Shown here: one piece after another, positions 1-64,000 of the stretch
Numbering within the stretch: the stretch's first letter is position 1
Layout of the letters: each line of letters starts with the position of its first letter
DNA from: Methanomicrobia archaeon
GTDB lineage: Archaea > Halobacteriota > Syntropharchaeia > Alkanophagales > Methanospirareceae
Direction of reading: 5' to 3'
Assembly: GCA_011049045.1 (NCBI GenBank)
Contig: DSCO01000057.1
Location: forward strand, 8,015-72,014
DNA length: 64,000 bases
Program-made: the position numbers and the translations under genes
Notes under the pieces: model-generated
The model's input: the letters and a program-made list of their open reading frames with translations, nothing else
What the model was told of the DNA's origin: nothing
Database searches by the model: none

Positions 1-86
1 CACCTCGTTCTTTCAGTATCTCGGTAATGGTATAGGATACCGGTCCGGGGGTATTTATAGTTTTCTATATTTCGCGGCCGGTACCC

Positions 87-398
87 TCATCCCTTCAGCA
101 CAATCTCTATGTGCACGTCTTTGGGAATAGGTATGCGCATCAGTTGCCGTAGCGCCCGTTCGTCCGCTTCAAGGTCGATCAAGCGCTTATGGATGCGCAT
201 CTCCCAGTGGTCCCAGGTTGGTGAGCCTTCACCGTCCGGGCTCTTCCTGCAGGGCACGACGAGTTTCTTGGTGGGGAGCGGAATGGGCCCGGACATCCGG
301 ACGCCCGTCGTCTCGACTATCCGCTTCACCTGCAGACAGATTTCGTCCAGTTTCTTGTGATCTATGCTCGAGAGCTTTATCCGTGCTTTTTGGTTCAT
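87..398 (-). CDS. rps10: 30S ribosomal protein uS10 (S10)
   Basis: 103 aa; conserved S10 fold sequence (…GPIPLPTKK…); sits immediately downstream of aEF-1alpha as in the archaeal tuf-rps10 operon. Confidence 0.9.
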
Positions 399-462
399 CT
401 TCTTCCCGCTCTATTCCTTCTGATGACGCGCTTTGAGTGACGAGTGCCGTCGGGGGGCTATT

Positions 463-1728
463 TCATTTCTCCTTGATATCTATGACCATGCCTGCGGCTA
501 CGGTCTGCCCCATGTCCCGGATCGCGAACCGGCCGAGCTGCGGGATCTCCTTCACCTTCTCGATCACCAGTGGTCGTGTTGGCTTTACCTTGACGACTGC
601 CGCATCGCCCGTCTTGATAAAGTCGGGATGCTCTTCCTTTGTGGCACCGGTTCGCGGATCTAACTTCTTGCTGATCTCCGTGATGGTGCAGGCAATTTGC
701 GCGGTGTGGCAATGGAAGACGGGTGTATACCCAATGGTAATCGCCGTGGGATGCTGCAGCACAATGAGCTGTGCGGTGAACTCGTCGGCAATGGTCGGCG
801 GTGAGTCAGTGTGGCCACAGACATCGCCCCTCCGGATATCTGTTCGGCCGACGCCACGGACGTTCCAGCCGATATTATCACCAGGAAGCGCTTCGGCTAT
901 CTCCTCATGATGCATCTCAATGGACTTCACCTCGCCGGTCTTCGCTGCCGGGTTGAAGATCACCTTATCACCTTTCTTGATCTTACCGGTTTCAACACGA
1001 CCCACCGGCACCGTGCCCGCACCCGTAATGGTGTACACGTCCTGCACGGGTATGCGCAGCGGAAGATTGATCGGCTTCTCCGGTACCTTCATGAGATCCA
1101 GTGTCTGCACGAGCGTCGGCCCGTCGAACCAGGGCATCTTATCGCTCTTCTTCATGATATTCTGGCCCTCAAACGCCGATACCGGGATGAAGATTACGCT
1201 CTCTTCCTTGTAGCCCACCATCTTCAGCAGAGTCATCACCTCTTTCTTCAGCTCCTCGTAGTGCCCCTGCTCGTAGTTCACCCGGTCCATCTTATTGATC
1301 GCGATAATGAGCTGCGAGACGCCCAGCGTGCGTGCCAGGAAGACATGCTCCTTCGTCTGCGCCATGATCCCGTCCTTCGCATCCACCACCAGGACAGCCG
1401 CATCCGCCTGAGACGTGCCGGTGATCATGTTCTTGACGAAGTCCCGGTGACCCGGGCAATCGACGATGGTATAATAAAACTTTTCAGTATCAAATCTCTG
1501 ATGAGCGACGTCAATGGTAATCCCTCGCTCTCGTTCATCCTTCAAACTATCCATCACCCAAGCAAACTCGAATGAGCCTTTCCCGATCGCATCTGCTTTC
1601 TTCCTGTACTCGTCGATCACGTGTGGGTCGATCACCCCCGCGTCCATAAGCAGCCGTCCCAGCAGCGTTGACTTGCCGTGGTCAATGTGGCCGATTATCG
1701 CCAAATTCATATGCTCTTTCTCTGCCAT
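463..1728 (-). CDS. tuf: Translation elongation factor aEF-1 alpha
   Basis: 421 aa; G1 motif [18 protein letters not shown]; full-length EF-1alpha/EF-Tu family. Confidence 0.95.
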
Positions 1729-1770
1729 CTTTTCTTCCCTCCTTTTCTTCTATCCTATGCTTCCACGAGC

Positions 1771-1782
1771 CTATAAACTTTA
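1771..1782 (-). promoter_or_regulatory. Putative TATA box (AAAGTTTATAGG on minus strand) for tuf
   Basis: TTTATA motif ~45 nt upstream of tuf ATG in divergent intergenic region; sequence only. Confidence 0.3.
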
Positions 1783-1869
1783 GCTCTACATCCTATATAA
1801 TTCTATCACTTTTTAACCTACCCCGGGACGCATCATCCCCTCTCCGGGTGCTCTGACCGCTGCGGTGCC

Positions 1870-2772
1870 ATGAAGATCAAACCTGAATGTCTCGCCTGTC
1901 TGGTGGATCGCGCGCACTTTGAATGTGATCGGCTCTTCAGGGACGAGCGCGAGAAATTCGGCGCGCTCGGAGAGGTCATCAGGTTCCTCAGCACCCATCT
2001 GGAGACGGACGAGCTGCACTCACCCCCGTTTTATGGCACCGAGCGCGAACGGATATTACAGCGGCGGAGTGGCATTCGTGATCCCCATGCGGAGGCGAAA
2101 CGACTGAATAACGCCCTTGCACGCAGTCTACTGCCCGCGGCAGAGCGCTTCTTCGAGGCTGCGACTGACAGGCTCGAGGCCCTGATCAGGATCGCGGCTG
2201 CGGCGAACTCGATGGAGTACGGGGTGAAAGGGTATGAGTACAGCGAAGCGCGTTTTGCGCAGATCTTCGATCGCACGCTCCACGAGCCGCTCGTGTGGAA
2301 TCGTCCGGCAATTTTCACAGCGATCCGGGCGCATGAGCGGATACTATACCTGACGGATAATGCGGGCGAGATCGTTTTTGACGCCTTTGTGGTGCGGAAG
2401 CTGGCGAACCTGGGCAAGGTGATCGTGCTCTCGCCGAAGAGCGCGCCCGTCCTGAACGATGCGACGGTCGAGGATCTCAAGGAAGCAGGGATCGCGGGCT
2501 CAGAGAACGGGATCAGGATCGTGCCGAGTGGTGCGTACATCGGGCTCTCACTGGAGGAAGCGACGGAGGCGTTCCTGGACGTGTTCCGAGACGAGCGGTA
2601 TCTGGTGATGGCGAAGGGCATGGGTAACTATGAGGCGATCTCGGAGTTTGAGACGCGAGCGGATCTCAGACTGAAGGGGCGACTGCTCTACATCCTGCGG
2701 GCCAAATGTGAGCCGGTAGCGCGGAGCCTGGGCGTCAACCGGGGCGATTTGGTCGCGCGTCTGATCGCGTAA
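1870..2772 (+). CDS. DUF89-family (damage-control phosphatase ARMT1-like) protein
   Basis: 300 aa; N-terminal CxxC (CLACL) and overall pattern recalled from archaeal DUF89 proteins; family assignment from memory only. Confidence 0.55.
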   Translation: MKIKPECLACLVDRAHFECDRLFRDEREKFGALGEVIRFLSTHLETDELHSPPFYGTERERILQRRSGIRDPHAEAKRLNNALARSLLPAAERFFEAATDRLEALIRIAAAANSMEYGVKGYEYSEARFAQIFDRTLHEPLVWNRPAIFTAIRAHERILYLTDNAGEIVFDAFVVRKLANLGKVIVLSPKSAPVLNDATVEDLKEAGIAGSENGIRIVPSGAYIGLSLEEATEAFLDVFRDERYLVMAKGMGNYEAISEFETRADLRLKGRLLYILRAKCEPVARSLGVNRGDLVARLIA

Positions 2773-2860
2773 CCTGCCGTACTGCAGGTGACAGGTACGG
2801 ATCGAACGAACAGTGAAGAGCTACTTATGGATCGGTGCGAAAATAGAAGTGGAACGAACG

Positions 2861-4165
2861 ATGGTGGAAATCATACCTTTCACGGCGACGATCTTGAATC
2901 CCGAGCTGGAGAACAGGACAGAACTGGTATGCCCGGTATACGATACTATTGATGCGCAGCAGTACGAGCGCTACGCGGCGAGGGAGAACAACGTTATTCA
3001 CTTTACCACCCGACGAGACGGTCTTGCAGAAGACGAGTTCATCGCGTCCGCGACGCGGAGCCTGGCGCGTTTTTTCCGTGAAGGGCTCTTAACGGTGCGT
3101 GCACGACCGTCTTTTTACCTCTACGGGGTGCGCTATACCGTTCCCGAGGGCATTGCAGCCCAGCTCCCGGCCGGGAAGCGAACTGAGGTATATGTATGCT
3201 TTGGCCTCGTCGCACTCGTGAAGGTGGGGCAGCGCAACGAGCCTGCGATCGTGGGACACGAGCGCACGTTTGAGGCGAAGACGCAGGAACGCGTCCATCT
3301 GATGCGGGCCTGCGGTATGAACTTCTCACCGATCGTCGCGGAATACTCGATGCCCGGGCATGAACTCAATCGACTCTTTGAGACCTATCTCGGCGTTCTC
3401 AGGCCGGATCTGAAGTTACGCGAGCAGCGGAAGCCACTGGTGGACGTCGAGGTGAACGGTGCTCACCATCTGCTCTGGGAGATTGCTGATGACTCGCTCA
3501 TCGAGCGGATTCAGGAGCTCATGCGCGACAAGGAACTCATGATCCTCGACGGGCATCATCGCTACACGGCTGCGTGTCAGCTGAGCCAGGATCTGGCGGA
3601 AGGGACGGCGTATACGCTCATGACGCTCGTTGAGGGCGGTGATCGTGCGCTGCTGCTCTTGCCGTGGCATCGCTGCGTGCGAGCATGTCATATGGCTGAG
3701 CTCAGGCAGCGAATAGAAGCGTATTTCGCGGTAGAACCACTGGACCGGGATGCAGGGGAGGCCGCGCTCTATAAGCAACTCCATGAGTCTGGCGGAGGAC
3801 TCGATGTCCGGTTCCTCATGTATGACGGCGACCGTTTTTATCTGTTACGCGCCGATGAGCAGCGCGTGCGGCAGCTGGCGAACGAGCGCGGCGAACGCGT
3901 GGGTCTGGACGTTATCAGCCTGCATGAGTGGCTGATCGGCCCAACGCTGATCGGCAAACCGGAGGATCTCGTGTTTACCGCGAGCCCGCGCGAGGCGGTG
4001 GATAACGTGAATAAGGGCGGCTTCCAGGTTGCTTTTATACTCAAGCCGCTTCAGATCGCTGAGGTGGAATACAAGGCGCACAGTGAGCGTAAACCGTTCC
4101 CGCAAAAGTCCACGCTCTTCCTGCCAAAGGTCGCGGAGGGCGTGGTGATGTGGCGATGGAAATGA
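2861..4165 (+). CDS. DUF1015-family protein
   Basis: N-terminus (M)VEIIPFTATI…VVCPVYDTI and conserved DGHHR motif typical of DUF1015; ORF track starts 16 codons earlier (2813). Confidence 0.65.
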   Translation: MVEIIPFTATILNPELENRTELVCPVYDTIDAQQYERYAARENNVIHFTTRRDGLAEDEFIASATRSLARFFREGLLTVRARPSFYLYGVRYTVPEGIAAQLPAGKRTEVYVCFGLVALVKVGQRNEPAIVGHERTFEAKTQERVHLMRACGMNFSPIVAEYSMPGHELNRLFETYLGVLRPDLKLREQRKPLVDVEVNGAHHLLWEIADDSLIERIQELMRDKELMILDGHHRYTAACQLSQDLAEGTAYTLMTLVEGGDRALLLLPWHRCVRACHMAELRQRIEAYFAVEPLDRDAGEAALYKQLHESGGGLDVRFLMYDGDRFYLLRADEQRVRQLANERGERVGLDVISLHEWLIGPTLIGKPEDLVFTASPREAVDNVNKGGFQVAFILKPLQIAEVEYKAHSERKPFPQKSTLFLPKVAEGVVMWRWK

Positions 4166-4186
4166 GTACGTGTCCGGTGCAAATCG

Positions 4187-4729
4187 TTACCGGAAGTACA
4201 AGTCCGGATTCAAAAAAGGGATCAACGCAACGGTTAGCCCAGCCACGTAATACGCTTTCCGGCTCAGTACGCCCCGGGTGAAGAAGCCCACCGCGCCCTG
4301 TTTCTGTTTCGTGTTCTCCGCACCGGTCATCCGATCCATCACGTCCCCCAGTTCGAGACCTGTTCGTTTTACGAGTTCAGCACTGACGGCGTTCGGCAGC
4401 TCAAAGAACGGTGTGGTACCGTATCCTCTCCGTCCACAAGCGTCAATCAGGCACACGGCGCCAAAGGCGAACCAGCGCTGCCTGAGCTTCTTGATGCCAC
4501 CTTCAATGCCCACAAAGAACTGCGCATGCAGGTTCAGCGCGTCGTTCAGTTCTCTCAAACGGTCCGCACGATGCTCAGCACCTTCGAACGTCTCGTCCTC
4601 GACCGGTTGAGCGGAGACGCCACTACTTACCTCGAGTGCAATGACTTCGACCGCGTCGAAGAACAATCCAAACGCCTCCTTTGTCGCATCCACCTTTACG
4701 GGATTCCGAGAGCCGACCAAAACGTTCAT
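4187..4729 (-). CDS. Inosine/xanthosine triphosphatase-like NTPase (YjjX/DUF84 family)
   Basis: 180 aa; N-term MNVLVGSRNPVKVDA…, C-term YYVAGLTVALIPFLNPDLY resemble YjjX family. Confidence 0.6.
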   Translation of the reverse strand: MNVLVGSRNPVKVDATKEAFGLFFDAVEVIALEVSSGVSAQPVEDETFEGAEHRADRLRELNDALNLHAQFFVGIEGGIKKLRQRWFAFGAVCLIDACGRRGYGTTPFFELPNAVSAELVKRTGLELGDVMDRMTGAENTKQKQGAVGFFTRGVLSRKAYYVAGLTVALIPFLNPDLYFR

Positions 4730-4825
4730 GGTCTGTGGTTGGTTATGCTTATCGCCTCGATGCGATCGATGGTGCGCACCAGCGAACAGTTAAATAGCGC
4801 GGGAAAAAGTTATAACTACATACAC

Positions 4826-6037
4826 ATGCGTGCTGATCTCCCTCACCGATCTACCACTATTGTCCTCATTGCGGCGCTCTGTGTCTTCAGCACGCAGTTC
4901 GGTGTTACGGTGATCGCACCGCTGCTCGGCGTATGGGTAGCGGCCTCGGCGGCGCCGTTTCTCGTTGCTGCAGTGATCTTCTCAGCGTTCACCATGGTGA
5001 GCACACCGCTCAATATCCCTGGCGGTATGCTCTCGGATCGCTGGGGGAGGAAGCCGTTGATTGTTGCGGGGCTCTCGCTCTACGCGCTCGCGTCGGCACT
5101 CTTCCCGTTCTCCACAGACCCCTACGATTGGATCTTTGTTCGCGCGATTCAGGGCGCAGGTGCAGGCTTGTTCTTCCCGGCAATCACCGCGTTACTGTCC
5201 GAGGTGACGAGTTCTGAGGAACGCGGGCGGGCGGTGGGCGTCTACAACATTGGTCTGGGGCTCGGGCTGGCGGTCGGTCCAGCATCGGGCGGCATCCTCT
5301 TTGATAACTATGGCCTCTACACGCCGTTCTTCGTCTGCGTTGTTTTCGCGCTCATCAGCGTTGTTCTCGTGGTTCTTTTTGTTGAGGAGCCCGGAGAGCG
5401 GGTGATTAGACGCGGCAGAGAGCTCGCATTACGCGAGTATGAACGTCGATTGCTGCTGCTTGCCGGTCTGGTTATTTTCTTCGGGATCGGTGTGGCCGCG
5501 ATAATGGGCGCGCTCTTCTCGCCCTATGCCCTCGCGCTCGAGCATCTCAAGCTCTCAGCGGGCTTTATTGGCATTATTCTTTCGATCATGTTCCTGGTGT
5601 TCGCGGTTTTGCAGCTCGGCCTGACGAGGTTGATGCAGCGGCTGGGTGCGCTCGTGCTCGCGCTGGCGGGCTTGATCCTCTGTTCCGGTGGTCTGCTGAT
5701 CCTCTATCAGGCAACCAGCGTGCTCGAACTCGTGCTTATGAGCGTCCTTCTCGGGACGGGCCTGGGCGCGGTCTCGCTGGGTACCTTGACGCTGGCCACG
5801 ACCGTAGCAGGAACGGTTGAGGGCGACCAGGAACGTCGGGGGAAGGTGATGGGCATCTATTACACGGTATTTTATGCGGGCCTGGGCGGCATACCGCTCC
5901 TTTGCGGCGCGCTTTCCGAGCTCGTCGGTGCGCGTGTGCTCTTCCTGGGGTACGCGGCGCTGCTGCTCGTGGTTACGGGCGTGGCGTGGCGGCTGGGGAT
6001 GGGCACGGGGACTTCACACGTGCGTGAACCCGCGTGA
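4826..6037 (+). CDS. MFS transporter
   Basis: ~404 aa, 12 predicted TM segments, MFS motif GxLSDRWGRK; ORF-track start at 4526 overlaps the convergent upstream gene, internal ATG at 4826 (MRADL…) chosen. Confidence 0.75.
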   Translation: MRADLPHRSTTIVLIAALCVFSTQFGVTVIAPLLGVWVAASAAPFLVAAVIFSAFTMVSTPLNIPGGMLSDRWGRKPLIVAGLSLYALASALFPFSTDPYDWIFVRAIQGAGAGLFFPAITALLSEVTSSEERGRAVGVYNIGLGLGLAVGPASGGILFDNYGLYTPFFVCVVFALISVVLVVLFVEEPGERVIRRGRELALREYERRLLLLAGLVIFFGIGVAAIMGALFSPYALALEHLKLSAGFIGIILSIMFLVFAVLQLGLTRLMQRLGALVLALAGLILCSGGLLILYQATSVLELVLMSVLLGTGLGAVSLGTLTLATTVAGTVEGDQERRGKVMGIYYTVFYAGLGGIPLLCGALSELVGARVLFLGYAALLLVVTGVAWRLGMGTGTSHVREPA

Positions 6038-6054
6038 TTCGCGCATGCCCGAGC

Positions 6055-6816
6055 TCAGGTATCCTCAGGCGCCTGTGCGATCTTTATCAGCGCCTCCCGC
6101 TCCATGAAATGGAGTTCACCGGGTACCACGAGCACATGCGGAAGCGCACCGAACTCGTAGCGCTTCAAGGCCGCGGGGTAATCCGCCTTCACAACCGGGT
6201 CTGCAGAGCCTGCACGCGCGATACCGACGCATACTGAGGTCTTCAGCAGTGTTCCACCTCGCGTGTCCTCAACGGTCTCCAGCAGCGCCAGCGCATCGGC
6301 TATGCGCATCGTCAGGTCGAGATAGAGCAGGGTATGCAACCCGCGCTCCTTATTGGCCTGAATCGTGTTGTACGGCACTTCCGATACGATGCCTTTATAG
6401 GGCGGCGTGACCGTTGCGGATTTCCCGAATTTATAGTTCTGGAGCCCGCAGAGCCCCGCAACCGCGGAGGCGATGGACGGCGCGTGGATCACCTGCGTCG
6501 CGATGCCCGCGTCGATCGCACGCAGTCGCAGATCCACGTGCGTGGTCGCAATCATGGCATCACCGCCGCTGAGCAAGACCACGTCACGATCTCGCGCGAG
6601 CGTCAAGATCCGCTCATCCGCGTGCTCTTCAAGGTCGCTCCGCTCCAGCAGGACGATGGGTTTATTGTACAGCGCTTCCAGCTTCGCAATCGTTTTGCCG
6701 CCCAGCGGCGAGGTATAAAACTCGGCGAAGACGCTATCTGCCGCTCGTATCGCATCCAGGCCCTTCAGGGTGATGTCCCGCTCATCGTAGAGGCCGAGGC
6801 CGACGAAGGTGAGCAT
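6055..6816 (-). CDS. dph5: Diphthine synthase
   Basis: Starts MLTFVGLGLYDERDITLKG… typical DphB/tetrapyrrole-methylase fold; internal start chosen over 26-codon N-extension. Confidence 0.85.
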   Translation of the reverse strand: MLTFVGLGLYDERDITLKGLDAIRAADSVFAEFYTSPLGGKTIAKLEALYNKPIVLLERSDLEEHADERILTLARDRDVVLLSGGDAMIATTHVDLRLRAIDAGIATQVIHAPSIASAVAGLCGLQNYKFGKSATVTPPYKGIVSEVPYNTIQANKERGLHTLLYLDLTMRIADALALLETVEDTRGGTLLKTSVCVGIARAGSADPVVKADYPAALKRYEFGALPHVLVVPGELHFMEREALIKIAQAPEDT

Positions 6817-6933
6817 ACTGACCTGTAGCGCGTCTGAGCAGAAAAGGGTTCGAAGCACGGCGCAGCGCCCTAACCGCCGTTCTAACCGGCTCAAAGCTTT
6901 AAAACCGACCGGCCTCTACTACTACCACAGGTC

Positions 6934-8622
6934 ATGTTCCTCCAGTTCAAAGAAGAAGCGAGTAACCTGCTCAAGGCGGCATTAGAAGCAGCGTCGTATG
7001 ACCGTGGCGAGCTTACGGTGGATCTTGAGGAGAGCGAGCATGCCGATCTCGCATCACGAATTGCGTTTTCACTGGCGCGGTCGTACAGGAAGCCGCCCGC
7101 AGTCATCGCCGCGGAGATCGTTGCGCACGCCACTATCCCGCCGTCTTCGCTCATTAGGGAGGTCGTGGCCGTCGGACCGTATATCAACTGCTTCGTGAAC
7201 GAGTCGTTCCTGGCTGCGACGTTACAGTACGTGGAGACGGGCACAGTTCCTCCGGACAAGAACGAGCGGATCATCCTCGAGCATACCTCGGCGAACCCCG
7301 ACGGGCCCCTGCATATCGGCCATCTCAGAAATGCGGTCATCGGCGACACGCTGGTGCGTGTGCTGCGTCGCGCGGGCTATGAGGTGGAGCCGCAGTACTA
7401 TCTGAACGATATGGGGCGGCAGATCGCGGTCGTCGTCTGGGGCGCTGAACGGATGCGATATGACGAGACGAAGAAGGTCGACCATGCCGTTGCTGACGTT
7501 TATATCGCGGCGAACCGGATGCTGGCGGAGCAGAGCGAGTACCAGGAAGAGGTGGGCGCGCTCATGCGGCGTTACGAGGCGGGCGACGAGACGGTCATGC
7601 GCAACTATGATGCCGCGGTGCAGAAATGCCTTGCGGGCATTCAAGACTCGTTCTCGCGATTGAACATCCAGCCCGTGACGTACAAATACGAGAGCGAATT
7701 TGCGCGAAGTGGCGCGGTACGAGCGGTGATCGAGGAGTTGAAGCAGAAAGGGGAGATCAAACGCGAAGGTGAGGCGGTCTTGCTCCAGCTGGCGGGCATT
7801 GAAAAAGCGCTGGTGATACAGCGATCGGACGGGACCTCGTTGTACACCACCCGGGATCTGGCCTACCACCGCTGGAAGGGCGAGCACGGTGACCGGGTGA
7901 TCGATGTCTTTGGCAAGGACCATGAGCTGGTCTCGCAGCAGTTGCGTAAGGCGCTGGAGCTTCTGGGCGTGAAGGCGCCGGAGTTCGTCATCTTCGCGTT
8001 CGTCTCGCTTCCATCAGGCTCGCTCTCCACACGTGCGGGGCGCTACATAGCAGCCGACGATCTCATGGAGCAGATCGAGGAACGGTCCTTCGAAGCGGTC
8101 GCGAAACGGCGGACCGATCTGAGTGATCAGCGTAAACGCGAGATCGCACGCATGGTGGGTATCGGTGCTTTGCGGTACGATATCGTGAAGGTATCGCCTG
8201 ATAAACACATCGTCTTCGATCTCGACGAGGCGCTGGACATCGAGAAGAAGGGCGCACCGTTCATTCAGTACGCGCACACCCGCGCATGCAGCATCTTGCG
8301 TGCTGCGGAGGAACAAAACTATGCGGTACCCGAGCACTACAACGGTGCGGTCCTGCAGGAGCCGAGTGAGATCGCGTTGATCAAGAAGCTGGCGAAGTTC
8401 GATTATGTGGTCGAAGCGGCCGCCACTGATTTGAAGGTGCATCAGGTTGCCAAATACGCACGTGAGCTCGCGGAGCTGTTCAACCTGTTCTATAAGGATT
8501 GTCCGGTACTTACCGCAGTAGACGAACTACGGAACGCGCGATTGGTCCTCGTGGACTGCGCACGGATCGTGCTACGGGACGTGCTGGACGTGTTGGGTAT
8601 AGAAGCACCGGCTGAGATGTGA
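6934..8622 (+). CDS. argS: Arginyl-tRNA synthetase
   Basis: 562 aa; class I HIGH motif (PLHIGHLRNAVIGD), anticodon-binding C-terminal domain. Confidence 0.93.
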   Translation: MFLQFKEEASNLLKAALEAASYDRGELTVDLEESEHADLASRIAFSLARSYRKPPAVIAAEIVAHATIPPSSLIREVVAVGPYINCFVNESFLAATLQYVETGTVPPDKNERIILEHTSANPDGPLHIGHLRNAVIGDTLVRVLRRAGYEVEPQYYLNDMGRQIAVVVWGAERMRYDETKKVDHAVADVYIAANRMLAEQSEYQEEVGALMRRYEAGDETVMRNYDAAVQKCLAGIQDSFSRLNIQPVTYKYESEFARSGAVRAVIEELKQKGEIKREGEAVLLQLAGIEKALVIQRSDGTSLYTTRDLAYHRWKGEHGDRVIDVFGKDHELVSQQLRKALELLGVKAPEFVIFAFVSLPSGSLSTRAGRYIAADDLMEQIEERSFEAVAKRRTDLSDQRKREIARMVGIGALRYDIVKVSPDKHIVFDLDEALDIEKKGAPFIQYAHTRACSILRAAEEQNYAVPEHYNGAVLQEPSEIALIKKLAKFDYVVEAAATDLKVHQVAKYARELAELFNLFYKDCPVLTAVDELRNARLVLVDCARIVLRDVLDVLGIEAPAEM

Positions 8623-8651
8623 CCGCGCACACACCGGTGAAAACCCTGGTT

Positions 8652-9479
8652 TTACTCCCGATACTTCCCGATCCGGTACTCAGCCTTGTATGGGTCACTG
8701 ACCGTGTTATTCCTGTAATCGACCGAGAGTGTGATGGCCCAGTAACCATCCCGTCCCTCATCGAGCAGGATATGTATCGAGTTCGTCTTGTGCAGGCCCG
8801 TTGCGACCAAAAAGTTACTATCATACCGGCCCCAGTAGGGGTCGATGATAGCCCAATTCGAGAGTGAGCGCCAATCACCGCCCGTGTAGATCATGCCATA
8901 CGTGTGCACGTCAGACGAGCCCCATGCGATCGTCTTCGGGCCCAGATATTTGTAGGCCAGGCGGCACAGATCACGGGTGTAATGGACACAGACCGCGTCA
9001 TCGTTCTTCGGTGGTTCGAGGCTCGTGTACTGTTTTATCCAGGTCGTCGTACGATTGAGATCCTGCGGGTACACAACTTCGTCGAGGATCATGGTCGCGT
9101 TTTTACGCTTATCGCTCGTGTAATTGGTCATGTTCCAGACCGAGATGTTCACGGTGACCTCGTATTGGTAATTCAGCGGGATGCGGGCGGCGAAATAGTC
9201 GAAGTCCCGTTTATCACAGCGCAGGTCCGCGTTCAAATCCCAGGGGACATATCGGGTATAGCGATCGTTGAAGTGGGATTTCAAGATGAGCAGGTCGATC
9301 TGGTTGATATACCCGTCATTGTTGAAGTCAAGATCAGTGATGGCGATAACCGGCTTCTGCTGCGGCTCATCCTGCGACTGCGGCTGCGCTTCAACGATCC
9401 CGCACCCGCAGATAGCCGCACAGAGGAGGAGCAGGATCGTAATACCTGTCACCTGGTACCGTAAAAGATCACTGCACAT
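8652..9479 (-). CDS. Secreted lipoprotein with dockerin-like Ca-binding repeats and transglutaminase-like cysteine-protease core
   Basis: Signal peptide + Cys-rich lipobox region; DLDFNNDGYINQIDLLILK and DLNADLRCDKRDFDYF dockerin/EF-hand-like repeats; C…H…D triad (AVCVHYTRDLCRLA … DVHTYGMIY … IIDP) matching transglutaminase-like fold. Confidence 0.55.
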   Translation of the reverse strand: MCSDLLRYQVTGITILLLLCAAICGCGIVEAQPQSQDEPQQKPVIAITDLDFNNDGYINQIDLLILKSHFNDRYTRYVPWDLNADLRCDKRDFDYFAARIPLNYQYEVTVNISVWNMTNYTSDKRKNATMILDEVVYPQDLNRTTTWIKQYTSLEPPKNDDAVCVHYTRDLCRLAYKYLGPKTIAWGSSDVHTYGMIYTGGDWRSLSNWAIIDPYWGRYDSNFLVATGLHKTNSIHILLDEGRDGYWAITLSVDYRNNTVSDPYKAEYRIGKYRE

Positions 9480-9539
9480 GCCAGCTTGACCTCCTCATCA
9501 AACGTCGTCTCAATCCCATGCCACAGGTTTACAATGCGC

Positions 9540-9776
9540 CTATTTTTCCTTTTTCAACTTCTCATAAAGTTCATCTCCGACACACTCGCGCGCATATTTG
9601 CACCACTGAACGCAGGACTCTATATCGTTGTAAACGGTAAACCCACAATTATCACAAATTATTTGCATCTCGTCAGAAAATAGCTCTACCTCTTCGCCGC
9701 AGTTTGGGCACTTCTTTAGTATGATTGTGGGGCTTCTTATATGTGCTGCACCCGGGCATTTATCAAATAGTGCCAT
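9540..9776 (-). CDS. Small zinc-ribbon protein (two CxxC pairs)
   Basis: 78 aa; CPNCGEE…CDNCG…C…C; AT-richer than surroundings. Confidence 0.4.
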   Translation of the reverse strand: MALFDKCPGAAHIRSPTIILKKCPNCGEEVELFSDEMQIICDNCGFTVYNDIESCVQWCKYARECVGDELYEKLKKEK

Positions 9777-9778
9777 AT

Positions 9779-10106
9779 CAGGACCGTATCATTGTCAGGA
9801 TCATCTTGAATCTCTTTATTGCATGTAATGCATGTGGCTCATTGGCGGGCATTATAACCATCTCTCACCCCCATTCACGCGAAGAGCTCTGCCTGAGATA
9901 GTAATCTCAGCTTCGCCTTCGATAAGATATACCATGGCGTCAAACGGCGTTGTATGCTCACTCAATCCTTGCCCGTGATCAAACGCGAAAAAAGTCACGG
10001 TACCTGTCTTCTTATCAAGTATCGTCCGGCTCACTATTGATCCTTCTTGATAATCCGCTAGATCGGATAACCGTATAGTTTTCGACACGAATCTTTCCAC
10101 GGGCAT
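9779..10106 (-). pseudogene. Frameshifted cupin-domain gene (paralogue of 28876..29223)
   Basis: First 78 aa ~75% identical to intact cupin at 28876; after …GGE the -1 frame encodes MVIMPANEPHALHAIKRFKMILTMIRS matching paralogue C-terminus (LVIMPANEPHALKAVKPFKMLLTMIRS), ending at 9779. Confidence 0.6.
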
Positions 10107-10426
10107 ATCTTCTTTTTCCGCTCCACCGCTAATTCCTCTTCCTCAGGTTGCAGCTAGTGTAGAGATTAAATCCCGGGTTTAAATCATTTTACCGGTTATT
10201 GGTGGAGCATGTCTTACTTCCCCCCGAGCCACACGCTTTTAGCCGCGAAACTGCCGCCTTCCGCGCGCTCATCCTGTTCACTCACTGCAGTATCTCCGAA
10301 TCTAAAACCATAGTAGGAAAACCCAAGCTGAACATCTGCTTTTCTGAGAAGAAAACGGTGAGGTGGATCTACTGCCACGGAACCCCGGATGTTTCAACGG
10401 CCTAGCACCTGATAGCTCACGGTTAC

Positions 10427-11548
10427 CTATACGGTGGCCCTCGCTGATTTTCTCTTAGCTCTTGCAACTCGTTCGTTGCTCATCTCATAGAGCTCTATGA
10501 TAAATGCCTTGAAGCTCAGTTCTTCCTTAAATAGCGTTGTCCACAACAATTGGAGCATCTGCTCATAAACAAAGTAAAAGAACCTTATTTTCATCTCTTT
10601 TGACTCCGATTTGATACGAGCTTCGTCTTGAACTCTAAATCCCGTCTCAATTCTCCATCGCCCTTTGTACGGAGGAATGATATAGTCCAGATCGATCTCT
10701 TCCTGGTTTGTGGCAAATGCCCAATCGTAAGTCTTGCCGTTTGTGGGATCTATGATCTTCTTCAATAGCGCCAATATGGTCGTGCCACGAATCACCGTTT
10801 AATCTTTTATCAGCTCGAACTCATAATGTATCTTCTTTCGCTCGGTATCCGCCATCTCGGCAAGTTCTGTCTTTACTTTTTCGTTCTTTGGAACGAGGAT
10901 CATGTAGGGATACTCAGTATTTGTGAGAGTAAGCATAAGATCTTTGCTATAAAATCCCCTATCGAAGAGGATGAGTTTGATTGAACTAACCAGGGTTTGA
11001 ACGAGAGAGAGACAAAAACAGACCGCCTTGGCCATATCGTGCCCTAAATGAATGGGTATCGAGATCAAAGGTATCTTTTGAGGGATATCAGAACTCACCA
11101 CTGCTACGGTGAGGAACTTGAACTTTCCCATCACGGCATCTTTTCCAGTCCGCCCTTGAATCCAAAATCCCTGTACTTCTCCATAAAAATCCTCATCGGT
11201 ATAGTCAACTGCAAGAACAACATCCTGCTCATCAAGTTTGAACCTTTGTCCTATGATTTTAACTGTTTTTAGGTATTCTCAGTAGAAATTCGAAGATGGA
11301 ACAGCCTTTATGGCCAGATGAATGGAATCTGCTGTTGATCCCACTGTTTCGAGCTAGGTATTTGCCATTGCGGCTTTCAATAAATCCCGGTTGTACTCGA
11401 AACCAGAAAGATACGGCCCCTTTGGCTTTAGATCGAGACAGTGATTAACGAAGGTATCGAGGGTCGTTATCGTCCGAAATATCCTATCTCGATTTGGCGT
11501 CATACGATCACTAGGTAGACGGTACGACCAAGGTATTCCTTGGGACAA
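10427..11548 (-). mobile_element. Degraded IS4-family (DDE) transposase/IS remnant
   Basis: Three ORF pieces (11548..11354, 11134..10799, 10795..10427); DRGF motif and Y-x2-R-x3-E-x6-K signature (YKGRWRIETGFRVQDEARIK); pieces separated by one frameshift and one in-frame TAA; AT-rich relative to flanks; terminal inverted repeats not resolved. Confidence 0.65.
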
Positions 11549-11813
11549 TCGACCTTGGCGCTGTTCCCGAATTTCGTCACCTTCCGTATGAAGAACCCCT
11601 GAATCCCCTCGAGCTCAAGATGGCTCTGCGCTTGGATCGGAACCCTTTTCATAGGATATCCGTATGATATCCTAATATAAAAACCTTACTCGCGGTGAAC
11701 GCTCACTACTCGTCACTGCACTTTGCAGGGAGGGAACACACCAGAAGATAATAGCAGCCGACGGTACCAACCACTAGCTCATCCTTTCGGAGATACTGTA
11801 CTGACCGAAAAGC

Positions 11814-11822
11814 TTTTATATA
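11814..11822 (+). promoter_or_regulatory. TATA box (TTTTATATA) for histone gene
   Basis: Canonical archaeal TATA ~30 nt upstream of the histone start. Confidence 0.45.
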
Positions 11823-11852
11823 CACGCTTATTACCCGATCATGGTGATAAAA

Positions 11853-12053
11853 ATGGCTGTATTATCAAAAGCACCTGTTACTAAGATCATTCGTAACGCA
11901 GGAGCCGAACGAGTGAGCGAAGATGCCACGGAAAAGCTGGCGCAGCTGCTTGAGTCCTACGGCGCCAAGGTCGCGAAGAAAGCGGTAAGCCTCGCGAAAC
12001 ACGCTGGCCGGAAGACGGTGAAGGCAGAGGACATCCTGAGCGCACTAGAGTAA
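11853..12053 (+). CDS. Archaeal histone (HMf family)
   Basis: 66 aa from second ATG: [22 protein letters not shown]…[15 protein letters not shown] matches HMfB-type histone fold; ORF track begins 4 codons earlier. Confidence 0.85.
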
Positions 12054-12074
12054 GCTAAACGCGAAACGTAGAAA

Positions 12075-12126
12075 GAGGGAAAGGTAGAAAGAATCAATCG
12101 GCTCGCCCTCTTTTTTTTATTTTTGG
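12075..12126 (+). terminator. Stem (AGAGGG/CCCTCT) followed by oligo-T tract
   Basis: T8-A-T5 run immediately after histone stop; archaeal oligo-T terminator style. Confidence 0.4.
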
Positions 12127-12144
12127 CTTCTCGTACAGATGCAC

Positions 12145-12918
12145 TCACCCGGTTTTTAGCCGTACGATTTTTGCCGCGAAGGTCGCGGCACCGACGCCGT
12201 TATCGATATTGACGACCGCCAATCCGGGTGCACAGCTCTGGAGCATCGCGAGCAGCGCGGCAATGCCCCCACCGCCCATACCGTAGCCCACTGACGTCGG
12301 CACGCCGATCACCGGCAAGTCCACGAGACCCGCAACGACCGAGGGCAGCGCACCCTCCATGCCCGCAATGACGATGAGTACCGAGACATTTTCGTTCACG
12401 AGCTGCACAAGTGGCTCTGCCAGCCGGTGAATGCCCGCGATGCCCACATCGTAGGCCGTGAGCACCTCGCAGCCGCAGACTTCAGCAACGACGCGCGCTT
12501 CTTCCGCCACCGGCCGGTCTGCAGTACCGGCAGCAATGAGCCCGATCGTCCCCCGGTGCTCGAATGCATGTCCCTGCCGTTTGACGAGGACCGTCCGCGC
12601 GATGGGGTTATAATCGAGCTCGAATGCATCGTTCTGCGCGGCTTCTAAATGCTTCTTGAGCTCGTCGACGTCTTCAGCGCGTGCTCGCGTGATTACCGCA
12701 AAGCCCTGGGCTGACGCGTGCGCCAGCGCGATCTCTGCAACCTCAGTGCTGCGCTTACCCTGGGCGAAGATGATCTCCGGGATGCCGGTTCGATCTCTTC
12801 TGCCCAGGTCGAGGCGTGCGAACTCTTTTAACACCTGTATACACTCGGATTTTAATGCCTTGCTCGCGGCTTCGGTGCTGAGCTCCCCACGCGCCACTTT
12901 TTGTAAGATCTCATCCAT
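12145..12918 (-). CDS. larB: LarB-like PurE-fold protein (nickel-pincer cofactor biosynthesis P2CMN synthase-like)
   Basis: 257 aa; N-terminal extension + PurE-like core (…GLIAAGTADRPV…VLIVIAGMEGALPSVVAGL…VIGVPTSVGYG). Confidence 0.65.
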   Translation of the reverse strand: MDEILQKVARGELSTEAASKALKSECIQVLKEFARLDLGRRDRTGIPEIIFAQGKRSTEVAEIALAHASAQGFAVITRARAEDVDELKKHLEAAQNDAFELDYNPIARTVLVKRQGHAFEHRGTIGLIAAGTADRPVAEEARVVAEVCGCEVLTAYDVGIAGIHRLAEPLVQLVNENVSVLIVIAGMEGALPSVVAGLVDLPVIGVPTSVGYGMGGGGIAALLAMLQSCAPGLAVVNIDNGVGAATFAAKIVRLKTG

Positions 12919-13005
12919 AGCACTTCTCTTTCTCGTATCACCAATAAGAAAGAAAAGCTGCAGGCAAGAAACTAACTGGATAGACAGACAGACACCTACT
13001 CGTGC

Positions 13006-14022
13006 GTGATGAAACTGGAAGAGCTGGGCGAACGGAGTTTAATAGAGCGAATCGTGCGGGCGTTTCCGATCGATCCCGCGCTCGTATCGGCAGGCGCGGG
13101 CGAGGACGATTGCGCCGTACTCGATCTGTCCAGCATGCAAAACGGCTACCGGTATCTTCTGGTGACCACGGACACGTTACAGGAATCGACGCACTTCCCG
13201 CGTGGTATGACGCCGTTCCAGAAGGGTTGGAGTGCCGTTGCCGTCAATCTGAGCGATATCGCCGCGATGGGTGGTTCCCCATTCGCCTTTGTCCTCGCGC
13301 TGGGCATTCCTGCGGGTACCGAGGCGTTCTTTATCGACGACCTCGTCGCGGGAATTGCGGCCTGCGCTTCGGCCTTCGAGACGGCGGTCGTTGGCGGGGA
13401 CATCACGCGGAGCACCGAACTTATCTTGACGGGCACGTGCCTTGGCCTGACCAGCAAACCGCTCAAGCGATCGGGCGCCCGGGTAGGGGATGTGGTATGC
13501 GTCACCGGCTCGCTGGGCAACGCGGCACTCGCTTTGAAGCTGCTCAACGGTGAATTGCACGTATCAGAACAGCTTGAACCAGCAGCGAAATGGGCGCTCT
13601 TCCAACCGCAGCCACGCATCCGCGAGGGATTTACAATCGCGCACTCCGGCGTGGCCACTGCGATGATCGACATCAGCGACGGGCTCGCGCTCTCTATCGC
13701 GGAGATCGCGAAGATGAGTGGCGTCGGTGCCGAGCTCTTTGCGGAGCGGATACCCGTTCTGAGCGAAGAGCTACGATATGACGAGCAGCTCAAGCTATCA
13801 CCACAGGAACGCACAGAGCTTGCGCTGTACTACGGCGGGGATTACGAATTGCTTTTCACGCTTGACCCGCGCGTGCTGGAAGATGCTGCACTGCTGAGCA
13901 AGCTGAAACAGGAGGTTGGTCTGAGCGTTATCGGTACGATCGTGCCGCCGGAAGAAGGGCTCTCTATCAGAACGGGCGACGATCAAGAACGGCTAGAGCT
14001 TAAGGGCTATCAGCACTTTTAG
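13006..14022 (+). CDS. thiL: AIR-synthase-related protein, thiamine-monophosphate kinase-like
   Basis: 338 aa; N-term LGERSLIERI…GEDDCAV, PurM-like N and C domains. Confidence 0.6.
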   Translation: MMKLEELGERSLIERIVRAFPIDPALVSAGAGEDDCAVLDLSSMQNGYRYLLVTTDTLQESTHFPRGMTPFQKGWSAVAVNLSDIAAMGGSPFAFVLALGIPAGTEAFFIDDLVAGIAACASAFETAVVGGDITRSTELILTGTCLGLTSKPLKRSGARVGDVVCVTGSLGNAALALKLLNGELHVSEQLEPAAKWALFQPQPRIREGFTIAHSGVATAMIDISDGLALSIAEIAKMSGVGAELFAERIPVLSEELRYDEQLKLSPQERTELALYYGGDYELLFTLDPRVLEDAALLSKLKQEVGLSVIGTIVPPEEGLSIRTGDDQERLELKGYQHF

Positions 14023-14089
14023 CCGTATCGCGGCGGAGTTTCCACCCCTACGATGTAGTGTGCACCGGTCCACGTCCGCTCAACGCGCG

Positions 14090-15319
14090 CTAAAAGAGTT
14101 CCGCAAGCTCGCGCACTATCTCTTCGGCGATGATCCGTTTCTTTCCGTTGATGTGCTTGACGTTACCTGTACCGTTTCGGAGGATGAAGACCTCGTTCTC
14201 TTCCGTGCCGATCCCGCCCTTGCCAATGTCGTTCGCCACGACCATCTGGAGGTTGAGCGCTTCCAACTTCGTCCGCGCACGCCGTATCAGTTCGTCCTCT
14301 GAGACGTTCGTCTCGGCCTTGAAGCCCACGATCACGAGCTGGGGGAATTCCTTCCGCGCCTCGCCGATCAACTTCCGCGTCGGCGCGAAGTGCAGGTGCA
14401 GATCACCGCCCGAGGCGATCTTCACGGTTGCGGGGTCAACGGTGAAATCGGCGATCGCGGCCGAGGAGATGAGCACGTCATAGCCCGTTCGCAGCTCGTT
14501 CAGGCAGGTATCGATCATCTCGTTCGCGGTCTCCACGTGCCGCTCGGTGATCCCCATCATGTTCAGCGCTTTACTGTGCACGAGCGTGACCTCGGCACCC
14601 TGCTTGTAGGCCGCCTTTGCCAGCTCCATGCCCGTTCGGCCCGAACTCCGGTTCGTCAATATTCGTATGGGGTCGATGGGCTCCGCGGTCGGGCCGCCGG
14701 TGACCAGCACGCGTTTGCCCGCGAGCTTCTTGGGTGAGAGCAGATGCTCCGTGGCAAGCACGATCTCAGCGATAGAGACGATCTTAGCGAGCCCTTCCTG
14801 GATCTTCGGGCCCAGTACCGTAACCCCGAGCTGGCGTAACTTATCCAGGTTCTCGATGATCACCGGGCTGTTGAACATTGACTCGTGCATCGCGGGCACG
14901 ATGATCATGGGAATGCCGGAGCCGAAGGCGGTGGTGGCGAAGACGGTCACGGGCGTGTCGGAGACGCCGGTCGCGATCTTATTGAGGGTATTGGCGGTGC
15001 AGGGCGCGATGAGGAAGAGATCGGCCGAGCCCTCCATGCCGAGGAACTCCACGTGCTCAATATCGCCCATCAGCTTCGTGATCGCCTCGTGCCCGGTGGC
15101 ATAATGGAGCGTGTAGGGATGGATGATCTCAGTTGCGGCCCTGCTCATCACGCTGTACACATCGGCACCGTGCCGTATCAGTTCGCGGGAGAGCTCGAAC
15201 GCCCGGACCGCAGCGACCGATCCGGTAACGCCGAGAACGATCTTCTTGCCGAGTAGCGAATGGCTCTTCGTCCCCTTGATCCTGAGTGTGGGGTGGGGTC
15301 TGCGTTCTCTCTCAGCCAT
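14090..15319 (-). CDS. coaBC: Bifunctional phosphopantothenoylcysteine decarboxylase/synthetase
   Basis: 409 aa; N-terminal flavoprotein domain (KKIVLGVTGSVAAVRAFEL) + C-terminal CoaB domain. Confidence 0.9.
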   Translation of the reverse strand: MAERERRPHPTLRIKGTKSHSLLGKKIVLGVTGSVAAVRAFELSRELIRHGADVYSVMSRAATEIIHPYTLHYATGHEAITKLMGDIEHVEFLGMEGSADLFLIAPCTANTLNKIATGVSDTPVTVFATTAFGSGIPMIIVPAMHESMFNSPVIIENLDKLRQLGVTVLGPKIQEGLAKIVSIAEIVLATEHLLSPKKLAGKRVLVTGGPTAEPIDPIRILTNRSSGRTGMELAKAAYKQGAEVTLVHSKALNMMGITERHVETANEMIDTCLNELRTGYDVLISSAAIADFTVDPATVKIASGGDLHLHFAPTRKLIGEARKEFPQLVIVGFKAETNVSEDELIRRARTKLEALNLQMVVANDIGKGGIGTEENEVFILRNGTGNVKHINGKKRIIAEEIVRELAELF

Positions 15320-15336
15320 GTTGATCGTTATGAGTA

Positions 15337-15360
15337 ATGGATGGATGGATGGATGGATGG
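15337..15360. repeat. (ATGG)6 tetranucleotide microsatellite
   Basis: atggatggatggatggatggatgg read directly; overlaps 3' end/trailer of tRNA-Ala. Confidence 0.9.
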
Positions 15361-15430
15361 ACCGGTCGGGATTTGAACCCGAGGCCTCTCACACGCCAAG
15401 CGAGTGATCTTCCACCTGATCTACCGGCCC
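15358..15430 (-). tRNA. tRNA-Ala (anticodon GGC)
   Basis: Hand-folded cloverleaf: acceptor GGGCCGG/CCGGTCC with G3:U70 Ala identity pair, D-stem GATC, anticodon loop TTGGCGT, T-arm TCGGG-TTCAAAT-CCCGA, discriminator A; CCA not encoded. Confidence 0.85.
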
Positions 15431-15520
15431 CTTTGTCCGTTCTTTCGGTTGTTGCTTATCTCGTCACTCAGTCCGTTCGCTCGCGTTCGATGCGTAGAGC
15501 TCTTCTCATACCCCTGCGGC

Positions 15521-15979
15521 TCAGAGATATCGTGAGACGTCCTCGATCATCCGTTCGCAGTAGACACACCGGAATCTGAGTGGGTGCTCGCTGATGGTGA
15601 TGAACCGTGAGACCACCGGCTCGCGTTCCACATTGGAGATACAGTTCGGATTCGCACAGCGAATGATCCCCTCGATCGACGGTGGCAGGAAGACCTTGTG
15701 CTTCTCCACCACTTCCGAATCACGGATGATGTTGATCGTGGCGTTGGGCGCGATCAGGGCGATCTTATCAACCTCCTCGGGCTTCAGCTCACGATCCTCG
15801 ACCTTCACGATGTCCTTCCTACCCATCTGCTTGCTCCGCACGTTCGTGGCTACACTGAGTGCGGCATCGGTGTCTGCATGGATCCCGAGGATCTTGAGCA
15901 CGTTCAGTGCCTGCCCGGCCGTGATATGATCGATCACGGTACCGTTCCTGATAGGTACAACCTTGAGCTCTTTCTTCAT
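15521..15979 (-). CDS. pyrI: Aspartate carbamoyltransferase regulatory subunit
   Basis: 152 aa; [14 protein letters not shown]-terminal Zn domain CANPNCIS…CVYCE. Confidence 0.9.
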
Positions 15980-16240
15980 ACGCGTCGCGTCCTCAGACCC
16001 TCAGACCCGCAGTTTGATATGATAAATAGCGTGGGTGCTATTTAACTTTCCGTTCAAGTATCACGGCGCAAACAACTGTCAAACGCAGAGCTTTCACGCC
16101 CGGCTCGTCACTTCTCGGTGCCGTAGTGGTGAGACAAGAGGAGTCTGATCATATGCTGTTCTCAGCAGAAGTGATGCGCACAGGGCGTCGCACGTATCAG
16201 CTCATTTTTCCGCTTCGCTGGGCCCCTCTCCAGAGGCGAA

Positions 16241-16314
16241 TGGGACCGCCGTGATTTGAACACGGGACAACTCGGTCTTCAGCCGAGCGCTCTCCCAGTC
16301 TGAGCTACGGTCCC
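16241..16314 (-). tRNA. tRNA-Phe (anticodon GAA)
   Basis: Hand-folded: acceptor GGGACCG/CGGTCCC, D-arm GCTC-AGACTGGGA-GAGC, anticodon stem CTCGG/CCGAG loop CTGAAGA, T-arm CCGTG-TTCAAAT-CACGG, discriminator A. Confidence 0.85.
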
Positions 16315-16375
16315 TTTCTTTACGTCACTTCAGCTCTATGCTATTTCTTTCCACTTCGAAGTTATAAATATTGGC

Positions 16376-17806
16376 GTGTTCAAAACCAGAGTTATGGAAA
16401 CGGCGATCCGACGAGCACTTGACTTTGTAACTGCACAGCACGCAACATACGCAGACATTCGGCTGGAACGCGGGCACGCAACGACACTCGATCTCCGGGA
16501 CGGGGTCTTCCGGGAGCTGAGTTACGGGATCGATGAGGGCATAGGTGTCCGTGTGCTTTTCAAAGATTCCTGGGGCTTCGCCTCTGCCAATGATCTGCCG
16601 ACACCTGCGATACAGGCGACCTTCGAGAACGCGCTGAACGCTGCACGTGCGCTCTCAATCTCCAAGTCGGGTAAGCAGACGGCGGCCATTAAGCTCGCCG
16701 ATGCGCCCGTGACGACCGAGGAGTTCACGCTTAAGCCGCGCATCAATCCCGAGGACGTCAGTATCGAGGTGAAGAAACGCATGGTCAAGGACGCGTACGA
16801 CGCGGCGAAGGCGCATTCCGAGCTCGTAACGAGCGTATCAGTTGTCTATCTGGACGGTTACGAGGAGCAGATCATTGCTAATACCGAGGGGAGTTATATC
16901 ATGCTACAGCAGCCTGCCGTATTCCTGCGTGCCAGTGTGGTGGCGAAACGGGGTACTCAGCTCCAGGAGGGTCGCGAGAGTGTCGGTGCGGTTGCCGGCT
17001 TCGACTTCATCGAGGCTGAGGATCCCGCGATGATCGCCGTGCGGGCTGCGGACAAGGCGGTCCAACTCCTTGATGCGGAGCTCCCGCCGGCCGGCGAGCT
17101 GTCGGTGATCATGGACCACCGGCTAACGGGCGTCTTCATGCACGAGGCGCTCGGGCATGCTGCGGAGGCGGACCATGTGCTGTACGGAGAATCGATCCTG
17201 AAAGGTAAGGTGGGCACGGCGATCGCTTTTGATCGGTTGACGGTTGCGGACGATCCGACCATCGAGGCGTCCCATGGCTACTACCGGTACGATGACGAGG
17301 GGCTGCGCTCACGCCGGACCGAACTCATCAAGGACGGTGTGCTCGTCTCGTATCTCCACAGTCGTGAGACTGCCGGTCGGTTAGACGCGGCACCGACGGC
17401 TAACGCGCGAGCTGCGGACTATTCCGAGCTGCCGATCGTGCGGATGAGCAACACGGTAATTGAGCCTGGTGGGTGGCAGTTCGATGAGATGCGTGCGGAT
17501 ATCGCGTTCGGCATTTACGCGAAGGGCATGCGCGGCGGGCAGGTGGACACGGTCAAAGGCGAATTCCAGTTCAGTGCTGAGGAGGCCTTTCTGATCGAGA
17601 ACGGGACGCTCACGAAGCGGTTAAAGAACGTCGCGCTCTCCGGGCGTACTCTGGACGTGCTGAAGAACATTGATGCGATCGGCACGGACAAGAAGCGCGG
17701 GACTATTGGTTTCTGCGGTAAAGACGGCCAGGATGTGCCGGTATCGGAATACGCGCCCCATGTTCGCGTCACGAAGATCCTGGTCGGGGGCTCGTCCTCC
17801 GGGTGA
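16376..17806 (+). CDS. tldD: TldD/PmbA-family metalloprotease
   Basis: 476 aa; HEALGHAAEADH motif and family-wide conservation; start could be M7 (16394). Confidence 0.85.
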   Translation: MFKTRVMETAIRRALDFVTAQHATYADIRLERGHATTLDLRDGVFRELSYGIDEGIGVRVLFKDSWGFASANDLPTPAIQATFENALNAARALSISKSGKQTAAIKLADAPVTTEEFTLKPRINPEDVSIEVKKRMVKDAYDAAKAHSELVTSVSVVYLDGYEEQIIANTEGSYIMLQQPAVFLRASVVAKRGTQLQEGRESVGAVAGFDFIEAEDPAMIAVRAADKAVQLLDAELPPAGELSVIMDHRLTGVFMHEALGHAAEADHVLYGESILKGKVGTAIAFDRLTVADDPTIEASHGYYRYDDEGLRSRRTELIKDGVLVSYLHSRETAGRLDAAPTANARAADYSELPIVRMSNTVIEPGGWQFDEMRADIAFGIYAKGMRGGQVDTVKGEFQFSAEEAFLIENGTLTKRLKNVALSGRTLDVLKNIDAIGTDKKRGTIGFCGKDGQDVPVSEYAPHVRVTKILVGGSSSG

Positions 17807-17858
17807 ACCGGGACGGGACGTACGTACGTGTGGCGTTGCGCTGCGCGTATCTCTGTAG

Positions 17859-19184
17859 CTATCTGCTCGGGTGAATCTTCTGCGCGCCAGCGTTGCGCAG
17901 CCGGATCAGCGGTTTCGCGATATGCCGCCGTGCCGCGGGCGGAACTTCGTATAGCCCCTCATTCAGCGCTCGCGCGACGATCTCGCGTTCCTGCGAACTG
18001 CGATGTGTTCCACAGCGCTTGCAGCGGTAGCCCTGCGCTCGTCCCGCGGATTTCATGCGCTTGCCGCAGCGCTCGCACCGTGGATTGCGCGTCGCTTCAG
18101 TGTTCACGGCGCGTACCTCGATCTTCTCCAGATTCTGTGTACCGGACCCGAAAGAACCATAAGTCGTTAGCTCATCACCTGCTCGCAAGCTACGGACAAT
18201 TTCGCGGAACTGCTTCGTCGGCTCGTAGGCGATACAGTCGATGCGCTCTTCCGCGGGGCGGGCGATCGCGAGCTGGAAGACGACGTGACCGCCTTTGATC
18301 GGTCGCGGTTCAGAGGCCACCGTGCCCTCGATGCGGTACGAGTGGTACTCAGAGAGCGAGCCCTCCAGTTCTTCTCCCGTGATCAGGTGCGAATCGGTGC
18401 CCTGATTCGTGATGAAGAGCGTCTCCCGCTCCACCTGCTCTGCAGTGATGAGCTCGTATGCCCGCATGATCGCATCAACACGGTCACCGCGTACACCAAA
18501 GAGGACCGGACAGGGTGAGTGCGGGGCCAACACGAGGTTCTTATTCGAATGATCCACGGTATCCCAGGTCAGCGGATACGTAGCGGCATCTGCTTGCCAC
18601 ACGCTTGCCGGCTCGATCACCCGGGGCGTGCCCCAGCGCGCCCGTTTCCGGTAGGCGATCAGCTCGTACGTGACATCGTACTGCGCCGGCCAGTGTTGCT
18701 GGAGCATGAAGAATGCCGTGGCAGCCAACGCCCCGATAACGCCCCGTTTCTGCTTCAGACCATAGTGCTCGATCTGCAATTCAGCCAGGAGCGCAAACGC
18801 GTGTTCAAGCGTGACCACCTCTTTCACGGCCAGCTCGTAAAACTGCTGCAAGTCCCGCAGGTGCTCGGCGGGCATGCGCAGGGCACGCTCCTCGCGAATA
18901 AACACCACACCGGGATTTGTCTCCTCCGCGTGAACCTCCGCCAGCTCATTAACCCGGGCTTTGATCAGTTCCTTGACCACTTCATCAGCGCCTGGTTGAT
19001 GAAGCTTTATCTCGAAGGCGACCGCGCCATTGCCGCGTGTCTTATACGGTATGCAGGGATTCAAGCGCACCAATCGCGGAATCGAAACCTTACCGTAACA
19101 CCCGAGCTCGTCCACTAAGACGGCACATAGATAGGTGGTGCACATGCCCGTTTTCGAGTCGGTATCATCAATTCCAACGATCAT
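17859..19184 (-). CDS. tiaS: tRNA(Ile2) 2-agmatinylcytidine synthetase
   Basis: Starts MIVGIDDTDSKTGMCTTYL (TiaS kinase-domain signature), C-terminal zinc ribbon CERCGKRMKSAGRAQGYRCKRCG; internal ATG chosen over 36-codon extension. Confidence 0.8.
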   Translation of the reverse strand: MIVGIDDTDSKTGMCTTYLCAVLVDELGCYGKVSIPRLVRLNPCIPYKTRGNGAVAFEIKLHQPGADEVVKELIKARVNELAEVHAEETNPGVVFIREERALRMPAEHLRDLQQFYELAVKEVVTLEHAFALLAELQIEHYGLKQKRGVIGALAATAFFMLQQHWPAQYDVTYELIAYRKRARWGTPRVIEPASVWQADAATYPLTWDTVDHSNKNLVLAPHSPCPVLFGVRGDRVDAIMRAYELITAEQVERETLFITNQGTDSHLITGEELEGSLSEYHSYRIEGTVASEPRPIKGGHVVFQLAIARPAEERIDCIAYEPTKQFREIVRSLRAGDELTTYGSFGSGTQNLEKIEVRAVNTEATRNPRCERCGKRMKSAGRAQGYRCKRCGTHRSSQEREIVARALNEGLYEVPPAARRHIAKPLIRLRNAGAQKIHPSR

Positions 19185-19337
19185 CGGCCCTTCTTTTTTA
19201 TCAGAGCCCGTGATCACAGAAATAGGTATCACAACCTGAGGCAGCACGCTGCAAAGGGGCATGCTATCGGGCGATCTCACCGCCCGGTCCAACTTATTTA
19301 TGGCTCACGGTCCTAGTGAGATACGTAGGAAGCGAAC

Positions 19338-21020
19338 ATGAACTCGTATTTCTGGATGCTGCTGGTGAATCTCTTCCTCCTTTACTGGCTCATCGTGATG
19401 TTGCTCGATAGGAAGGGCATTTTAGCGCGTTATAACATCTCAGCAGCCGGTCCCGTGCTCATGATCAGAACGAAGCGTGGTGAGCGCTTATTGGAGCTGC
19501 TCTCACGGGGGACGCTGAGGGCGCGGTTCTGGCGCGTTTATGCCACTATCGGCACCGGTTTGGTGCTCATTGCCATGGTCTTCATGTTCGTGCTCGTCAT
19601 TTATGGCGCTTATAGTACCTTCATCCTGCATCCTGAGCCCACGACGATCAACGAGCCAAGAAACTGGCTGCTCATACCCGGGTTGAACCAATTCATACCG
19701 ATGTGCGCATGGGTGGGCTTTGTCATTGCACTGGTGGTCCACGAGCTCTCGCACGCTGTCTTGAGCACGGTCGAGAGGATTAAGGTGAAGTCGATGGGGC
19801 TCCTCATGCTCATTGTCCCGATCGGTGCATTTGCGGAGCCGGACAGTGAGCAACTGTTCGGCGAGCGTGAGCGTAAAGAGCGGAAGAAGGGAACGGCTGG
19901 TGCTGAGGCTGAGTCCGAGTCCAGAGAACCTGAACCCAAGAAAGTGGCTACCTCACGAGAGCGCACACGCATCCTCTCAGCGGGCGTGACGAGCAATTTC
20001 TGCGTGGCCGCGATTGCCTTTACGCTCTTCTTTGCTCTGCTCTTCTCTATCCAGCCGGTGGACGAGAGCGTGCTGTACGTCTATCAGGTAGCAAAGGGCA
20101 GTCCCGCGGAGCAGGCAGGTATTACGCCCGAAGTGTTCATCACCCGCGTTGACGGCACGGCGATGACGACTGTGGAGGAGCTTACCGCGGCATTGAGCAC
20201 CGAGGTGGAGCATACCGTAGTGATCCTGCAGAAAAACGGTGAGGAACGCGCGTTCGCCGTCCCTGGCGGGACCACCAACAGCACCGGGTTGTTCATCTTT
20301 GATGTCGTGGCTGGCTTACCGGCCGACCAGGCGGGTCTCACCCGGAGCATGCGCATAACGAGCATTGATGCGGTGAGCATAACGGGCTACACGGACTTCA
20401 GCGCCTTCATGAATACCACCCTACCGGGGCAGGTGATCGAGGTGCAAACCGATGCGATAACGGTCGCGGTAACGCTGACCGAGTCACCCGCGGGAGAAGA
20501 AACGGGCTACATGGGGGTGATCGTCGCCGGTACGACTGCCTCGAGCCCGCGGGGGATGCTGGTCTTCGAATTCCCGACACAGGAGTACCTTAACGGCCTG
20601 CGGGGCATTCCCGCGTCGTTCCTGACGCTCTCGCCACGTCAGTGGCTGGCAAGCTGGTTGTGGTTGACCATTATGCCGATCGCCCCGCTGCCGACGGGCT
20701 TTGGGGGCTTTACCCCGCTCCTCGCACAGCTCTTCGAGCCCGTGGGCACCGTTGCTGAACTGGGTAGCGCAGTCTTCTGGCTTGCCGATATCCTCTTCTG
20801 GATCGGCTGGATCAATTTCTATGTGGGGCTGTTCAACTGCCTGCCTGCCATACCACTCGACGGCGGCTATGTCTTTCGTGAGATGCTCTATCCCGTCGTG
20901 CGTCTGGGGATAAAGGAAGAGCAGCGCAAGGAGAAGGTTGCCCGCGGCATTGCTGCTTTATTCGCGCTCTTTATCTTCTCCGCCATTGTTATCCTGCTCG
21001 CCGGCCCCTATCTCCTGTAA
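19338..21020 (+). CDS. Site-2 protease (M50 family) with PDZ domains
   Basis: 560 aa polytopic; HELSHAV zinc motif, LDGG motif (AIPLDGGYVF), two PDZ-like segments. Confidence 0.8.
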   Translation: MNSYFWMLLVNLFLLYWLIVMLLDRKGILARYNISAAGPVLMIRTKRGERLLELLSRGTLRARFWRVYATIGTGLVLIAMVFMFVLVIYGAYSTFILHPEPTTINEPRNWLLIPGLNQFIPMCAWVGFVIALVVHELSHAVLSTVERIKVKSMGLLMLIVPIGAFAEPDSEQLFGERERKERKKGTAGAEAESESREPEPKKVATSRERTRILSAGVTSNFCVAAIAFTLFFALLFSIQPVDESVLYVYQVAKGSPAEQAGITPEVFITRVDGTAMTTVEELTAALSTEVEHTVVILQKNGEERAFAVPGGTTNSTGLFIFDVVAGLPADQAGLTRSMRITSIDAVSITGYTDFSAFMNTTLPGQVIEVQTDAITVAVTLTESPAGEETGYMGVIVAGTTASSPRGMLVFEFPTQEYLNGLRGIPASFLTLSPRQWLASWLWLTIMPIAPLPTGFGGFTPLLAQLFEPVGTVAELGSAVFWLADILFWIGWINFYVGLFNCLPAIPLDGGYVFREMLYPVVRLGIKEEQRKEKVARGIAALFALFIFSAIVILLAGPYLL

Positions 21021-21086
21021 CCTCTTCGGTCTCGTTCGGCTTCGTTAGAGCTCGAGTGCCACTAACTAAAACTAACTGATCGCGGA

Positions 21087-21425
21087 TCAGCAGGTCAGAT
21101 GTAACGCCGCGATCGTCCGTTTCTTCTGCGCGATCTGGTTGTAGAGCTTACAGGCCTGCTCGGTTGGCTCGATGAGCAGTTCAATGTCCTTCGATTCAAT
21201 ATAGCGCCGCGTTTGTGCAGGCACTTTCATGACGCCGTATTTGCCCGTGCCGACGATCAGCACCTCCGGCTGCTCTTTCACGATCGCATCCACGTCAGTT
21301 AGCAAGAGCACGTGCCCGTCTTTGCGCCACCACTGGTCTTCGATTCGGTCGGGATAGATGATTACATCGCTCGTGAACGTCGTGCCGTCGATGACGATCC
21401 TCCCGAAGTTATAGGCGTCAATCAT
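21087..21425 (-). CDS. Mth938-domain (DUF498-like) protein
   Basis: MIDAYNFGRIVIDGTTFTSDVIIYPDRI… matches Mth938-like pattern; GGAGG 7 nt upstream of this ATG (the ORF-track upstream start 21461 would overlap frhB-like gene). Confidence 0.6.
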   Translation of the reverse strand: MIDAYNFGRIVIDGTTFTSDVIIYPDRIEDQWWRKDGHVLLLTDVDAIVKEQPEVLIVGTGKYGVMKVPAQTRRYIESKDIELLIEPTEQACKLYNQIAQKKRTIAALHLTC

Positions 21426-21457
21426 TTTCCTGCCTCCACCACCACCTGACGATCGCC

Positions 21458-22897
21458 TCACTCGCGGTTCTGCTCGGCTCTCCTGCGCTTGATCTTCGTG
21501 AGCCGCTCGATCTCTTTGAGCTTTATGTCTTCGGTCACGTCCACGTACCCCTTTGCACGAGCACCCTGGAGCAGTTGCTCGCCACGCTCAGTTCGCGTCA
21601 GCACGGTGGACCATCCGGGCTCCGAGCCGACGGATCCGACGGAGATATCCGCGAGTTCCGCGGTATAATCCGGGCAGGCGAAGCAGCCAGCGTTGGCGAA
21701 GCCTTCGACCGCGTCAAAGGCCACGACGTGCAAGATCCCTGCGCGGTCATAGACGTGGAATTCTTTGCCTTTAATGTCCAGCTTTTTCACCTGCTCGACC
21801 GGGAGCACGTTGTTCTGGATATACGCCAGCAGCTCTTGCGTGAACGTCTCCATACAGAACAACCCAACCAGCAGGTTGATTCGCGCCTTATCGATACGGT
21901 AGGGTTGATCGGCGGTGATAACGCGCCGTATGCCCGCGATCTGGCAGGGGGTGCCGACGAACCCGATGCGGCTGCAGCCGGCGACCGCGGCGTCAACGAC
22001 CCCGATGCCTGAGGGGTAATAGGTGTATTTCGTGCCTGCACCTTGCTTGAGCTCTTGGGAACTCCGCACAACCTTCGCGCTCGGCTCCCAGGCGCGATCC
22101 GCGACGGTAATGGCTGCGCAATCAATGAGCCCTTCATCGAGCGCATAACCGAGCAATGCGGTCACCGCCCCGCCGTCCTGCGCCTGCTGCACGGTCATCT
22201 CATCCGTTGCCCGTACCGCATAGCTCGCTCTGTAGATCCCCAGGAGCTCCTCATCCGCTCGATGCCGCCCGAAGACCCGTTCTTCAACTGCGGTGTACGG
22301 GAACGTGCTCCGTATGTGCTTGTAGAGGTCGTCGAGCTTGATGGTGCCCGTGGGGCAGACGTACGCGCACGCGCCGCACCCGATGCAGACATCAGTGAGC
22401 CCGATCTCCAGCGAATCGTCGAGCGGGCCCTCGATCTGGCGGTTCACGCCGCGATTGATGAAATTGATCGCGCTCACGCCCACACGCTCCTCACAGACAC
22501 GGGTGCAGAGGCCGCAGAGTATGCAGGTATCATCGCCCTGAGGGAAGCGCGGTGTACCGACCTTGTATTCCCGCGCCAGCTCCCGGAGCACCGGCACCCC
22601 AGGGCATCGAGCGAGCAACAACTCAATGAGGAGTTTACGAATCGCGATGATCTCCGGTGTGCCGGTCTCCACGACCAGGCCATCCTCAACCGGATAATTA
22701 CAGGCGGTAACGATCTTGCTGCGCCCGCGTCTGGTTATTTTCACGGAGCAGAGCCGGCACGCGCCAAACGGCTCTACCAGCGGATGATAGCAGAGCGTGG
22801 GGATCGCAATCCCGAGATCGCGCGCAGCTTCCAGTATCGTCCTGCCCGCTGGCACGGTGATCTCCTGGGTATCGATCTCCAAGCGCACCTCGCTCAT
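21458..22897 (-). CDS. Fusion: NuoG/FdhA-N-like [2Fe-2S]+[4Fe-4S] ferredoxin module + FrhB/FdhB-like (F420 hydrogenase/dehydrogenase beta) domain
   Basis: N-term 2Fe-2S (CYHP…GACRLCSV…C) and CIGCGACAYVCP; FrhB N-domain GGAVTALLGYALDEGLIDCAAI and FrhB C-domain cluster motif CFACPDYTAELADISVGSVG; start ATG overlaps nuoF-like stop (ATGA). Confidence 0.8.
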   Translation of the reverse strand: MSEVRLEIDTQEITVPAGRTILEAARDLGIAIPTLCYHPLVEPFGACRLCSVKITRRGRSKIVTACNYPVEDGLVVETGTPEIIAIRKLLIELLLARCPGVPVLRELAREYKVGTPRFPQGDDTCILCGLCTRVCEERVGVSAINFINRGVNRQIEGPLDDSLEIGLTDVCIGCGACAYVCPTGTIKLDDLYKHIRSTFPYTAVEERVFGRHRADEELLGIYRASYAVRATDEMTVQQAQDGGAVTALLGYALDEGLIDCAAITVADRAWEPSAKVVRSSQELKQGAGTKYTYYPSGIGVVDAAVAGCSRIGFVGTPCQIAGIRRVITADQPYRIDKARINLLVGLFCMETFTQELLAYIQNNVLPVEQVKKLDIKGKEFHVYDRAGILHVVAFDAVEGFANAGCFACPDYTAELADISVGSVGSEPGWSTVLTRTERGEQLLQGARAKGYVDVTEDIKLKEIERLTKIKRRRAEQNRE

Positions 22898-24840
22898 TCG
22901 CCCTCGCCCCCCTCTTTCAGCTCGGTCTTCTTTGGCAGCTTTCGCTCGGCCTCGAGCAGCGGTGGCGGGACCGGTTCGCCCGAGATCTTGATTACGGCGC
23001 CGAATTTCGGCGGGCACTGATAGAAACAGGAGCCACATTTCGTGCAGGTCGCCTGGTCGATCACATGGATCACTCTCTTATCGCCATCGATCGCGTTCAC
23101 GGGACAGACCTTGAGGCAGAGCAAGCACGCCCTGCACCTGCTCGGCTCGATATAATAACTGATCAGCCCTTTGCAGACGAGCGCAAGGCAGCGCTTATCC
23201 CTGATGTGCGCTTCATATTCGTCCCTGAAGTACCGGAGCGTGGTCAGTACGGGATTCGCAGCGGTCGTTCCGAGCGCGCACAACGATGCGTCCTTCATCA
23301 CGCCGCTGATCTCTTCCAGCAGCTCGATGTCGCCCTCCGTCCCTTCACCGGCCACGACACGGTTCAGGATCTCGCGGAGGTGCTTCAGCCCCTCGCGACA
23401 GGGCACGCACTTGCCGCAGGATTCGTCGCAGAGGAAGTCTACGAAGTATCGCGCGACGTCGACCATGCAGGTGTCCTCGTCCATGACGATCATGCCGCCG
23501 GAGCCCATCATGGAGCCGAGCTTGGTGAGCTCGTCGAAGTCCACGGGCGTATCGAGATAGTCCTCGGGGATACAGCCGCCGGACGGCCCGCCGGTCTGCA
23601 CGGCCTTGAACGCTTTGTTGCCCGGTATGCCGCCGCCGATCTTGAAGATGATGTCCCGGAGCGAGGTGCCCATAGGGACCTCAACCAGGCCGGTATTGTT
23701 CACCTTCCCGACGAGCGAGAAGATCTTCGTGCCTTTGCTCTCCGCCGTCCCGATCGATGCGAACCAGTCAGCGCCCTTGTTAATGATGAGCGGCACGTTC
23801 GCCCAGGTCTCAACGTTGTTGAGATCGCTGGGTTTGTCCCAGAGCCCGCTCTCGGAGGTGTGCACGTATTTCGGTCGCGGCTCCCCCACTCTCCCCTCGA
23901 TCGCGTTCATCAACGCGCTCGACTCGCCGGAGACGAAGGCGCCCGCGCCTTTGTGAATGGTGACGGTGAAGTCGAAGCCGGAACCGAGGATGTTCTTCCC
24001 GAGGAGCCCCAGCTCCTCCGCCTGCGTGATCGCGATCTTCGCATTGGTCACGGCGAGTGGATATTCCTGGCGGATATACAGGAAGCCCTCGTGCGCGCCG
24101 ATCGCATAAGCGCCGAGGATCAGGCCTTCGAGGATACTGTGCGGATTCCCCTCCATGAGCGCGCGATCCATGAACGCACCGGGGTCACCCTCATCGCAGT
24201 TCACAATCACGTATTTCGGCTCGCCTGCCGCCTTTCGCGTTGATTCCCACTTCACGCCGGTGGGGAATCCGCCGCCGCCGCGCCCGCGCAGTTTCGAGCG
24301 CTTGATCTCCTCGATCACCTGCTCGGGCGTGTACTCGAAGAGCACCGTACTGAGCGCCCGATATCCACCGATGGCGAGGTAATCCTCGATGCGTTTGGGG
24401 TCGATCGTGATATTATCGCCGATGAGTAGCCGTTTCTGGTACTTGTAGAACGGGATCTCAGATTCGTGGACCGCTTTCTCGCCGGTCTCGGGATCGGTAT
24501 AGAGCAATCGCTCGACGACCTTCTTCCCTTTGATCGTTTCGGTAATGATCTCGGGGACGTCTTCAGGCTGCACCTGGAGATAGCAGATCTCTTCGGGATA
24601 GATGACCACGATCGGGCCCCGCTCGCAGAAACCGGGACAACCGGTCTCTCGCAGGTCCACCGTGTCGCCGAGACCCTGCTCACGCAAGCCCTCTTTGAAT
24701 GCGGTGATCACCTTCTTCACACCGAGTGCGAGGCAGCCTGTGCCCGCGCAGATAGCGATACGGGGCTTCTCAGGGTCTCGTTGCGCCTGTATCTCGTTCC
24801 TCAGGCCCTCCAATTCCGCAGGGGATTTCAATCGTGCCAT
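22894..24840 (-). CDS. NuoF/HydB-like NAD(P)H-binding FMN flavoprotein with N-terminal thioredoxin-like [2Fe-2S] and C-terminal 2x[4Fe-4S]
   Basis: 648 aa; RGRGGGGFPTGVKW, VNCDEGDPGAFMDR, CGKCVPCREG, C-terminal CTKCGSCFYQCP. Confidence 0.9.
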   Translation of the reverse strand: MARLKSPAELEGLRNEIQAQRDPEKPRIAICAGTGCLALGVKKVITAFKEGLREQGLGDTVDLRETGCPGFCERGPIVVIYPEEICYLQVQPEDVPEIITETIKGKKVVERLLYTDPETGEKAVHESEIPFYKYQKRLLIGDNITIDPKRIEDYLAIGGYRALSTVLFEYTPEQVIEEIKRSKLRGRGGGGFPTGVKWESTRKAAGEPKYVIVNCDEGDPGAFMDRALMEGNPHSILEGLILGAYAIGAHEGFLYIRQEYPLAVTNAKIAITQAEELGLLGKNILGSGFDFTVTIHKGAGAFVSGESSALMNAIEGRVGEPRPKYVHTSESGLWDKPSDLNNVETWANVPLIINKGADWFASIGTAESKGTKIFSLVGKVNNTGLVEVPMGTSLRDIIFKIGGGIPGNKAFKAVQTGGPSGGCIPEDYLDTPVDFDELTKLGSMMGSGGMIVMDEDTCMVDVARYFVDFLCDESCGKCVPCREGLKHLREILNRVVAGEGTEGDIELLEEISGVMKDASLCALGTTAANPVLTTLRYFRDEYEAHIRDKRCLALVCKGLISYYIEPSRCRACLLCLKVCPVNAIDGDKRVIHVIDQATCTKCGSCFYQCPPKFGAVIKISGEPVPPPLLEAERKLPKKTELKEGGEGE

Positions 24841-24855
24841 AACAAATGCTCCACT

Positions 24856-25311
24856 CTATTCGTAGCGTGACAGGATACCTTGCACATCACCGGGATTCAA
24901 CTTACCATGGTAATCCTCATCAACCACCATCACCGGCCCGAGCGCGCAACAGCCGATGCAATTCACCCGCTTGACCGTGAACTTCATGTCCGCGGTCGTC
25001 CCGTCCGCTTTCACGCCGAGCATATCCTCGACCTTCTCCAGGATCCGCGGGCCGCCGCGCACATGACAGGCCGTGCCCAGACAGACCTGGATCACGTGCC
25101 GGCCGATCGGCTCCAGGCTCAGCACCTTATAGAAACTAACAACGCGATAAATGCGAGTCAACGGGATCTTAAGCCGGGTGCTTATACGCTCCATTGCTTC
25201 TCGGGGTATCCAGTTGAGCTCATTCTGGAGCTCCAGAAGCAGTTGAATTAAAACACCCTCTTTTCCTTCATAACGATCAATAATCGCATCGATCCGCTCT
25301 TCAGCTACCAT
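24856..25311 (-). CDS. NuoE/HoxE/HydC-like [2Fe-2S] subunit
   Basis: ~151 aa; CLGTACHVRGG … CIGCCALGPV; GAGGTG SD 7 nt upstream of ATG at 25311. Confidence 0.85.
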   Translation of the reverse strand: MVAEERIDAIIDRYEGKEGVLIQLLLELQNELNWIPREAMERISTRLKIPLTRIYRVVSFYKVLSLEPIGRHVIQVCLGTACHVRGGPRILEKVEDMLGVKADGTTADMKFTVKRVNCIGCCALGPVMVVDEDYHGKLNPGDVQGILSRYE

Positions 25312-25631
25312 CTCGCGCACCTCTCGACCTCTGTCCCACACGGACCGTTGTGGCCGAAGCAGCCTTTACATTCCCTAATCGAGCGCGAGCAAATAAATAG
25401 CACTTGCTTCTTCCGACGCTACGCGCCCCGGTCGTTGGCGATTCGCTCTCGTTGCTGCACGAATCCAGCGCAGAACCTCTACCTCTCGCGATCATATTTG
25501 TTACCGTTCATTACCCTGAGACGCCTTTGAGAACGGGGAAATGCACGGAACGAGCTGATTGAACCAGGCAATTCGTGCGCATCTCGAGCCCAAAGAGCAT
25601 CTGCGGCGCCCACGAGGTGCGGCCTTCAATC

Positions 25632-26021
25632 CTAAACCAGATGCGGGCAGAACCGATCAGACCGCATCCTCCCACCGATACCTTCTTCCATCTGCTGCTT
25701 CAGCAGCTGCCGGAATTCAGGCTTCTCCAGCAGGGTCATGAAGATTATCGCAGCGGATCCCTCCTCATCGGTCCTGTTAATCCCATCGAGCATCAAAAGC
25801 TGTCGTTTCGCATATTCGAGCCTGTACTTCCTAAGCTCGAGCCCACGATGGAGATAATGGTTGATCGCCTGCGAGCGTCTATCCCAGAGCCCCTCTTCCA
25901 CCTCTTTATCGATCTCCTGCATCAGCTGCGAACGTATCGAGATTGAAAACGTCTCCTTACCGCCGCCCCTTTTCCTTCTTCGCGCGTCGCTTCCGCGCTG
26001 CTCCGCCTCGCCTTCTTCCAT
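25632..26021 (-). CDS. Ribbon-helix-helix (CopG/NikR-N-like) transcriptional regulator
   Basis: 129 aa; ETFSISIRSQLMQEIDKEVEEGLWDRRSQAINHYLHRGL fits RHH β-α-α; lies upstream of nuoE-like operon. Confidence 0.45.
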   Translation of the reverse strand: MEEGEAEQRGSDARRRKRGGGKETFSISIRSQLMQEIDKEVEEGLWDRRSQAINHYLHRGLELRKYRLEYAKRQLLMLDGINRTDEEGSAAIIFMTLLEKPEFRQLLKQQMEEGIGGRMRSDRFCPHLV

Positions 26022-26179
26022 TTCCTTTCACCTCGCCACCAACATTCACACTATGTGCTTAAATATAGTGCTTAAAAACAGGAGTATACCATTCAGGTAC
26101 CACCATTCCGTTTGCCGATAGTTTTATATACTCAACCCACCTGGGCGCTATTGCGGTTTAAGACGAAAGGTGTATTGTT

Positions 26180-26455
26180 ATGGCACGCGGCGATGAAGAA
26201 ATCGAGTCAACGCCGGCATGCGCTGGCGTGGAAGTGACTGAGCGAGATGAGGGGCGTGCAGCTCGTTCTGCTTCAGAGCTCTCCGAGTCCTCATCTGAGG
26301 AGCCTTTGAGCCCAGCTTCACGGCTGGCATTGGAACGATTTGTTGAGAAATGGCGACCCTATATTGAAGAGCCCTACCTCCTGGATCAGCCGGTGCGGAT
26401 GATCGCGCAGTGCATCAGGGAAATTGCGGTAGAGGAGGGTTTGATCCGCGAATGA
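26180..26455 (+). CDS. Hypothetical acidic protein
   Basis: 91 aa; ATGA-coupled to next small ORF; no recognisable domain. Confidence 0.3.
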   Translation: MARGDEEIESTPACAGVEVTERDEGRAARSASELSESSSEEPLSPASRLALERFVEKWRPYIEEPYLLDQPVRMIAQCIREIAVEEGLIRE

Positions 26456-26649
26456 CCGAGATCGTTGCGCGAACGCCGCTGCGCTGCTCGCGGATCAGGG
26501 ACATCGTGACGACCAAGGACGGCGAGGTCACCGAAGAACGCACCGTATGGCTCGAGAACGACGCGCTCTCCGTCACGCTAAAAGGGCAGCCCGGCAAACT
26601 GCGCTTCGTCGAGGGCGAAGAGTACAGCGCCGAATTCCGCTCCTCCTAG
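26452..26649 (+). CDS. Hypothetical small protein
   Basis: 65 aa from ATG overlapping upstream stop. Confidence 0.3.
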   Translation: MTEIVARTPLRCSRIRDIVTTKDGEVTEERTVWLENDALSVTLKGQPGKLRFVEGEEYSAEFRSS

Positions 26650-27094
26650 CGCCTGCCCTTTTTGGCTGAGGCCGTCGAGAGCAAGCAGGCGGAAGCGACC
26701 GATATGGAAGGTGATATAGAAGGACTGAGAATATGCTCATTTATTCTTCCGCAGAACCGATAAGAACTCCAGAGCCCTCATCCCATTTCAGATAATCAAT
26801 GCTATCTATGTTCTATTAAAATTAAGTAAGAACTCGCCCGGGCCTCTACCAGTCAGAATCTTCCACCGTGTTACGTGTTCGTCTCATGCATCGCGGACCA
26901 CGTATTGATCATCTTTGCTCCATGATCGGTCGTACACGTCCTCGGTCGTGCCCGGCACCACGGTACTCTTAACGACCACCAGATGGAACACATCCTTCTG
27001 CTTGATGGCGTCCCCGGTACTCTCAGCGGTTAACCGCACGTAAGCAAGATCGATCCACCAGCCTCTCTAGAACCGATCAGACAGCAGTATCACT

Positions 27095-27448
27095 TTATTC
27101 CAGTCCAACCCAAATGCTGCCCTCATCCACGCGCGTCGGGTAAACCGTCAGGGCCTTTTTCCGCGAGAGGATACTCAGGACCTTGCCCGCAACGGGTGGC
27201 CACGGGCTCCATTCCTTAACATCTCCGGTGCGTATGTCAAAGGCGCTGTGGTGCCAGGGACAGATAATTGCTCCATCGGGGCTGATTCTGCCTTTGACCA
27301 GCCGGCCGCCCATGTGCGGGCATTTGCTGTTCATGGCGTACACTTCGCCCTCGTGGTGGAGGAGCAGGATCGACTTGCCCTCCACTTCGACCACCTTACG
27401 GTCGCCCTCAGGTAATTCCTGCTCTGAAAGAACACGTATCCAGTTCAT
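27095..27448 (-). CDS. Rieske [2Fe-2S] domain protein
   Basis: 117 aa; CPHMGGRL … CPWHHSAF. Confidence 0.8.
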   Translation of the reverse strand: MNWIRVLSEQELPEGDRKVVEVEGKSILLLHHEGEVYAMNSKCPHMGGRLVKGRISPDGAIICPWHHSAFDIRTGDVKEWSPWPPVAGKVLSILSRKKALTVYPTRVDEGSIWVGLE

Positions 27449-27481
27449 ATCTTCCCTCCATTATTTATGCCACCCAGCGGG

Positions 27482-27781
27482 TTAATCTAATGCCGCAAGA
27501 GCATGAGCTGCGGTATAAACGCTCCCAACGCCACAGACGTACTGGGTAACTCTCAACACTTCTGTGATCTCTTCATTGGTAGCGCCGGCTTGCATAGCGG
27601 CCTGAGCTAATGCTTTTACCCCTTCGGTAGCTCCGTTTGATGCGTCCAAAGCCAGAGCGATAAGGAGCTTAAACTTTGTAGGGAGAGCACCGTCAGCAAG
27701 CGCGAACTCACGTGTTTCGGCAACGAGCGCGAGCAGCTCGGGATCACGTTTCTCAAATATCTTCAAGGGATTTTCAGCCAT
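27482..27781 (-). CDS. Carboxymuconolactone decarboxylase (AhpD-like) family protein
   Basis: 99 aa; CMD-domain pattern incl. conserved Cys near C-terminus. Confidence 0.7.
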   Translation of the reverse strand: MAENPLKIFEKRDPELLALVAETREFALADGALPTKFKLLIALALDASNGATEGVKALAQAAMQAGATNEEITEVLRVTQYVCGVGSVYTAAHALAALD

Positions 27782-28206
27782 CTCTTACCACCTCCTGTAA
27801 TAGTGGTTAGAAATTGTTATAGAAAAACGATTAGCTTACACCCTCTCTCCGCCCCTTCGCCAGTCCAGCATCCTCGCTATGCAGCCCCTTTCCGTGCCGA
27901 GTGCAACAGCCATTGCGTTCGCGTAGACAAAGAACAGCGCCCCTCTTCACCTCCCGAAAGGCTCACTAGCCGCCACCTGCAGAGTCACCGGTACCCCTTG
28001 GGGACTGAAGCTGAAGCTTTACGTGTTCAATCAGCATTAGCTATTGCGGAATCAGAGGCGGTGCTGAGGAACGATGGCGTTGCAAGTATTCCAAAACTCA
28101 CCGGGATGATCTATGCACTGATCGCGTTTCCCATCTTACTTTACCTGCTCTATAGTAACAACTACACCAAAAAATCGGCTATCTGTTCTTAATCCTCTCG
28201 ATACTC

Positions 28207-28776
28207 ATGGGCTTTTTAGTGTTTGTACCCTTGTTTCTCTATCAATTTCAGATGCTTATTACCGGAAATACCAACCAACATGGTGGACCACTGCCAATAG
28301 TTATCCTGAGTCTGATACTCTTCTTCATCCTCACGCTGGTATTCGGCAGAATATTTCTTGGCTTTATCTGCCCTATTGGAACGCTTCAGGAGCCGGCTTA
28401 TCAACTTCCAACCAAAAAACCGAAGATAGTCAACAAAACTCTGGCGGTTGTTCTTCATCTACTCTTCATCCTTTTTTCTCGTCTCGTGCCCCTCGGCGTG
28501 CTCTTCTCTATAGGAATCCTTACGTTTCTTGGCGTGCGTGATTTCTTTTATCTCGCTGCAGGGTCGGTATTCTTCTTTGTATTTCTTGCTTTCGTGCTGC
28601 TCTCCATCGTTCTGTACCGACCTTTCTGCCGCTTCTTCTGCCCGTACGGGCTGCTGCTTCCGCTGGTAGCCTTCACGAGCGTCTGTAAAGTAAACTACGG
28701 CGAACCTCCCGTTGCACGATGTGTGGCAAATGCGAGGACGTTCGCTCTACCAAGAAGGCGGGCAAAACGGAGTTAA
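28207..28776 (+). CDS. Polytopic NapH/MauN-type 'polyferredoxin' membrane protein (TM part)
   Basis: 189 aa, ≥4 TM; FICPIGTLQE and CRFFCPYGLL motifs; ferredoxin tail is in a different frame (see next feature). Confidence 0.65.
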   Translation: MGFLVFVPLFLYQFQMLITGNTNQHGGPLPIVILSLILFFILTLVFGRIFLGFICPIGTLQEPAYQLPTKKPKIVNKTLAVVLHLLFILFSRLVPLGVLFSIGILTFLGVRDFFYLAAGSVFFFVFLAFVLLSIVLYRPFCRFFCPYGLLLPLVAFTSVCKVNYGEPPVARCVANARTFALPRRRAKRS

Positions 28777-28872
28777 CGCGAAAATGTTATCTTTGTAATT
28801 GCTGCAGATATGTTTGTTCTGCCGATGCACTTGCCATGGACGAACGTGGAAAAATAGGGGGAATAGAAAAAC
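28713..28872 (+). other. Out-of-frame 2x[4Fe-4S] ferredoxin-like tail (CTMCGKCEDV … CYLCNCCRYVCSAD) probably belonging to the preceding membrane protein via frameshift
   Basis: Frame-0 translation after stop at 28686 gives two CxxCxxC(xxxC) motifs; NapH-family proteins normally carry these C-terminally. Confidence 0.4.
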
Positions 28873-28875
28873 GAA

Positions 28876-29223
28876 ATGGATCATGATAACGAGCAGATGG
28901 ACACGGAAAAGCTTCTCGCGCGCGCGATCCGAGTAGCTGACCTGGTGGATTACCAGGAGGGCGCGGTGGTGAGCCGAACGCTCATTGACAAGAAGACCGG
29001 GACGGTCACCTTGTTCGCCTTCGCGGAGGGACAAGGATTGAGCGAGCATACCGCACCATTTGATGCCCTGGTTCAGATCATCGATGGCGAAGCGAAGATC
29101 GTCATCTCGGGCACATCGCTCCGGGTACAGAAAGGCGAGCTGGTGATCATGCCGGCGAATGAGCCCCATGCGCTAAAAGCCGTAAAGCCATTCAAGATGC
29201 TGCTGACCATGATACGGTCGTGA
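28876..29223 (+). CDS. Cupin-domain protein (intact paralogue)
   Basis: 115 aa; cupin barrel motifs; paralogue of pseudogene at 9779..10106. Confidence 0.75.
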   Translation: MDHDNEQMDTEKLLARAIRVADLVDYQEGAVVSRTLIDKKTGTVTLFAFAEGQGLSEHTAPFDALVQIIDGEAKIVISGTSLRVQKGELVIMPANEPHALKAVKPFKMLLTMIRS

Positions 29224-29357
29224 TATGCGCGCGCGGATGCGGCAGCAGCTCAGTCTGCACCGTTTTTGCGGTTTGTCCTGCGCACAGAGGGGGACACAAG
29301 CAGTTATTCAATTTAAGGACGCGTGCCCTAAGAAATCATCAGCCATGAGGCGGCAAC

Positions 29358-30152
29358 ATGAAGAAAGTAAAACGAAAAATAATCAGGATTGATGAGGATT
29401 TATGTGACGGCTGCGGAATTTGTATTCCCTCGTGCGCCGAACAGGCAATCCAGCTTGTTGATACTCCTGCAGGTAAGAAAGCGAGGTTGGTGAAAGAGTT
29501 TTACTGTGATGGGCTGGGTGCGTGTCTTGGTTCCTGTCCCACAGGGGCACTAACCGTTGAAGAACGAGAGGCGGAACCTTACGATGAAGCGGCAACACTC
29601 GCTCGAATTAGAAGAACAGCTCCTGAGCTGCTCGAAGAGCAGGTGAAACATCCTGAGGAACATGCACAGGAATTCTCCGAACAGCACGCACAGAAACTGC
29701 CGGGAGGTGTATCTTCATGTCCTTCCGTCCAGATGCTTCGGTGGGCAGGTAAGGGGGAGGACGTAGCTCAAGAATCCGTGAAATCCCACTCGGCGTTACG
29801 GCATTGGCCTATACAACTGCACTTAGTCCACCCATCCGCGCCTTATTATCGGGATGCGGACCTGGTTATAGCTGCGGATTGCGTTCCTTTTGCCTACGCC
29901 AAGTTCCATGAGGATTTTCTGAAGGGTAAGGTGCTCGCTATTGGCTGTCCGAAACTTGACGATATTGACGCTTATAGAGTAAAACTTAAGCAACTGATCG
30001 AAACAGCACATCCCAGGAGTATAACAATCGTACACATGGAAGTCCCCTGCTGTTCTGGTTTTGTAAACCTTGTTCGGCAAGCACTGCGAGAATCCCGGAT
30101 GAATGTTCCGCTTGAAGAAATAGTAATACGTATAACGGGCGAAAAGATGTAA
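29358..30152 (+). CDS. 4Fe-4S dicluster-domain protein with uncharacterised C-terminal domain
   Basis: 264 aa; CDGCGICIPSC…CDGLGACLGSCP; C-terminal Cys-containing domain (CPKLDD…VPCCSG) of unknown function. Confidence 0.65.
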   Translation: MKKVKRKIIRIDEDLCDGCGICIPSCAEQAIQLVDTPAGKKARLVKEFYCDGLGACLGSCPTGALTVEEREAEPYDEAATLARIRRTAPELLEEQVKHPEEHAQEFSEQHAQKLPGGVSSCPSVQMLRWAGKGEDVAQESVKSHSALRHWPIQLHLVHPSAPYYRDADLVIAADCVPFAYAKFHEDFLKGKVLAIGCPKLDDIDAYRVKLKQLIETAHPRSITIVHMEVPCCSGFVNLVRQALRESRMNVPLEEIVIRITGEKM

Positions 30153-30379
30153 GGAAAAACTCTCTCCCGCAGATGCACTTGCTTCTTGCTTTGATCGTGG
30201 GCGAACTCCCGGCTAACAAGAGCGAACGAAACAGTCAAGCTGGTTTTCGTCTTCACCGGGAGGACCTGTATCAGCTCCTGAAGAAGACGAATCGAACTCG
30301 AGCTACTTCCGAAGAGACGCCCGATGCGTTTACGAACGTCGAATTGGTCGTGTTCCCGCACGACCACATATAGGCCGCA

Positions 30380-30655
30380 TCACTGCTGGTCGTATTTCTG
30401 CTTTAGAACCAGGTATGAGAGTCCGAAACCAATAAAGAATCCGAGGAGTGAGAGCACGGCGGCGAATGCGAAGCCTGCACTATTGCCGGCCCAGCTTTTG
30501 CCGAGCGTAAAACCGCCGAATAAGCCGGTGATAGTAAGTGCCGCGATAAGCAGTGCAAAGGGAAGGGCACGGAAAAAAATATTGCCCTTGATCTTCTCTT
30601 TTAGGTTTACCCACCCGTGCATTTTACAGTTGCTTGCCTGGCGTTCAGCGAACAA
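30380..30655 (-). CDS. Small 2-TM membrane protein
   Basis: 91 aa (or 80 aa from M12); hydrophobic hairpin; immediately downstream of c-subunit-like gene. Confidence 0.4.
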   Translation of the reverse strand: MFAERQASNCKMHGWVNLKEKIKGNIFFRALPFALLIAALTITGLFGGFTLGKSWAGNSAGFAFAAVLSLLGFFIGFGLSYLVLKQKYDQQ

Positions 30656-30660
30656 AGCGG

Positions 30661-30993
30661 CTATATCTTTGTCCAGAGCATGAACGCGATCAAAAGCCCA
30701 TAGATAGCGATAGCTTCTGCAAGAGCGACGAAGATCAACACTCTTCCAGAGACTTCAGGCTTCTCTGCTGTCGCGCCCGCGGCTGCGACGCCCGTGGTTG
30801 CAATGGCCCAACCTGCAGCGAAAGCCGAGCCGATCATGGTGGCAGCGGTTGCCAGTGCGATCCAGGCGCCCTCGGTCATGCCACCGCCTTGGGGGGCTTC
30901 TTCCTGTGCCCCTGCCAGGCCCACGCTCAATCCGGTGAGGAGCAAGAGCAAGCAAAGCGTAAATGCAAACCGGTGTCTCGTTTTTAGGTCCAT
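30661..30993 (-). CDS. Rotary-ATPase c-subunit-like proteolipid with N-terminal signal peptide
   Basis: 110 aa; signal-like N-term, helix-1 Gly motif ([21 protein letters not shown]), loop AEKPE (cf. ARQPE), helix-2 carboxylate [12 protein letters not shown]. Confidence 0.6.
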
Positions 30994-31187
30994 CTCTCTT
31001 TCACCTCTTCATATCTCGAGTTTAGGTATCTGAAGGAGACATACTTGCCACGGCTATATAAAGGAATTGGTTTTTGGATGAAACGGTCGTTAAACCAGCG
31101 CTTTGGAAGACCCGAACAGGAGCGGGCCATCTGCTCGTACGTATTACGAGTCCGGGCAGTCGGGACGGTGCCGCTCACTACACCCGC

Positions 31188-31892
31188 CTACCGTACGTTC
31201 CTGGGCTGCGATTGTGGCTGCAGCACGATAAGCAGCACCTGGTACGTCTTGTCGTACACCTGATCGTGCATCATCAACCTGCCCTTACTGATTCGGCCGC
31301 CATCGTAGTCTTTTGTGGTCATAGTCAGCTCGCCGACCCTCGTCGTCTCACTGGACTCGGGAATTAGCGGAGGAGCCCTGACTGAGGCCACGATGATCGT
31401 TTGGTTCTCGTCCGTTCCCGTCGTTGCATTCACGCTGATGTTCTCGAGTCGGTAATTGTGGTTATCGATGCGCAGATAGCCCTTATAGAGCTGCTCGCTC
31501 TCCTGCGCCATGAGCTCTGCTTTTATCTCCGTGACGGTCTTCTCAGACTCGAGCAGCTCGCGCACCTCAGCCGGCTGCACGCTTCTCACCTGCACGATCT
31601 GGACCCGGAGCAAATGGAACTCACCACTCGACTCGTTCAGGGCGAACCCGGTTCCCTGGTGAAAAAGGGCAATCGGCGCCTCGAGTGCGGCATCCGGTGG
31701 AACATTTGCTACCGTACTGGTCGCTCCGTTCAGATGCTGCGCCTGCAGCGGTATCGCGCCGATCGTGCCCAGGAGCCCGAGCGAGAGCACGAGCAGTACT
31801 GCGACGGCCGCATAGAGTAGCTTCCGCTTTCCGCTTCTCACTTTCTCCTTTCCTCTATTAGTATCTTCTGAGTGAACTATTTTAAATAACAC
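31188..31892 (-). CDS. N-terminally membrane-anchored extracytoplasmic protein, unknown function
   Basis: 234 aa; one N-terminal TM then soluble domain. Confidence 0.45.
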   Translation of the reverse strand: MLFKIVHSEDTNRGKEKVRSGKRKLLYAAVAVLLVLSLGLLGTIGAIPLQAQHLNGATSTVANVPPDAALEAPIALFHQGTGFALNESSGEFHLLRVQIVQVRSVQPAEVRELLESEKTVTEIKAELMAQESEQLYKGYLRIDNHNYRLENISVNATTGTDENQTIIVASVRAPPLIPESSETTRVGELTMTTKDYDGGRISKGRLMMHDQVYDKTYQVLLIVLQPQSQPRNVR

Positions 31893-31922
31893 ACCCTTCG
31901 AGTCGTCCCCAAAAGCCGGTTA

Positions 31923-32846
31923 TTACGTTTTTTCACCTCCATTTCCTGATAAGAACCATTCAGTGAGTTCGATAACGTTCTTCCGTCTGCCTGCATTCTT
32001 CTTGATGATCTGTCCGCGTTCAAGCGCGCGGAGGATACTGTTAAGCGAAGATTTCGGGATCTCCGTCTCGTGTCTGAGATCAGACTGCGTCATCTCGCCG
32101 TTATGCTTCAGCAACGCGTTTACAATGGCGCGCTCGCGATCCGTGAGCGTCTCCATGGTGCGTGCCATCGCCGGCGTTTGCTTTATTTTCATGCTCCTCA
32201 CGCGTGGCTTTTCCACCGGACCGGGCTCGCTTCCCAACCGCACCATAAGGAAGCCGACGCTCAGCATGAGGGAAACGATGGCGAGCAGCACGATGAGAAT
32301 AACATAGCCCGGATCGAAGGCGTTGACGCCCGTCGCTTCGGAGGGCGTGGTCAGCGGCTGCTGGTACGCGATCCACACACCTGGTCCCTGTACTTCGTAG
32401 CCGTGGAATTCCACCACGAGTGACTCGTTCGCGGTTGACACGAGATATTCGAGCTGATCCGAGCAGGTAATTCTACCCAAACTGATCGCGGGGGGCAGAT
32501 AGAAGACGGCCTGATAGGTGGAATAGTTAGCCGTGGTGGTGAAGGTGAGCATCCATCGCTCTCCTGACTTCTCGGTGAGCGCATGCGTGATGGCGTAGAG
32601 CTGCTGTGTCTCAATCTCATAGATATAGTCCGCGGTCTGGAGGAACGGGAGACTCTCAGGATCATTGACATAACCGATCACGAGCGCTTTACCGGTCTCG
32701 TCAACATAGATATCAAGAATGAGCTGGCTGGAGTAGCTTCCCGTATCGTTAAAGGCAAAGGAAAACCCGTCACTGGCAAGACCCGGGGTCGGGGTCGCTA
32801 TGGCTGTGAACAAAAGAACCAGGTACAGTATTCCTGCCGTTTTCAT
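31923..32846 (-). CDS. Membrane-anchored transcriptional regulator: extracellular domain + TM + cytoplasmic winged-HTH
   Basis: 307 aa; signal peptide, ~190-aa ectodomain, TM (GYVILIVLLAIVSLMLSVGFLMV), C-terminal wHTH (TDRERAIVNALLKHNGEMTQSDLRHETEIPKSSLNSILRALERGQIIKK). Confidence 0.6.
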   Translation of the reverse strand: MKTAGILYLVLLFTAIATPTPGLASDGFSFAFNDTGSYSSQLILDIYVDETGKALVIGYVNDPESLPFLQTADYIYEIETQQLYAITHALTEKSGERWMLTFTTTANYSTYQAVFYLPPAISLGRITCSDQLEYLVSTANESLVVEFHGYEVQGPGVWIAYQQPLTTPSEATGVNAFDPGYVILIVLLAIVSLMLSVGFLMVRLGSEPGPVEKPRVRSMKIKQTPAMARTMETLTDRERAIVNALLKHNGEMTQSDLRHETEIPKSSLNSILRALERGQIIKKNAGRRKNVIELTEWFLSGNGGEKT

Positions 32847-32950
32847 CTTGTCCTCTTACCGGCTAGCGGTCCTCAACCACTCTCGTAGCTCTGAAGTTAG
32901 ATTGGTGTGAGAGATACGTAAACTTTACTCCTGGTCGGTACTTCACACAG

Positions 32951-34213
32951 TCATTCGTATCGCAGCGCATCCACCGGCTTGAGCTTTGAGGCGCGATGGG
33001 CTGGAATCACCCCTGCGGCTACGCCAATGCCGACGGCCAGGAGGATCGCGTATACCAGCAGCATCGGGGTGATCTTCGTGGTCAGTTCGCCACCCATTCC
33101 CATCATCCGCATACCGAGCATCGGCAGTAATGACGAAATAGCAGCACCGAGGCAAATCCCTATGACGCCCCCGATGAGGCCGACTATTGCCGCATTTAAG
33201 AGGAAGATCATCATAATGTCACCGTTCTTCGCACCGATGGATTTCATGATCCCAATCTCCTTCGTCTTCTCCAGCACGGACGTGAACATCGTGTTTGCGA
33301 TACCCACGGACCCGACGAGCAACGAAACCGCGGCAATGGCCTCTAAGAACAAGCTCATTGTCTGTGTGACATCACTCATGGTCGCCTGCATAGCTTTTGC
33401 GGACGTCATCCTGAAATCTTCTTTACCTTCCGCAAGGTGCCGGAAGATCCGTAACTTCTCCTTTGCTTCTTCCATGATCTGCTCGACATCATCAGTGTTC
33501 GCGACCTTGATGGTAATCGTATCAAATTCAGCATCGCTAACGTCGTCCAGGACGTCTCGTGCAGCGTCAATGGGCATGATTATGGTACGGTCATTCCCAT
33601 CAAAACCGCCACTTTCTTCTAAGATGCCCACGATCTTGAATGATTTGCCCTCGATAGTGAGTACCCGGTTTACGGTAAGTGGTTGTTTGAACGTGTCTAC
33701 GGCTATGCTGCTGCCAAGGATGACGGCGTTATAGTCCGAGGCCCCGAGTAATCGGCCCGATGCCAGTTTAGCGGTGGTGATCTCTTTCCAGACCAGCGGG
33801 TCAACGCCTTCGATCGAAATGGTGGTCTTTTCACCGAGGTAATAGACCTCACCGGAGCCGGAAACGGTGCCGTGAATAGCGGCAATGCCGTCAATAGTCC
33901 GGAGTACCTGCACGTCTTTTTTCGTCAGGTCTTTGGCATCAGTAGCAGCAGCGGTTTCACCGCCTCCCGGCCCACCACCCGGCGGGCCACGGAACCCCGC
34001 AGCAGCACGCCCGCCGCCGGGAGAGATGGTGATGAGGTCCGCGCCGAGCCCGCCAAGGTGACTCTCGACATTCGCCTGCATGCCCTCACCGATGGACACG
34101 ATGGCAACGACGGCCGCGATCCCGATGACGATCCCGAGAATCGTCAGCCAGCTACGCAGCTTACTGTGGGCGATGATATTGAGCGCTAATTTGAGTGACT
34201 TGCTCGGTTTCAT
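32951..34213 (-). CDS. ABC transporter permease, FtsX/MacB family
   Basis: 420 aa; N-terminal TM, large periplasmic loop, C-terminal FtsX 3-TM bundle. Confidence 0.85.
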   Translation of the reverse strand: MKPSKSLKLALNIIAHSKLRSWLTILGIVIGIAAVVAIVSIGEGMQANVESHLGGLGADLITISPGGGRAAAGFRGPPGGGPGGGETAAATDAKDLTKKDVQVLRTIDGIAAIHGTVSGSGEVYYLGEKTTISIEGVDPLVWKEITTAKLASGRLLGASDYNAVILGSSIAVDTFKQPLTVNRVLTIEGKSFKIVGILEESGGFDGNDRTIIMPIDAARDVLDDVSDAEFDTITIKVANTDDVEQIMEEAKEKLRIFRHLAEGKEDFRMTSAKAMQATMSDVTQTMSLFLEAIAAVSLLVGSVGIANTMFTSVLEKTKEIGIMKSIGAKNGDIMMIFLLNAAIVGLIGGVIGICLGAAISSLLPMLGMRMMGMGGELTTKITPMLLVYAILLAVGIGVAAGVIPAHRASKLKPVDALRYE

Positions 34214-35646
34214 CGTTTCACTCGTTCGTTATTCTCGCGTGCAGATCTGATCAAGACCGCGTTCTTCGCTTTTCGTTTTTTTTTTATATACCGGAAAAAG
34301 AGCACGCCGGCACTGATGATCGCAACGAGCGCGAGTGCACCGATAACCGTGGTACTGTTCACGGCGCTCTGGTGCTGCCCTTGCGGGTACCTGCCGCCGG
34401 TGCCTGTAGCCGAAGTAGTCGTATCGGTACTCGCCGCCCGGAGCTGAACTGGCACGGCCTTCTCGAGTGTTTGCCGTACGCCGGTCGTGTCGGTGTACTC
34501 GATAGCGACCATCAGGTTAGGGCTCGTCGAGCTGTTTCGTGGCGAAAACTCCGCTCTCAGTCTCTCCCGGTCTTCCCCCGGGAATTCTGCCAGTTGGCTG
34601 TCTTCTGTGGTGCCCGGGATCCCGAACGCGGACGGGCCTGCGGCCGTTACCGCGAACGAGACGATCGTATAGTCTCCCTTGTCGAGGTTGCCAACGATCG
34701 AGGCGGCGCTACCCTGGGCGGTGAACTGATCTTGCGCAAGGATTTTCACGGTCACGGAATACGCAGGATTATTACCGGTATTCGCAACGTAGAGCGAGAC
34801 CTGACTACTTGAACTCTCGGAGACGATGATCTCAAAATCGGTACTGCCGCCGATGACGATGCCCGCGGTCGTGCTCATCGATCTCGAGCCACCGCGCTCG
34901 TCCTCGAACTCCAGGGCCAGGTCTAACCGGTACAGGCCGGCATCGGCACCCACATCGACGGCAACCAGATACTCGACGACGATGGATTCGCCGACGTCGA
35001 TGTAGCGGATGTGCTTCGTATTGTCGGAATGAACCGGCAGTATGACGCCGTTTGCTTCGGTCCATGAGAAGACCATATTCTCCAGGTGATACGAACCGAT
35101 ATTAGCGACGGTAAACCGGAGCGCAGTCAACTCCCCGGGCTTCAGCTCGGTCGGGGCGATGTCAGCGATATGGATGATCGCGCCCTGCGTTACCGTGAGC
35201 ATGAGCGAGTAGGCGACTTCGGGCATGGCCTCAGTAACCGTTTCCCCACCCGTGCTATAGGATTGACTATACGAGCAGGAGACCGGAATGGCATGGGACC
35301 CACTTGGCGCGCCCTTCGCGACACGAACGGTGACGGGCACGTCTCTGGAGCACCACCCGGAGATCGAGCCGGCATAGATGCTTGACGAGCCAACGACCGA
35401 GATATACTGACTTTCCTCGAAATTAAGCGTTACGTGCTTTGCATCGCAGGAACCTCCGTTCTTGAGGGTAACGGTCAGCGTTTTCGTCTCGCCGGGCAGG
35501 AGTTCTGTAGGCTTGACGTTTGTTATAACAACGTTTGCATCAGTGCCCGCGCTTAGTGGAGCAACGAGAGACGCGAGTATTGCCACGATACCACACAAAG
35601 CCAGTACCCTTTTCATGTTTTTTCTAGATACTAATTTCGTTATCAT
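34210..35646 (-). CDS. Large extracytoplasmic protein with tandem CARDB/DUF11-like β-sandwich repeats and C-terminal TM anchor
   Basis: 478 aa; signal peptide; two similar modules (VVITNVKPTELLPGETKTLTVTLKNGG / IIHIADIAPTELKPGELTALRFTVANIG); C-terminal TM + basic tail; start overlaps upstream gene (ATGA). Confidence 0.6.
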   Translation of the reverse strand: MITKLVSRKNMKRVLALCGIVAILASLVAPLSAGTDANVVITNVKPTELLPGETKTLTVTLKNGGSCDAKHVTLNFEESQYISVVGSSSIYAGSISGWCSRDVPVTVRVAKGAPSGSHAIPVSCSYSQSYSTGGETVTEAMPEVAYSLMLTVTQGAIIHIADIAPTELKPGELTALRFTVANIGSYHLENMVFSWTEANGVILPVHSDNTKHIRYIDVGESIVVEYLVAVDVGADAGLYRLDLALEFEDERGGSRSMSTTAGIVIGGSTDFEIIVSESSSSQVSLYVANTGNNPAYSVTVKILAQDQFTAQGSAASIVGNLDKGDYTIVSFAVTAAGPSAFGIPGTTEDSQLAEFPGEDRERLRAEFSPRNSSTSPNLMVAIEYTDTTGVRQTLEKAVPVQLRAASTDTTTSATGTGGRYPQGQHQSAVNSTTVIGALALVAIISAGVLFFRYIKKKRKAKNAVLIRSARENNERVKR

Positions 35647-35663
35647 TTACCTTTTACCTCCTT

Positions 35664-35963
35664 TTATATTACTAATTCAGCTAATTCTTCGGGTGTTCTG
35701 CCAGATACCTTCTTTATTGTATAGTCCGCTAATTTCAACCCATCGTTCTTATCTAGGTCTGGATAATACAGCACCCGAATCGCTTCTCTTATAGTATCAG
35801 CGGCGTTATGCAGGTTATCACTCCCATTTGGTTTGTTTTTCTGTATCTGCATATCGTAGCAGTGCGCTTTGTTTCCACAAAGTTCACACAACCCGTACCG
35901 TATCGGATAGCTACTCACCGGACACCCCAGGAAGTAATTAACGCAATCTTCACAAATCAGCAT
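35664..35963 (-). CDS. Small Cys-rich (zinc-ribbon-like) protein
   Basis: 100 aa from MLICEDCVNYFLGCP…CELCGNKAHC; located between ABC ATPase and CARDB-like gene. Confidence 0.4.
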   Translation of the reverse strand: MLICEDCVNYFLGCPVSSYPIRYGLCELCGNKAHCYDMQIQKNKPNGSDNLHNAADTIREAIRVLYYPDLDKNDGLKLADYTIKKVSGRTPEELAELVI

Positions 35964-35973
35964 GGTTCTCACC

Positions 35974-36687
35974 TCAGTTGTTCGTATGGTTATGCTCGAT
36001 GCGCTCGATTTGTCCGTCTTTGAGGTACACCACCCGTTCCGCACGCGTAACCAGGTAGAAATCGTGCGTGACCAGAATGATCGTTTTACTATCGTTCCCG
36101 TGTACCTCGCTCAACAAATGCATGATGAATTCGCCGGTCTTGCTGTCCAGATTACCGGTAGGCTCGTCGGCGAGTATGATGTCAGGATCAACGGCCAGAG
36201 CACGCGAGATGGCCACACGCTGCTGCTGCCCGCCTGAGAGTTGAGCGGGCAGGTGGTGCACGCGATCGCCCAATCCAACCAGCTCGAGCAGCTCGAACGC
36301 GGTCTCCCGTGCCTCTGCGGAGTCGACATCCTGGAATTCCAGGGGCAGCATCACATTCTCGAGCGCGGTTAACGTCGGTATCAGGTTGAACTGCTGGAAT
36401 ACGAATCCGATCTTCTTGCCACGTATCTGCGCCAATTGCGACTCGTGGAACCGCGCGATATCAGCACCGTCCAGCCGTATTGTACCCTTACTCGGCAGAT
36501 CCAGACAGCCAATGAGGTTCATCATCGTGCTCTTGCCGCTGCCACTGACACCGGCGATGGCGAGGAATTCGCCGCGCTCTATCGTCAGATCAATGCCCCG
36601 GAGCGCCTGCACCTGAACGTCACCCATCTGATAGATTTTCCAGACTGCTTCCAGCTGGATGACCGCATCAGTACCCGGGGTGCTCAT
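35974..36687 (-). CDS. ABC transporter ATP-binding protein (MacB/LolD-like)
   Basis: Walker [10 protein letters not shown], signature [14 protein letters not shown], Walker [12 protein letters not shown]; GGAGGTG SD before ATG 36687. Confidence 0.9.
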
Positions 36688-36889
36688 AGCCCACCTCCGA
36701 GCGGAGCTGCACGCACGCCGCGATGACCATGAGCGCCTCGACACGAGGTGGTGAACTGCGGTGCTCCCATCGGTGCTCTTTCAGCAGTTGCTGCTGCGTT
36801 CGCTTTCATCTTCGCTTCACGTTTTTTTCCCGGCTCTTTTTTTTCAGCTATCTTCGGTGCTGTTTCCCAGAGGGGGATTAGAAATAAAC

Positions 36890-36960
36890 TATACATAAGT
36901 CTTCCTTTTTTACCAATTTCCACCCAAATCTGTACCAAATTCGCGGAACCTCCGTTTCAC
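36890..36960 (-). promoter_or_regulatory. Conserved promoter/operator element, copy 1 (upstream of ABC exporter operon)
   Basis: Minus-strand GAATTTGGTACAGATTTGGGTGGAAATTGGTAAAAAAGGAAGACTTATGTATAGTTTATTT; shared ~70-nt element present three times in 2 kb. Confidence 0.5.
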
Positions 36961-36999
36961 TCGATCATGTAGGCCACGGCTTCACCGATCGTCGTAACG

Positions 37000-37131
37000 T
37001 TACATGCTCAGACCGTCACTAACGCCATACGCATCCGTCGCGTATTGCTGCCGGTAAGCGTTGTACGAGGCAGATGTCGAGACGAGCAAGAGTATAGCGA
37101 GTACAGCAATGATTACGTTTTTACGGTCCAT
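37000..37131 (-). CDS. Small secreted peptide (43 aa precursor)
   Basis: MDRKNVIIAVLAILLLVSTSASYNAYRQQYATDAYGVSDGLSM; GGAGGT SD 8 nt upstream; conserved element copy 2 ~65 nt upstream; not in supplied ORF track (below length cutoff). Confidence 0.4.
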   Translation of the reverse strand: MDRKNVIIAVLAILLLVSTSASYNAYRQQYATDAYGVSDGLSM

Positions 37132-37189
37132 TTAGTTCCATTACCTCCATTCGTTTCTTTTTATTTCGTGTGTCTCCACGAGTACCAGT

Positions 37190-37270
37190 ATAGAATAAGC
37201 TAATCATAAGCGCTTCTTTTTTACCAATTTCCACCCAAATCGTTCACAAATTCGTTTGCAACTGTTTAGT
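37190..37270 (-). promoter_or_regulatory. Conserved promoter/operator element, copy 2
   Basis: Minus-strand GAATTTGTGAACGATTTGGGTGGAAATTGGTAAAAAAGAAGCGCTTATGATTAGCTTATTC. Confidence 0.5.
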
Positions 37271-37300
37271 AAGCGTTAGTAAGCACGTTTCAGAGCGCAG

Positions 37301-37621
37301 CTAGTCGGGTTTCAGGCTGATATAGAGCAGAATAGCTAGTGCCGCAAATTCGAACCATTGGGACACGATCTTGAGCAAGCCCAGGGCATTGAGGCGGTGA
37401 AAACCCCACACCAGATGGATAAACGGGTGCGAGGTGACCGCTTGCACCAGCAGGAGAATAACGAAGCCGATCAAGCCGAGCGCGAACTTCGATTTGATCT
37501 GCTCGTAGTTCTTGATATAAAGGGCGAGCAGACACAGTAACAGTATGACGTTCCCGAGCGTAATCAGCGCATGAAAATCGATAATCACTGTCTCTGGCGG
37601 CGGCATAGGCATTGGTGACAT
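37301..37621 (-). CDS. Small 3-TM membrane protein, paralogue A
   Basis: ~106 aa from MSPMPMPPPETV; ~60% identical to 38697..39011 (…NYEQIKSKFALGLI.FV.LL.VQA…LLYISLKPD). Confidence 0.55.
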   Translation of the reverse strand: MSPMPMPPPETVIIDFHALITLGNVILLLCLLALYIKNYEQIKSKFALGLIGFVILLLVQAVTSHPFIHLVWGFHRLNALGLLKIVSQWFEFAALAILLYISLKPD

Positions 37622-37825
37622 TGTTCCCCCCTCGGTCTGCACGTATCTATTACCCGCAGCATACTTAAAACACTCCTCCATCCCCTGGTTCTCATCATCG
37701 TCGTCGTGCTAATACCACGTCACGTAAAAGCGGAAAAAAGGGTGCGTGGGAGCGAGCAGAGGAGAACCCACGCACCATACTCCTTTTCTCCCTTATGGCG
37801 ACTATACTATACTGTCTCTGTTCAC

Positions 37826-38536
37826 CTATTCCTCCAGATCTGGAGAGTTGAACGGGCCCTCCAGCTCTGGAGAGTTGAACGGGCATTCACCGAATCCCGG
37901 TCCGCGTTGGAATCCCAGCATCTGTCGGCCCACAGGTCCGCGCGGACCGTGGCCACCGTCACCCGCGAATTGGGGCCCTGCTGGACATGAGATACCGTAC
38001 TGCTCGAACAGTTCCTGGTGGAATTCCTGTATCTGCTGCTGTATTGCTTCGCGCTCTTCATCCGTCAGGTTGGCACCGCAGTGTCTCGGGAACCCCGGTC
38101 TCCCCTCGTCCGGCAAGTCGATACCGTACTGCTCAGCCAGTTCGAGCCGGAACTGTTGCATTTTCTGCTGCAGTTCCTGTCGCTCCTCGTCTGTCAGGGC
38201 GATGCCGTACTGCTGGGCGAGTTCCTGCTGGAACTGCTGCAGTTCCTGTCGTTGCTCCTGTTGCTTCTCCCGGAGTCGGTTCTGCATCTCCTGTCTTTCT
38301 TCGTCCGTCAGGGTGACGCCGTACTGCTCAGCCAGCTGCAGCCGGAACTGCTCCATCTGCTGGTGCATCCCTTGCCGCTCCTCGTCTGTCAACTGCCCCA
38401 GTCCACAGTGACCGCCGAACCATCCGCCTTTTTCCCGTAATGCGGTATCCTCGTTTGTAATCTGTGCGGAGACCATGGCGAAGGCTGTTGCGATGAGTGC
38501 CAGCGCCAGAATACCTGCGATCAGTTTTCGTTTCAT
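37826..38536 (-). CDS. Secreted repeat protein with CpxP/Spy-like LTxxQ-type motifs
   Basis: Starts MKRKLIAGILALALIATAFA (signal peptide) after AGGAGGTG SD; five ~33-aa repeats LTDEERQEMQ…LAEQYG…; Cys-containing C-terminal tail with PFNSPELEG duplication. Confidence 0.65.
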   Translation of the reverse strand: MKRKLIAGILALALIATAFAMVSAQITNEDTALREKGGWFGGHCGLGQLTDEERQGMHQQMEQFRLQLAEQYGVTLTDEERQEMQNRLREKQQEQRQELQQFQQELAQQYGIALTDEERQELQQKMQQFRLELAEQYGIDLPDEGRPGFPRHCGANLTDEEREAIQQQIQEFHQELFEQYGISCPAGPQFAGDGGHGPRGPVGRQMLGFQRGPGFGECPFNSPELEGPFNSPDLEE

Positions 38537-38597
38537 CTTCGTGCGTTGCACCTCCTATTTTTTCGTTTCACGATGTGTTGCCACGGTTATTAGATCC

Positions 38598-38672
38598 AAA
38601 TAACTAGACATAAGCATTTGTTCTTTCCCAAATTCCACCCGATTGTGGCCCAAATTCAGCCAGAAAGTCGTG
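38598..38672 (-). promoter_or_regulatory. Conserved promoter/operator element, copy 3
   Basis: Minus-strand GAATTTGGGCCACAATCGGGTGGAATTTGGGAAAGAACAAATGCTTATGTCTAGTTATTTGG. Confidence 0.5.
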
Positions 38673-38696
38673 TTGCCCGGCCTGTAAGTTAGTCAG

Positions 38697-39011
38697 TCAG
38701 TCGGGCTTGAGGCTGATGTACAGCAGTACCGCCAGTGCCACGAATTCGAAGAGATCAGGCACGATGGTGAGCAGGCCCATAGCGTGAATATGGCGGAAGC
38801 CCCGCACGGCGGGCAGGAAGGGATTGGTGGTGAAGGCCTGCACGATGAGCAGGACGACAAAGGCGATCAAGCCGAGCGCGAACTTCGATTTGATCTGCTC
38901 GTAGTTCCTCGCGTAGATGAACAGCAACGCGAGCAGGAGGAGCACGTTGCCCAGCGCGATGAGCGCCTGGAGATACATGAGCCACAGGTGTGGCACCGGT
39001 TGTGGTGGCAT
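38697..39011 (-). CDS. Small 3-TM membrane protein, paralogue B
   Basis: 104 aa; paralogue of 37301..37621. Confidence 0.55.
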   Translation of the reverse strand: MPPQPVPHLWLMYLQALIALGNVLLLLALLFIYARNYEQIKSKFALGLIAFVVLLIVQAFTTNPFLPAVRGFRHIHAMGLLTIVPDLFEFVALAVLLYISLKPD

Positions 39012-39028
39012 CCTCTTCCCTTCACCTC

Positions 39029-39334
39029 TTACTCCTTCTCGCCCCTGCTCTTAAATTTGTTCCATACCTTGTCCAGATACTCTTTAAAGACCTCATACTC
39101 GCTCTCCATGCCTTCGGACAGGAAATATGCCGTGCCATAGCCGCCTCCTGCTTCGGTGATCACTTTGTTCTCCAGCAGGACCTTGAGATGGTGGCGCACC
39201 GTTTTGTAATCCAGATCCAGTATTTCTGAGAGCTGATTGGCGTTGTACGGTCGTTCATTCAAGGCGCGTAGTATCCGTGCACGATTCACCCCGCCTTTCG
39301 TACCCACGATCAGCCACCAGATTACCCGTCGCAT
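39029..39334 (-). CDS. Winged-HTH transcriptional regulator
   Basis: 101 aa; NRARILRALNERPYNANQLSEILDLDYKTVRHHLKVLLENKVI HTH; first gene of the minus-strand locus. Confidence 0.6.
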   Translation of the reverse strand: MRRVIWWLIVGTKGGVNRARILRALNERPYNANQLSEILDLDYKTVRHHLKVLLENKVITEAGGGYGTAYFLSEGMESEYEVFKEYLDKVWNKFKSRGEKE

Positions 39335-39441
39335 CGTTCAAACGTAGTAAAAGCTTTAGGCGCCGCAGATATTAAGAGTCCTGAAGGTTATTCGTCCTGC
39401 ACAACGGCCACTTTTCAGGCTCTTACGCGTCGCACAGTGCG

Positions 39442-42198
39442 CTATACACGCGTTTTTCCAAACCGCTTTGTCAGGTACTTCTCGAGCTCGATGATAAAGA
39501 AGATGGGGAGCGCGATCGCGAACATAGTGAGCCAGTATTCAGCGGGCAGCGGTGCGGTGCCCAGAGGGTTGATGCCGATGACAGGTGGTGCATAAATGAC
39601 CGTGAACTGTAGAAAGAGCGTGAGTGCGACGCCGATGAGCACCCACTTGTTGGAGACGGGGCTGAAGGAGAACGCGGATTCCGAGATCGAGCGAGCGGTA
39701 AAGAGATAGCAGATATGGACGATCATGACGGTGGTGAAGACTGCGGTCTGAGCCTTCATCAGCACCTCAGGGTCGCCGACCCAGCTATTGATCGCAAAGA
39801 AGTACATGAAGAAACCGGTAAGGGTCGTGAAGAGCGAGACGACCCCGACTTTCCGAAGGAACGGTGGATCGGTGATCCGCTCTTTGGGGTCGCGTGGTGG
39901 CCGGAGGAGCAATCCTTTCTCCTTTGGCTCCTTGATTATCGGGAGCGCGAGCGCGATGGCAGCGAGGAGATTGATCCAGAGGATCTGAACGGGCGCGATC
40001 GGGAGACCCCCGCCGAGGTGCGGATTGAAGATGGCAATGAATGGCGCAAGCAGAATGGCGCCCAGGATCAGGAGTGCCTGGCCGCCATTGGTGGGCAGCA
40101 AGTACAGAATAACCTTCCGGATGTTGTCGTAAACGTATCGGCCCTCTTCGACGGCGGCCACGATGCTGGCGAAGTTATCGTCGGTGAGAATGATGTCGGC
40201 CGCGCCCTTGCTCACTTCAGTACCGCTGATACCCATGGCGATCCCGATGTCCGCAGCTTTGAGCGCGGGCGCATCGTTGACGCCATCGCCGGTGACGGCG
40301 GTGATATGGCCAAGCAGCTGCAACTGCCGGGTGATCCGGAACTTGTGCTCGGGCGCGGCCCTGGCATAGATGGAGACGGAACCCACGAGCTCGAAGAGCT
40401 CATCATCGCTTATTCGCTCGAGCTCTGCACCGGTCAAGACGCGATCTGATTCGGTGGCGATGCCGATCTGCTGCGCAATCGCTTTCGCGGTCTGCGCATG
40501 GTCACCGGTGATCATAACGACGCGAATGCCCGCGCGTTTGCATGCGGCCACGGCATCGATGACCTCATCCCGAGGTGGATCACTCATCCCCTGAAGTCCG
40601 AGGAAGGTCAGTCCCGTCACGTCCTGAGGCTCGAGCACCTTCTTCTCTCGCGGCACGCGTTTATACGCCATGCCCAGAACGCGCAAGGCGTTGCCGGCGA
40701 ACTCCTCAGCCGCACGCGCTATTTCATCACGACGCAGCGGCCGCTCCCTATCCTCGATCAGTTGATTCTCGCACATGGCGAGGATCCGTTCTGGCGCGCC
40801 TTTGACGTAGATGTGGTTACCGTCAGTGCCTTCCTGCAAGGTGGCCATGTACTGCTGCTCGGATGAGAAGGGTATCTCGTCCAGTTTCGCACGCTCCGTG
40901 GCGAGTCCAGCTTTCCGCGCTGAGACGACCAGGGCGCCTTCGGTGGGATCGCCGATGATACTGTACCGCTTGGTTTCGCGGTCATACTCGAGCCCGGCAT
41001 TATTGCAGAGGTAGCCTGCTTTCAGGGTTTCGCGTAACTCATCATGCCCTTTTTTGGGCTCAATGGTACAATCTTCGCACAAGAACTCGCCTTTAGGCTC
41101 GTAGCCACTACCCGTTACGCTGAACCGCCCTCCCCCGGCGTAGATGCGGGAGACCGTCATCTGGTTCCGGGTGAGTGTGCCGGTCTTATCAGAGCATATG
41201 ACGGTGGTAACGCCGAGTGTCTCGGCTGCGGGCAGGTTCTTGACGAGCGCGTGCCGGCGTGCCATGGTCATAGCGCCGAAGGCCAGCGTGATCGTGAGAA
41301 TAGCGGGTAAACCCTCGGGAATGGCGGCGACCGCGAGCGATACGGAGGCGAGGAAGGAATAGACGGGCGGGAACCCGAAGATGACGGCCAGTATGAAGTT
41401 GAGCGCGGCAATGGTGAGGATGGTGATGACCAGCAAGCGGGTGAAGTGCGCCATCTTGCGGGTGAGTGGCGTGGCCAACTCTTCGGTCTCCTGTGTCAAT
41501 TCCGCGATACGACCGATCTCAGCATCCTTACCGGTACCCACGACAATCCCCCGTCCCGAGCCGCGGGTGATGAACGTGCTGCTGAAGGCCATGCAGCGCT
41601 GATCCGCGGGTGGTAGACCTGGCCGGGCGATGGGTTCGGTGGTTTTCGAGACGGGAACGGACTCGCCGGTGAGCGTCGCTTCGTCTGCATAGAGGTTTTT
41701 GGAGCGGAAGAGCCGGAGATCCGCGGGGACTTTATCTCCCTCCTCGAGCAGCACGATATCGCCCGGCACCAACTCGCGTGCAGGAATGCGCATTTCCCTG
41801 CGGCCGCGGATCACCCTGCATTCGAGCGACATCAACTTCCTGAGCGCCTCAGCGGCTGCATCTGCTTTCTTCTCCTGAATGAAGCCGATGATCGTATTGG
41901 CGAAGACGACTGCAAGGATGACCACGGTGTCCATCAGCATATCGAGGAAGGTGGTGGTGAGCGCAGCAGCGAGCAGTACGTAGATAAGCGAGTTGTGGAA
42001 CTGCAAAATGAACTTGGTGAACGAGCTGCGTTTCTTGATGGGCAATTCGTTATACCCGTACTGCTGGAGCCGTGCCTGCGCCTCAGCGGCTGTAAGCCCC
42101 TCGGGATTCGCTGCTAGTTGCTCAAAAACCTGCTCGACCGTCTGCTGATACCAGCTCTTATCGTGTGACACCGCGAACTCCCCTCTCTCACCACCCAT
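39442..42198 (-). CDS. P-type ATPase, P2 (Ca2+/cation-transporting) type
   Basis: 918 aa; DKTGTLT phosphorylation motif, TGES, MITGDH, GDGVNDAPALK, 10 TM. Confidence 0.9.
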   Translation of the reverse strand: MGGERGEFAVSHDKSWYQQTVEQVFEQLAANPEGLTAAEAQARLQQYGYNELPIKKRSSFTKFILQFHNSLIYVLLAAALTTTFLDMLMDTVVILAVVFANTIIGFIQEKKADAAAEALRKLMSLECRVIRGRREMRIPARELVPGDIVLLEEGDKVPADLRLFRSKNLYADEATLTGESVPVSKTTEPIARPGLPPADQRCMAFSSTFITRGSGRGIVVGTGKDAEIGRIAELTQETEELATPLTRKMAHFTRLLVITILTIAALNFILAVIFGFPPVYSFLASVSLAVAAIPEGLPAILTITLAFGAMTMARRHALVKNLPAAETLGVTTVICSDKTGTLTRNQMTVSRIYAGGGRFSVTGSGYEPKGEFLCEDCTIEPKKGHDELRETLKAGYLCNNAGLEYDRETKRYSIIGDPTEGALVVSARKAGLATERAKLDEIPFSSEQQYMATLQEGTDGNHIYVKGAPERILAMCENQLIEDRERPLRRDEIARAAEEFAGNALRVLGMAYKRVPREKKVLEPQDVTGLTFLGLQGMSDPPRDEVIDAVAACKRAGIRVVMITGDHAQTAKAIAQQIGIATESDRVLTGAELERISDDELFELVGSVSIYARAAPEHKFRITRQLQLLGHITAVTGDGVNDAPALKAADIGIAMGISGTEVSKGAADIILTDDNFASIVAAVEEGRYVYDNIRKVILYLLPTNGGQALLILGAILLAPFIAIFNPHLGGGLPIAPVQILWINLLAAIALALPIIKEPKEKGLLLRPPRDPKERITDPPFLRKVGVVSLFTTLTGFFMYFFAINSWVGDPEVLMKAQTAVFTTVMIVHICYLFTARSISESAFSFSPVSNKWVLIGVALTLFLQFTVIYAPPVIGINPLGTAPLPAEYWLTMFAIALPIFFIIELEKYLTKRFGKTRV

Positions 42199-42286
42199 CC
42201 ATATATAATCGCAGGACGTGGTTAAATAGTGCTTTTCCGGCCGCGCGACCGCCTTTTTCGTATCCCGGAATCCAGGGCTTACTTAC

Positions 42287-43090
42287 TTACACCGTGTCGA
42301 GGCCGGCATTAAGAAATGATACAATGGCATGGTAAAAGGCCGTGGGGTTATCGTGAAACGGGAAGTGATTGCTTGCGGGGATCTCCCCGAGCGCGCAGCC
42401 GCGTTCAGTCAACCGGGGCAGGTAGGATAGCGACCGATTCTCAGCGCCGTAGATAAAGAGCTTCGGGACATCCAGTGCGCAGTACCGATCCAGGAGCTCA
42501 CCGGTATCTGAATACTCGACGAGCGAGGGGCTGTAGTCATAGTACGCCTTTTTATCGGCTTTTTCCAGGTCCGCCGCGTACTCCCGAAAGCCGCTGTTCT
42601 CCGCGTGCTTCATGCGGTCCTTGAGTTCCGTGAATACGGTGCGGGTGAACCCGGAGAAGTCGGATTGCGCGACGCGCCGCGAGAAGAAGCAATCTTCGGC
42701 AGATAGGTTACCCTCGACGTTGATGAAGCCCCGTACGTTGTTACGAAAGCGTTCTGTGTAAAGGAGCGCGACGAGCCCACCCATACTGTGGCCGACGAGT
42801 ATGATTTCTTTTACCTGCAGCGCGGAGAGCACCAGGTGCGTGATCTCGACCAGGTCGTCAATGTCCAGTGCTAGGGTTTCCGGGTAGGGTGAATCGCCAC
42901 AGCCGGGTAAATCGAAGGTGAGGAGCGTGTATTCAGTCAACGCCGGGTATTCGAAGGCCGCCTGAAAGTCGCGCTTCGAGCAGCCGAGACCGTGGAGGAA
43001 TACCACTGCCACTCCTTGAGTGCGGCGAAGCGAATAGGCGATCTGCACTTTAGACCCTTTATACGTCAGCTGTACTTTTTCAGGTTGCAT
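42287..43090 (-). CDS. Alpha/beta-fold hydrolase
   Basis: 267 aa; nucleophile elbow GHSMGG, HGLG oxyanion region. Confidence 0.8.
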   Translation of the reverse strand: MQPEKVQLTYKGSKVQIAYSLRRTQGVAVVFLHGLGCSKRDFQAAFEYPALTEYTLLTFDLPGCGDSPYPETLALDIDDLVEITHLVLSALQVKEIILVGHSMGGLVALLYTERFRNNVRGFINVEGNLSAEDCFFSRRVAQSDFSGFTRTVFTELKDRMKHAENSGFREYAADLEKADKKAYYDYSPSLVEYSDTGELLDRYCALDVPKLFIYGAENRSLSYLPRLTERGCALGEIPASNHFPFHDNPTAFYHAIVSFLNAGLDTV

Positions 43091-43115
43091 TGCATGAATG
43101 GTTTCCTCGTTACAG

Positions 43116-43823
43116 CTACCAGAGTCCTGGTATTAGCCGGTATCGTACGGTATGAGCATACTCAGCATAGCCCGGCAGCTCGTTTTGAAGCGTACGGTCT
43201 TCCAGGGCGGTGCGGATAATGAGCAACAGGACGACGAGTGCAGCGGGAACCAGTGCCCAGAGTGAGCCCAGCGCCACGGCGGTACTCAGTGCCATAAGAA
43301 TACCGGCGACGTAGCCCGGATGCCGAACGTACCGATAGGGGCCATCCTGTACCACTTGCTGGTCTCGATCAGTCTGGATACGGACCGTGCTGGAGAACCA
43401 CTGGTTCACCCACATCGCCCAGGAATAGAGATAAATCGAATAGCCGTACCCGAGATAGCTCGTTATATAAACAGCCAGAGGCAATTCAGGTGACCACCGA
43501 AATCGTCCGGCGTCCAGGCAGGCGATAATAACGATGGCGAAGAAGAGCGGGCCGTAGAGCGCCAGGAGGAGCTTGTCCCACCATTTCGTGCCGGGCCCGG
43601 GTTTGAACCGTTCCCGGGCGAGCTCGGTTTTTCCAGCGAACACGAGGAGTTGAGCCGTCACGAGCAGCACCGTCACGATGCTGAATACCCAGCCCTGCCA
43701 GTAGCTGAGCCGACCCGCCAGGATAAAGATAATGGCGATGATGATCAGGAGCGCGAAGAAGCCCTTAACGACGATTTTAAGATATTGGGAGAATTCCGTA
43801 GTGGTGCCGTTATTATTTACCAT
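43116..43823 (-). CDS. Isoprenylcysteine carboxyl methyltransferase (ICMT)/phospholipid methyltransferase-family membrane protein
   Basis: 235 aa polytopic; RYVRHPGYVAGIL motif. Confidence 0.7.
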   Translation of the reverse strand: MVNNNGTTTEFSQYLKIVVKGFFALLIIIAIIFILAGRLSYWQGWVFSIVTVLLVTAQLLVFAGKTELARERFKPGPGTKWWDKLLLALYGPLFFAIVIIACLDAGRFRWSPELPLAVYITSYLGYGYSIYLYSWAMWVNQWFSSTVRIQTDRDQQVVQDGPYRYVRHPGYVAGILMALSTAVALGSLWALVPAALVVLLLIIRTALEDRTLQNELPGYAEYAHTVRYRLIPGLW

Positions 43824-43900
43824 GTCCTCACCATCACGTTTACTGTACTCTAAGCTCCTGCCTGTTTAAAACCAGAGGGGTAGGAACTTTAGCCCCTCAG

Positions 43901-45003
43901 TTACAGGACCCTGTCGGCATAGGGGATTCTACGTACGACGAAATGGCTGAGCAAGAAGCAGAGGCTCACCCCCAGGAACGACACCAGCGCGAATTTCAGC
44001 AGCGGAAAGATCAGCAGGCCACGAATGGCGTATGATACAGCGACAATGACCGGGGCATGAATGATGAATACCGTGTATGCATTATCCGATAGGTTCTTTG
44101 TAAACGACGTATGTGTGTTATACTTTCGACGCAAACTGACAAAGATACCGGTGATAAGGCCAGTGCCCACAAAAGCTTCCCAGGTGGAATAGAACAGCGA
44201 TTGCCAATGCACTCCACCAATAAACGGCGCTGTATCCTCAAGCGCGCCGCCCATAACACCAATTACAGGGAAGAGCAGAATAGCAGCTACTGCGAGTTTC
44301 AGCCATCGCATGCCAACTGAATCACTGAACGTATCAAACCTTTTGTTGTTATAGGCGATGATGCCAACGATGAACAGACTGATATAGCCGTGGAAGAAGC
44401 CAAATTGCAGGTTGGAGAAGCTCGCGCCAATCGGCCACCAGATTCGTACAAGAAACTTAGCCAGTGAGAGCATAAGAACGAAGAGGACGAGCTCCCTGCT
44501 CTTCGGCGGTTGCTTCACTTCACGCGGTCGTCCCGGGACGAACAACTTCCACAGGGTATACCCGCAGCAAAAGATCAGTAAGGTCTGCAGAAACCAGAGC
44601 GGACCAGATCCGAAATAATCCAGGAAGGATACCGAGTACCCCATCGACCTGACATAGAGCGCATACGCGATAAGCGGATTGATTACGAAGAAATAGATCA
44701 CGAGCGGGATGCCTAACCGGATGAATCGGTCCTTCAGATATATTCTCGCCCCCTTTCGGGAAAAGGATCCGGGGGTGAAGTAGCCGGAGATCATAAAGAA
44801 GAAACCCAGCACAAAGGCCTGCACCACGCTATTGAAGAGCGTGAGCAGAACAGCAGAGAGCACGTCCTCGGTGTGCTCATAAGTAATACCAGCTGCCACT
44901 AGCGCCATAGGTAATGGCGATATGGAGCATGAGGATGAGCGTGATCAGCAGTGTTCTCAGGTTATTGACGTAGAGTAATTGTGGTCTGCTCTGGTGCGCC
45001 ATC
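43901..45003 (-). pseudogene. Acyltransferase-3 (OafA-like) gene with frameshift near codon 40
   Basis: N-terminal piece MAHQSRPQLLYVNNLRTLLITLILMLHIAITYGASGSWYYL* (45003..44878) then remaining body in another frame (44908..43901, …FFFMISGYF…). Confidence 0.6.
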
Positions 45004-45155
45004 GTACAGCTTAACGCCTCTCTGGTTGTATCTTATATCAGCCAAATCGTGTACCATGCGCGTACTCGACCGTCCCCGGTGCTCGACACGACGCGAAGAT
45101 CATGGTGGCGAACGATGAAAGAGCATTTAAATAGCCCGCCCCTCCTATTCTACTA

Positions 45156-45392
45156 TTGGATACCGCAATCGAGCAACAAATACTTGACCGGCTTCTTCGG
45201 ATAGAAAAGGAGCTGGTTGAGATCCGAGAACACGTGGTGGATATTGATACGCTTCTGAGTAACGAGGAAAAGAAGTTGCTGGACGAAAGTGTGGAGCGAG
45301 AAGCACGCGGTGAGCTGAGTTCGTTAGAAGATATAGAGCATTCTTTACCGGATAAATTACACAGAACAGCGTATTGTTGTTGTGAAAATTGA
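45156..45392 (+). CDS. Hypothetical small coiled-coil protein
   Basis: 78 aa; charged heptad-like sequence, CCC near C-terminus; weak. Confidence 0.25.
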   Translation: MDTAIEQQILDRLLRIEKELVEIREHVVDIDTLLSNEEKKLLDESVEREARGELSSLEDIEHSLPDKLHRTAYCCCEN

Positions 45393-45453
45393 TCACAGAG
45401 AAAGAGTGTATTAAAAGAGCCGAACCCTTCACCTATTCTCTCTTGTATCATCT

Positions 45454-45969
45454 CTATACAAACCGTGTCCCGTAGATCTTTCGGGGGAACTCGCCCTGCG
45501 CGTACTCGACTGTATGTTTTCTGTGCACCACCGTGTCATCTGCGTACGCTTCGAGCACTTCACCAACGAACAGGTTCTTATCACCGGTTTCTACCTCTTG
45601 CTGCACGGTGCATTCCATCCACGCGACGCACTCAGCGATGATGGGCGCTTTTACCTGTCGTGCGGGCAGCGGTGTCAAGCCAGTAGCTTTGAATTTATCG
45701 ACGTGCGCGCCGGAATGATACCCGCAGTAGTAGACCTTCGGCTCGAGCACTCTGGTCGGCACGTTCACGATAAATTCCTGCGTGCGCTCGATGAGGTTCA
45801 GTGAATGGGCGCTTCGGCCGATAGCGCAGGCGATGAGCGGTGGCGTTTTGGAGACGGGCATGCAGAAGCTAACCGCGATGATGTTCGCTTCTTCTTTAAC
45901 GTCGCCGCAGGTGATCAGATAGTGCCGCATCGGCCATAAATACTCCAGATATTCGACGTCGATATTCAT
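45454..45969 (-). CDS. Flavin reductase-like (flavoredoxin) FMN-binding protein
   Basis: ~172 aa from MNIDVEYLEY…; Flavin_Reduct-like pattern. Confidence 0.7.
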   Translation of the reverse strand: MNIDVEYLEYLWPMRHYLITCGDVKEEANIIAVSFCMPVSKTPPLIACAIGRSAHSLNLIERTQEFIVNVPTRVLEPKVYYCGYHSGAHVDKFKATGLTPLPARQVKAPIIAECVAWMECTVQQEVETGDKNLFVGEVLEAYADDTVVHRKHTVEYAQGEFPRKIYGTRFV

Positions 45970-46251
45970 GTTCAGGTCTTTTATACTGGCACTGCTTCCC
46001 GGGGAATCCGACCTGCTGAATTGTAACTGTGGAGGGATAGATATTGTGTACTCCGTATGTACTTCTCTATATACACTCATTGAGGATAAACGTTGCGGTA
46101 GTGCTTTTCAGTATTCGGTGCATGCACTTTGTGAAGGCGCGTCGGACCATGTAAGAAGCAGGAACGCCACTATCTCGTTTCCAGCCTAAGACATAATATC
46201 GCACAGGGTGTTTATTTAAAGCAGGAACCGCGTCTTACAAACGAGAGCATT

Positions 46252-46875
46252 ATGAACTCCAGCTTTGCTGTCACGCTCGACGAGGAATTCAGGCCAGCAT
46301 CGCAGTTGCGAACACTCTACTACATCTATCTGCTCCTCGGCGTCCTCATTGGTGTGCTGCCCTGGTTCGTCCCGCTCGTGCTCTACATGCCACAAGTATC
46401 GGATAATGTGCGCTTATTCATCATCTTCTTGCTTTTGCTCCCGCTGCTCGTCGTGCTCGGCTTTATCGGTTACTGGATTTACCGGTATTACGGGACGATC
46501 AGGTACAAACTGACGAATGATGAAGTGGAATGGCGGCGGGGCGTGTGGTTCCAGCAGTCGGGGATCGCGCCGTACAACCGGATCACCAATATCGACACGA
46601 TCCAGGGCCCGATCTCGAGGATGCTCGGCATCGCGGCGCTTCGCATTCATACCGCGGGCTATTCAGCACAGCAGGCCCAGGCTGAGATCAGGATGAACGG
46701 GATCGAGCACTTTGAGCCGCTGCGGGCGCTCATCATGGCGTACATCAAAAAGAAGAAACCCACGGCCGTGGAGACCTACGCAGCCGAGGAGATAGAAGCA
46801 CCAACGGGCACCGGGGCGATCGTCCAGGAACTGGTGCGAATACGGGAGCTGCTCGAGCGCTCCGAGCGTAAATGA
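46252..46875 (+). CDS. Membrane protein with bacterial PH (bPH_2/DUF304, YdbS-like) domain
   Basis: 207 aa; two N-terminal TM then YKLTNDEVEWRRG…YNRITNIDTIQGPISRMLGIAALRIHTAG. Confidence 0.6.
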   Translation: MNSSFAVTLDEEFRPASQLRTLYYIYLLLGVLIGVLPWFVPLVLYMPQVSDNVRLFIIFLLLLPLLVVLGFIGYWIYRYYGTIRYKLTNDEVEWRRGVWFQQSGIAPYNRITNIDTIQGPISRMLGIAALRIHTAGYSAQQAQAEIRMNGIEHFEPLRALIMAYIKKKKPTAVETYAAEEIEAPTGTGAIVQELVRIRELLERSERK

Positions 46876-47234
46876 GTAGCACGCGCGATACTGCACAGAC
46901 TTTGATATGATATAAGTCAAACCTTGGAAGGTATCAGATCGAAATTAAGTTCTCTTGGTAAAGCTTTTCTTATAAAGAAAAGGTTTCCGTACGTGCTCTC
47001 TGAGCGTGCAGTCAAGAAGGTATGGGTTCCGCCGAAGGGCGTATCCTGCCTGCCTCGGAAGGCGCGCAGTAAAGTCCCGCGGGCATATCAATACTGGCAT
47101 GCCGAGGAGCCTGCGAAGCGGCGCGCAATCCGGGATGAGTTGCTGCAGCAGCCCCGAAAAAGGCAATCACGAGCATACGTGCAAGCACAGAGGATATACA
47201 GCGTACGCTGTGCGAACTGCAGGAGCTGGATGAC

Positions 47235-47669
47235 GTGTTAGGTCCGGTGCAGTTCAAGCTGCTGAAGCAGATCTGGAAAGGCCAGAAGGTGATACGTGAG
47301 GGGCCTTCCCGTGCAATATTCTGGGTCGTGCTCAAACGCGGTAACCAATGCATCGAATATGGTTTGGACTCCGACCCGATCCATAACAGCCGTGTCGCGT
47401 GCCTGCCTTTCGTACAAAAAGGCATCATCCAGCTCTGGAAAACTGAGGGCGAAGTGCCCCCGCGTTCGCTACTCAACACCACGAAGAATACGCCCTCCAC
47501 GATCTCCGTGCTCGATCAGGGTGCAGCCATTGTAAGGGACGGCCTCTCGTCGACGCACTTAGAACTTCGGCTCAAAGGCGAAAAACTTCAGGGCGTCTGG
47601 GTCGTAGCGAAGCAGAAAGACTCGAAGTTATGGACGTTCGTGCGTATAGACGGCACGCAGTGGCCATGA
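47235..47669 (+). CDS. Hypothetical protein (GTG start)
   Basis: 144 aa open frame, no recognisable domain; region 46.9-47.7 kb has several overlapping frames and is poorly resolved. Confidence 0.2.
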   Translation: MLGPVQFKLLKQIWKGQKVIREGPSRAIFWVVLKRGNQCIEYGLDSDPIHNSRVACLPFVQKGIIQLWKTEGEVPPRSLLNTTKNTPSTISVLDQGAAIVRDGLSSTHLELRLKGEKLQGVWVVAKQKDSKLWTFVRIDGTQWP

Positions 47670-47939
47670 TGCTCTACTCAACCATCCAAAACGGTAGGAC
47701 CGGCTATGTCTTCTCGCCTGACGAGGGCAAAGCGTACTTCATACCCGCAACCGAACTACAAGCACTGCTATGCGGTCACATCGGGAAGAAAAAGAAAAGC
47801 GAACCGAGTTAATATGAATGAGTGAAGATGAAGGGGGATCCGATTCATTTGTAGCTCAACGTCCTCAATGCGCTGAGATGCCCTTTGAAAACGCCAAGGT
47901 TCCGAAAAGCTTTAATATGCTTGTTCAAAAATAATAAGT

Positions 47940-48479
47940 ATGCCATTTTCAGAACGGATAAAACAAGAAGCTAGAAAGAAAGCAGCTTTTCAGTGCTGCA
48001 TTTGCAAAAGATCCGGTTTGAGTTTAGAAGTGCATCACATTATTCCCGAAAGTCCAGATGGCCCTTCAGACATAGAAAACGCAATAGTTTTATGTTCGAG
48101 TTGCCACGCAATTTATGGAGCAAATCCAGAAAAGCGAAAAATGATGAAACAGTGTAGGGATGATTGGTATGATAAGGTTGATAGAATGTACGGACAACAA
48201 GCAATTGATATATTTTCCTCAGCTTTTGAAATTCATGAGCAACAACTATCTAATTTATCTTCTGAAGTAAATGATTTAAAGACTCGTTTACGAGAATATA
48301 TGAATCAGTCGATTAATGAAATGGAAATCACCCCAGAGACAGTTCTGGTCACAGTATCAGAGTTCATCAACGCATCAACATTATATCAACCTAAATCAGA
48401 TCGTTGTGTAAAATGCGGCTATATGTTAAGAAAAACTGATTTATACTGCCCCCATTGCGGGGAACCTACGTCATTATAA
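47940..48479 (+). CDS. HNH endonuclease-domain protein with C-terminal zinc ribbon
   Basis: 179 aa; CCICKRSGLSLEVHHIIP…NAIVLCSSCH; C-terminal CVKCGY…CPHCG; in AT-rich segment. Confidence 0.7.
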   Translation: MPFSERIKQEARKKAAFQCCICKRSGLSLEVHHIIPESPDGPSDIENAIVLCSSCHAIYGANPEKRKMMKQCRDDWYDKVDRMYGQQAIDIFSSAFEIHEQQLSNLSSEVNDLKTRLREYMNQSINEMEITPETVLVTVSEFINASTLYQPKSDRCVKCGYMLRKTDLYCPHCGEPTSL

Positions 48480-48596
48480 TGTTACCCTGCTCATCCTTTA
48501 TGCGGCGGAAGCGTTCTCTCAACGCTATGAGGTGCCACCTAGAAAACGCTAGGAATGAGTAGGTAATTGCTAAAGAGAATTAGAATGCTTCTTCTT

Positions 48597-49466
48597 TCAC
48601 TCAAAGGCTTCAGAATAGGATCTTTTGAGGAGGTTTGTTAGGAAATCTGCTTTGTTAGTAACGTCAGACTTTGACAATCTAATGCGATACCGTCCCCATT
48701 TATCATAATCCATTAAATCTAGCCCACTTTCAGTAATTTCATTTTTAAGTTCTTCAGATTTTTTCATTCTTACTTCTAATCTCAAAGCATTTTTTTGGGG
48801 CCTGAAAACAACAAAATTTTTTGGTTGTCGTTCCTGTGATAACCCAATATAAAATTTGGTGTAATTAAGATCAAAATCTGGAGCAAAAGTGTGAATATAA
48901 TCTAGTAGCTTGTCGACCAGAGCGACTGTCTCCTTTGTCCCTCTCTTTTTCTCCCAATAGTTTCTATCGACAAGTTCTTTTTCTTCATCTTCTTCTTCAT
49001 ATCCTAGTGTCATTTGATCCAATACTGTTGTGAATATCAGAGAAATTTTTTCTTCATATCTTACTGCTTTCATTTGTATAGCGATAAGTGGGATAAATCC
49101 GTTGAACAGGCTTATGACGTTGAGAAATCTGCTAGTTATGTCCTCTGCAATTAATACGGCCGTATGGTCATAATTAGGATACCTTTTTCTTTCGATGTCC
49201 CAATACTCTATTGTACGAATTATGTGACTCTCGTCTGTGCTCCCTAACTGTACTTCAACTTCGTATCTTCTAAATGAATCAGGATCCTGTAGTAGAAGGT
49301 CGAGGCGACCAGCTCTAGGGAAAATCCTTTCCCTATCTTTTAGCAGCAAATCACCGAGTCCGAGAATGGATGGATCTTCCGAGATTTTATCCTGAACCCA
49401 TGATTCATTATAGGTCGGATGATTCTTAAGTGAGACGTTTTCAAACTTGATATATTTTTCGGACAT
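48597..49466 (-). CDS. PD-(D/E)xK-like nuclease-fold protein with uncharacterised C-terminal domain
   Basis: ~289 aa from MSEKYIKF; GRLDLLLQD … YEVEVQLG resembles restriction-endonuclease-like core; in AT-rich segment. Confidence 0.45.
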   Translation of the reverse strand: MSEKYIKFENVSLKNHPTYNESWVQDKISEDPSILGLGDLLLKDRERIFPRAGRLDLLLQDPDSFRRYEVEVQLGSTDESHIIRTIEYWDIERKRYPNYDHTAVLIAEDITSRFLNVISLFNGFIPLIAIQMKAVRYEEKISLIFTTVLDQMTLGYEEEDEEKELVDRNYWEKKRGTKETVALVDKLLDYIHTFAPDFDLNYTKFYIGLSQERQPKNFVVFRPQKNALRLEVRMKKSEELKNEITESGLDLMDYDKWGRYRIRLSKSDVTNKADFLTNLLKRSYSEAFE

Positions 49467-49620
49467 TGCTAAGAACCCCCTCAAAACCCCCTCTTTTAAT
49501 CAAATTATCTGCAATCAGAATTATCTTCTTCTTTATATTTAAATTTTCGCCTCAAACCCACCCTATTTTCGGCTTCCTTAAGCGCGTTGCTGTTTTTCGT
49601 CTTCTCAGTGAAGACCAGCA

Positions 49621-50736
49621 ATGGCTCTTGAAGAAGAAGCCGAACTCGATGCACTCTTGCAGGCCTTAGCCCGGCCCGGAGCGGATGGCGAATACCCGCT
49701 GCCCGAAGAGAAGCCGATCAAGTATACGAACGTTGACGTCGTTGTGCTTCCGCACGGCTACAAATCAGAGTATCCGAAGCCCGAGCAGAAAGACGAGGAC
49801 GCTACGGCGGAGAACGATTCAATCGCGCAGTTCACCGACTCGTTCGCGCTGAAACTCGACGAGGCGACCGAAGAAGACGGGACGCTCCGCGTGCCCGCAA
49901 CCATCGCGCATTCCAAGCACGTCTATGGCTACAACGACGGCGCGATCAAAGCGGTGAAGCCGTTCAGCGAGCTCGAAGCCGCCGCGCGGTTCGCTAACGG
50001 CATACCGGTCACGCGCGACCATCCGAAGGCGGGGATCGTGACCATGCGCGACCAGGTGCTCGGATTCCTGCGCGATCCGCGTGCAGAAAGCGACGTGCTC
50101 ACCGGCATACTCGAAATATCAGACAAAGATCTGATCGCGGACATCAAGGCAGAGAAGCTCAGCGACGTCTCGCCCGGGTACTTCTGCACGCTCGATACGA
50201 GCGACGAAGCGCGCGGATCGCTCGGCGACGGCAAGGAATACAACGCGGTACAGCGCGAGATCTTCCTCAATCACGTCGCAGTCTGCGCGGAAGGCCGGTG
50301 CTCGTCGCGGGACGGCTGCGGGCTCAATATCGTGCCCACCACCACAACCGAAAGCGCAGAGCAACCTGCAGAACAGCCCGATCAGTCCGCTACAGTCTCG
50401 CAGCTCCAGGAAGCGAAGGACGCGGTCGCGCGGTTGAAGCGCGAGCGCGCGGAAGCAGCGGCGCAGCGTGACGAAGCGGTCGCGCAGCGTGACGCATTGC
50501 AGCAGAAGCTCGCCGAGCTCGTGCAAGCGGAGAAGGACGCGCTCGTTGCAGAGCTCACCACGCTGCAGGACACGAAGACTGAATCAGATCTGCAGGCGCT
50601 CGATCTTGACGCGCTAACGAAAGAGCTCGATATGGTCAAAGGCCTGCGCACTGCGCGGTTAGCCGCGCCACGGAGCGAAGTTAAGGGCAGAGCACGCATC
50701 GATGAGGTGTATGGAAAGATAGGAGGTACAGGATAG
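49621..50736 (+). CDS. Phage prohead protease/scaffold-like protein (putative)
   Basis: 371 aa; acidic N-term, central domain, long Ala/Glu/Gln coiled-coil C-terminus typical of scaffolding proteins; assignment tentative. Confidence 0.4.
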   Translation: MALEEEAELDALLQALARPGADGEYPLPEEKPIKYTNVDVVVLPHGYKSEYPKPEQKDEDATAENDSIAQFTDSFALKLDEATEEDGTLRVPATIAHSKHVYGYNDGAIKAVKPFSELEAAARFANGIPVTRDHPKAGIVTMRDQVLGFLRDPRAESDVLTGILEISDKDLIADIKAEKLSDVSPGYFCTLDTSDEARGSLGDGKEYNAVQREIFLNHVAVCAEGRCSSRDGCGLNIVPTTTTESAEQPAEQPDQSATVSQLQEAKDAVARLKRERAEAAAQRDEAVAQRDALQQKLAELVQAEKDALVAELTTLQDTKTESDLQALDLDALTKELDMVKGLRTARLAAPRSEVKGRARIDEVYGKIGGTG

Positions 50737-51248
50737 CTGTATTCCGTGAATGCACAATATCATTCATCGGCATTGCCGGTTGGGATCTTGTGGAGAAAGA
50801 AGGATGAGGACGGGTTCTACGCGCGGTACGACCCCGTGCTTCTGTGCCGCACAACCAGAAGCCAAGACGGAAGAAGAAATCGCTTCGCCGCGGGCCCGCT
50901 TCGCGGGGGCGTGCACTACATTTTTTCTGGCCGAGCTGCGCGACGTTTACGGTGCGCTATAAATTAGCTCAGTTAGCAGTCAAAAAGCGTACCGGACTCT
51001 TATTATTGGTTTCTGTGAGCGGTCAAAACGTGGGCCTCCTTAAACGCGGGTAGGTTCGTGAGCACAAACATGATGCTCATGGCAAGGTCAAAAGGCGATG
51101 CCGGGGCGGATATGCGGTGGGTCGAACGGAAGGTGATCGATGGCAATCAGGTATGGTATCGCAGCGCCTTCGCGGCTGTTTCGCTTTCGCCTGGGCGATT
51201 GCTGCTACCGAAACACCGGCACGCGCCCGTTAGGGTGGGTGCGCGCAG

Positions 51249-51776
51249 ATGAGTGCGGACTGCGCAGCGGCACGCGCCGGTGGAGCGGTAATTCCGGTAA
51301 GGAAGAGCAAGAAGCCGGTTCGGGACCACAGGACGATCGTGATCTCGAAGGATGCGTATGCGGTGTTGACGCGGCGTGCGGAAGAAGCGGGAAGTGACCG
51401 TAAGACAATCGCGTCAAAAGCGATCACCACGTACACCACAGAAAACGAAGTACTCAACGGGTTACAGCGCGCCATTGCGGATAACAATGACCTTACTAGA
51501 GCTATTCAAAGCGCGCTGATGGAGAAGCTCAAGCCAGGCGCTCCTGAACTCAGCGGTGAGGAACTCAAGGAAATCGTACACGCGCATAGGGAAATCGCGC
51601 AGACGATCAAGGAAACAGCGCATGCGCTCAAGGAGCTGGAGAGCATACGTCCAGCGAGAAGCACAGACGAGCACATCTCTTACCGGTGGCTCGACGATTG
51701 CTATCCCCCCGAGCAGTCCCGGAAGCAGCAGGATGGGGATAGCAGTGTGCCTGCGGGTGGTGTGAGCGAGGAATGA
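51249..51776 (+). CDS. Putative terminase small subunit / DNA-binding protein
   Basis: 175 aa; immediately upstream of and 4-nt overlapping TerL; position-based call. Confidence 0.4.
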   Translation: MSADCAAARAGGAVIPVRKSKKPVRDHRTIVISKDAYAVLTRRAEEAGSDRKTIASKAITTYTTENEVLNGLQRAIADNNDLTRAIQSALMEKLKPGAPELSGEELKEIVHAHREIAQTIKETAHALKELESIRPARSTDEHISYRWLDDCYPPEQSRKQQDGDSSVPAGGVSEE

Positions 51777-53197
51777 GGTTCGAGGTCCAGCTCCCGGGAG
51801 AGCAGCGCGGTCTCGACCTCTTCCGCTTCGCCAGCAGGATTTTAGGGTACTCGCGGCTGGCGGAGGATCCGCATCATGCCTGGTGCAACGAGCTGGATCG
51901 CAGGCATACACGCTCGCTCTGGCTGGAGCCGCGGCATACGTACAAATCAACGATCTTTACCAAGTCATACCCCATCTGGCGGTTGCTCGGTGATCCGAAT
52001 CTCAGGATACTGATTGTGAACGCGACTGCGGGAAATGCCGAGGCCTTCCTCAACGAGATCGTGGGCCAGTATCTCCGGAACGAGAAGCTCATCAGCCTCT
52101 ATTGGAGTTGCTTCAATACCGTGCCACTCGATCCCCGGTCAGCAAAGACAAAAGCCATCGTGCTCAATACGCGCACGCGCAGCTACAGCCAACCCAGCAT
52201 CGCCACCGTCGGCGCGCTCGGCAATCTCGTCTCCGCGCACTACGATCTCATCATCGTGGATGACCTGTGCAACATTGAGGATCGCGAAAGCCCCTCGATC
52301 CGTGAAAAGAAGAAGCGGTGGTTCAATGATCTCGTATCCGTGCTCACGCCGGAGAGTGAGCTCGTGGTCGTGGGCACGCACTGGCATTTTGATGATGTCT
52401 ACTCATATATCATCAACGAGATCGATCCGAGGCTCCCTGAAGAATACCGGTACTACATCCAGTGTGAGTCATGCTACGACGAGGATGGATCCACGCCACG
52501 GTTCCCCTTCGTGCTTCCAGCTCAAAAACTCCACGCGCTCAAGGTAGAGAAGGGCACCTTATTGTTCGCCTGCCAGTACCTGAACCGCCCGATCCCCGAA
52601 GAAGATCAGGTCTTCAAGCTCGAAGCGCTGCAGAAGATCGCGAAGTCCGAGATCGATCTGCAGCGTGCGGAGGCGTTCGCGTTCTGCGACCCAGCGCTGG
52701 GCGCCAACGATTATTCCGCGATCGTCACCCTCCTGAACTACAAGGATTCGTGGGTCGTATTCCACTGCGACCTCTCGAGAGCGGCGCATTCAAAGCTCAT
52801 TGACAAGCTCATCGAGCTGCAGGGCTTCTTCAATTACAAGCAGGTCGGGATCGAGGCGAACTCGCTCGATAAAGCCAAATCAGACCCCAACCCCTGCAGC
52901 TTCGAGCTCGTGCTGCGCGAACGGCAACACGTTGCCCGGGTCACTGTCCCGTACAAACTCGTCTGGCATACCACGCCGAAGCTCGCCCGCATTCAGGCGA
53001 TCGAGCCGTACTACTCTTACGGGCAGCTGCTCTCTCTCGACACCTGGAACCAGGATTATCCCGAGCTCGTGGAGCAGCTGGTCCATTATCCGCTTGCAGC
53101 GCACGATGACGGGCCCGATGCGCTCGCGGGCGCTATTTCGATGATACTCGCAAATGAGAAAGCACGGCGGCAGGTGCTTATACCGCGTGCGCGATAG
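51773..53197 (+). CDS. terL: Terminase large subunit
   Basis: 474 aa; ATPase Walker-A-like region (ILIVNATAGNAEAF), Walker B DLIIVDD, C-terminal RNaseH-like nuclease acidic residues. Confidence 0.8.
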   Translation: MRFEVQLPGEQRGLDLFRFASRILGYSRLAEDPHHAWCNELDRRHTRSLWLEPRHTYKSTIFTKSYPIWRLLGDPNLRILIVNATAGNAEAFLNEIVGQYLRNEKLISLYWSCFNTVPLDPRSAKTKAIVLNTRTRSYSQPSIATVGALGNLVSAHYDLIIVDDLCNIEDRESPSIREKKKRWFNDLVSVLTPESELVVVGTHWHFDDVYSYIINEIDPRLPEEYRYYIQCESCYDEDGSTPRFPFVLPAQKLHALKVEKGTLLFACQYLNRPIPEEDQVFKLEALQKIAKSEIDLQRAEAFAFCDPALGANDYSAIVTLLNYKDSWVVFHCDLSRAAHSKLIDKLIELQGFFNYKQVGIEANSLDKAKSDPNPCSFELVLRERQHVARVTVPYKLVWHTTPKLARIQAIEPYYSYGQLLSLDTWNQDYPELVEQLVHYPLAAHDDGPDALAGAISMILANEKARRQVLIPRAR

Positions 53198-53358
53198 CCT
53201 ACGAACGCCCATACCTGTCTTGTCCGCGCAACCGTGCTCTCGTTTTCGCAAAAGGTCGCCATTGCAGCAAACAAGCACCCGCTCTGATTTCGAGATCCGC
53301 GGCACGTGCTTGTTCGCTCCTAAACCTAGGGAATAAGAGCAGGCCTCGCTCGCGTGGC

Positions 53359-54087
53359 TCAAAATCGTTTCGGCAATGCGCGTTCATGCAACTTCACCGC
53401 GAGGATGAGGAAGAGTGCGGAAAAGCTGAGCAAGGCCGCGAAATCCACCGTGAGCGGATAATAGGCCACGCCCTGCAGGGCGAACCGTGCCAGATCGGTG
53501 AAATAGGTTAGTGGTGAGAGTGAGGCCACCGCGACACCCCAGCCCGGCATCTGCTCGATCGGGATAAAGATGCCGCTGATGAAGATCACGGGGAACTTCA
53601 CAAAGGTGGAGAGCATCACGATGTTGGAGACTAAACTCGTCGGCGGGCTGGAGAAGAGCGAGCCGAGCGAGGAGAAGCAGAACGCGGCCAGAAAGATCGC
53701 CGCGAGTAAAATGACCGGACTCTGAACGCCGACACCCAGCGCAACGCCCACAGCAACGGGCACGGCGGAGATGCAGACGCCGAATATGAAACTGGCGAGG
53801 ATATCGCCCAGGATCAGCGTTCGCATCGTGATGGGACAGGAGATGAGCCGCTCAAGCGTTCGCATTTGCGTCTCCCACGGCATGACCACCGGCGAGACCG
53901 AGGTCGCCGTGAAGAAGAGGGTCATGGCCGTGAGCCCGGGAATGAGGAACGCCGCGGGTAAGTTGCGACCGATGGAGAAGGCGAAGAAGAGAAAGAGGGG
54001 GAACAATACCCCGAAGACGATCACGGGCCCTTTATAGTAGTAGAGCTGGATGTCCTTCCTGGTGATCGCCAGGACCTTCCAGATCAT
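53359..54087 (-). CDS. ABC-2 family transporter permease
   Basis: 242 aa, 6 TM. Confidence 0.8.
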   Translation of the reverse strand: MIWKVLAITRKDIQLYYYKGPVIVFGVLFPLFLFFAFSIGRNLPAAFLIPGLTAMTLFFTATSVSPVVMPWETQMRTLERLISCPITMRTLILGDILASFIFGVCISAVPVAVGVALGVGVQSPVILLAAIFLAAFCFSSLGSLFSSPPTSLVSNIVMLSTFVKFPVIFISGIFIPIEQMPGWGVAVASLSPLTYFTDLARFALQGVAYYPLTVDFAALLSFSALFLILAVKLHERALPKRF

Positions 54088-54989
54088 TCCGATGCACCTC
54101 CTGTTAGCTTCACAAAGACGTCCTCCAGCGAGGGTGTTTGCACGTTTACACTGAGGAGCTTCAACCCATTACGCGTGGCGAAGTCCACGATCGCGCTGAT
54201 CACTTCGTGCGGGTCCGTGGTATACATCCGGTAAGCGTCACCCACACGCTCGGCACCAGGTAAGGGGCTGCTGAGTGGTCGGTCAAAGCTGCACTCCACG
54301 GCTACCGTACCACCGAGCCGGCGCCGCAACATCTCAGGACTTTCAAGGGCAACCAGCTTGCCGTGGTTGATGATCCCCACACGATCGCAGAGCAGGCTCA
54401 CCTCCTGCATGTTATGGGACGTGAGGAAGACGGTCCGCCCTTCATCCCGGAGCTTCAGTATCTTCTGCCTGATCGATCTCGCGCTCTGGACATCGAGGCC
54501 GCTCGTCGGCTCGTCCAGAAAGAGCACTGCAGGATCGCTCACGAGCGCCATAGCGAGCATGAGCCGCTGCTTCATACCCTTCGAGAAGCTCTTCGCCTTG
54601 CTCGCGCGCCGCTCATAGAGCTCGAATTCACTGAGCAGCGTGGCTGCTCGCTGCGCCGCGTCATGCCGGGGGATGCCGTATAACGAAGCGATGAGCATGA
54701 GGTTACCCCACGCCGTCAGATCCACATAGGCATTCGCCGTCTCGGGGACAACGCTCTGAACGGCCTTGGCCTTCGCGGTATCCTTCTGGAGATCATGCCC
54801 CAGCACCCGCGCCTCGCCGGCGTCAGGCTTGATCACGCCGGTGAGCATGCGTACCGTCGTTGTCTTTCCCGCGCCATTCGGGCCAAGGAAGCCGAAAACC
54901 TCGCCGCTCTGCACGGTGAAGGTCACACGGTCAACTGCCGTGAGCCCGTTATACCTCTTGCTTAGGTCCGTTACTTCGATTGCGTCCAT
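54084..54989 (-). CDS. ABC transporter ATP-binding protein
   Basis: Walker A GPNGAGKTT, signature SKGMKQRL, Walker B LFLDEPTSGLD. Confidence 0.9.
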   Translation of the reverse strand: MDAIEVTDLSKRYNGLTAVDRVTFTVQSGEVFGFLGPNGAGKTTTVRMLTGVIKPDAGEARVLGHDLQKDTAKAKAVQSVVPETANAYVDLTAWGNLMLIASLYGIPRHDAAQRAATLLSEFELYERRASKAKSFSKGMKQRLMLAMALVSDPAVLFLDEPTSGLDVQSARSIRQKILKLRDEGRTVFLTSHNMQEVSLLCDRVGIINHGKLVALESPEMLRRRLGGTVAVECSFDRPLSSPLPGAERVGDAYRMYTTDPHEVISAIVDFATRNGLKLLSVNVQTPSLEDVFVKLTGGASE

Positions 54990-55305
54990 CTGCCCCCTCC
55001 AGCAGGTCTATCACGATACGACGTGATTTCAAGCTCCAGACCTTCTCAGGAGCGCCGCCGCCTTCCTCCTTGTATCCTGAAACCGCAAGTATACCCGCTT
55101 TCTTCAGTTCCGCGAGATGGTAATACAGGCAGGGCGCCGTCATGTCTTCCTCATGTTCCCGTAAGCACTCCTGTATCTCCTTCGTGCTCTTTGCACCGTC
55201 GCCAATGCACTCGATGATCACCCACCGTGTGGAGCAATGCAGAGCCCGCAGAAGCGTACGCAATCGCTCACCCTGACCCTCGTTGCCACGGCACACACGC
55301 TTCAT
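54949..55305 (-). CDS. ArsR-family HTH transcriptional regulator
   Basis: 118 aa; wHTH (TKEIQECL…YYHLAELKKAGIL); first gene of ABC-2 operon. Confidence 0.6.
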   Translation of the reverse strand: MKRVCRGNEGQGERLRTLLRALHCSTRWVIIECIGDGAKSTKEIQECLREHEEDMTAPCLYYHLAELKKAGILAVSGYKEEGGGAPEKVWSLKSRRIVIDLLEGADGRNRSNGPKQEV

Positions 55306-55398
55306 ACCTCTGCATATCTCAGTGCTATAGTTAAATATTCAAGTAATACATTTTGATGATGCGATGGGACGCTTAGGGATGTCCCAGCTCGTGGTACA

Positions 55399-56196
55399 AT
55401 GAACAGGAAATGTGGACGGTGCATTCTTGCGGTGGTAGCCATTCTTGTTGCTACGCTGTTTGTTCCGGGCTGCGTGGAGGAAGCTCCGTCCGCTACGTAC
55501 ACCAATTCCATCGGTATGGAGTTCGTACTGATCCCCGCAGGCGCGTTTGAGATAGGCTCGCCCATGAACGAAGCGGGTAGAGACGATGACGAAGGTTCCC
55601 TCCACCGGGTAGCGTTTCAGCATGCGTTCTACATGGGTGCTTATGAAGTTACGCAGGCGCAATGGCGTGCGGTGATGGGCTCAGATCCCGCGTCGTTCTT
55701 CGCGAGTGACGACAACCTGCCGGTTGAGATGGTCTCGTGGGAAGACGTGCAGGAGTTCATAACGAAGCTCAACGCGAAAGAAGGCACGGATACGTACCGG
55801 CTGCCCTCAGAGGCCGAATGGGAATACGCCTGCCGCGCGGGCACCACCACACGCTATTCGTCCGGCGATTCTGCTGTAGAACTCGACGAGTACGCGTGGT
55901 ACGCTGATAATTCAGGCACTGAAACGCATCCGGTGGGTGAGAAAAAGCCGAACCCCTGGGGGCTTTATGATCTGCACGGCAACGTCTGGGAATGGGTGCA
56001 GGATCTTTACCATGAAGGCTATAACGGCGCGCCGACCGACGGTAGCGCCTGGGAGGGTGAATCCAGCTCGCTTCGGGTTTACCGTGGCGGTAGCTGGCGC
56101 ACCGTCGCTGCTTACTGCCGTTCCGCGTCCCGCGGCTGCGCCAGCCCGACCATCCACTGCGACGACATAGGCTTTCGCATCGTGCGCGCGGTGTAA
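55399..56196 (+). CDS. Formylglycine-generating-enzyme (FGE)-sulfatase/SUMF1-domain lipoprotein
   Basis: 265 aa; signal peptide with Cys, RLPSEAEWEYACRAG, GLYDLHGNVWEWV, RGGSW motifs. Confidence 0.8.
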   Translation: MNRKCGRCILAVVAILVATLFVPGCVEEAPSATYTNSIGMEFVLIPAGAFEIGSPMNEAGRDDDEGSLHRVAFQHAFYMGAYEVTQAQWRAVMGSDPASFFASDDNLPVEMVSWEDVQEFITKLNAKEGTDTYRLPSEAEWEYACRAGTTTRYSSGDSAVELDEYAWYADNSGTETHPVGEKKPNPWGLYDLHGNVWEWVQDLYHEGYNGAPTDGSAWEGESSSLRVYRGGSWRTVAAYCRSASRGCASPTIHCDDIGFRIVRAV

Positions 56197-56305
56197 CGGG
56201 TTACTGCGTTACCACGATACTGCGTGCGCTAGGCGAAGTGGCGCGCAAAGCAAAAAAGGGATCACCACGTTACTTACGATCGACGTTAGGAGAATACAGT
56301 AACGC

Positions 56306-56566
56306 GTGCGAACTGTAACTCCCGTCCTCGCTTTAACAGCAACTATAGTACCGATGCCTTTTGTGAAACTTATCATGAGCCAACAAATAGTACTGCCAAC
56401 AATCGTTGCGACAATTACCGCAGTGGTAGTCTGGCTGCTGTTAGATTATTTCACGGGCGGTACGGTATTTTTAGTAGGAACGGTATTGAAAGCGGTGTTA
56501 TTTGCGGTGGTTTTTGGGATCACGTATGTATGGTGGTCTCACATCTTCGCTCGGCGCCTGCGGTGA
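56306..56566 (+). CDS. Small membrane protein
   Basis: 86 aa, 2-3 TM. Confidence 0.3.
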   Translation: MRTVTPVLALTATIVPMPFVKLIMSQQIVLPTIVATITAVVVWLLLDYFTGGTVFLVGTVLKAVLFAVVFGITYVWWSHIFARRLR

Positions 56567-56806
56567 AGAACAGCGCGTCGCTTCGTGCGTCGTTCGCGGT
56601 TCGGGAAGGCGTAGTCATCCTTGCGCTCCGCGAACGTGCGGACAATCCTCGACGCTCAGCTTCATACCGCTGGCTCGAGGACCGGCGTTACCCACTACCA
56701 GCCGGGCGCAAGCACTCGCAGTCCTCCCAGTATGACCCGCCAGCCAGTTCTTTTATGCTCGGATGTCTCAAGCTAAATGATAGCTGCGACAGGTGTGGAT
56801 CTCACG

Positions 56807-58003
56807 ATGAATGACGCGATCAGAGCGGACTTTCCTATTCTGCGTGACCTGATTTATTTCGATAATGCCGCCACGAGCCTCACGCCTGAGCCCGTTTTGC
56901 AGGCGGTCTTGAGCTACTACCGGGAGTATAAGGCGAATGTGGGCCGGAGTTCGCATCGGCTGGCGCATGAGGCGACCCAGCGGTATAATGACGCACACCG
57001 AAAGGTCGCGGAGTTCATTGGCGCGGGCGGCGAGGGCGAGGTGATTTTCACGAAGAATACGACGGAAGCGATCAATATGGTCGCCTACGGCCTGCCCTGG
57101 AAACGGGGTGACGAGGTGATTACGACGCTCCTCGAGCACCATTCCAATTTCCTCCCCTGGCTGCGGTTGAAAGAGCGCGGCGTGGTCCTGAAACTTGTAG
57201 AGCCGACGAAGGAGGGCACGTTCGAGCTCGCGGATTTCGAGCGCGCCATGAGTGAGCGCACGCGCCTGGTTGCGGTCACGCATGTCTCAAACGTGCTGGG
57301 TGCCATCTCGCCCGTCAAAGAGATCGCGGCGATTTGTAGAGCGCACGGGATCGGTAACGGCGCGTTGTTGCTCGTTGATGGCGCGCAGTCCGTTCCACAC
57401 CTTCCTATCGCGGTGAACGAGCTCGGGTGTGACTTTCTTGCCTTCGCCGGTCATAAAATGCTCGGCCCTACAGGTACCGGCGTCCTCTGGCTCAAGGATC
57501 CGCAGAAGTTAGAGCCCACCTTCTTCGGCGGCGGGATGATCGAAACGGTCTCCCGGGATGCGTTTACTCCGATCGCCGGTTACGAGCGCTTTGAAGCAGG
57601 AACGCCGCATATCGCGGGCGGGATCGGCCTGGGTCGTGCGGTCGATTACCTCACGGCGATCGGGTCTGAAAAACTCTGCGCGTACGAGGCACGGCTAACC
57701 GAACGCCTCGTGGAGGGCTTGCTCGCGATCGAGAAGGTGCAGGTTTACGGCCCCCTGAACTTACGCGATCGGCTAGGCGTGGTTTCTTTCTCGATTGACG
57801 GCCTGCATCCGCAAGATGTCGCATTCATGCTCGACAAGACGGCGAGCGTTATGGTGCGGGCCGGTTATCACTGCTGCATGCCGCTGATGACCCATTTGGG
57901 GCTGAAAAATGGGACGGTCAGAGCATCGCTCTATCTTTACAATACCGCTGAGGAGCTCGATACCTTTTTAGAGACGATTGCAGGGATCACGAAGGTCATG
58001 TAA
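56807..58003 (+). CDS. sufS: Cysteine desulfurase (class V aminotransferase, SufS-like)
   Basis: PLP-lysine FAGHKMLGPTG, catalytic Cys RAGYHCCMP; internal start MNDAIRADFPIL chosen. Confidence 0.85.
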   Translation: MNDAIRADFPILRDLIYFDNAATSLTPEPVLQAVLSYYREYKANVGRSSHRLAHEATQRYNDAHRKVAEFIGAGGEGEVIFTKNTTEAINMVAYGLPWKRGDEVITTLLEHHSNFLPWLRLKERGVVLKLVEPTKEGTFELADFERAMSERTRLVAVTHVSNVLGAISPVKEIAAICRAHGIGNGALLLVDGAQSVPHLPIAVNELGCDFLAFAGHKMLGPTGTGVLWLKDPQKLEPTFFGGGMIETVSRDAFTPIAGYERFEAGTPHIAGGIGLGRAVDYLTAIGSEKLCAYEARLTERLVEGLLAIEKVQVYGPLNLRDRLGVVSFSIDGLHPQDVAFMLDKTASVMVRAGYHCCMPLMTHLGLKNGTVRASLYLYNTAEELDTFLETIAGITKVM

Positions 58004-58082
58004 AGCACAATGAGGTCAACTGCAACGTGAAGAGCGGATTGGTGATTGGTATCTACGATCATCCTCCGGGGGTGGTGGCGTT

Positions 58083-58523
58083 ATGACAAATGAAGCGGGA
58101 TTAGTGGAAGTATTGAGGGCGGTAGGATATTCAGCGAAGGTCGTGGACTATTACCTGAAGAAGCTTAATGTTGGTGTAATTGAGGGTGTCGAGGGCGTGG
58201 ATTCCTTTGGGGGTCCCTGTGGCGATAGTATGAGGATATACCTGAAGGTTGAGGATGGTATCATAACAGATGCTAAATTTGAAGCCCAGGGGTCTGCAGG
58301 AACATTCGCATCAGGCTCTGCGGTCACGGAGATGATTAAGGGAAAGACGCTGCGACAAGCCAGGAAGATAACAGAGAACACTGTGCTCGAGGATATAGGG
58401 GAACTTCCGGTGCAGTGGCATTTGGGCCCCCACCTGGCTATAGACGCGCTCAGAAAGGCCATTGAACGGTTACAATACAGTACACAGTGGGATAACGTAG
58501 GTGAGCGATTTGAGAAGCACTAA
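58083..58523 (+). CDS. NifU/IscU/SufU-like N-domain protein lacking two of three canonical Cys ligands
   Basis: 146 aa; GGPCGDSM retained; FGCGSAIASSS-equivalent is QGSAGTFASGSA; HC-equivalent is GP. Confidence 0.6.
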   Translation: MTNEAGLVEVLRAVGYSAKVVDYYLKKLNVGVIEGVEGVDSFGGPCGDSMRIYLKVEDGIITDAKFEAQGSAGTFASGSAVTEMIKGKTLRQARKITENTVLEDIGELPVQWHLGPHLAIDALRKAIERLQYSTQWDNVGERFEKH

Positions 58524-58663
58524 TTTGGACGTGGCAGGATAAATAAAAACTGAAAAATAACTGGGGATATAAGACTGAGTCACCATAGAAATAAGCTTGT
58601 AAACTTTACAATTGACTATTATTCTGCTAAATTTAATGTTATATTTTTGATCATTTAAACGAA

Positions 58664-58990
58664 ATGATTGAAATTGCTAAACCATTATTAGAGCCAATTT
58701 TTGATTTAATCCCCAATAAAGGCGGTTATATCCTGGATACTGGAACAGGTCCTGGTACAATACCCTTTGCTTTCATTAAGATGCAGAACCTCAAAGATGA
58801 CATGAGAATGGTGGGAACAGGTCCATCTCAGCCTGCTATTAACTTTGCAAATCAGATGGCAATCAAATTAGAAGTTGAGATTTTTGTCAATTTCAGACTA
58901 AGGACCTTTGAGGATATCCCGTTTCCAGATAATACTTTTGATGTCGTAATTTCAAATGCCTTGGACTTATACGAGCTGCTCTATGCAGAG
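58664..58990 (+). pseudogene. 5' fragment of class I SAM-dependent methyltransferase
   Basis: ILDTGTGPG motif I; AT-rich; ORF continues into unrelated GC-rich sequence after ~110 codons. Confidence 0.4.
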
Positions 58991-59229
58991 GATTCGATAC
59001 GGCACATCCTCATGCGGCCTGAGCAGTGCGGCCCACGCGGCTGGCGGCTATGCGCGTGGAGCCGCGCGCAGGGTATTCTACGCGACGAGCGCCGCTCCGC
59101 ACAGAAGAGAAAAGTAACGCCAGCCGTGAAGGCGGTAGCGTGCACGTAAAGCGCGCTTTCATAAAATTGCTGAAAAAGAGTAACCTTTTTATGAGCACCT
59201 ACTGACAGAACCAAAAGAGGTTTTAGAAA

Positions 59230-59550
59230 ATGAGGATCGGGATAGTGGTGTACTCTAACGACCCAGAAAGTGTATGGAACGCATTTCGGTTTGGTAATTT
59301 TGCTTTGGGCTCGGGAGATGAAGTAAAAGTGTTCTTGCTCGGCAAAGGCGTTGAGTGTGAATCCATTGACACGGAGAAATTTAAGGTGACGGACCAGATG
59401 CGGACGTTTATTGCTAGCGGTGGCTGTATCCTCGCCTGCGGCTCGTGTCTTAAAATTCGGAACTCCGAAGGATCAGAAATGTGTCCTTTAACAACGATGA
59501 AGGATTTATATGAGATCGTAACGGGTTGCGATAAAATCGTTACCTTTTAA
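59230..59550 (+). CDS. DsrE/DsrF-like family protein
   Basis: 106 aa; MRIGIVVYSNDPE…, conserved Cys (GGCILACGSC). Confidence 0.55.
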   Translation: MRIGIVVYSNDPESVWNAFRFGNFALGSGDEVKVFLLGKGVECESIDTEKFKVTDQMRTFIASGGCILACGSCLKIRNSEGSEMCPLTTMKDLYEIVTGCDKIVTF

Positions 59551-59837
59551 AAAACGCAGCAGAAAAGCGTGTAGTCCGTTTGCCTGCGTTTTATGCGGGG
59601 CTGCAACGCATGCGCGGCCTCCAAGACGAGGGCGCATGCAGGGTAAGCACCCGTGAGAGTAGCCCTTCTACGCGCAGGACCTAACAGCAGGGAGAAGCTC
59701 TTGTAATCGGGCCAGGGCCGCTTTGCTCGTGGAGTCCGAAAGGTATATTTTTGATGAGTACTGACGTTTAGTGTAAGGTAACCCGTCTTGGTGGGCGGTC
59801 CGAAATTCCGAACCCTCGCTATAGGCGGATAAAAAAC

Positions 59838-60122
59838 ATGAATAGGGAAGAACTATTCGAAAAAATCGCCAGTCTCCTTAAAGGTCATGGGGTGCAAAAG
59901 GTGGCTGTCTTTGGCTCTTATGTCCGAGGTGAGGAAAAACCGGGAAGTGATATAGATATTATTGTGGAGTTTTCAGAGAGAAAAAGCCTTCTTCAACTCG
60001 TGAAAATAGAACGAGAGTTGTCTGAGGAGTTGGGAATAAAAGTGGATTTGGTAACAGAGAAATCCATAAGTCCCTATTTAATCGATACGATAAAAAGAGA
60101 GATGAAGACGATTTACGGATGA
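59838..60122 (+). CDS. Nucleotidyltransferase (MNT) antitoxin of HepT/MNT pair
   Basis: 94 aa; GSYVRGEEKPGSDIDIIVEF. Confidence 0.8.
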   Translation: MNREELFEKIASLLKGHGVQKVAVFGSYVRGEEKPGSDIDIIVEFSERKSLLQLVKIERELSEELGIKVDLVTEKSISPYLIDTIKREMKTIYG

Positions 60123-60255
60123 AAAAAGAAGACATTGTATATTTGAAGCATATTTTAGATGCTATAGTCAGAATAGAAAAGTAGACACCGTCGAGAATGA
60201 TATCCCTGTATTGAAAAGCAAATTGAAAGATCTCATTGAAAAAAGGGATATATAA
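60119..60255 (+). pseudogene. HepT (DUF86) toxin remnant with internal deletion/frameshift
   Basis: ATGA-overlapping start MKKEDIVYLKHILDAIVRIEK* then, in +1 frame, …DTVENDIPVLKSKLKDLIEKRDI*; ~60 central codons missing. Confidence 0.55.
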
Positions 60256-60600
60256 ATTGGGTTCGGACTCTCGTGATCTTTCGGATCGCTCGGTGCTAAA
60301 GCGGTCACACCGCCTTTCAAAGGGTGGACTGAATCTTACTCGACCCTCCCCGTGCGGCATGCAGCGAGCCGGGCACGAGTTAACGCGGCTGAAGAGGATA
60401 TAGCAACGATATGTTTCTATCCTTCCTCGTCTTGCTCCTCAGCAATCAGTGACAGGGGCGGCACGAATTAGTCGGATGCCCAAGTGCGTGAACCAGAGTA
60501 CTCTCTTCAGTGCCGCCGAAACCCTCTTCAGGAGGTTATCGATCGCTTGGACATCGTCTGGTTGCTCAGAGCGCACACGGTGCTCATCTTACTTATCCAC

Positions 60601-62502
<1,902 letters not shown>

Positions 62503-62540
62503 CGTTCATTCACCACGTTCTACTCTCACACATACTAATA

Positions 62541-62552
62541 TCCCTGATATAA
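62541..62552 (-). promoter_or_regulatory. Putative TATA box (TTTTTATATCA on minus strand) for acs
   Basis: ~40 nt upstream of acs ATG. Confidence 0.35.
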
Positions 62553-62669
62553 AAAGTCCAATTCCTGCTTTTAAGGCCGTTTAAGAACGTTTCACAACCG
62601 GTATGAACCGCTGTACTCGCTCTTGTACTTCGCTCTCCGCGGGTGTGTGTCAAGCCCCGTAACCGTGTG

Positions 62670-64000
62670 TTACTGGTATTGAGCGCGTTTTTCTTCCAGC
62701 ACAGCCTTCTTCACCAGCAATCGCGCGGTATGCTCGCCCTCCTCACGTATCTCGCTCTCCTTGATAACGAGTCGCTTGTTGAAAAGCGGGCCGTCGAGCA
62801 CCAGCGATTCGAATTCGCCGCCTTCGCCCGCGATGTTCAGGCCTGCTGTCCGCCGTCCGTATTTCGTGAGCTGCTCGTTCAACGCTACCAGACGGTCGAC
62901 GTCAGCCGTTGTTATCCGCCGCCCCAGCCAGCTGCTGTCCAGTCCGTAGGCACTGACCGCCGTGAAGATCACCGCGAACGTGTTGATGACGAGCCGCAGC
63001 TCGGTCTCCTGGTGTATATGCCAGAGCGGTGAGAAGACTCTGAGTTGCTCTTCTCCTGCTATGCGCTCGATGCGGTCCTTCTGATACGTGCTCCATAACG
63101 CGCCGGTGACGACACCCTCGATGCCGTAGCGCTGCTTCGCTGCTCTCAACGCGGTACACAGATCCTCGAGCTCTTGCTCCTCTTCGCCCGCGGTCTCCTG
63201 CGTTATCAGCGGCATGCCCATCGCCTCTGCCTGCAGATCACTCAGCTCCACGGCAGGCGTGTGGAACATATAGGACTCGGGATTTTGGCTCTTGATCGTG
63301 ATCAGGCACTCGACGGGATAGCCTGCCTTCTGCATGAGCCAGAGCGCGAATGTGCTGTCCTTGCCCGAGCTGAAGAGCGCGCCCAGCCGCAGGTTACGCG
63401 CAGGGAAGAACGTGCGCAGGTAATCGCGCGTGTACCGGAAACCGGCCTGTTTCGCCAGCTTCGCCAGCGCCTTCATTACGTTCGCGCCATACTGCACCGC
63501 GCGTTTCTTTCTGTTCGCCGCCTCTGCCAGGCCGAGGTCGCGTGCGATCGCGCGCAGAATGGCCTTGTCCTCGCCGGCAGCCAGTTTATATGCCGCAGGG
63601 ATTCGTAACGCGTAGGCGACGAGCTCAGGCGCCAGGAAGGGTGCACGCAGTGAGATGCCCTGCGCGTTCGCCATCACGTCGTCGCGGTAAAGGTCGCGTT
63701 CATGCATCAGCAGCAGCCCCGAGCGGCATTCCCGATTCACCGCCTCTGGTCGCACGTGTCTATGACGCTCGTAGCCTGCGAAGAGCTCTTCAGTGCCCAG
63801 CCCGTAGAGCACCGTCGCCACACCGTCCTTCTTCGCCTGCTCAGCGGCCGCGTACAGGGGCAGTGCGACACTCACCTTGATGCCGTCCAGATCGTCAAGC
63901 AGCGGGACTACCTTCTGCAGGAGGGTATCCAGCTGCTCAAGCTCGATCTTCGTTATGGTCAGAGGCACGCCCAAATCCGCGGCGATTCGGGTCGCGTACC
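62670..64000 (-). CDS. Partial ORF: asparagine-synthetase-C-terminal-like region fused in-frame to Dph6/MJ0570-like PP-loop ATP pyrophosphatase domain (5' end beyond window)
   Basis: N-part …VLYGLGTEELFAGYERH…GISLRAPFLAPEL…RKKRAVQYG (AsnB C-domain pattern); then LGALFSSGKDSTFAL (SGGKDS PP-loop) …; no stop or ATG between the two parts. Confidence 0.55.
   Translation of the reverse strand, partial: YATRIAADLGVPLTITKIELEQLDTLLQKVVPLLDDLDGIKVSVALPLYAAAEQAKKDGVATVLYGLGTEELFAGYERHRHVRPEAVNRECRSGLLLMHERDLYRDDVMANAQGISLRAPFLAPELVAYALRIPAAYKLAAGEDKAILRAIARDLGLAEAANRKKRAVQYGANVMKALAKLAKQAGFRYTRDYLRTFFPARNLRLGALFSSGKDSTFALWLMQKAGYPVECLITIKSQNPESYMFHTPAVELSDLQAEAMGMPLITQETAGEEEQELEDLCTALRAAKQRYGIEGVVTGALWSTYQKDRIERIAGEEQLRVFSPLWHIHQETELRLVINTFAVIFTAVSAYGLDSSWLGRRITTADVDRLVALNEQLTKYGRRTAGLNIAGEGGEFESLVLDGPLFNKRLVIKESEIREEGEHTARLLVKKAVLEEKRAQYQ

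What the first reader, a model, noticed from the sequence alone, without database searches (positions are those of the whole stretch)
21087..26021. Operon for a Nuo-type (HydB/HydC-like) NAD(P)H module coupled to an Fe-S/FrhB fusion: candidate undescribed multi-subunit FrhB/F420 oxidoreductase
Four genes on the minus strand are translationally coupled by ATGA overlaps.

- NuoE-like gene (25311..24856).
- NuoF-like gene (24840..22894). It carries both an N-terminal Trx-like [2Fe-2S] domain and a C-terminal 2x[4Fe-4S] ferredoxin domain, the architecture of bifurcating HydB-type subunits rather than respiratory NuoF.
- A fusion gene (22897..21458). Its N-terminal part is a NuoG/FdhA-type 2Fe-2S + 4Fe-4S module. 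The normal molybdopterin/hydrogenase catalytic domain is replaced by a complete FrhB domain; both FrhB signatures are present, GGAVTALLGYALDEGLID and CFACPDYTAELADISVGS.
- An Mth938-domain gene (21425..21087).

A ribbon-helix-helix regulator sits just upstream.

NAD(P)H:F420 exchange is normally done by the small single-subunit Fno. A three-subunit diaphorase-FrhB complex of Bfu type is not a standard described enzyme, to my knowledge. It could be a non-bifurcating NADH:F420 oxidoreductase, or a ferredoxin-coupled (con)furcating variant.
Basis: partly seen in the sequence, partly recalled or inferred. Interest (0 to 1): 0.72.

Follow-up and report, generated by a model that had tools for sequence, protein, structure and literature searches.

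The report
Predicted F420-linked electron-bifurcating enzyme operon
An uncultured relative of methane-oxidising archaea carries a three-gene operon for a predicted enzyme that would exchange electrons between coenzyme F420, NAD(P) and ferredoxin; this enzyme type was predicted from genomes in 2022 but never purified, and this copy has a different F420-binding module from the ones noted before.

Summary
Three details fail:
- Only one of the three gene junctions is an ATGA overlap.
- The "ribbon-helix-helix regulator" has no family support.
- The DUF498/Mth938 gene and that upstream ORF are not conserved with the cassette.

The conserved unit is three genes, BfuC (NuoE-like), BfuB (HydB-like NuoF) and BfuA. 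BfuA is a WorA-like 2Fe-2S plus 2x[4Fe-4S] module fused to an FrhB flavoprotein. All 24 archaeal loci with enough flank keep this order (Methanothrix, ANME-1, Bathyarchaeia, uncultured Halobacteriota).

BfuB carries every sequence signature reported for bifurcating Bfu enzymes.

The arrangement is not undescribed. Schut et al. 2022 named it "F420-Bfu" (3 members, uncharacterised). Chadwick et al. 2022 listed it as "FrhB8 / NuoF-Trx / Trx". I found no biochemical study.

What is new: BfuB, BfuC and the BfuA N-module are 52-74% identical to the ANME-1, Methanothrix and Bathyarchaeia cassettes, but the FrhB module is only about 33% identical. Its nearest relative outside its own clade is a stand-alone FrhB encoded beside pyruvate:ferredoxin oxidoreductase genes. 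That points to a domain replacement or a second fusion.

Most likely function: reversible F420H2 : NAD(P)+ / ferredoxin bifurcation or confurcation. This is inferred, not shown.

The parts
24856..25311 (-). BfuC (NuoE/HydC-like), 151 aa. Predicted to bind one [2Fe-2S] cluster (C1) through Cys77, Cys82, Cys118 and Cys122.
   Evidence: Pfam PF01257 covers the full length, E 2e-49. Best solved relatives are subunits of bifurcating enzymes: 7t2r_C (6e-47), 8a6t_C and 9mqx_C. The NCBIfam NuoE score of 136.5 is below the cut-off of 141.
22894..24840 (-). BfuB (HydB-like NuoF), 648 aa. Predicted cofactor sites: N-terminal [2Fe-2S] (Cys31, 36, 68, 72); FMN/NAD(P)H site; [4Fe-4S] B1 (Cys475, 478, 481, 521); B2/Zn site (Cys458, His545, Cys551, Cys556); C-terminal 2x[4Fe-4S] B3 and B4 (Cys569-579 and Cys599-609).
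   Evidence: Pfam. Aligns over its full length with 7t2r_B (2e-239), 9mqx_B, 8a6t_B, 9n5u_B and 7p5h_B, whereas respiratory NuoF covers only aa 150-550. The motifs GDPGAFMDR, GAGAFVSGE and TGGPSGG and all the Cys/His ligands are conserved, and they match the bifurcating pattern.
22328..22897 (-). BfuA N-module (aa 1 to about 190). Predicted A1 [2Fe-2S] (Cys36, 47, 50, 66) plus two [4Fe-4S] clusters, A2 and A4 (Cys125/128/131/135 and Cys171/174/177/181). The His-ligated cluster A3 is absent. The start codon overlaps the BfuB stop as ATGA.
   Evidence: Pfam Fer2_4 plus Fer4 dicluster. Aligns with WorA 9mqx_A, aa 5-190, E 1e-37, and at 42% identity by Foldseek. WorA also lacks A3 (PMC12318220). 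The Cys residues are invariant in 78 sequences.
21461..22309 (-). BfuA linker plus FrhB module (aa about 197-479). Predicted FAD site and one [4Fe-4S] cluster (Cys318, 348, 405, 408); presumed F420 site.
   Evidence: Pfam FrhB_FdhB_N and FrhB_FdhB_C. Sequence matches: 3zfs_C FrhB 1e-51, 8riu_B 7e-48, Fsr 7np8. The AF2 model superposes on FrhB chains at 1.9-2.2 A rmsd over about 270 columns, TM 0.84-0.87. The nearest relative outside its own clade is the Por-linked stand-alone protein P0250, at 52% identity.
21087..21425 (-). DUF498/Mth938-domain gene, 112 aa. It lies 32 nt downstream and is probably co-transcribed here, but it is not part of the conserved cassette.
   Evidence: Pfam PF04430, E 6e-26. 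A GGAGG-like sequence lies in the 32-nt spacer. The gene is absent beside the cassette in all other loci.
25632..26021 (-). Unverified and not conserved.
   Evidence: No Pfam or NCBIfam hit. Found only on this organism's own contigs L001 and L002.
25391..25400 (-). TATA-like CTATTTATTT about 85 nt upstream of the BfuC start. Possibly the archaeal promoter of the operon (inference only).
   Evidence: Read directly from the sequence. No test was possible with the tools.

Best explanation
The three genes most likely encode a soluble BfuABC-type flavin/iron-sulfur complex, the 'F420-Bfu' type.

**Proposed electron path**
- Coenzyme F420(H2) reacts at the FAD of the FrhB module at the C-terminus of BfuA.
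- Electrons then pass one at a time through the FrhB [4Fe-4S], the BfuA clusters A4, A2 and A1, and BfuB cluster B1.
- They reach the FMN of BfuB.
- FMN together with B1 and the mobile BfuC [2Fe-2S] (the 'flavobicluster') splits them. A hydride goes to NAD(P)+. Low-potential electrons leave through B3/B4 to ferredoxin.

**Net reaction**
- 2 F420H2 + NAD(P)+ + 2 Fd(ox) <-> 2 F420 + NAD(P)H + 2 Fd(red).
- The F420 couple lies between NAD and ferredoxin, so the reaction should run near equilibrium.
- In vivo it may run mainly in the confurcating direction, making F420H2 from reduced ferredoxin plus NAD(P)H.

**What is shown and what is inferred**
- Shown here: the gene cassette, the domain and ligand inventory, the bifurcation-type signature residues, the conserved gene order, and the fold of the fusion.
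- Inferred: F420 as the substrate, ferredoxin coupling, NAD versus NADP, the direction, and the actual electron path.

**What is particular to this copy**
- The BfuBC core and the BfuA N-module are orthologous to the cassettes in ANME-1, Methanothrix and Bathyarchaeia.
- The FrhB module is a different paralog, closest to Por-associated stand-alone FrhB proteins.
- This implies a module swap or a second, independent fusion.
For: **Bfu core**
- BfuB and BfuC are closest to subunits of structurally and biochemically proven bifurcating enzymes (NiFe-HydABCSL, WorABCSL, HydABC, NfnABC). BfuB aligns over its full length and BfuC nearly so.
- BfuB has A222-x-M224, F302 and GGPSG(417-421), plus the extra N- and C-terminal Fe-S domains. 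This is the pattern Losey 2020, Schut 2022 and Xiao 2025 report for bifurcating but not non-bifurcating homologues.
- GGPSG, the Ala and Met of the A-x-M motif, and Phe302 are kept in all 24 archaeal BfuB examined. The middle residue of A-x-M is Phe in 14 and Tyr in 10.
- The four universal B2-site ligands are present.

**F420 module**
- Its best solved relatives are all F420 enzymes: FrhB, the F420-reducing CODH and Fwd subunits shown to reduce F420 (PMC11493965), and Fsr.
- HCAR, a family member that is not an F420 enzyme (my own knowledge), matches at only 19-20% identity.

**Wire**
- All 16 Fe-S cysteines of BfuA are invariant in 78 homologues.
- The 2x[4Fe-4S] domain followed by FrhB is the same order as in 8riu_B.

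**Unit**
- BfuC-BfuB-BfuA order holds in 24 of 24 archaeal loci with enough flank.

**Host**
- EF-1alpha is closest to Methanophagales/ANME-1, at 82-87% identity. ANME archaea are expected to use F420 (PMC9012536).

**Prior prediction and energetics**
- Schut 2022 made the same prediction and tabulated the potentials.

**Module swap**
- Per-module identities.
- FrhB-only search: P0250 at 52% identity lies in a PorD-PorA-PorB cluster.
- None of the 149 best representatives outside the window's own clade has the BfuA N-module.
- NJ bootstraps: own clade plus P0250 96/100; own clade plus the FrhB8-type clade 0/100.
Against: - No F420-Bfu of any kind has been purified or assayed.
- The signature residues are correlations drawn from a few characterised enzymes.
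- The FrhB family includes members that are not F420 enzymes (HCAR), and no F420-contact residues were tested here.
- The window holds no F420 biosynthesis or methanogenesis genes, so F420 in this organism rests on taxonomy inferred from one marker.
- The Glu said to exclude NADPH in T. sibiricus NfnB is Ser307 here. The same is true of the NAD-using WorB, so NAD versus NADP is open.
- The AF2 model has pTM 0.63 and a disordered loop at aa 142-170. The full-chain fit to 8riu_B is poor (rmsd 8.8 A). The geometry between domains, and hence cluster-to-cluster distances, is therefore not established.
- The trees are neighbour-joining only, and deep nodes in the FrhB family are star-like.
Confidence: 0.6

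Rival explanations
1. The complex is a non-bifurcating NAD(P)H:F420 oxidoreductase. It would be a simple diaphorase wire from FMN to the FrhB FAD, doing the job of Fno with three subunits, and ferredoxin would play no part.
For: NAD(P) and F420 have nearly the same standard potential, so no energetic coupling is needed for this exchange. Trimeric HydABC-like enzymes that do not bifurcate exist, for example S. wolfei Hyd1ABC.
Against: BfuB shows the bifurcating pattern, not the non-bifurcating one, at all diagnostic positions: A/M rather than T,S/K,S,A; F rather than Y; and GGPSG present. It also keeps the B3/B4 ferredoxin-like domain that forms part of the ferredoxin docking site in NfnABC. 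Keeping about 250 extra residues and three or four extra clusters across four archaeal lineages would be hard to explain for a plain wire.
Confidence: 0.17
2. The FrhB-like module does not use free F420 as its third substrate. It might serve as an internal flavin/Fe-S adaptor that docks onto another enzyme, for example a 2-oxoacid oxidoreductase as its nearest relative does, or it might use another deazaflavin or flavin-like acceptor.
For: The closest stand-alone relative, P0250, is encoded directly after PorD-PorA-PorB. The FrhB family includes members such as HCAR that are not F420 enzymes (my own knowledge). The cassette has no conserved neighbours that would fix its metabolic context.
Against: No partner genes are conserved next to the cassette in 24 loci. 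The FrhB modules attached to CODH and Fwd in Ca. Ethanoperedens, which have the same architecture, were shown to reduce F420 (PMC11493965). Identity to bona fide FrhB is 36-42%, against 19-20% to HCAR.
Confidence: 0.12
3. The genes are a respiratory complex I input module (NuoEFG-like or FpoF-like). It would dock on a membrane Fpo/Nuo-like complex to feed in NADH or F420H2 electrons.
For: One public record annotates a Methanothrix homologue as 'F420H2 dehydrogenase subunit F'. The subunits are homologous to NuoE, NuoF and NuoG.
Against: No membrane-arm genes lie beside the window's cassette or the two nearest relatives whose neighbours carry Pfam annotation. All NCBIfam scores fall below the NuoE, NuoF, NuoG, FpoF and HoxU cut-offs. 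BfuB and BfuC are far closer to soluble Bfu enzymes than to complex I subunits.
Confidence: 0.04

Closest known systems
F420-Bfu (Schut et al. 2022, PMC9304861), which is the same as the 'FrhB8 / NuoF-Trx / Trx' clusters of ANME (Chadwick et al. 2022, PMC9012536). Predicted, never characterised.
   Same: The same three-gene cassette and order. The same BfuA architecture: a 2Fe-2S plus 2x[4Fe-4S] N-module fused to FrhB. BfuB is 67-74% identical, BfuC 52-62% and the BfuA N-module 55-65%. Clade-specific BfuB residues are shared: NCDEG, His296 and FVSGES.
   Different: The FrhB module is only 30-34% identical and does not group with the FrhB8-type module (0 of 100 bootstraps). The window's clade also has an insertion of about 14 residues between the two [4Fe-4S] motifs and lacks the C-terminal 'IxxGL' tail.
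NfnABC (Nfn-Bfu), from S. ovata, C. saccharolyticus and T. sibiricus. Characterised, with cryo-EM structures (PMC12018979, PMC11829005).
   Same: A Type 1 Bfu, in which a flavin-containing domain of BfuA handles a two-electron hydride carrier of about -320 to -380 mV. The BfuBC core and signature motifs are the same. It is the best functional analogue: replace NADPH with F420H2.
   Different: NfnA uses a glutamate-synthase-like FAD domain and more clusters (A3, A6, A7). Here the module is FrhB, A3 is missing, and the substrate is presumably F420.
WorABCSL of Acetomicrobium mobile (PDB 9MQX; PMC12318220).
   Same: The BfuA N-module is of the WorA kind: A1, A2 and A4 present, no A3 (E 1e-37; 42% identity by Foldseek). 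WorB is the second-best solved match to BfuB and shares the GESSAL motif.
   Different: WorA ends in a zinc finger and a helix that recruits separate tungsten subunits (Type 2). Here the catalytic flavoprotein is fused on directly (Type 1).
F420-reducing CODH and formylmethanofuran dehydrogenase subunits of Ca. Ethanoperedens (PDB 8RIU_B, 8RJA_E; PMC11493965), and the Por-linked 'FrhB6' paralogs.
   Same: A 2x[4Fe-4S] domain, a conserved linker (TF-P...E-R-FG...ELLG-Y) and an FrhB domain. 8riu_B is the top Foldseek hit. The Por-linked protein P0250 is the nearest sequence relative of the window's FrhB module, at 52% identity.
   Different: Those proteins are stand-alone subunits docked on CO2-forming enzymes. 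Here the module is fused to a Bfu N-module and sits in a NAD(P)H/ferredoxin core.
Fno (F420H2:NADP+ oxidoreductase).
   Same: It links the F420 and nicotinamide pools.
   Different: It is unrelated in sequence: a single small subunit with no flavin, no Fe-S clusters and no ferredoxin coupling (established knowledge). No Fno-like domain was found in these genes.
FrhABG F420-reducing [NiFe] hydrogenase.
   Same: The FrhB fold, the FAD and the [4Fe-4S] ligands. Rmsd is about 1.9 A, and identity is 36-40% by Foldseek and 42% to M. marburgensis FrhB in the trimmed alignment.
   Different: No FrhA or FrhG genes were seen in the ORFs scanned. The TIGR03289 score of 207 is below the cut-off of 331.5.

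Membership tests
Bfu (BfuABC/HydABC-type electron-bifurcating) family | BfuB carries an N-terminal thioredoxin-like [2Fe-2S] domain and a C-terminal 2x[4Fe-4S] ferredoxin-like domain flanking the NuoF core. | tested here: met
   Pfam domains at aa 24-101 and 562-612. Cys31/36/68/72 and both CxxCxxCxxxC motifs are conserved in all 24 archaeal homologues. Full-length alignment to 7t2r_B, 9mqx_B and 8a6t_B.
Bfu (BfuABC/HydABC-type electron-bifurcating) family | The signature residues of bifurcating enzymes at the NADH/FMN site: Ala-x-Met, Phe instead of Tyr, and the GGPSG loop (Losey 2020; Schut 2022; Xiao 2025). | tested here: met
   The window has GDPGAFMDR, GAGAFVSGE and TGGPSGG. GGPSG is kept in 24 of 24 archaeal BfuB.
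Bfu (BfuABC/HydABC-type electron-bifurcating) family | The B1 [4Fe-4S] ligands and the universally conserved B2-site ligands (3 Cys plus 1 His). | tested here: met
   Cys475/478/481/521 and Cys458/His545/Cys551/Cys556 are 100% conserved in the alignment. The definition is from Schut 2022, Suppl. Fig. 9.
Bfu (BfuABC/HydABC-type electron-bifurcating) family | A separate BfuC subunit with one [2Fe-2S] cluster. | tested here: met
   PF01257 at 2e-49. The CX4C...CX3C pattern is present. Best solved matches are HydC, WorC and NfnC.
Bfu (BfuABC/HydABC-type electron-bifurcating) family | A BfuA N-terminal domain with A1 [2Fe-2S] and the Y-shaped set of [4Fe-4S] clusters. | tested here: met
   A1, A2 and A4 ligands are present and invariant. 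A3 (His-Cys3) is absent, as in the characterised WorA.
Bfu (BfuABC/HydABC-type electron-bifurcating) family | Ferredoxin-coupled bifurcating or confurcating catalysis. | not testable with these tools
   This needs an enzyme assay. No F420-Bfu has been assayed.
F420-Bfu as described (Methanothrix type / ANME 'FrhB8') | BfuA carries an FrhB domain in place of the H-cluster or pterin domain, within a BfuC-BfuB-BfuA cassette. | tested here: met
   Pfam. Gene order in 24 of 24 loci.
F420-Bfu as described (Methanothrix type / ANME 'FrhB8') | The FrhB module is orthologous to that of the described members. | tested here: not met
   30-34% identity, against 67-74% for BfuB. No FrhB8-type fusion is among the best 150 representatives. 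Joint monophyly in 0 of 100 NJ bootstraps, against 96 of 100 with Por-linked P0250.
F420-Bfu as described (Methanothrix type / ANME 'FrhB8') | F420 is the third substrate. | not testable with these tools
   Only similarity to proven F420 enzymes is available. No cof genes lie in the window.
Respiratory complex I N-module (NuoE/NuoF/NuoG) | Scores above the curated family cut-offs, a NuoG with the His-ligated cluster and a molybdopterin-like domain, and membrane-arm genes alongside. | tested here: not met
   NCBIfam scores: NuoE 136.5<141, NuoF 468.6<558.65, NuoG 90.4<470. No NADH-G_4Fe-4S_3 hit. No nuo or fpo membrane genes nearby.
FrhB of F420-reducing hydrogenase / FpoF | Scores above the curated cut-offs, and partner genes FrhA and FrhG, or Fpo membrane subunits. 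| tested here: not met
   TIGR03289 207<331.5, PRK09325 236.2<269, FpoF 157.9<475. No partner genes were seen in the ORFs scanned.
Ribbon-helix-helix regulators (the upstream 129-aa ORF) | A match to an RHH/CopG/Arc family profile. | tested here: not met
   No Pfam hit at E<=5 and no NCBIfam hit. Not conserved beside the cassette.

The most novel reading that the evidence does not exclude
Archaea related to ANME-1 may have attached F420-reductase (FrhB) modules to the same electron-bifurcating BfuBC core at least twice, by swapping in different paralogs. If so, FrhB modules would be interchangeable 'plugs', already seen on CODH, Fwd, Por, Hdr and Fpo, that wire any Fe-S chain to the F420 pool.

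Under this reading the window's version, with a Por-type FrhB module, would be a working F420H2:NAD(P)+/ferredoxin bifurcase. It would act as the central hub balancing the three soluble redox pools in this lineage. It could also be the missing route to F420H2 in hydrogenase-free archaea such as Methanothrix during direct interspecies electron transfer (DIET) and Bathyarchaeia that use the Wood-Ljungdahl pathway.
Probability: 0.3. Interest if true: 0.65.

Novelty: new variant of a known kind. Interest (0 to 1): 0.45.

Why it matters
F420, NAD(P) and ferredoxin are the three soluble electron currencies of methanogens, methanotrophic archaea and many Bathyarchaeia.

How hydrogenase-free members make F420H2 is repeatedly stated as unresolved. 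Examples are Bathyarchaeia (PMC7886697) and Methanothrix during direct interspecies electron transfer (PMC12072023).

A reversible F420-Bfu would be an F420 counterpart of the Nfn transhydrogenase and a direct candidate for that role. This window adds three things:
1. The cassette is much more widespread than the 3 members (Schut 2022) or the 'almost exclusively ANME' distribution (Chadwick 2022) reported. It occurs in Methanotrichaceae, Methanophagales, Bathyarchaeia and further uncultured Halobacteriota.
2. A second version exists with a non-orthologous FrhB module. This is evidence that the catalytic module of a bifurcating enzyme can be exchanged.
3. It supplies concrete sequences for expression.

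It does not overturn anything. The enzyme class was already predicted, and the function remains untested.

Tried and rejected
1. **DUF498/Mth938 as a fourth subunit or assembly factor.** The idea was attractive because, from my own recollection, the complex I assembly factor NDUFAF3 belongs to this domain family. I rejected it as part of the unit: the gene is absent beside the cassette in 24 other loci and in the two nearest relatives with annotated contexts.

2. **The upstream ORF as a ribbon-helix-helix regulator.** It has no profile support.

3. **F420 biosynthesis or methanogenesis genes in the window.**

4. **A clade-specific Cys215/His296/Cys471 trio in BfuB as a possible new metal site.**
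   - It is strictly conserved in all 24 F420-Bfu BfuB and rare elsewhere.
   - However, the Cys, His and FVSGES features also occur in the Chloroflexi 'Mbh-Bfu' in Schut's alignment. They are therefore a subclade trait and not specific to F420.
   - Whether the three residues lie close together in space could not be measured, because the tools return no coordinates.

5. **Mapping Chadwick's FrhB8 locus tags onto my loci through their supplement.** The text search returned trees and tables but not the needed row. I rely instead on their column headings and on finding the cassette in genomes they used: AG-394-G06 = L008, CONS3730B06UFb1 = L014, GoMg2 = P0064.

6. **Whether M. harundinacea 'FrhB Mhar_2358', highly expressed during DIET, is the BfuA fusion.** This could not be checked.

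7. **Literature searches combining FrhB, NuoF, NuoE and F420.** The first two returned nothing. Looser searches found the relevant papers.

8. **A Biopython bootstrap on all 102 sequences.** It timed out. I repeated it with 48 taxa and Kimura distances.

9. **The sigma-70 promoter/terminator scanner.** I did not use it because the host is an archaeon.

Full report
**1. Observation**

They coincide with the public gene calls on the source contig: 151, 648, 479 and 112 aa, on ENA ERZ27245514 k141_395303, 85.7 kb.

Pfam confirms the domain content:
- BfuC: a NuoE-type thioredoxin-like [2Fe-2S] protein.
- BfuB: a NuoF core (Complex1_51K, SLBB, NADH_4Fe-4S), preceded by a second thioredoxin-like [2Fe-2S] domain and followed by a 2x[4Fe-4S] domain.
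- BfuA: Fer2_4, then a 2x[4Fe-4S] domain, then FrhB_FdhB_N and FrhB_FdhB_C.
- The fourth gene: DUF498.

Three details of the observation fail.
- Only the BfuB/BfuA junction is an ATGA overlap. The other two junctions are 15-nt and 32-nt spacers with GGAG-like sequences.
- The fusion's N-module lacks the His-ligated [4Fe-4S] site of NuoG, HydA and FdhA.
- The 129-aa upstream ORF has no Pfam or NCBIfam match at all.

**2. The conserved unit**

A search with the fusion protein found the same architecture over its full length in essentially all of the 120 best hits listed.

A scan of one genome per prokaryotic species returned loci from four groups:
- uncultured Halobacteriota;
- Methanothrix and Methanotrichaceae;
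- ANME-1 (Methanophagales);
- Bathyarchaeia.

In all 24 archaeal loci with enough upstream sequence the order is BfuC-BfuB-BfuA. DUF498 and the upstream ORF occur only on this organism's own contigs. The two nearest relatives with annotated contexts have unrelated neighbours. The unit is therefore three genes. DUF498 is probably co-transcribed here, but it is a lineage-specific neighbour.

In bacteria the same BfuC-BfuB pair is followed by BfuA proteins with other C-terminal parts. Their lengths are about 590-650 aa, about 1090 aa, or about 210-260 aa. This is the general pattern of the Bfu family.

**3. What kind of NAD(P)H module it is**

BfuB aligns from about residue 20 to about residue 618 with the B subunits of structurally characterised bifurcating enzymes:

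| Solved chain | Enzyme | E-value |
|---|---|---|
| 7t2r_B | NiFe-HydABCSL | 2e-239 |
| 9mqx_B | WorABCSL | 5e-228 |
| 8a6t_B | HydABC | 9e-224 |
| 9n5u_B | NfnABC | 6.5e-195 |
| 7p5h_B | HydABC | 1.3e-189 |

Respiratory NuoF matches only the core (aa 150-550), at about 1e-102 to 1e-111. BfuC behaves the same way.

Published criteria separate bifurcating from non-bifurcating homologues (Losey 2020; Schut 2022 Suppl. Fig. 10; Xiao 2025). They are Ala-x-Met at the NADH site, Phe rather than Tyr at the FMN site, the GGPSG loop, and the extra Fe-S domains. All are met in the window.
- In all 24 archaeal homologues, GGPSG, the Ala and Met of the A-x-M motif, and Phe302 are kept. The middle residue of A-x-M is Phe in 14 and Tyr in 10.
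- The four universally conserved B2-site ligands are present as Cys458, His545, Cys551 and Cys556.
- No subunit reaches the curated NCBIfam cut-off of NuoE, NuoF, NuoG, HoxE, HoxU, FrhB or FpoF. NCBIfam release 20.0 has no model that any of the three subunits reaches.

**4. The fusion protein**

*N-module.* Residues 5-190 align with WorA of the tungsten aldehyde oxidoreductase Bfu complex (9mqx_A, E 1e-37; 42% identity by Foldseek). WorA binds A1, A2 and A4 and lacks A3 (PMC12318220). The window protein has exactly the corresponding ligands:
- Cys36/47/50/66;
- Cys125/128/131/135;
- Cys171/174/177/181.

[quoted passage not shown] They also align with the F420-reductase subunit of the Ca. Ethanoperedens CODH (8riu_B, 7e-48) and with Fsr. 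The CODH and Fwd complexes holding those subunits were shown experimentally to reduce F420 (PMC11493965).

*Model.* An AlphaFold2 model built on 78 homologues has pLDDT 84.7 and pTM 0.63.
- Its FrhB part superposes on FrhB chains at 1.9-2.2 A rmsd, TM 0.84-0.87.
- The best overall hit is 8riu_B.
- HCAR, which is not an F420 enzyme (my own knowledge), matches at only 19-20% identity.
- The loop at aa 142-170 is disordered, and the relative domain orientation is uncertain. I therefore make no claim about distances between clusters.

All sixteen Fe-S cysteines are invariant across the 78 sequences.

**5. Mechanism (inference)**

This follows the NfnABC and WorABCSL structures.
1. F420H2 would deliver a hydride to the FAD of the FrhB module.
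2. Single electrons would pass through the FrhB [4Fe-4S], then A4, A2, A1 and B1, to FMN.
3. The FMN/B1/C1 'flavobicluster' would send a hydride to NAD(P)+.
4. Low-potential electrons would go through the mobile BfuC cluster and B3/B4 to ferredoxin.

The potentials tabulated by Schut et al. are F420 -340 to -360 mV, NAD -320 mV (about -280 mV in vivo), and ferredoxin -420 mV (about -500 mV in vivo). These put F420 between the two acceptors, so the reaction should be reversible. Schut et al. proposed the confurcating direction in Methanothrix, with NADH plus reduced ferredoxin giving F420H2.

NAD versus NADP is open. The Glu that Xiao et al. credit with excluding NADPH is the second Glu of GEE. 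It is Ser307 here (GESSAL), as it is in the NAD-using WorB.

**6. Comparison with the literature**

The arrangement is not undescribed.
- Schut et al. 2022 named it F420-Bfu: Type 1, BfuB clade 45, 3 members, Methanosaetaceae, 'not characterised'.
- Chadwick et al. [quoted passage not shown]
- 'F420-Bfu' occurs in no other paper of the searched library.
- Recent papers on Methanothrix electron uptake do not consider it.

The distribution I find is wider than either paper reported. It includes Bathyarchaeia and uncultured Halobacteriota.

**7. What is different in this copy**

Identity of the window's proteins to the ANME-1, Methanothrix and Bathyarchaeia cassettes, by module:

| Module | Identity |
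|---|---|
| BfuB | 67-74% |
| BfuC | 52-62% |
| BfuA N-module | 55-65% |
| FrhB module | 33-38% pairwise; mean 32.6%, maximum 34.4% in the trimmed alignment |

The FrhB figure is lower than the module's identity to 82 other FrhB-family proteins (mean 36.1%), including M. marburgensis FrhB at 41.9%.

I searched 1.84 billion cluster representatives with the FrhB module alone.
- The window's own clade came first (P0017, 64% identity).
- Next was P0250 (52% identity, 295 bits), a 372-aa stand-alone 2x[4Fe-4S]+FrhB protein.
- P0250 is encoded directly after PorD, PorA and PorB. That is the setting Chadwick et al. call FrhB6.
- None of the other 149 best representatives carries the BfuA N-module.

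Other support:
- In neighbour-joining bootstraps, own clade plus P0250 is recovered 96 of 100 times. The FrhB8-type clade is recovered 100 of 100 times. The two together are never recovered.
- The window's module scores 180 bits against FrhB 3zfs_C. The ANME-1 module scores 107 bits.
- In the BfuB tree, the window groups next to ANME-1. This agrees with EF-1alpha, whose best named hits are Methanophagales at 82-87%.

The simplest reading is that the BfuBC core and N-module were inherited within this lineage. The FrhB module was then either replaced by a Por-type paralog or fused independently. The junction lies just after the last Cys-Pro of the A4 motif.

Caveats: the trees are distance trees, deep FrhB-family nodes are star-like, and a very fast-evolving orthologue is not formally excluded.

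**8. Host and surroundings**

NCBI labels the record 'Methanomicrobia archaeon'. EF-1alpha points to a relative of ANME-1.

The window contains no F420-biosynthesis, methanogenesis or hydrogenase genes among the ORFs scanned. F420 use is therefore inferred from taxonomy and from the module's relatives.

**9. Verdict**

This is a real, well-conserved operon for a Bfu-type complex with an FrhB module.

The enzyme class was predicted in 2022 and is still uncharacterised. This window holds a previously unremarked variant with a non-orthologous F420-reductase module.

Interest is moderate, at 0.45. It is a good expression target, and it bears on an open question about where F420H2 comes from. It is not surprising to a specialist who knows the Bfu literature.

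Noticed in passing
window 47940-53197: A remnant of a head-tailed virus, partly in a low-GC stretch (GC 0.42 at 48-50 kb). It holds an HNH endonuclease (47940-48479), a head maturation protease (49621-50736, phrog_530, 2e-29) and a terminase large subunit (51773-53197, phrog_38, 1e-68). No capsid, portal or integrase was identified.
   Followed up: partly
window 10427-11134 (GC 0.46 across 10-12 kb): Two short ORFs in a low-GC island. One contains a 'YKGRWRIETGF' stretch that resembles the DDE transposase Y-x-x-R-W-x-I-E motif (my own recollection). It looks like a fragment of an insertion sequence. Neither ORF has a PHROGs hit, and 10427-10795 also has no Pfam hit.
   Followed up: partly
BfuB, window 22894-24840: residues Cys215, His296, Ser304, Cys471: Cys215, His296 and Cys471 are strictly conserved in all 24 archaeal F420-Bfu BfuB proteins and rare in 37 bacterial BfuB (5-16%). 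The usual Cys of the 'FVCGE' motif is Ser. The Cys, His and FVSGES features also appear in 'Dm Mbh-Bfu' in Schut 2022 Suppl. Fig. 10. Whether the residues form a site near FMN is unknown.
   Followed up: partly
L028, L030, L032, L033 (Dehalococcoidia loci): The BfuB proteins of these bacteria nest inside the archaeal F420-Bfu clade in the NJ tree. Their BfuA N-modules are 53-59% identical to the window's. Their BfuA C-terminal parts (about 300 aa plus a terminal Fer4 domain) have no Pfam family and no FrhB domain. This is an uncharacterised Bfu type.
   Followed up: partly
L085 (GCA_016928455.1, JAFGKP010000129.1) 18-3634: A PorD-PorA-PorB-FrhB gene cluster. This is a candidate F420-linked pyruvate oxidoreductase (the 'FrhB6' type of Chadwick et al.). 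Its FrhB is the nearest relative of the window's FrhB module.
   Followed up: partly
window 8652-9479: A 275-aa protein with a type I dockerin domain (E 9e-9) and an N-terminal hydrophobic segment. Dockerin and cohesin proteins were noted as unusually abundant in ANME-1 and ANME-2a by Chadwick et al..
   Followed up: no
window 27095-30152: A group of small redox genes upstream of the operon, on mixed strands: a Rieske protein (27095-27448), a CMD-family protein (27482-27781), a Fer4_5 membrane protein (28207-28776), a cupin (28876-29223) and an AF_0155-like 4Fe-4S protein (29358-30152). They are not conserved with the cassette.
   Followed up: no
window 60601-62502, 56777-58523, 15358-15430 and 16241-16314: An AMP-forming acetyl-CoA synthetase (633 aa). 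From sequence resemblance only, a likely cysteine desulfurase and NifU/IscU-like pair (not run against any family library). Also tRNA-Ala(GGC) and tRNA-Phe(GAA).
   Followed up: no
L084 5999-7246: In one of the nearest relatives of the cassette (P0011, GCA_016930255.1), a glutamate dehydrogenase gene lies divergently just upstream of BfuC. This is a weak hint of a link to NAD(P)H-dependent nitrogen assimilation, seen in one locus only.
   Followed up: no

Follow-up and report, generated by a model that had tools for sequence, protein, structure and literature searches.

A conserved wHTH-DUF8036 gene pair and a recurrent promoter element in a candidate archaeal signaling-and-response unit

Results

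A wHTH gene and a DUF8036 gene form a nearly invariant pair

The locus lies in a 64-kb stretch of DNA (64,000 nucleotides, here called the window) from a methane-oxidizing archaeon of the ANME-1 group. Genes were identified with Pfam, NCBIfam, and existing precomputed annotation, and we surveyed 57 related genome loci (labeled L003, L087, and so on) together with metagenome contigs. A preliminary description had claimed 13 minus-strand open reading frames (ORFs) at 30380-39334, and we found all of them at the same coordinates; every feature described below is on the minus strand.

The first gene (39029-39334) encodes a 101-aa ArsR/HTH_5 wHTH protein (Pfam HTH_5, E = 7.6e-11). It is Phr-like, the closest solved structure being P. 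furiosus Phr (2p4w, E = 0.006), and it scores under the cutoff for both the ArsR/SmtB and SdpR subfamily models of NCBIfam. The protein has no Cys and only two His, both in the recognition helix (RHH), and its C-terminal helix, YxxFxEYLDKVWNKFK, is conserved. Located 17 nt downstream, co-oriented and with its own Shine-Dalgarno sequence, is the gene for DUF8036 membrane protein B (38697-39011; 104 aa, 3 TM; PF26119 by precomputed annotation), for which both hydropathy and an AF2 model (pLDDT 63) give three helices. Its loop NYEQIKSKFALGL, predicted to be cytoplasmic, consists of columns that are invariant in the family alignment, and its predicted outer loop is NPFLPAVRGFRHIH. DUF8036 membrane protein A (37301-37621; 106 aa from the ATG after GAGGGGGG; PF26119) is a paralogue 68% identical to B, with three hydrophobic helices in each; no wHTH gene was found in front of it. 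A second DUF8036 copy is also present in L003 to L006, L008, L010, L060, L087, and L090. The family comprises 643 clusters (50% identity) among 1.84 billion representatives, and we detected neither a match to Pfam SdpI nor similarity to any characterized sensor.

In 53 of 56 genome loci the DUF8036 gene is directly preceded by a wHTH gene, and a contig end cuts two of the other three, making this a nearly invariant gene pair. Across ANME-1 and ANME-2 the wHTH protein is 63 to 93% identical, a conservation that exceeds that of its membrane partner. The pair is also kept, at 41 to 53% identity, in Bathyarchaeia and one unclassified archaeon; counting genome loci and metagenome contigs, the lineages that bear it are ANME-1, ANME-2, GoM-Arc1, and Bathyarchaeia. 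One Bathyarchaeia DUF8036 protein (P0148) has an N-terminal TM segment and an ectodomain containing LTDEQRREIAQLMKEL, which we read as a sign that DUF8036 and the secreted protein described below are linked.

A tandem-repeat promoter element recurs within the locus

The preliminary description had noted a conserved promoter in two copies. The element exists, but the count is three. It spans 61 nt and consists of (G/A)ATTTGGG tandem repeats spaced 11 bp apart, with an abutting TATA-like box; across loci, two to six repeat units occur in this 11-bp phasing. Copy a (38598-38664), upstream of the repeat-protein gene, reads GAATTTGGGCCACAATCGGGTGGAATTTGGG, an A-rich stretch, GCTTATG, and TTATTT. 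Copy b (37194-37259), upstream of a 43-aa ORF, has a 5' untranslated region of the secreted-protein type (CTCGTGGAGACACACG) and is collinear with the element preceding the "repeat2" gene in L087 and L090. Copy c (36881-36944) is upstream of the ABC operon, and its orthologues precede the ABC gene in L003, L004, L008, L010, L016, L018, L019, L060, L088, and L112. The 26-nt core of the element gave two exact matches, against 0.00 expected from 100 shuffles, and nhmmer found no fourth copy in the window.

In 44 of the 57 genome loci the element follows the DUF8036 stop codon, always in the orientation of the genes. Of the 60 elements, 39 stand before genes for secreted proteins of the D or L type, 8 before ABC genes, and 2 before DUF8036 genes, with a fixed distance from element to start codon of approximately 50 nt in ANME-1 and 85 nt in ANME-2. 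When metagenomes were scanned blind for the operator pattern, 46 contigs matched, approximately 40 of which carry wHTH/DUF8036 genes upstream or secreted-protein/ABC genes downstream. Bathyarchaeia have a degenerate form at the equivalent position (AAATCTGG-TG-AAATTCTG plus TTTATATA). The element that follows the pair recurs within the locus, fronting at fixed distance a small secreted acidic protein and a MacB-type ABC/COG1361/FtsX cassette. The duplication of "membrane protein + promoter + secreted product" units as whole blocks, proposed earlier, was borne out.

The secreted protein takes two interchangeable forms

The gene behind copy a (37826-38536) encodes a secreted acidic repeat protein of 236 aa from its ATG, with a signal peptide. 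Rather than the five LTDEERQ…LAEQYG modules first described, it has four complete LTDEER...xEQYG[VI] modules and one degenerate LPDEGR start. The tail, rich in Gly, Arg, and Pro, includes Cys and finishes with two copies of GPFNSP(E/D)LE. Directly past the gene, we read from the sequence a terminator-like hairpin, GGTGCGTGGG...CCCACGCACC, followed by T6 (37734-37776); the orthologous gene of L060 is likewise trailed by a hairpin and a T-run.

The suggested likeness to LTxxQ proteins (CpxP, Spy, ZraP) is partly supported. The Pfam Metal_resist model (PF13801, best E = 2e-8) recognizes 23 of 29 family members and the LTXXQ model recognizes 2, and JGI annotates several as "Spy/CpxP family." The window protein matched neither model at E ≤ 0.1, returning only a SASP motif, and its fold model (pLDDT 59) had no Foldseek or PDB match. 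Across loci, the secreted protein is built either of LTxxQ/Metal_resist-like helices or of DxDxDG Ca-loop repeats, and the two forms are interchangeable: orthologues elsewhere carry DxDGDGxCDN repeats, hybrids combine both module types, and D-type partners have DxDxDGxxCD loops and an Excalibur match under threshold. Which form occurs correlates with whether the predicted DUF8036 outer loop contains Cys: it does in 18 of 18 DxDGDGxC-type loci and in the one hybrid, and in 0 of 9 LTxxQ-type loci. These are raw counts from few clades, uncorrected for phylogeny.

The 43-aa ORF matches the start of a Lon_C protease gene

The 43-aa ORF behind copy b (37000-37131), which has a hydrophobic N-terminus, had been described as a secreted peptide. 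In tblastn searches it was 66 to 68% identical to the N-termini of a 254-aa ORF in L087 and a 262-aa ORF in L090, where a membrane-anchored Lon_C gene is intact; the 254-aa protein matches Lon_C at E = 2.6e-13, which passes the cutoff. By blastn, window positions 37148-37038 align with the start of this gene, and 36998-36878 align with its last ~40 nt and the next operator. The mapped ends imply that ~630 bp were lost from the window, and ~670 bp of the gene preceding Lon_C are also missing. Judged from these alignments, the ORF is what remains of the 5' end of a Lon_C (S16) gene for a membrane-anchored protease; we take it as a pseudogene stump. In relatives, one of the element-driven units includes the anchored protease gene.

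An ABC cassette follows a leader with an upstream ORF

The ABC operon begins with a leader containing a 41-codon upstream ORF (uORF; 36684-36809, beginning MKANAAATAERAP), the TGA of which overlaps the ATG of the ABC gene (ATGA). An open uORF of 37 to 41 codons with the same end point occurs in at least nine distinct lineages. The 3' part of the leader is capable of pairing with the ABC start region. In relatives, the Shine-Dalgarno sequence falls within a 10- to 17-bp stem, GAGGGGCTCATAG/CTATGAGCCCCTC, that also sequesters the ATG (z = -4.2 to -4.8); the window's own stem has mismatches (z = +0.3). There is little covariation in the stem, and the leader had no match in Rfam.

The cassette comprises an ABC ATPase of the LolD/MacB/FtsE type (35974-36687; Pfam ABC_tran; best NCBIfam models LolD, MacB, and YbbA), a 99-aa CxxC...CxxC protein (35664-35963), a COG1361 "S-layer family"/CARDB-like surface protein (34210-35646; Pfam CARDB and NPCBM_assoc), and a MacB-type permease (32951-34213; Pfam MacB_PCD and FtsX, E = 5e-36 and 4e-22; NCBIfam MacB and LolCE). 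The ATPase and the Cys-rich protein have neither a signal peptide nor a TM segment, and to them the initial statement that all genes are secreted, membrane, or regulatory does not apply. The 99-aa gene is conserved in L003, L004, L010, L060, and L090, each time separating the ABC gene from the COG1361 gene, and a ~106-aa gene occupies the equivalent position in the Aenigmarchaeota locus L113. The surface protein, with two TM-like segments and the source annotation "COG1361 S-layer family protein," combines an N-terminal signal/anchor with Ig-like domains, a Thr-rich linker, and, at the C-terminus, a TM segment followed by a basic tail; its gene is located between those for the ATPase and FtsX in every locus inspected and overlaps the permease gene by 4 nt. 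The cassette is downstream of the pair in 13 genome loci (ANME-1, ANME-2, and L052). Among loci whose sequence extends 3 kb or more downstream, only approximately one-quarter have it. In Bathyarchaeia it follows the pair in an FtsX-ABC form, and it is also found without the wHTH-DUF8036 pair.

Discussion

We consider it an evenly balanced judgment that this locus exemplifies a signaling-and-response unit conserved among archaea (ANME-1, ANME-2, GoM-Arc1, Bathyarchaeia, and some DPANN), with the mechanism proposed below. Chance juxtaposition of the genes was not borne out: the stretch from wHTH to FtsX is a block conserved in relatives, and it looks co-regulated. The other early option, a bacteriocin or peptide-signal locus, is unsupported, because the putative peptide is the Lon_C stump and the ABC protein is of the MacB/LolD type without a peptidase domain. 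The envelope-stress regulon proposed alongside it fits the evidence better, and our best reading is a regulon for extracytoplasmic stress or divalent metal, with the wHTH-DUF8036 pair as its gate. The control unit, although widely conserved, is undescribed in the literature searched. It appears to be the equivalent, in archaea, of the envelope or metal-stress responses of bacteria; its logic resembles that of SdpR/SdpI and CpxP/ZraP, but membership in those families is unsupported. The tandem-repeat element is absent from the wHTH gene's own promoter, and the locus accordingly lacks the defining feature of SdpR/SdpI, an autorepression loop.

From their co-occurrence, the sole basis of the proposal, we regard the wHTH protein as a putative binder of the tandem ATTTGGG repeats. 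The usual preference of ArsR-family proteins for inverted over head-to-tail repeats counts against the proposal. Under the proposed mechanism, the wHTH protein would bind the repeats cooperatively on a single DNA face, beside or over BRE/TATA, and would set transcription of the target genes. DUF8036 B is the proposed signal-sensing partner: its outer loop would read an extracytoplasmic cue, and its invariant cytoplasmic loop would accordingly hold the wHTH protein at the membrane or release it. The cue would most likely be a cell-surface disturbance, either damage to surface proteins or an excess of divalent metal or Ca2+. The response may have three arms: the secreted protein, metal-binding or chaperone-like; a surface protease (Lon_C, in the window reduced to the stump); and a mechanotransmission-type ABC machine with an Ig-like partner. 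The secreted protein may be a co-sensor or feedback modulator as well as a buffer or chaperone, modeled on CpxP acting on CpxA and ZraP on ZraS. A second layer of control may act on the ABC operon through the leader ORF, which is putatively translated and ends on the ABC start codon; in relatives, this start codon is inside a stable stem.

The stress or metal theme is drawn from the Metal_resist matches, the DxDxDGxxCD loops, Lon_C, and two neighbors: an HtrA-type protease, which adjoins the wHTH-DUF8036 pair in two Bathyarchaeia loci, and a Ca2+-type P-ATPase, which is directly upstream in Methanospirareceae-like relatives, an adjacency confined to close relatives.

Beyond the cassette lie a one-component regulator with a signal peptide, ectodomain, TM segment, and DUF7343 wHTH (31923-32846; Pfam E = 8.6e-10), an anchored extracytoplasmic protein (31188-31841), an ATP-synt_C proteolipid (30661-30993), and a 2-TM protein (30380-30622). 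In the nhmmer search of the window, the operator element was absent at all four genes, and their synteny is limited to the closest relatives; their membership in the unit is unsupported. The DUF7343 regulator is possibly linked to the ABC cassette: it is placed after FtsX in L003 and L090, and in L113 a DUF7343 gene adjoins the ABC/COG1361/FtsX cassette.

The wHTH-DUF8036 gene pair

All of the minus-strand open reading frames (ORFs) named in the preliminary description are present in the window, and the membrane and secreted assignments made there agree with a crude hydropathy scan. We took gene identities from Pfam, NCBIfam, and precomputed annotation, and we assigned signal peptides and topology by simple hydropathy heuristics. 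The first gene of the locus (39029-39334, minus strand, as are all locus genes described here) encodes a 101-aa ArsR/HTH_5 winged-helix protein, hereafter wHTH. After a gap of 17 nt, it is followed by a gene for a small membrane protein with three transmembrane (TM) segments that belongs to DUF8036 (PF26119); the window holds two such genes (38697-39011 and 37301-37621), whose products are 68% identical.

The window sequence matches without differences an 85.7-kb metagenome contig (ENA ERZ27245514 k141_395303), and NCBI has the same proteins under "Methanomicrobia archaeon." We compiled 57 loci by scanning a single genome for each GTDB species with a degenerate pattern, and we determined their gene content by tblastn with all window proteins. 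The loci come from ANME-1, ANME-2, GoM-Arc1/Argoarchaeum, Methanoxibalbensis, Bathyarchaeia, and a few DPANN; the genome bins nearest to the window belong to Candidatus Methanospirareceae and its relatives in the order Methanophagales (ANME-1). In 53 of 56 loci, a co-oriented DUF8036 gene comes immediately after the wHTH gene; this count and the others reported here are raw, ignoring relatedness, and the relatives are all metagenome-derived. Two of the exceptions are cut by a contig end and the third is a second copy. Across ANME-1 and ANME-2, identity is 63 to 93% for wHTH and 39 to 87% for DUF8036. A first search for DUF8036 homologues gave only unnamed proteins, from bins of ANME-1, "Methanomicrobia," and Bathyarchaeia. 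A full HMMER search of 1.84 billion representatives placed DUF8036 in 643 clusters, the named ones being likewise from uncultured archaea.

The HTH_5 domain of wHTH is recognized by Pfam (E 7.6e-11), and its score against the NCBIfam HTH_metalloreg model is 31 bits, with a cut-off of 55. We found no alpha3N or alpha5 Cys/His metal site in wHTH, which has no Cys and only two His, both in the RHH of the recognition helix. Its closest solved relative is Phr (PDB 2p4w, E 0.006; NCBIfam Phr model, E 1.3e-4). The conserved C-terminal helix of wHTH has the pattern FxEYLxKVWxKFK and in ANME-2 and Bathyarchaeia reads ...FEEIWEKIGNKFK. Longer DUF8036 proteins carry an extra N-terminal TM segment and an ectodomain, which contains WYLTDEQRREIAQLMKEL in one Bathyarchaeia protein (P0148); these extensions suggest a topology with the N-terminus of the core outside and the invariant NYEQIKSKFALGL loop inside. 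The AF2 model of DUF8036 (pLDDT 63.1) is too poor for fold comparison. Membership of DUF8036 in the SdpI family was considered and rejected, with 0 of 25 sequences matching SdpI at E≤1.

Within 150 nt upstream of the wHTH start, no ATTTGGG repeats of the kind described below occur in about 70 loci, and a TATA-like box precedes the ATG by approximately 25 nt. On these grounds, expression of the pair appears constitutive, probably from a leaderless mRNA.

A putative operator element shared by the downstream genes

A repeat search of the window detected three copies of a 61-nt element (38598-38658, 37194-37254, and 36883-36943), which precede a gene for a secreted repeat protein, a 43-aa ORF, and an ABC operon, respectively. 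On the coding strand, the element consists of GAATTTGG-N5-ATTTGGGTGGAAATTGG, an A-rich tract, and GCTTATG...TTATTT. Its 26-nt core occurs exactly twice compared to 0.00 occurrences expected from 100 shuffles, and a profile built from the three copies detected no further copy in the 64 kb.

With an iterated nhmmer profile, 44 of the 57 loci proved to have the element. It is oriented with the genes in every case, and in most cases it begins at the DUF8036 stop codon or shortly past it. It is composed of two to six head-to-tail (G/A)ATTTGGG units with an 11-bp period; the number of units varies and the phasing is kept. The units are followed in ANME-1 by the A-rich tract and GCTTATG...TTATTTCC and directly abut TAATTATATATA in ANME-2, while Bathyarchaeia have AAATCTGG-TG-AAATTCTG and TTTATATA at the same position. 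The distance from element to start codon is nearly constant, approximately 50 nt in ANME-1 and 85 nt in ANME-2, and the last repeat sits where the BRE would be. Transcript starts are predicted approximately 25 nt downstream of TTATTT (ANME-1) or TATATATA (ANME-2). The genes that follow 60 elements encode a small secreted protein (39 elements), an ABC system (8), or DUF8036 (2), with 11 cut off or other. As an independent check, we scanned a metagenome collection with the pattern GAATTTGGGNNNGATTYNGGNNNRATTTGG. It was present on 46 contigs, approximately 40 of which have wHTH or DUF8036 genes upstream and/or secreted-protein or ABC genes downstream; five of the 46 look like chance matches.

The mRNAs of the secreted proteins also have in common a motif in the 5' untranslated region (5'UTR), AACCGTGGAGACACGTT(A)n-AGGAGGTG, which lies past the TATA-like box and ahead of the start codon. 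It occurs in the window at approximately 38575-38592 and 37165-37180 and downstream of the element in four related loci (L008, L009, L012, and L016), and it is missing from the ABC leader. In another related locus (L028, 4796-4990), a fragment of a DUF8036 gene encoding the C-terminus lies after the FtsX gene and before a second operator copy, which shows that the DUF8036 3' end, operator, and secreted-protein gene are duplicated as a block.

The secreted protein encoded downstream of the pair

The conserved secreted products are 85 to 280 aa long with Sec signal peptides. In the window, the protein is encoded at 37826-38536. The preliminary description counted five LTDEER-type modules in it; four are full LTDEER...xEQYG[VI] modules, while the fifth is present only as a degenerate LPDEGR. 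All orthologues have a signal peptide, MKTKLIAGI(L/V)VLALVATA, and a Gly/Arg-rich, Cys-containing tail, and the N-terminal MKRKLIAGILALALIATAFAMVSAQ is conserved across the family, which places the protein outside the cytoplasm by the hydropathy heuristic. An exact look-up of the protein from its GTG start was empty; the deposited gene begins at an ATG.

The body of the protein comes in two types. In the window and its near relatives, it is formed by LT(D/E)E(E/Q)R...QEFRQELxEQYGI helices (L-type), and in ANME-2, GoM-Arc1, and other ANME-1 by (F/Y)VDxDGDG(I/V)CDN repeats with DxDxDGxxC(D/E) loops like those of EF-hand or Excalibur domains (D-type). Pfam gives the D-type proteins only a subthreshold Excalibur match (E 0.035). 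Both module types occur within one protein in four loci (L007, L008, L013, and L060), which makes the two types a single family with swapped modules, and the window protein has a decayed loop, FAGDGGHG, where relatives have FVDEDGDG.

The resemblance of the L-type modules to the CpxP/Spy chaperones, also raised in the preliminary description, is clearer in the family than in the window protein. Metal_resist (PF13801) recognizes 23 of 29 family members at E≤0.01, with a best E of 2.1e-8, and LTXXQ (PF07813) recognizes two; several members are named "Spy/CpxP family" by JGI. The window protein matches neither model at E≤0.1; its motif is four times LTDEER, with E rather than Q at position 5, compared to LTEEQ or LTDEQ in relatives. 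Searches of PDB sequences with the protein alone and with the family profile gave only chance-level matches (Spy 3o39, E 0.25). The AF2 model (pLDDT 59.5) has four long helices and is too poor for fold comparison; Foldseek with this low-confidence model found no PDB match at E≤0.001. The only Pfam match of the window protein above cut-off is to the alpha/beta-type SASP model (score 36.6, cut-off 22), covering only model positions 6 to 36 of 59. We rejected this match as a motif artifact, since it arises from the repeated xEQYG[VI]xLT and the protein is archaeal and has a signal peptide.

Two further features mark the 3' end of this gene. A 27-nt tandem duplication (37831-37884, 96% identical) doubles the C-terminal GPFNSPELE/GPFNSPDLE, where relatives have a single P(P/T)xPPDLEE. 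Directly after the gene, at 37734-37776, is a hairpin, GGTGCGTGGG...CCCACGCACC, with a T-run, which is kept in L060 (approximately 14170-14220) despite a different gene order.

A proposed three-part sensing unit

We class the unit as a regulator and membrane partner that would control an extracytoplasmic stress or metal regulon. In the mechanism that we propose, wHTH would bind the head-to-tail repeats, and DUF8036 would control the availability of wHTH at the membrane via its invariant cytoplasmic loop, perhaps acting against the conserved C-terminal helix of wHTH. The secreted protein may feed back on the outer loop of DUF8036, and the likely cue would be surface or metal stress. A comparison of sequences is suggestive, and only that, of a tie between the last two proteins: the DUF8036 outer loop has a Cys in 18 of 18 nonredundant loci with D-type partners (e.g., CMHAAACGRRMC or HYTCGWRRMY) and in the hybrid locus, compared to none in 9 of 9 L-type loci (e.g., HxxWGFRH), though few clades are involved. 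The ectodomain of P0148, with its WYLTDEQRREIAQLMKEL, is a second observation that connects the two. As our best explanation, the proposed mechanism is about as likely as not. Its most novel form, which we consider possible but less likely than not, is a three-part system of extracytoplasmic sensing that so far occurs only in uncultured archaea: a small secreted protein, chaperone-like or with affinity for Ca2+ or metal, would dock on the DUF8036 outer loop, and DUF8036 would then tether or release an ArsR-like regulator that reads the head-to-tail ATTTGGG repeats.

A narrower version of the best explanation, which we consider possible but rather doubtful, is a dedicated unit for the homeostasis of divalent cations (Ca2+/Mn2+ or a heavy metal). 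The secreted acidic Cys proteins would buffer or scavenge surface metal, DUF8036 would sense metal through outer-loop His or Cys, and the ABC machine and a neighboring P-type ATPase would remove or deliver the ion. The regulator is indeed of the ArsR family, but it has no Cys and no metal-site His beyond the recognition helix. Most orthologues of the secreted protein have DxDxDGxxCD repeats and Cys/Gly-rich stretches, yet the window protein has lost its loop and the Excalibur match is far under threshold. A P-type ATPase lies directly upstream in the window and close relatives, with best scores against PMR1/SERCA-type Ca2+ pumps that are under their cut-offs; this linkage, however, is confined to one clade, the ATPase adjoining the pair only in the Methanospirareceae-like group. 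The Metal_resist matches of the relatives and the outer-loop His or Cys that tracks partner type remain in favor of ion handling, while the Lon_C and HtrA proteases found in the unit fit protein damage better.

The ABC cassette and its leader

The third operator copy precedes a cassette that encodes a 237-aa ABC ATPase of the LolD/MacB type (35974-36687), a 99-aa CxxC protein (35664-35963), a CARDB/NPCBM_assoc protein with TM segments at both termini (34210-35646), and a permease with MacB_PCD and FtsX domains (32951-34213). In NCBI naming, the CARDB-like protein is a "COG1361 S-layer family protein," and it has no sequence relative in the PDB. In ANME, in L052 (an unclassified archaeon), in L113 (Aenigmarchaeota), and in L114, its gene lies between the one for a LolD/MacB-like ATPase and the one for a MacB_PCD/FtsX permease; L113 and L114 do not have the wHTH-DUF8036 pair. 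Of the 56 genome loci, 13 have the cassette after the pair; among loci whose downstream sequence reaches at least 3 kb, the figure is approximately 7 of 31. Gene order varies: in Bathyarchaeia it is wHTH, DUF8036, a 188-aa protein, FtsX, and ABC, and in L060 the cassette precedes the secreted-protein gene and a second DUF8036 gene. Neither the window nor the related loci have genes for a membrane-fusion protein or an outer-membrane factor, and the COG1361 protein is in the partner position.

Cassettes of the ANME-1 type have a leader of approximately 190 nt with an open frame of 37 to 41 codons (window 36664-36809, minus strand). The N-terminal half of this upstream ORF (uORF) is variable and the C-terminus is conserved (...GAHxKFGVRxPxGGRL), with a TGA that overlaps the ABC ATG (ATGA). 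The conserved part is one strand of a 10- to 17-bp stem, GAGGGGCTCATAG/CTATGAGCCCCTC. A small hairpin and the Shine-Dalgarno sequence lie within this stem, which also buries the ABC ATG. In relatives (e.g., L003 9254-9335, L090 4619-4700, L061 9567-9648, and L019 562-643), the fold stands out from shuffled sequences with z of -4.2 to -4.8, while the window stem is mismatched and not significant (z +0.3). The leader and locus RNA match no Rfam family, and RNAalifold detected little covariation. Codon-position entropy showed no third-position excess at the uORF 3' end (10.7/9.8/10.0, from only five unique sequences), so its conservation may be at the RNA level. That the frame is open in at least nine divergent versions argues for translation of the uORF, which we suppose would open the ABC start.

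It is unlikely, in our estimate, that the locus is instead a module for cell-surface assembly or maintenance, in which the ABC machine and its COG1361 partner would build or remodel the surface layer, the small secreted proteins would be matrix or S-layer-associated components, and the pair would merely tune supply. The cassette is self-contained and widespread in archaea, as such a role would have it, but most wHTH-DUF8036 loci have no cassette nearby. Similarly, the COG1361 protein is anchored at its C-terminus and contains Ig-like domains, and the secreted proteins are small, repetitive, and abundant-looking by composition; the invariant target, however, is the small acidic protein and not the COG1361 protein. 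A dedicated membrane-coupled regulator and a gated leader also suggest that expression is conditional and not constitutive.

The 43-aa ORF and the remaining alternatives

The preliminary description had read the 43-aa ORF (37000-37131) as a secreted peptide. Two metagenome contigs (L087 and L090) were the only places where tblastn gave a match to it, and there the match is the N-terminus of a 254- to 262-aa ORF; the 43-aa ORF is absent from two related loci (L003 and L004). In the longer protein, an N-terminal anchor accompanies a protease domain of the Lon_C (S16) family (Pfam E 2.6e-13, above cut-off), and there is also a match below threshold to the extracellular SepM family. Aligned to L087 by blastn, the window falls into three pieces: 37565-37155 corresponds to the second DUF8036 gene, the operator, and the 5'UTR of a second secreted-protein gene; 37148-37038 to the ribosome-binding site and first approximately 31 codons of the protease gene; and 36998-36878 to the last approximately 40 nt of the protease gene and the ABC operator. 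This map indicates that the window lost two stretches, one of approximately 670 bp with the second secreted-protein gene and one of approximately 630 bp with the body of the protease gene. Judged by these alignments, the 43-aa ORF is a deletion stump of a Lon_C protease gene, and it is not conserved as a peptide, which removes a false lead. We also considered a truncated repeat-protein paralogue and rejected it, given that the DNA alignment shares only promoter and 5'UTR and that the Lon_C origin explains the ORF.

The preliminary description had suggested, as one option, that the locus serves a bacteriocin or a peptide signal and combines a secreted peptide and its dedicated exporter with immunity-like membrane proteins and regulators. 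It had also named lack of conservation of the peptide ORF as a refutation, and with that outcome we regard this option as highly improbable. The gene order is superficially like that of sdpRI/sdpABC and lantibiotic loci, an ArsR-like regulator beside a small membrane protein parallels SdpR/SdpI (PMC2910880), and the Lon_C protease of relatives resembles, below cut-off, the pheromone-processing SepM family. But no conserved precursor remains once the ORF is seen as a remnant, the ATPase is of the MacB/LolD rather than the C39-peptidase or LanT type, secreted products of 85 to 280 aa with Sec signals need no ABC exporter, and DUF8036 is not a relative of SdpI. There is also very little chance that the element is a mere by-product of local duplications of the DUF8036 3' end and spacer, with no regulatory role and neighbors shared by descent: duplicated blocks such as that in L028 are visible and the second and third window copies are 82% identical over 61 nt, but the element is conserved from ANME-1 to ANME-2 where flanking spacers are not, its 11-bp units vary from two to six with phasing kept, it always abuts a TATA-like box at a fixed distance from the start codon, and it precedes the ABC operon also where a DUF8036 fragment is absent.

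Comparison with known regulatory systems

In Bacillus subtilis, the ArsR-family autorepressor SdpR is sequestered by the membrane immunity and signaling protein SdpI when the latter binds secreted SdpC, and the SdpI-family members with three TM segments represent the half thought to sequester SdpR (PMC2910880). The locus shares with SdpR/SdpI an ArsR-type wHTH gene directly upstream of a co-oriented gene for a small multipass membrane protein, with a secreted protein encoded beside them. DUF8036, however, shows no detectable similarity to SdpI, and wHTH scores 26.2 bits on the SdpR subfamily model (NF033789), which has a cut-off of 100. The operator is missing from the promoter of the pair itself, so there would be no autorepression loop as in SdpR/SdpI; the targets are instead downstream genes, and the secreted partner is chaperone- or metal-binder-like rather than a toxin like SdpC. 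Three tests of membership in SdpRI thus came out negative, and what appears to resemble SdpR/SdpI, and also the CpxP/ZraP circuits, is the logic.

The CpxP-CpxAR and ZraP-ZraSR systems of Enterobacteria have an LTxxQ-family periplasmic modulator or chaperone encoded next to a sensor and regulator, and the Cpx/Bae response includes DegP, Spy, and Mdt. Here, a gene for a secreted helical LTxxQ/Metal_resist-like protein likewise lies beside sensor and regulator genes that presumably control it, and an efflux-type machine and proteases would belong to the same response. In contrast to CpxAR and ZraSR, no histidine kinase or response regulator is present, and a one-component wHTH with a three-TM partner would signal; moreover, the window protein fails the Pfam models, and the partner in most lineages has DxDxDG loops rather than LTxxQ helices.

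The transporter resembles MacB, FtsEX, LolCDE, and BceAB, the type VII "mechanotransmission" systems, in its separate LolD/MacB-like ATPase and four-TM permease, the latter combining a MacB periplasmic core domain with an FtsX domain. It is also like Bce-type systems in that it lies within a putatively stress-responsive unit. It differs from tripartite MacB by the lack of a membrane-fusion protein and outer-membrane factor, and from type VII systems by its fixed partners, the anchored Ig-like COG1361 protein and the approximately 100-aa CxxC protein, whose genes sit between those for ATPase and permease. The Thermococcales heat-shock repressor Phr is ArsR-like, shares its fold class with wHTH, and regulates stress in archaea, but it has approximately 200 aa, a C-terminal dimerization domain, and no membrane partner. 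Phr binds a palindromic site over the transcription start; the sites here are head-to-tail repeats upstream of the TATA-like box.

To our knowledge, very little is known of how archaea sense conditions outside the membrane. The literature that we searched holds no mention of DUF8036 or of such a unit; no counterpart in archaea to the Cpx, Zra, Bae, sigma-E, or SdpRI circuits of bacteria; and nothing relevant on ANME with ArsR and MacB, archaeal envelope stress, archaeal CpxP/ZraP/Spy, archaeal MacB/CARDB, or COG1361 with ABC. The locus is a compact candidate for this role, with a regulator, a membrane partner, few targets, and an operator that is conserved from ANME-1 to ANME-2 and recognizable in Bathyarchaeia. 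It sets both DUF8036 and the ABC/COG1361/FtsX cassette, which is widespread in archaea, in a functional context for the first time. ANME and alkane-oxidizing archaea are uncultured or slow-growing, and their consortia are rich in metal sulfide and carbonate. With a clean operator, the predicted regulon would make existing metatranscriptomes readable for a surface or metal stress signal, and the parts could be tested heterologously. If correct, the three-part system would take the place, in archaea, of envelope signaling by two-component and anti-sigma systems and would provide a handle on how methane- and alkane-oxidizing archaea sense their mineral and partner environment.

Neighboring genes

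Four genes follow the cassette: those for a protein with an ectodomain, a TM segment, and a DUF7343 wHTH (31923-32846), an anchored protein (31188-31841), an ATP-synt_C proteolipid (30661-30993), and a 2-TM protein (30380-30622). A profile search of the 64-kb window detected no operator copy before any of them, and their synteny extends to the closest relatives only. In L009, the pair is followed by a gene for a 91-aa secreted protein and then by the anchored-protein, proteolipid, and small TM-protein genes, with other genes of the block absent; in L060, the proteolipid and small TM-protein genes come after the second DUF8036 gene.

The proteolipid is a stand-alone ATP synthase c/K-type protein with a signal-like N-terminal extension, encoded apart from any ATPase operon (window 30380-30993 with its partner, an 80- to 93-aa 2-TM protein). 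The two also occur together in L003 (15014-15670), L009 (11671-12292), and L060 (15078-15705). At 84 to 95%, proteolipid identity exceeds that of its neighbors, and its position is kept even without the remainder of the block.

In the Aenigmarchaeota locus L113, a DUF7343 wHTH gene (2844-3368) lies divergently beside a cassette of ABC, approximately 106-aa, COG1361, and FtsX genes; mirroring the TM-wHTH gene after FtsX in the window, this hints at a link between this regulator type and the cassette. In two Bathyarchaeia loci, a gene for an HtrA/DegP-type protease (Trypsin and PDZ) lies upstream of the pair on the opposite strand, adjacent in L064 (4215-5462) and with three short ORFs between in L066 (3094-4323). 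Elsewhere in the window, G+C is lower at 10001-12000 (0.46), 48001-50000 (0.42), and 58001-60000 (0.46) than the usual 0.54 to 0.61. Two tRNA genes on the minus strand, Ala-GGC (15358-15430) and Phe-GAA (16241-16314), are the only Rfam matches of the window at the gathering threshold.

What the first reader, a model, noticed from the sequence alone, without database searches (positions are those of the whole stretch)
36890..38672. A ~70-nt promoter/operator element repeated three times, each upstream of a different secreted/export transcription unit
Three minus-strand segments align over ~65 nt:
- 36960..36890: GAATTTGGTACAGATTTGGGTGGAAATTGGTAAAAAAGGAAGACTTATGTATAGTTTATTT
- 37270..37190: GAATTTGTGAACGATTTGGGTGGAAATTGGTAAAAAAGAAGCGCTTATGATTAGCTTATTC
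- 38672..38598: GAATTTGGGCCACAATCGGGTGGAATTTGGGAAAGAACAAATGCTTATGTCTAGTTATTTGG

Each lies 65-200 nt upstream of a start codon with a strong GGAGG Shine-Dalgarno: the ABC exporter ATPase, the 43-aa secreted peptide, and the LTxxQ-repeat periplasmic protein.

The 5' half contains three imperfect direct repeats of AATTTGG (AATTTGG / ATTTGGG / AAATTGG). That looks like a multimeric transcription-factor site placed upstream of a TATA-like CTTATG-TAG-TTTATT core. Such tight conservation of intergenic DNA within 2 kb implies a dedicated regulon. It is probably controlled by the adjacent wHTH regulator (39029..39334) and/or the membrane-anchored wHTH sensor (31923..32846).
Basis: seen in the sequence. 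Interest (0 to 1): 0.68.

Follow-up and report, generated by a model that had tools for sequence, protein, structure and literature searches.

The report
Archaeal promoter with phased 11-bp repeats
Three copies of a conserved archaeal promoter, each preceded by a row of 11-base repeats that probably bind the regulator encoded next door, appear to switch on or off a small set of cell-envelope maintenance and export genes in methane-oxidising archaea, a control system that does not seem to have been described.

Summary
Three minus-strand copies of a ~75-nt element sit at 36866-36943, 37176-37254 and 38581-38658. They are 74-82% identical, each scores nhmmer E~1e-19, and nothing else in the 64 kb matches.

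Each copy has three direct repeats of nnRATTTGGGT in exact 11-bp register. These are followed by a purine-rich BRE-like stretch, an AT-rich TATA-like core (CTTATG...) and a conserved CCGTGG about 30 nt further on.

The same architecture, with 2 to 12 or more units, recurs in over 30 loci of ANME-1/Methanophagales, ANME-2 and more distant archaea. It nearly always lies directly downstream of a conserved two-gene operon: an ArsR-fold wHTH plus the 3-TM protein DUF8036. It lies upstream of secreted or export genes: a Q/E-rich repeat protein, a MacB-type ABC operon, a Lon_C protease, or thioredoxin-DsbD-Msr genes.

It is not a dispersed repeat, a structured RNA or an Rfam family.

Best reading: a promoter plus tandem operator for the adjacent ArsR-like factor, with DUF8036 as membrane partner. 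Together they would govern a small local envelope-maintenance regulon.

Protein binding, start sites and the sign of regulation are inferred, not shown.

The parts
38626..38658 (-). Copy 3 operator array: three 11-bp units (TGAATTTGGGC CACAATCGGGT GGAATTTGGGA)
   Evidence: Units are in register with 26 non-redundant instances. Picked up by the array scan. Begins 38 nt after the DUF8036a stop codon.
38581..38625 (-). Copy 3 core promoter: purine-rich BRE-like AAGAACAAATG (38615-38625), AT-rich TATA-like CTTATGTC... (from 38614), conserved CCGTGG (38581-38586; possible initiator)
   Evidence: Alignment of instances. Distant relatives carry CTTATATA or CTTTATAT at the homologous position.
37222..37254 (-). 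Copy 2 operator array (CGAATTTGTGA ACGATTTGGGT GGAAATTGGTA)
37176..37221 (-). Copy 2 core promoter (AAAAAGAAGCG / CTTATGATTAG... / TCGTGG)
36911..36943 (-). Copy 1 operator array (CGAATTTGGTA CAGATTTGGGT GGAAATTGGTA)
36866..36910 (-). Copy 1 core promoter (AAAAAGGAAGA / CTTATGTATAG... / CTGGG)
39029..39334 (-). ArsR-fold wHTH gene (101 aa): candidate factor binding the arrays
   Evidence: Pfam HTH_5 E=7.6e-11. AF2 model pLDDT 92, with CzrA/SmtB/AspA as top structural matches. No Cys, and no His in the C-terminal helix. Sits next to an element in at least 12 of 14 pattern-seeded loci.
38697..39011 (-). DUF8036 small 3-TM membrane protein (104 aa), co-operonic with the wHTH: candidate membrane partner or sensor
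   Evidence: PF26119 annotation. The pairing with the wHTH is conserved down to 33-41% identity.
37826..38536 (-). Target 1: secreted Q/E-rich protein with LTDEER repeats (236 aa, signal peptide)
   Evidence: Proteins at the equivalent position in relatives give sub-threshold PF13801 hits.
37734..37776 (-). G+C-rich hairpin plus T-run after target 1 (terminator-like)
   Evidence: Read directly from the sequence.
37301..37681 (-). DUF8036 paralogue (ORF of 126 aa; the likely start at 37621 gives 106 aa)
   Evidence: The same paralogue follows the secreted protein in L002, L003, L015 and L020.
37000..37131 (-). 43-codon ORF downstream of copy 2: N-terminal remnant of a Lon_C-domain membrane protease gene
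   Evidence: tblastn of the L002 267-aa Lon_C protein gives 22/33 identical residues, E=2e-7, covering residues 1-33 only.
36684..36809 (-). Conserved 41-codon upstream ORF whose stop overlaps the ABC ATPase start (ATGA)
   Evidence: Present in 7 loci with the C-terminal motif CRGAHS..GVR.PLGG.L.
32951..36687 (-). Target 2: operon of ABC ATPase (35974-36687), 99-aa Cys-rich protein (35664-35963), CARDB-domain protein (34210-35646) and MacB/FtsX permease (32951-34213)
   Evidence: Pfam and NCBIfam. The same operon lies behind an element in L002, L003, L010, L013 and L047.
31923..32846 (-). DUF7343 membrane-anchored wHTH: considered as regulator, but not conserved with the element
   Evidence: Pfam. 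A homologue occurs only in L010 among the loci examined.

Best explanation
Each copy is an archaeal promoter fused to a tandem operator.

Shown. Two to six units of nnRATTTGGGT (three per copy in the window) are repeated head-to-tail every 11 bp. That is one helical turn, so all sites face the same side of the DNA. The array ends 11 nt before a conserved CTTA(T/A)G. Those 11 nt are purine-rich (GAAA[A/C]GAAA[A/G]G) and BRE-like. An AT-rich TATA-like core follows, then a conserved CCGTGG about 30 nt downstream. The module always points toward the downstream gene. It is conserved across ANME-1, ANME-2 and more distant archaea. It travels with a two-gene operon encoding an ArsR-fold winged-helix protein and the 3-TM membrane protein DUF8036.

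Inferred. The ArsR-like protein binds the units cooperatively as a multimer and controls recruitment of TFB/TBP. Archaeal factors bound upstream of BRE usually activate, so activation is the likelier sign, but repression is a serious alternative. The factor lacks metal ligands, so its activity is presumably set by the membrane partner DUF8036, which would relay the state of the envelope by tethering or releasing the factor.

Targets in the window: a secreted Q/E-rich repeat protein (followed by a second DUF8036 copy, giving a possible feedback loop), a now-decayed Lon_C protease gene, and a small-ORF-ABC-CARDB-MacB export operon. Together these form a small, local regulon for extracytoplasmic protein maintenance and export.
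For: The copies are real and non-random.

Across 26 non-redundant instances, 97 units lie in perfect 11-bp register. Information content is 1.4-2.0 bits at the ATTTGG core. TRF independently reports period 11.

The genome-wide pattern scan returned 14 archaeal loci, all in the same cluster. At least 12 of the 14 have the ArsR-DUF8036 pair immediately upstream.

Distant pairs keep the arrangement while the targets change. L024/L025 have 2 units plus the canonical CTTATATA or CTTTATAT, leading to thioredoxin-DsbD-AhpC-MsrB-MsrA. L026 has 5 units. ANME-2 has 5 units starting at the DUF8036 stop codon. Metagenome loci with ArsR at 46-54% identity still carry arrays, one of them with 12 or more units.

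The recognition helix (Y43 K44 T45 H49 invariant; R47 H48 nearly so) is conserved across 42 homologues, in parallel with the invariant ATTTGG core.

In ANME-1 proper the ATG lies 38 nt after CTTAAG, which places the TATA box at or next to that motif.

The factor has the ArsR/SmtB fold (pLDDT 92; CzrA/SmtB TM 0.6-0.69). AspA, an archaeal ArsR-fold protein crystallised on DNA, is also a top match.

Archaeal activators typically bind upstream of BRE and go with weak BRE/TATA elements. EarA uses four sites immediately upstream of BRE (PMC5512572).
Against: No binding, start-site or expression data exist; every source is an uncultured MAG or metagenome contig.

ArsR/SmtB dimers normally recognise inverted repeats and act as repressors. 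The direct repeats here would need an unusual head-to-tail or spreading mode.

In L024/L025 the last unit ends 2-3 nt from a strong TATA box and so overlaps the BRE, which fits repression better.

The exact TATA box is ambiguous in the Methanophagales 'secreted protein' class, which has a better AATATATAA 19 nt further downstream.

No array precedes the regulator's own operon, so there is no autoregulatory hint.

The genome scan used a strict pattern, so degenerate sites elsewhere in these genomes could have been missed.

The envelope-stress reading rests on weak annotations of the targets: sub-threshold PF13801 hits and no PDB sequence match.
Confidence: 0.5

Rival explanations
1. Same promoter, same operator and same ArsR-like factor, but the factor is a repressor. 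It coats the array and occludes or destabilises TFB/TBP at the adjoining BRE/TATA. An envelope signal makes DUF8036 sequester it at the membrane, as SdpI does with SdpR, which derepresses the targets.
For: The ArsR/SmtB family consists overwhelmingly of repressors (established knowledge), and the fold match is to CzrA, SmtB, CadC and BigR. In L024/L025 the proximal unit overlaps the BRE position of a canonical TATA box. SdpR/SdpI is a precedent for an ArsR repressor plus a membrane partner encoded in one operon, including 3-TM SdpI forms (PMC2910880). A second DUF8036 copy downstream of an array-controlled gene would then give SdpI-like positive feedback.
Against: In Methanophagales and in the window the array stops 11 nt upstream of the TATA-like core, so it lies upstream of the BRE. 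That is the position typical of archaeal activators (PMC5512572). The CTTATG/CTTAAG cores there are weak, as expected for activator-dependent promoters. No operator precedes the regulator's own operon, unlike autorepressors such as SdpR.
Confidence: 0.3
2. The arrays are bound by a different factor. Candidates are the DUF7343 membrane-anchored wHTH at 31923-32846 (a ToxR/CadC-like one-component regulator) or an unlinked regulator. In this reading the ArsR-DUF8036 operon is merely a neighbour.
For: Membrane-tethered winged-helix regulators and OmpR/PhoB-type domains do bind direct repeats with 10-11 bp phasing (established knowledge). DUF7343 lies at the end of the ABC operon in the window and in L010.
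Against: No DUF7343 homologue was found in any other element-bearing locus: L002, L003, the ANME-1 loci, ANME-2, L024-26. ArsR-DUF8036 co-occurs with the array across all clades down to about 45% identity.
Confidence: 0.1
3. The phased ATTT tracts act mainly through intrinsic DNA curvature, as a static bend upstream of the promoter, with no dedicated sequence-specific factor.
For: Short A/T tracts repeated about once per helical turn are known to bend DNA (established knowledge). The 11-bp phasing is exact.
Against: The G residues of the unit are as strongly conserved as the A/T tract: positions 8-9 carry 1.5-1.9 bits. Curvature alone does not require that. The strict linkage to one regulator operon is also left unexplained.
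Confidence: 0.05
4. The similarity only reflects recent local duplication, or a transcribed RNA element (5'-UTR, sRNA or terminator), with no operator function.
For: Copies 2 and 3 each follow a DUF8036 paralogue. Copies 1 and 2 look like a local duplication: relative L010 has a single hybrid element at this place.
Against: The element is conserved across orders while its flanks diverge, and unit number varies in register. RNA folding z-scores are -0.15, +0.37 and -0.33. No Rfam family matches the region. Tandem 11-mers of variable number are not an RNA-structure signature.
Confidence: 0.04

Closest known systems
EarA-dependent fla promoter of Methanococcus maripaludis (PMC5512572)
   Same: Several short copies of one motif lie immediately upstream of the BRE/TATA of a euryarchaeal promoter. 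Transcription there depends on a dedicated factor.
   Different: The EarA sites are four 6-bp motifs. Here the sites are 2 to 12 or more units of an 11-bp repeat in strict helical phase. The candidate factor is ArsR-fold and is encoded with a membrane protein. The targets are secreted or export genes rather than the archaellum. Nothing here has been tested experimentally.
TFB-RF1 (PF1088) and Ptr2 activators of Pyrococcus / Methanocaldococcus (PMC5937170; cited in PMC5512572)
   Same: The factor site lies upstream of a weak BRE/TATA. TFB-RF1 is encoded next to, and activates, a putative ABC transporter operon.
   Different: Those are single or dual sites rather than phased arrays, and the protein families differ. 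No membrane partner is involved.
SdpR-SdpI of Bacillus subtilis (PMC2910880)
   Same: An ArsR-family regulator gene lies directly upstream of, and co-oriented with, a small multi-pass membrane protein gene. In that system the membrane protein controls the regulator by sequestering it.
   Different: No sequence membership: the SdpR model scores 26 bits against a cut-off of 100, and there is no SdpI Pfam hit. No operator precedes the pair's own operon. The host is archaeal, the targets differ, and the operator is made of direct repeats.
PhoB/OmpR-type pho boxes and ToxR/CadC sites (established knowledge)
   Same: Winged-helix proteins bind head-to-tail to direct repeats spaced 10-11 bp apart, upstream of the core promoter, and recruit the transcription machinery.
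   Different: Those are bacterial response-regulator domains acting on sigma-70 promoters. Here the fold is ArsR and the promoter is an archaeal BRE/TATA type.
AspA, the pNOB8 centromere-binding protein of Sulfolobus (PDB 4rs8, 5k5q)
   Same: An archaeal ArsR-fold protein, ranked 2nd and 20th among structural matches (TM 0.63-0.64). From my own knowledge, it multimerises along DNA.
   Different: AspA serves plasmid partition and nucleates on a palindrome. Sequence identity is only 23%.
Bacterial envelope stress regulons (Cpx/Bae/Zra with CpxP/Spy/ZraP; MsrPQ/thiol-repair clusters)
   Same: The output set looks analogous: a secreted helical Q/E-rich protein, a protease, a MacB-type exporter and, in distant relatives, thioredoxin-DsbD-Msr repair genes.
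   Different: Signalling there runs through two-component systems. Membership of the secreted protein in the CpxP/Spy family is not established.

Membership tests
Archaeal regulated promoter with upstream factor sites (EarA/Ptr2/TFB-RF1 type) | Factor-binding motifs located immediately upstream of BRE/TATA and oriented with the gene | tested here: met
   The array ends 11 nt before CTTAWG in 26 of 26 instances. All arrays lie on the coding strand of the downstream gene.
Archaeal regulated promoter with upstream factor sites (EarA/Ptr2/TFB-RF1 type) | BRE/TATA about 25-38 nt upstream of a mapped transcription start | not testable with these tools
   No start-site data exist. The sequence is compatible: the ATG lies 38 nt after CTTAAG in ANME-1, and L024/L025 carry the canonical CTTATATA or CTTTATAT at the homologous position. 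A second AT-rich candidate exists in one class.
Archaeal regulated promoter with upstream factor sites (EarA/Ptr2/TFB-RF1 type) | Demonstrated factor binding and factor-dependent transcription | not testable with these tools
   Requires EMSA or footprinting and in vitro or in vivo transcription.
ArsR/SmtB metalloregulators | Winged-helix ArsR fold (alpha1-alpha5 with beta wing) | tested here: met
   Pfam HTH_5 E=7.6e-11. AF2 pLDDT 92 with H-H-H-H-E-E-H topology. Foldseek top matches are CzrA, SmtB and CadC at TM 0.60-0.69.
ArsR/SmtB metalloregulators | Metal or thiol sensing ligands (alpha3/alpha3N Cys, or alpha5 Asp/His/Glu) | tested here: not met
   The protein has no cysteine. Its only histidines are H48 and H49 in the recognition helix, and the C-terminal helix has none. 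The NCBIfam HTH_metalloreg model scores 31 bits against a cut-off of 55.
ArsR/SmtB metalloregulators | Imperfect inverted-repeat operator overlapping the regulator's own promoter (autorepression) | tested here: not met
   The candidate sites are direct repeats. No array or unit pair lies within 220 nt upstream of the ArsR gene in about 20 loci.
SdpR/SdpI-type regulator-membrane partner module | ArsR-family gene immediately upstream of, and co-oriented with, a small multi-pass membrane protein gene | tested here: met
   The gap is 17 nt in the window and 2 nt in ANME-1. The pairing is conserved in all loci examined.
SdpR/SdpI-type regulator-membrane partner module | Sequence membership in the SdpR and SdpI families | tested here: not met
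   The SdpR model NF033789 scores 26 bits against a cut-off of 100. The DUF8036 protein gives no SdpI hit in Pfam.
SdpR/SdpI-type regulator-membrane partner module | The membrane protein sequesters the regulator in response to an external signal | not testable with these tools
   Needs interaction and localisation assays.
Dispersed repeat / MITE | Many copies at unrelated sites, with terminal inverted repeats | tested here: not met
   There are 3 copies in 64 kb, all within one cluster. The scan of 185,579 genomes gave 14 archaeal loci, all in the same gene context, at most 2 contigs per genome. No inverted arms bracket the copies.
Structured RNA (Rfam family, riboswitch, sRNA) | Match to a covariance model, or folding energy below that of shuffles | tested here: not met
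   Rfam at gathering thresholds finds only two tRNAs in the window. Folding z-scores are -0.15, +0.37 and -0.33.
CpxP/Spy/ZraP (LTxxQ, PF13801/PF07813) for the secreted target | Pfam match above the gathering score, or a sequence match to solved family members | tested here: inconclusive
   The window protein has no such hit. Five proteins at the equivalent position in relatives hit PF13801 at 16.6-27.9 bits against a cut-off of 29.2. A profile search against PDB sequences finds no Spy, CpxP or ZraP. The repeat motif is LTDEER, not LTxxQ.

The most novel reading that the evidence does not exclude
The arrays would be the DNA signature of an undescribed archaeal envelope-stress signalling system. 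An ArsR-fold factor without metal ligands is controlled by a 3-TM membrane partner (DUF8036). It polymerises head-to-tail on 11-bp phased direct repeats, a binding mode not known for this fold in gene regulation. In this way it tunes extracytoplasmic chaperone, protease, exporter and thiol-repair genes. The number of units (2 to 12 or more) would set promoter sensitivity. The system would be common to ANME-1, ANME-2 and related methane-cycling archaea.
Probability: 0.35. Interest if true: 0.75.

Novelty: new variant of a known kind. Interest (0 to 1): 0.6.

Why it matters
Almost nothing is known about gene regulation in ANME archaea, and dedicated envelope or extracytoplasmic stress responses have hardly been defined in any archaeon.

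This module offers a compact, testable system: one small soluble factor, one small membrane protein, and a simple repeated DNA site whose copy number varies naturally. It could be reconstituted in vitro or in Methanosarcina.

It would also show how an ArsR-fold protein reads direct repeats. And it gives a sequence signature, the ATTTGGGT array plus a BRE/TATA core, for annotating the regulon in metagenomes.

No paper in the searched library mentions DUF8036.

Tried and rejected
(1) Rfam scan and RNA folding of the copies found no family and no excess stability. An RNA element was rejected.

(2) Metagenome scan with an array-only pattern, ATTTGGGYN3ATTTGGGYN3ATTT. Of the 120 loci, 59 were one unrelated element found largely in human-gut metagenome contigs (GGGCACCATTTGGGCACCATTTAC), and many others were iteron-like repeats. 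Only 7 loci had ArsR/DUF8036 context. The bare array is therefore not specific outside archaea, and this scan could not define the regulon.

(3) tRNA upstream regions did not yield a clear local TATA consensus for calibration.

(4) MM2440-MM2441 of Methanosarcina mazei (PMC3510493) was considered as a possible described homologue. The gene order is reversed and no link could be made.

(5) A search for autoregulatory arrays upstream of the ArsR gene found none.

(6) A fourth two-unit match at 52891 lies inside a 474-aa ORF on the opposite strand and has no promoter core. It was rejected as chance.

(7) Sequence and profile searches to place the secreted repeat protein in the CpxP/Spy family were inconclusive.

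(8) A possible inverted half-site (CCAAA...TTTGG) at the distal end of some arrays occurs in only one subclade and was not pursued (read from the sequences printed).
Full report
OBSERVATION

On the minus strand, three segments share a conserved block: 36883-36943, 37194-37254 and 38598-38658. They are 82% and 74% identical to the reference copy, and the block extends to about 75 nt in a MAFFT alignment. A profile of the three copies finds only these sites in the 64-kb window (E about 1e-19 each; next hit E=2.3). A 21-mer shared by copies 1 and 2 is expected 0 times in shuffles.

ANATOMY

When all instances are aligned from the invariant CTTA(T/A)G, the 5' half resolves into direct repeats of an 11-bp unit, nnRATTTGGGT, in exact register.

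- The window copies carry three units each.
- Relatives carry 2 to 6 units: 26 non-redundant instances, 97 units in total. Information content is 1.4-2.0 bits at A-T-T-T-G-G.
- One metagenome locus, L119, carries at least 12 units.
- TRF independently reports a period of 11.
- In the window, a register-aware scan finds 3-unit arrays only at the three sites, against 0.05 expected. A fourth, 2-unit match at 52891 lies inside an ORF and is chance.

The array ends 11 nt before CTTA(T/A)G. Those 11 nt are purine-rich, GAAA(A/C)GAAA(A/G)G, resembling a BRE. An AT-rich stretch of about 25 nt follows, then a conserved CCGTGG at about +29.

In ANME-1 proper, the start codon of the downstream signal-peptide protein lies only 38 nt after CTTAAG. 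In distant relatives the homologous position reads CTTATATA or CTTTATAT. The TATA box is therefore at or next to CTTATG.

In one class, a better AATATATAA lies 19 nt further downstream. The exact TATA box and start site cannot be fixed without 5'-end data.

CONTEXT IN THE WINDOW

Gene order on the minus strand:

1. P-type ATPase
2. ArsR-fold wHTH (39029-39334)
3. DUF8036 3-TM protein (38697-39011)
4. COPY 3
5. Secreted Q/E-rich LTDEER-repeat protein (37826-38536)
6. Hairpin plus T-run
7. DUF8036 paralogue
8. COPY 2
9. 43-codon ORF
10. COPY 1
11. 41-codon upstream ORF
12. ABC ATPase, 99-aa protein, CARDB protein, MacB/FtsX permease
13. DUF7343 membrane wHTH

The 43-codon ORF matches only residues 1-33 of a 267-aa Lon_C-domain protein that is intact in relative L002. 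It is a gene remnant, not a secreted peptide.

Relative L010 has a single element between the DUF8036 paralogue and the ABC operon. Copies 1 and 2 therefore bracket a decayed gene. L010 looks like the product of recombination between them (inference).

CONSERVATION AND LINKAGE

The source is an ANME-1/Methanophagales-like archaeon, judging by the homologues named and the source contig.

- Syntenic loci L002 and L003 carry the element at equivalent places: before the secreted protein, before the ABC operon, and before a second secreted protein.
- A degenerate pattern spanning one unit, the BRE-like stretch and CTTAWG was scanned over one genome for each of 185,579 species. It returned 16 loci.
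- Fourteen of these are Methanophagales or related archaea. Two are bacterial hits without repeats, taken as chance.
- In at least 12 of the 14 archaeal loci, the ArsR-DUF8036 pair lies immediately upstream of an element. The other two are cut by contig ends. No genome gave more than two contigs.
- More distant DUF8036 or ArsR homologues keep the arrangement. L024/L025 (DUF8036 41-46% identical) have 2 units plus a canonical TATA box, leading to thioredoxin-DsbD-AhpC-MsrB-MsrA. L026 has 5 units. ANME-2 loci L027-L029 have 5 units starting at the DUF8036 stop codon, followed by a small secreted protein.
- DUF7343 appears only in L010.
- No array precedes the regulator operon itself.

The element therefore belongs to the downstream promoter. 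It is not dispersed, and it co-inherits with ArsR-DUF8036.

THE CANDIDATE FACTOR

The 101-aa protein hits HTH_5 and folds confidently (pLDDT 92) into an ArsR/SmtB topology. Its top structural matches are CzrA, SmtB, CadC, HlyU and the archaeal DNA-coating protein AspA.

It has no cysteine and no histidine outside the recognition helix, so the canonical metal sites are absent. Its recognition-helix residues are invariant across 42 homologues, in parallel with the invariant ATTTGG core.

The family is large, with 1712 hits at E no greater than 1e-5, and it includes ANME-2 and Methanosarcinales. The best PDB sequence match is only Phr (2p4w, E=0.006).

MECHANISM

Shown: a conserved promoter-proximal array of phased direct repeats, linked to one regulator operon and to secreted or export genes.

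Inferred: the ArsR-like protein binds the units cooperatively on one DNA face and controls TFB/TBP recruitment. DUF8036 couples its activity to the state of the envelope.

Two points favour activation:
- The array lies upstream of the BRE.
- The CTTATG/CTTAAG cores are weak. This matches the general rule and the EarA precedent (PMC5512572).

Three points favour repression:
- The ArsR family consists largely of repressors.
- The proximal unit overlaps the BRE position in L024/L025.
- SdpR/SdpI is a precedent for an ArsR repressor with a membrane partner (PMC2910880).

I put activation at about 0.5 and repression at about 0.3. A different binder, curvature alone, or a non-functional or RNA origin are minor rivals.

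COMPARISON WITH KNOWN SYSTEMS AND NOVELTY

The kind of element is known: an archaeal promoter with upstream factor sites. This version has not been described in the searched library. It combines helically phased 11-bp direct repeats of variable number, an ArsR-fold factor without sensing ligands, an obligate 3-TM partner of unknown function, and an extracytoplasmic maintenance regulon in ANME archaea. DUF8036 has 0 papers.

It fails two defining features of metal-sensing ArsR/SmtB systems. It also fails sequence membership in SdpR/SdpI (see the membership tests). I classify it as a new variant of a known kind.

LIMITS

- All evidence is comparative.
- The targets' functions rest on weak annotation.
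- The array-only metagenome scan was swamped by unrelated repeats.
- The strict genome pattern may have missed degenerate sites.

Noticed in passing
window 37000-37131 (-): The 43-codon ORF is the N-terminal signal-anchor (22/33 identical residues) of a 267-aa Lon_C-domain protein that is intact in L002 (9141-9944). The rest of the gene is absent from the window, so this is a gene remnant flanked by two element copies.
   Followed up: yes
window 36684-36809 (-); L002 ~10191-10307, also L003, L008, L010, L013, L020: A conserved 37-41-codon upstream ORF precedes the ABC ATPase gene, with its stop overlapping the ATPase start (ATGA). The C-terminal motif CRGAHS..GVR.PLGG.L is kept in 7 loci, and indels come in multiples of 3. 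It may be a small protein or a leader peptide of the exporter operon.
   Followed up: partly
window 38864-38907 and 37468-37511 (-): The two DUF8036 paralogues are 67% identical overall at the nucleotide level but share a perfectly identical 44-nt stretch (expected longest run about 11). It encodes the loop NYEQIKSKFALGLI between TM1 and TM2. This suggests gene conversion or constraint at the nucleotide level.
   Followed up: partly
window 37831-37884: A 27-nt tandem duplication (96% identical) at the 3' end of the secreted repeat-protein gene duplicates the peptide GPFNSP(E/D)LE.
   Followed up: no
window 37734-37776 (-): A G+C-rich hairpin followed by TTTTTT lies between the secreted-protein gene and the DUF8036 paralogue. 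It looks like an intrinsic terminator, which is unusual for an archaeon, and could make read-through into the paralogue partial.
   Followed up: no
window 37255-37300 (-); L002 ~8319-8372, L020 ~2849-2911 and ~4075-4128, L010, L015: The ~45-nt spacer between the DUF8036 stop codon and the first unit is itself conserved in several relatives (…AAAGCGTTAA[A/C]AGCTCACCAAACGGCTCCAATCG). In the window it contains a 10-nt tandem CGCTTACTAA x2 (37266-37284). This may be a second site or a 3'-end signal.
   Followed up: no
L024 5368-8667; L025 598-2230: Distant ArsR-DUF8036 modules with a 2-unit array drive a cluster of secreted thioredoxin, DsbD/CcdA, AhpC/redoxin, MsrB and MsrA. This points to extracytoplasmic oxidative protein repair as another output of the same regulator family.
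   Followed up: partly
L119 ~5725-5870: A metagenome locus with a divergent ArsR-DUF8036 pair (54% and 39% identity) carries an array of at least 12 near-perfect GTAATTTGGGT units. Unit number can evidently expand greatly.
   Followed up: partly
L030, L033, L035 and 56 other loci: An unrelated, highly conserved element found largely in human-gut metagenome contigs contains GGGATTTGGGCACCATTTGGGCACCATTTACCG. It was recovered 59 times among the 120 loci returned and looks like an iteron or origin-type repeat of a widespread mobile element.
   Followed up: no
window 39442-42198 (-) and L002, L003, L015, L020, L023: A 918-aa P-type cation ATPase lies immediately upstream of the ArsR-DUF8036 operon in six loci (72-91% identity). 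No array was found in front of it.
   Followed up: no
window 15340-15357 (-): tRNA-Ala is followed directly by a (CCAT)n tetranucleotide run.
   Followed up: no
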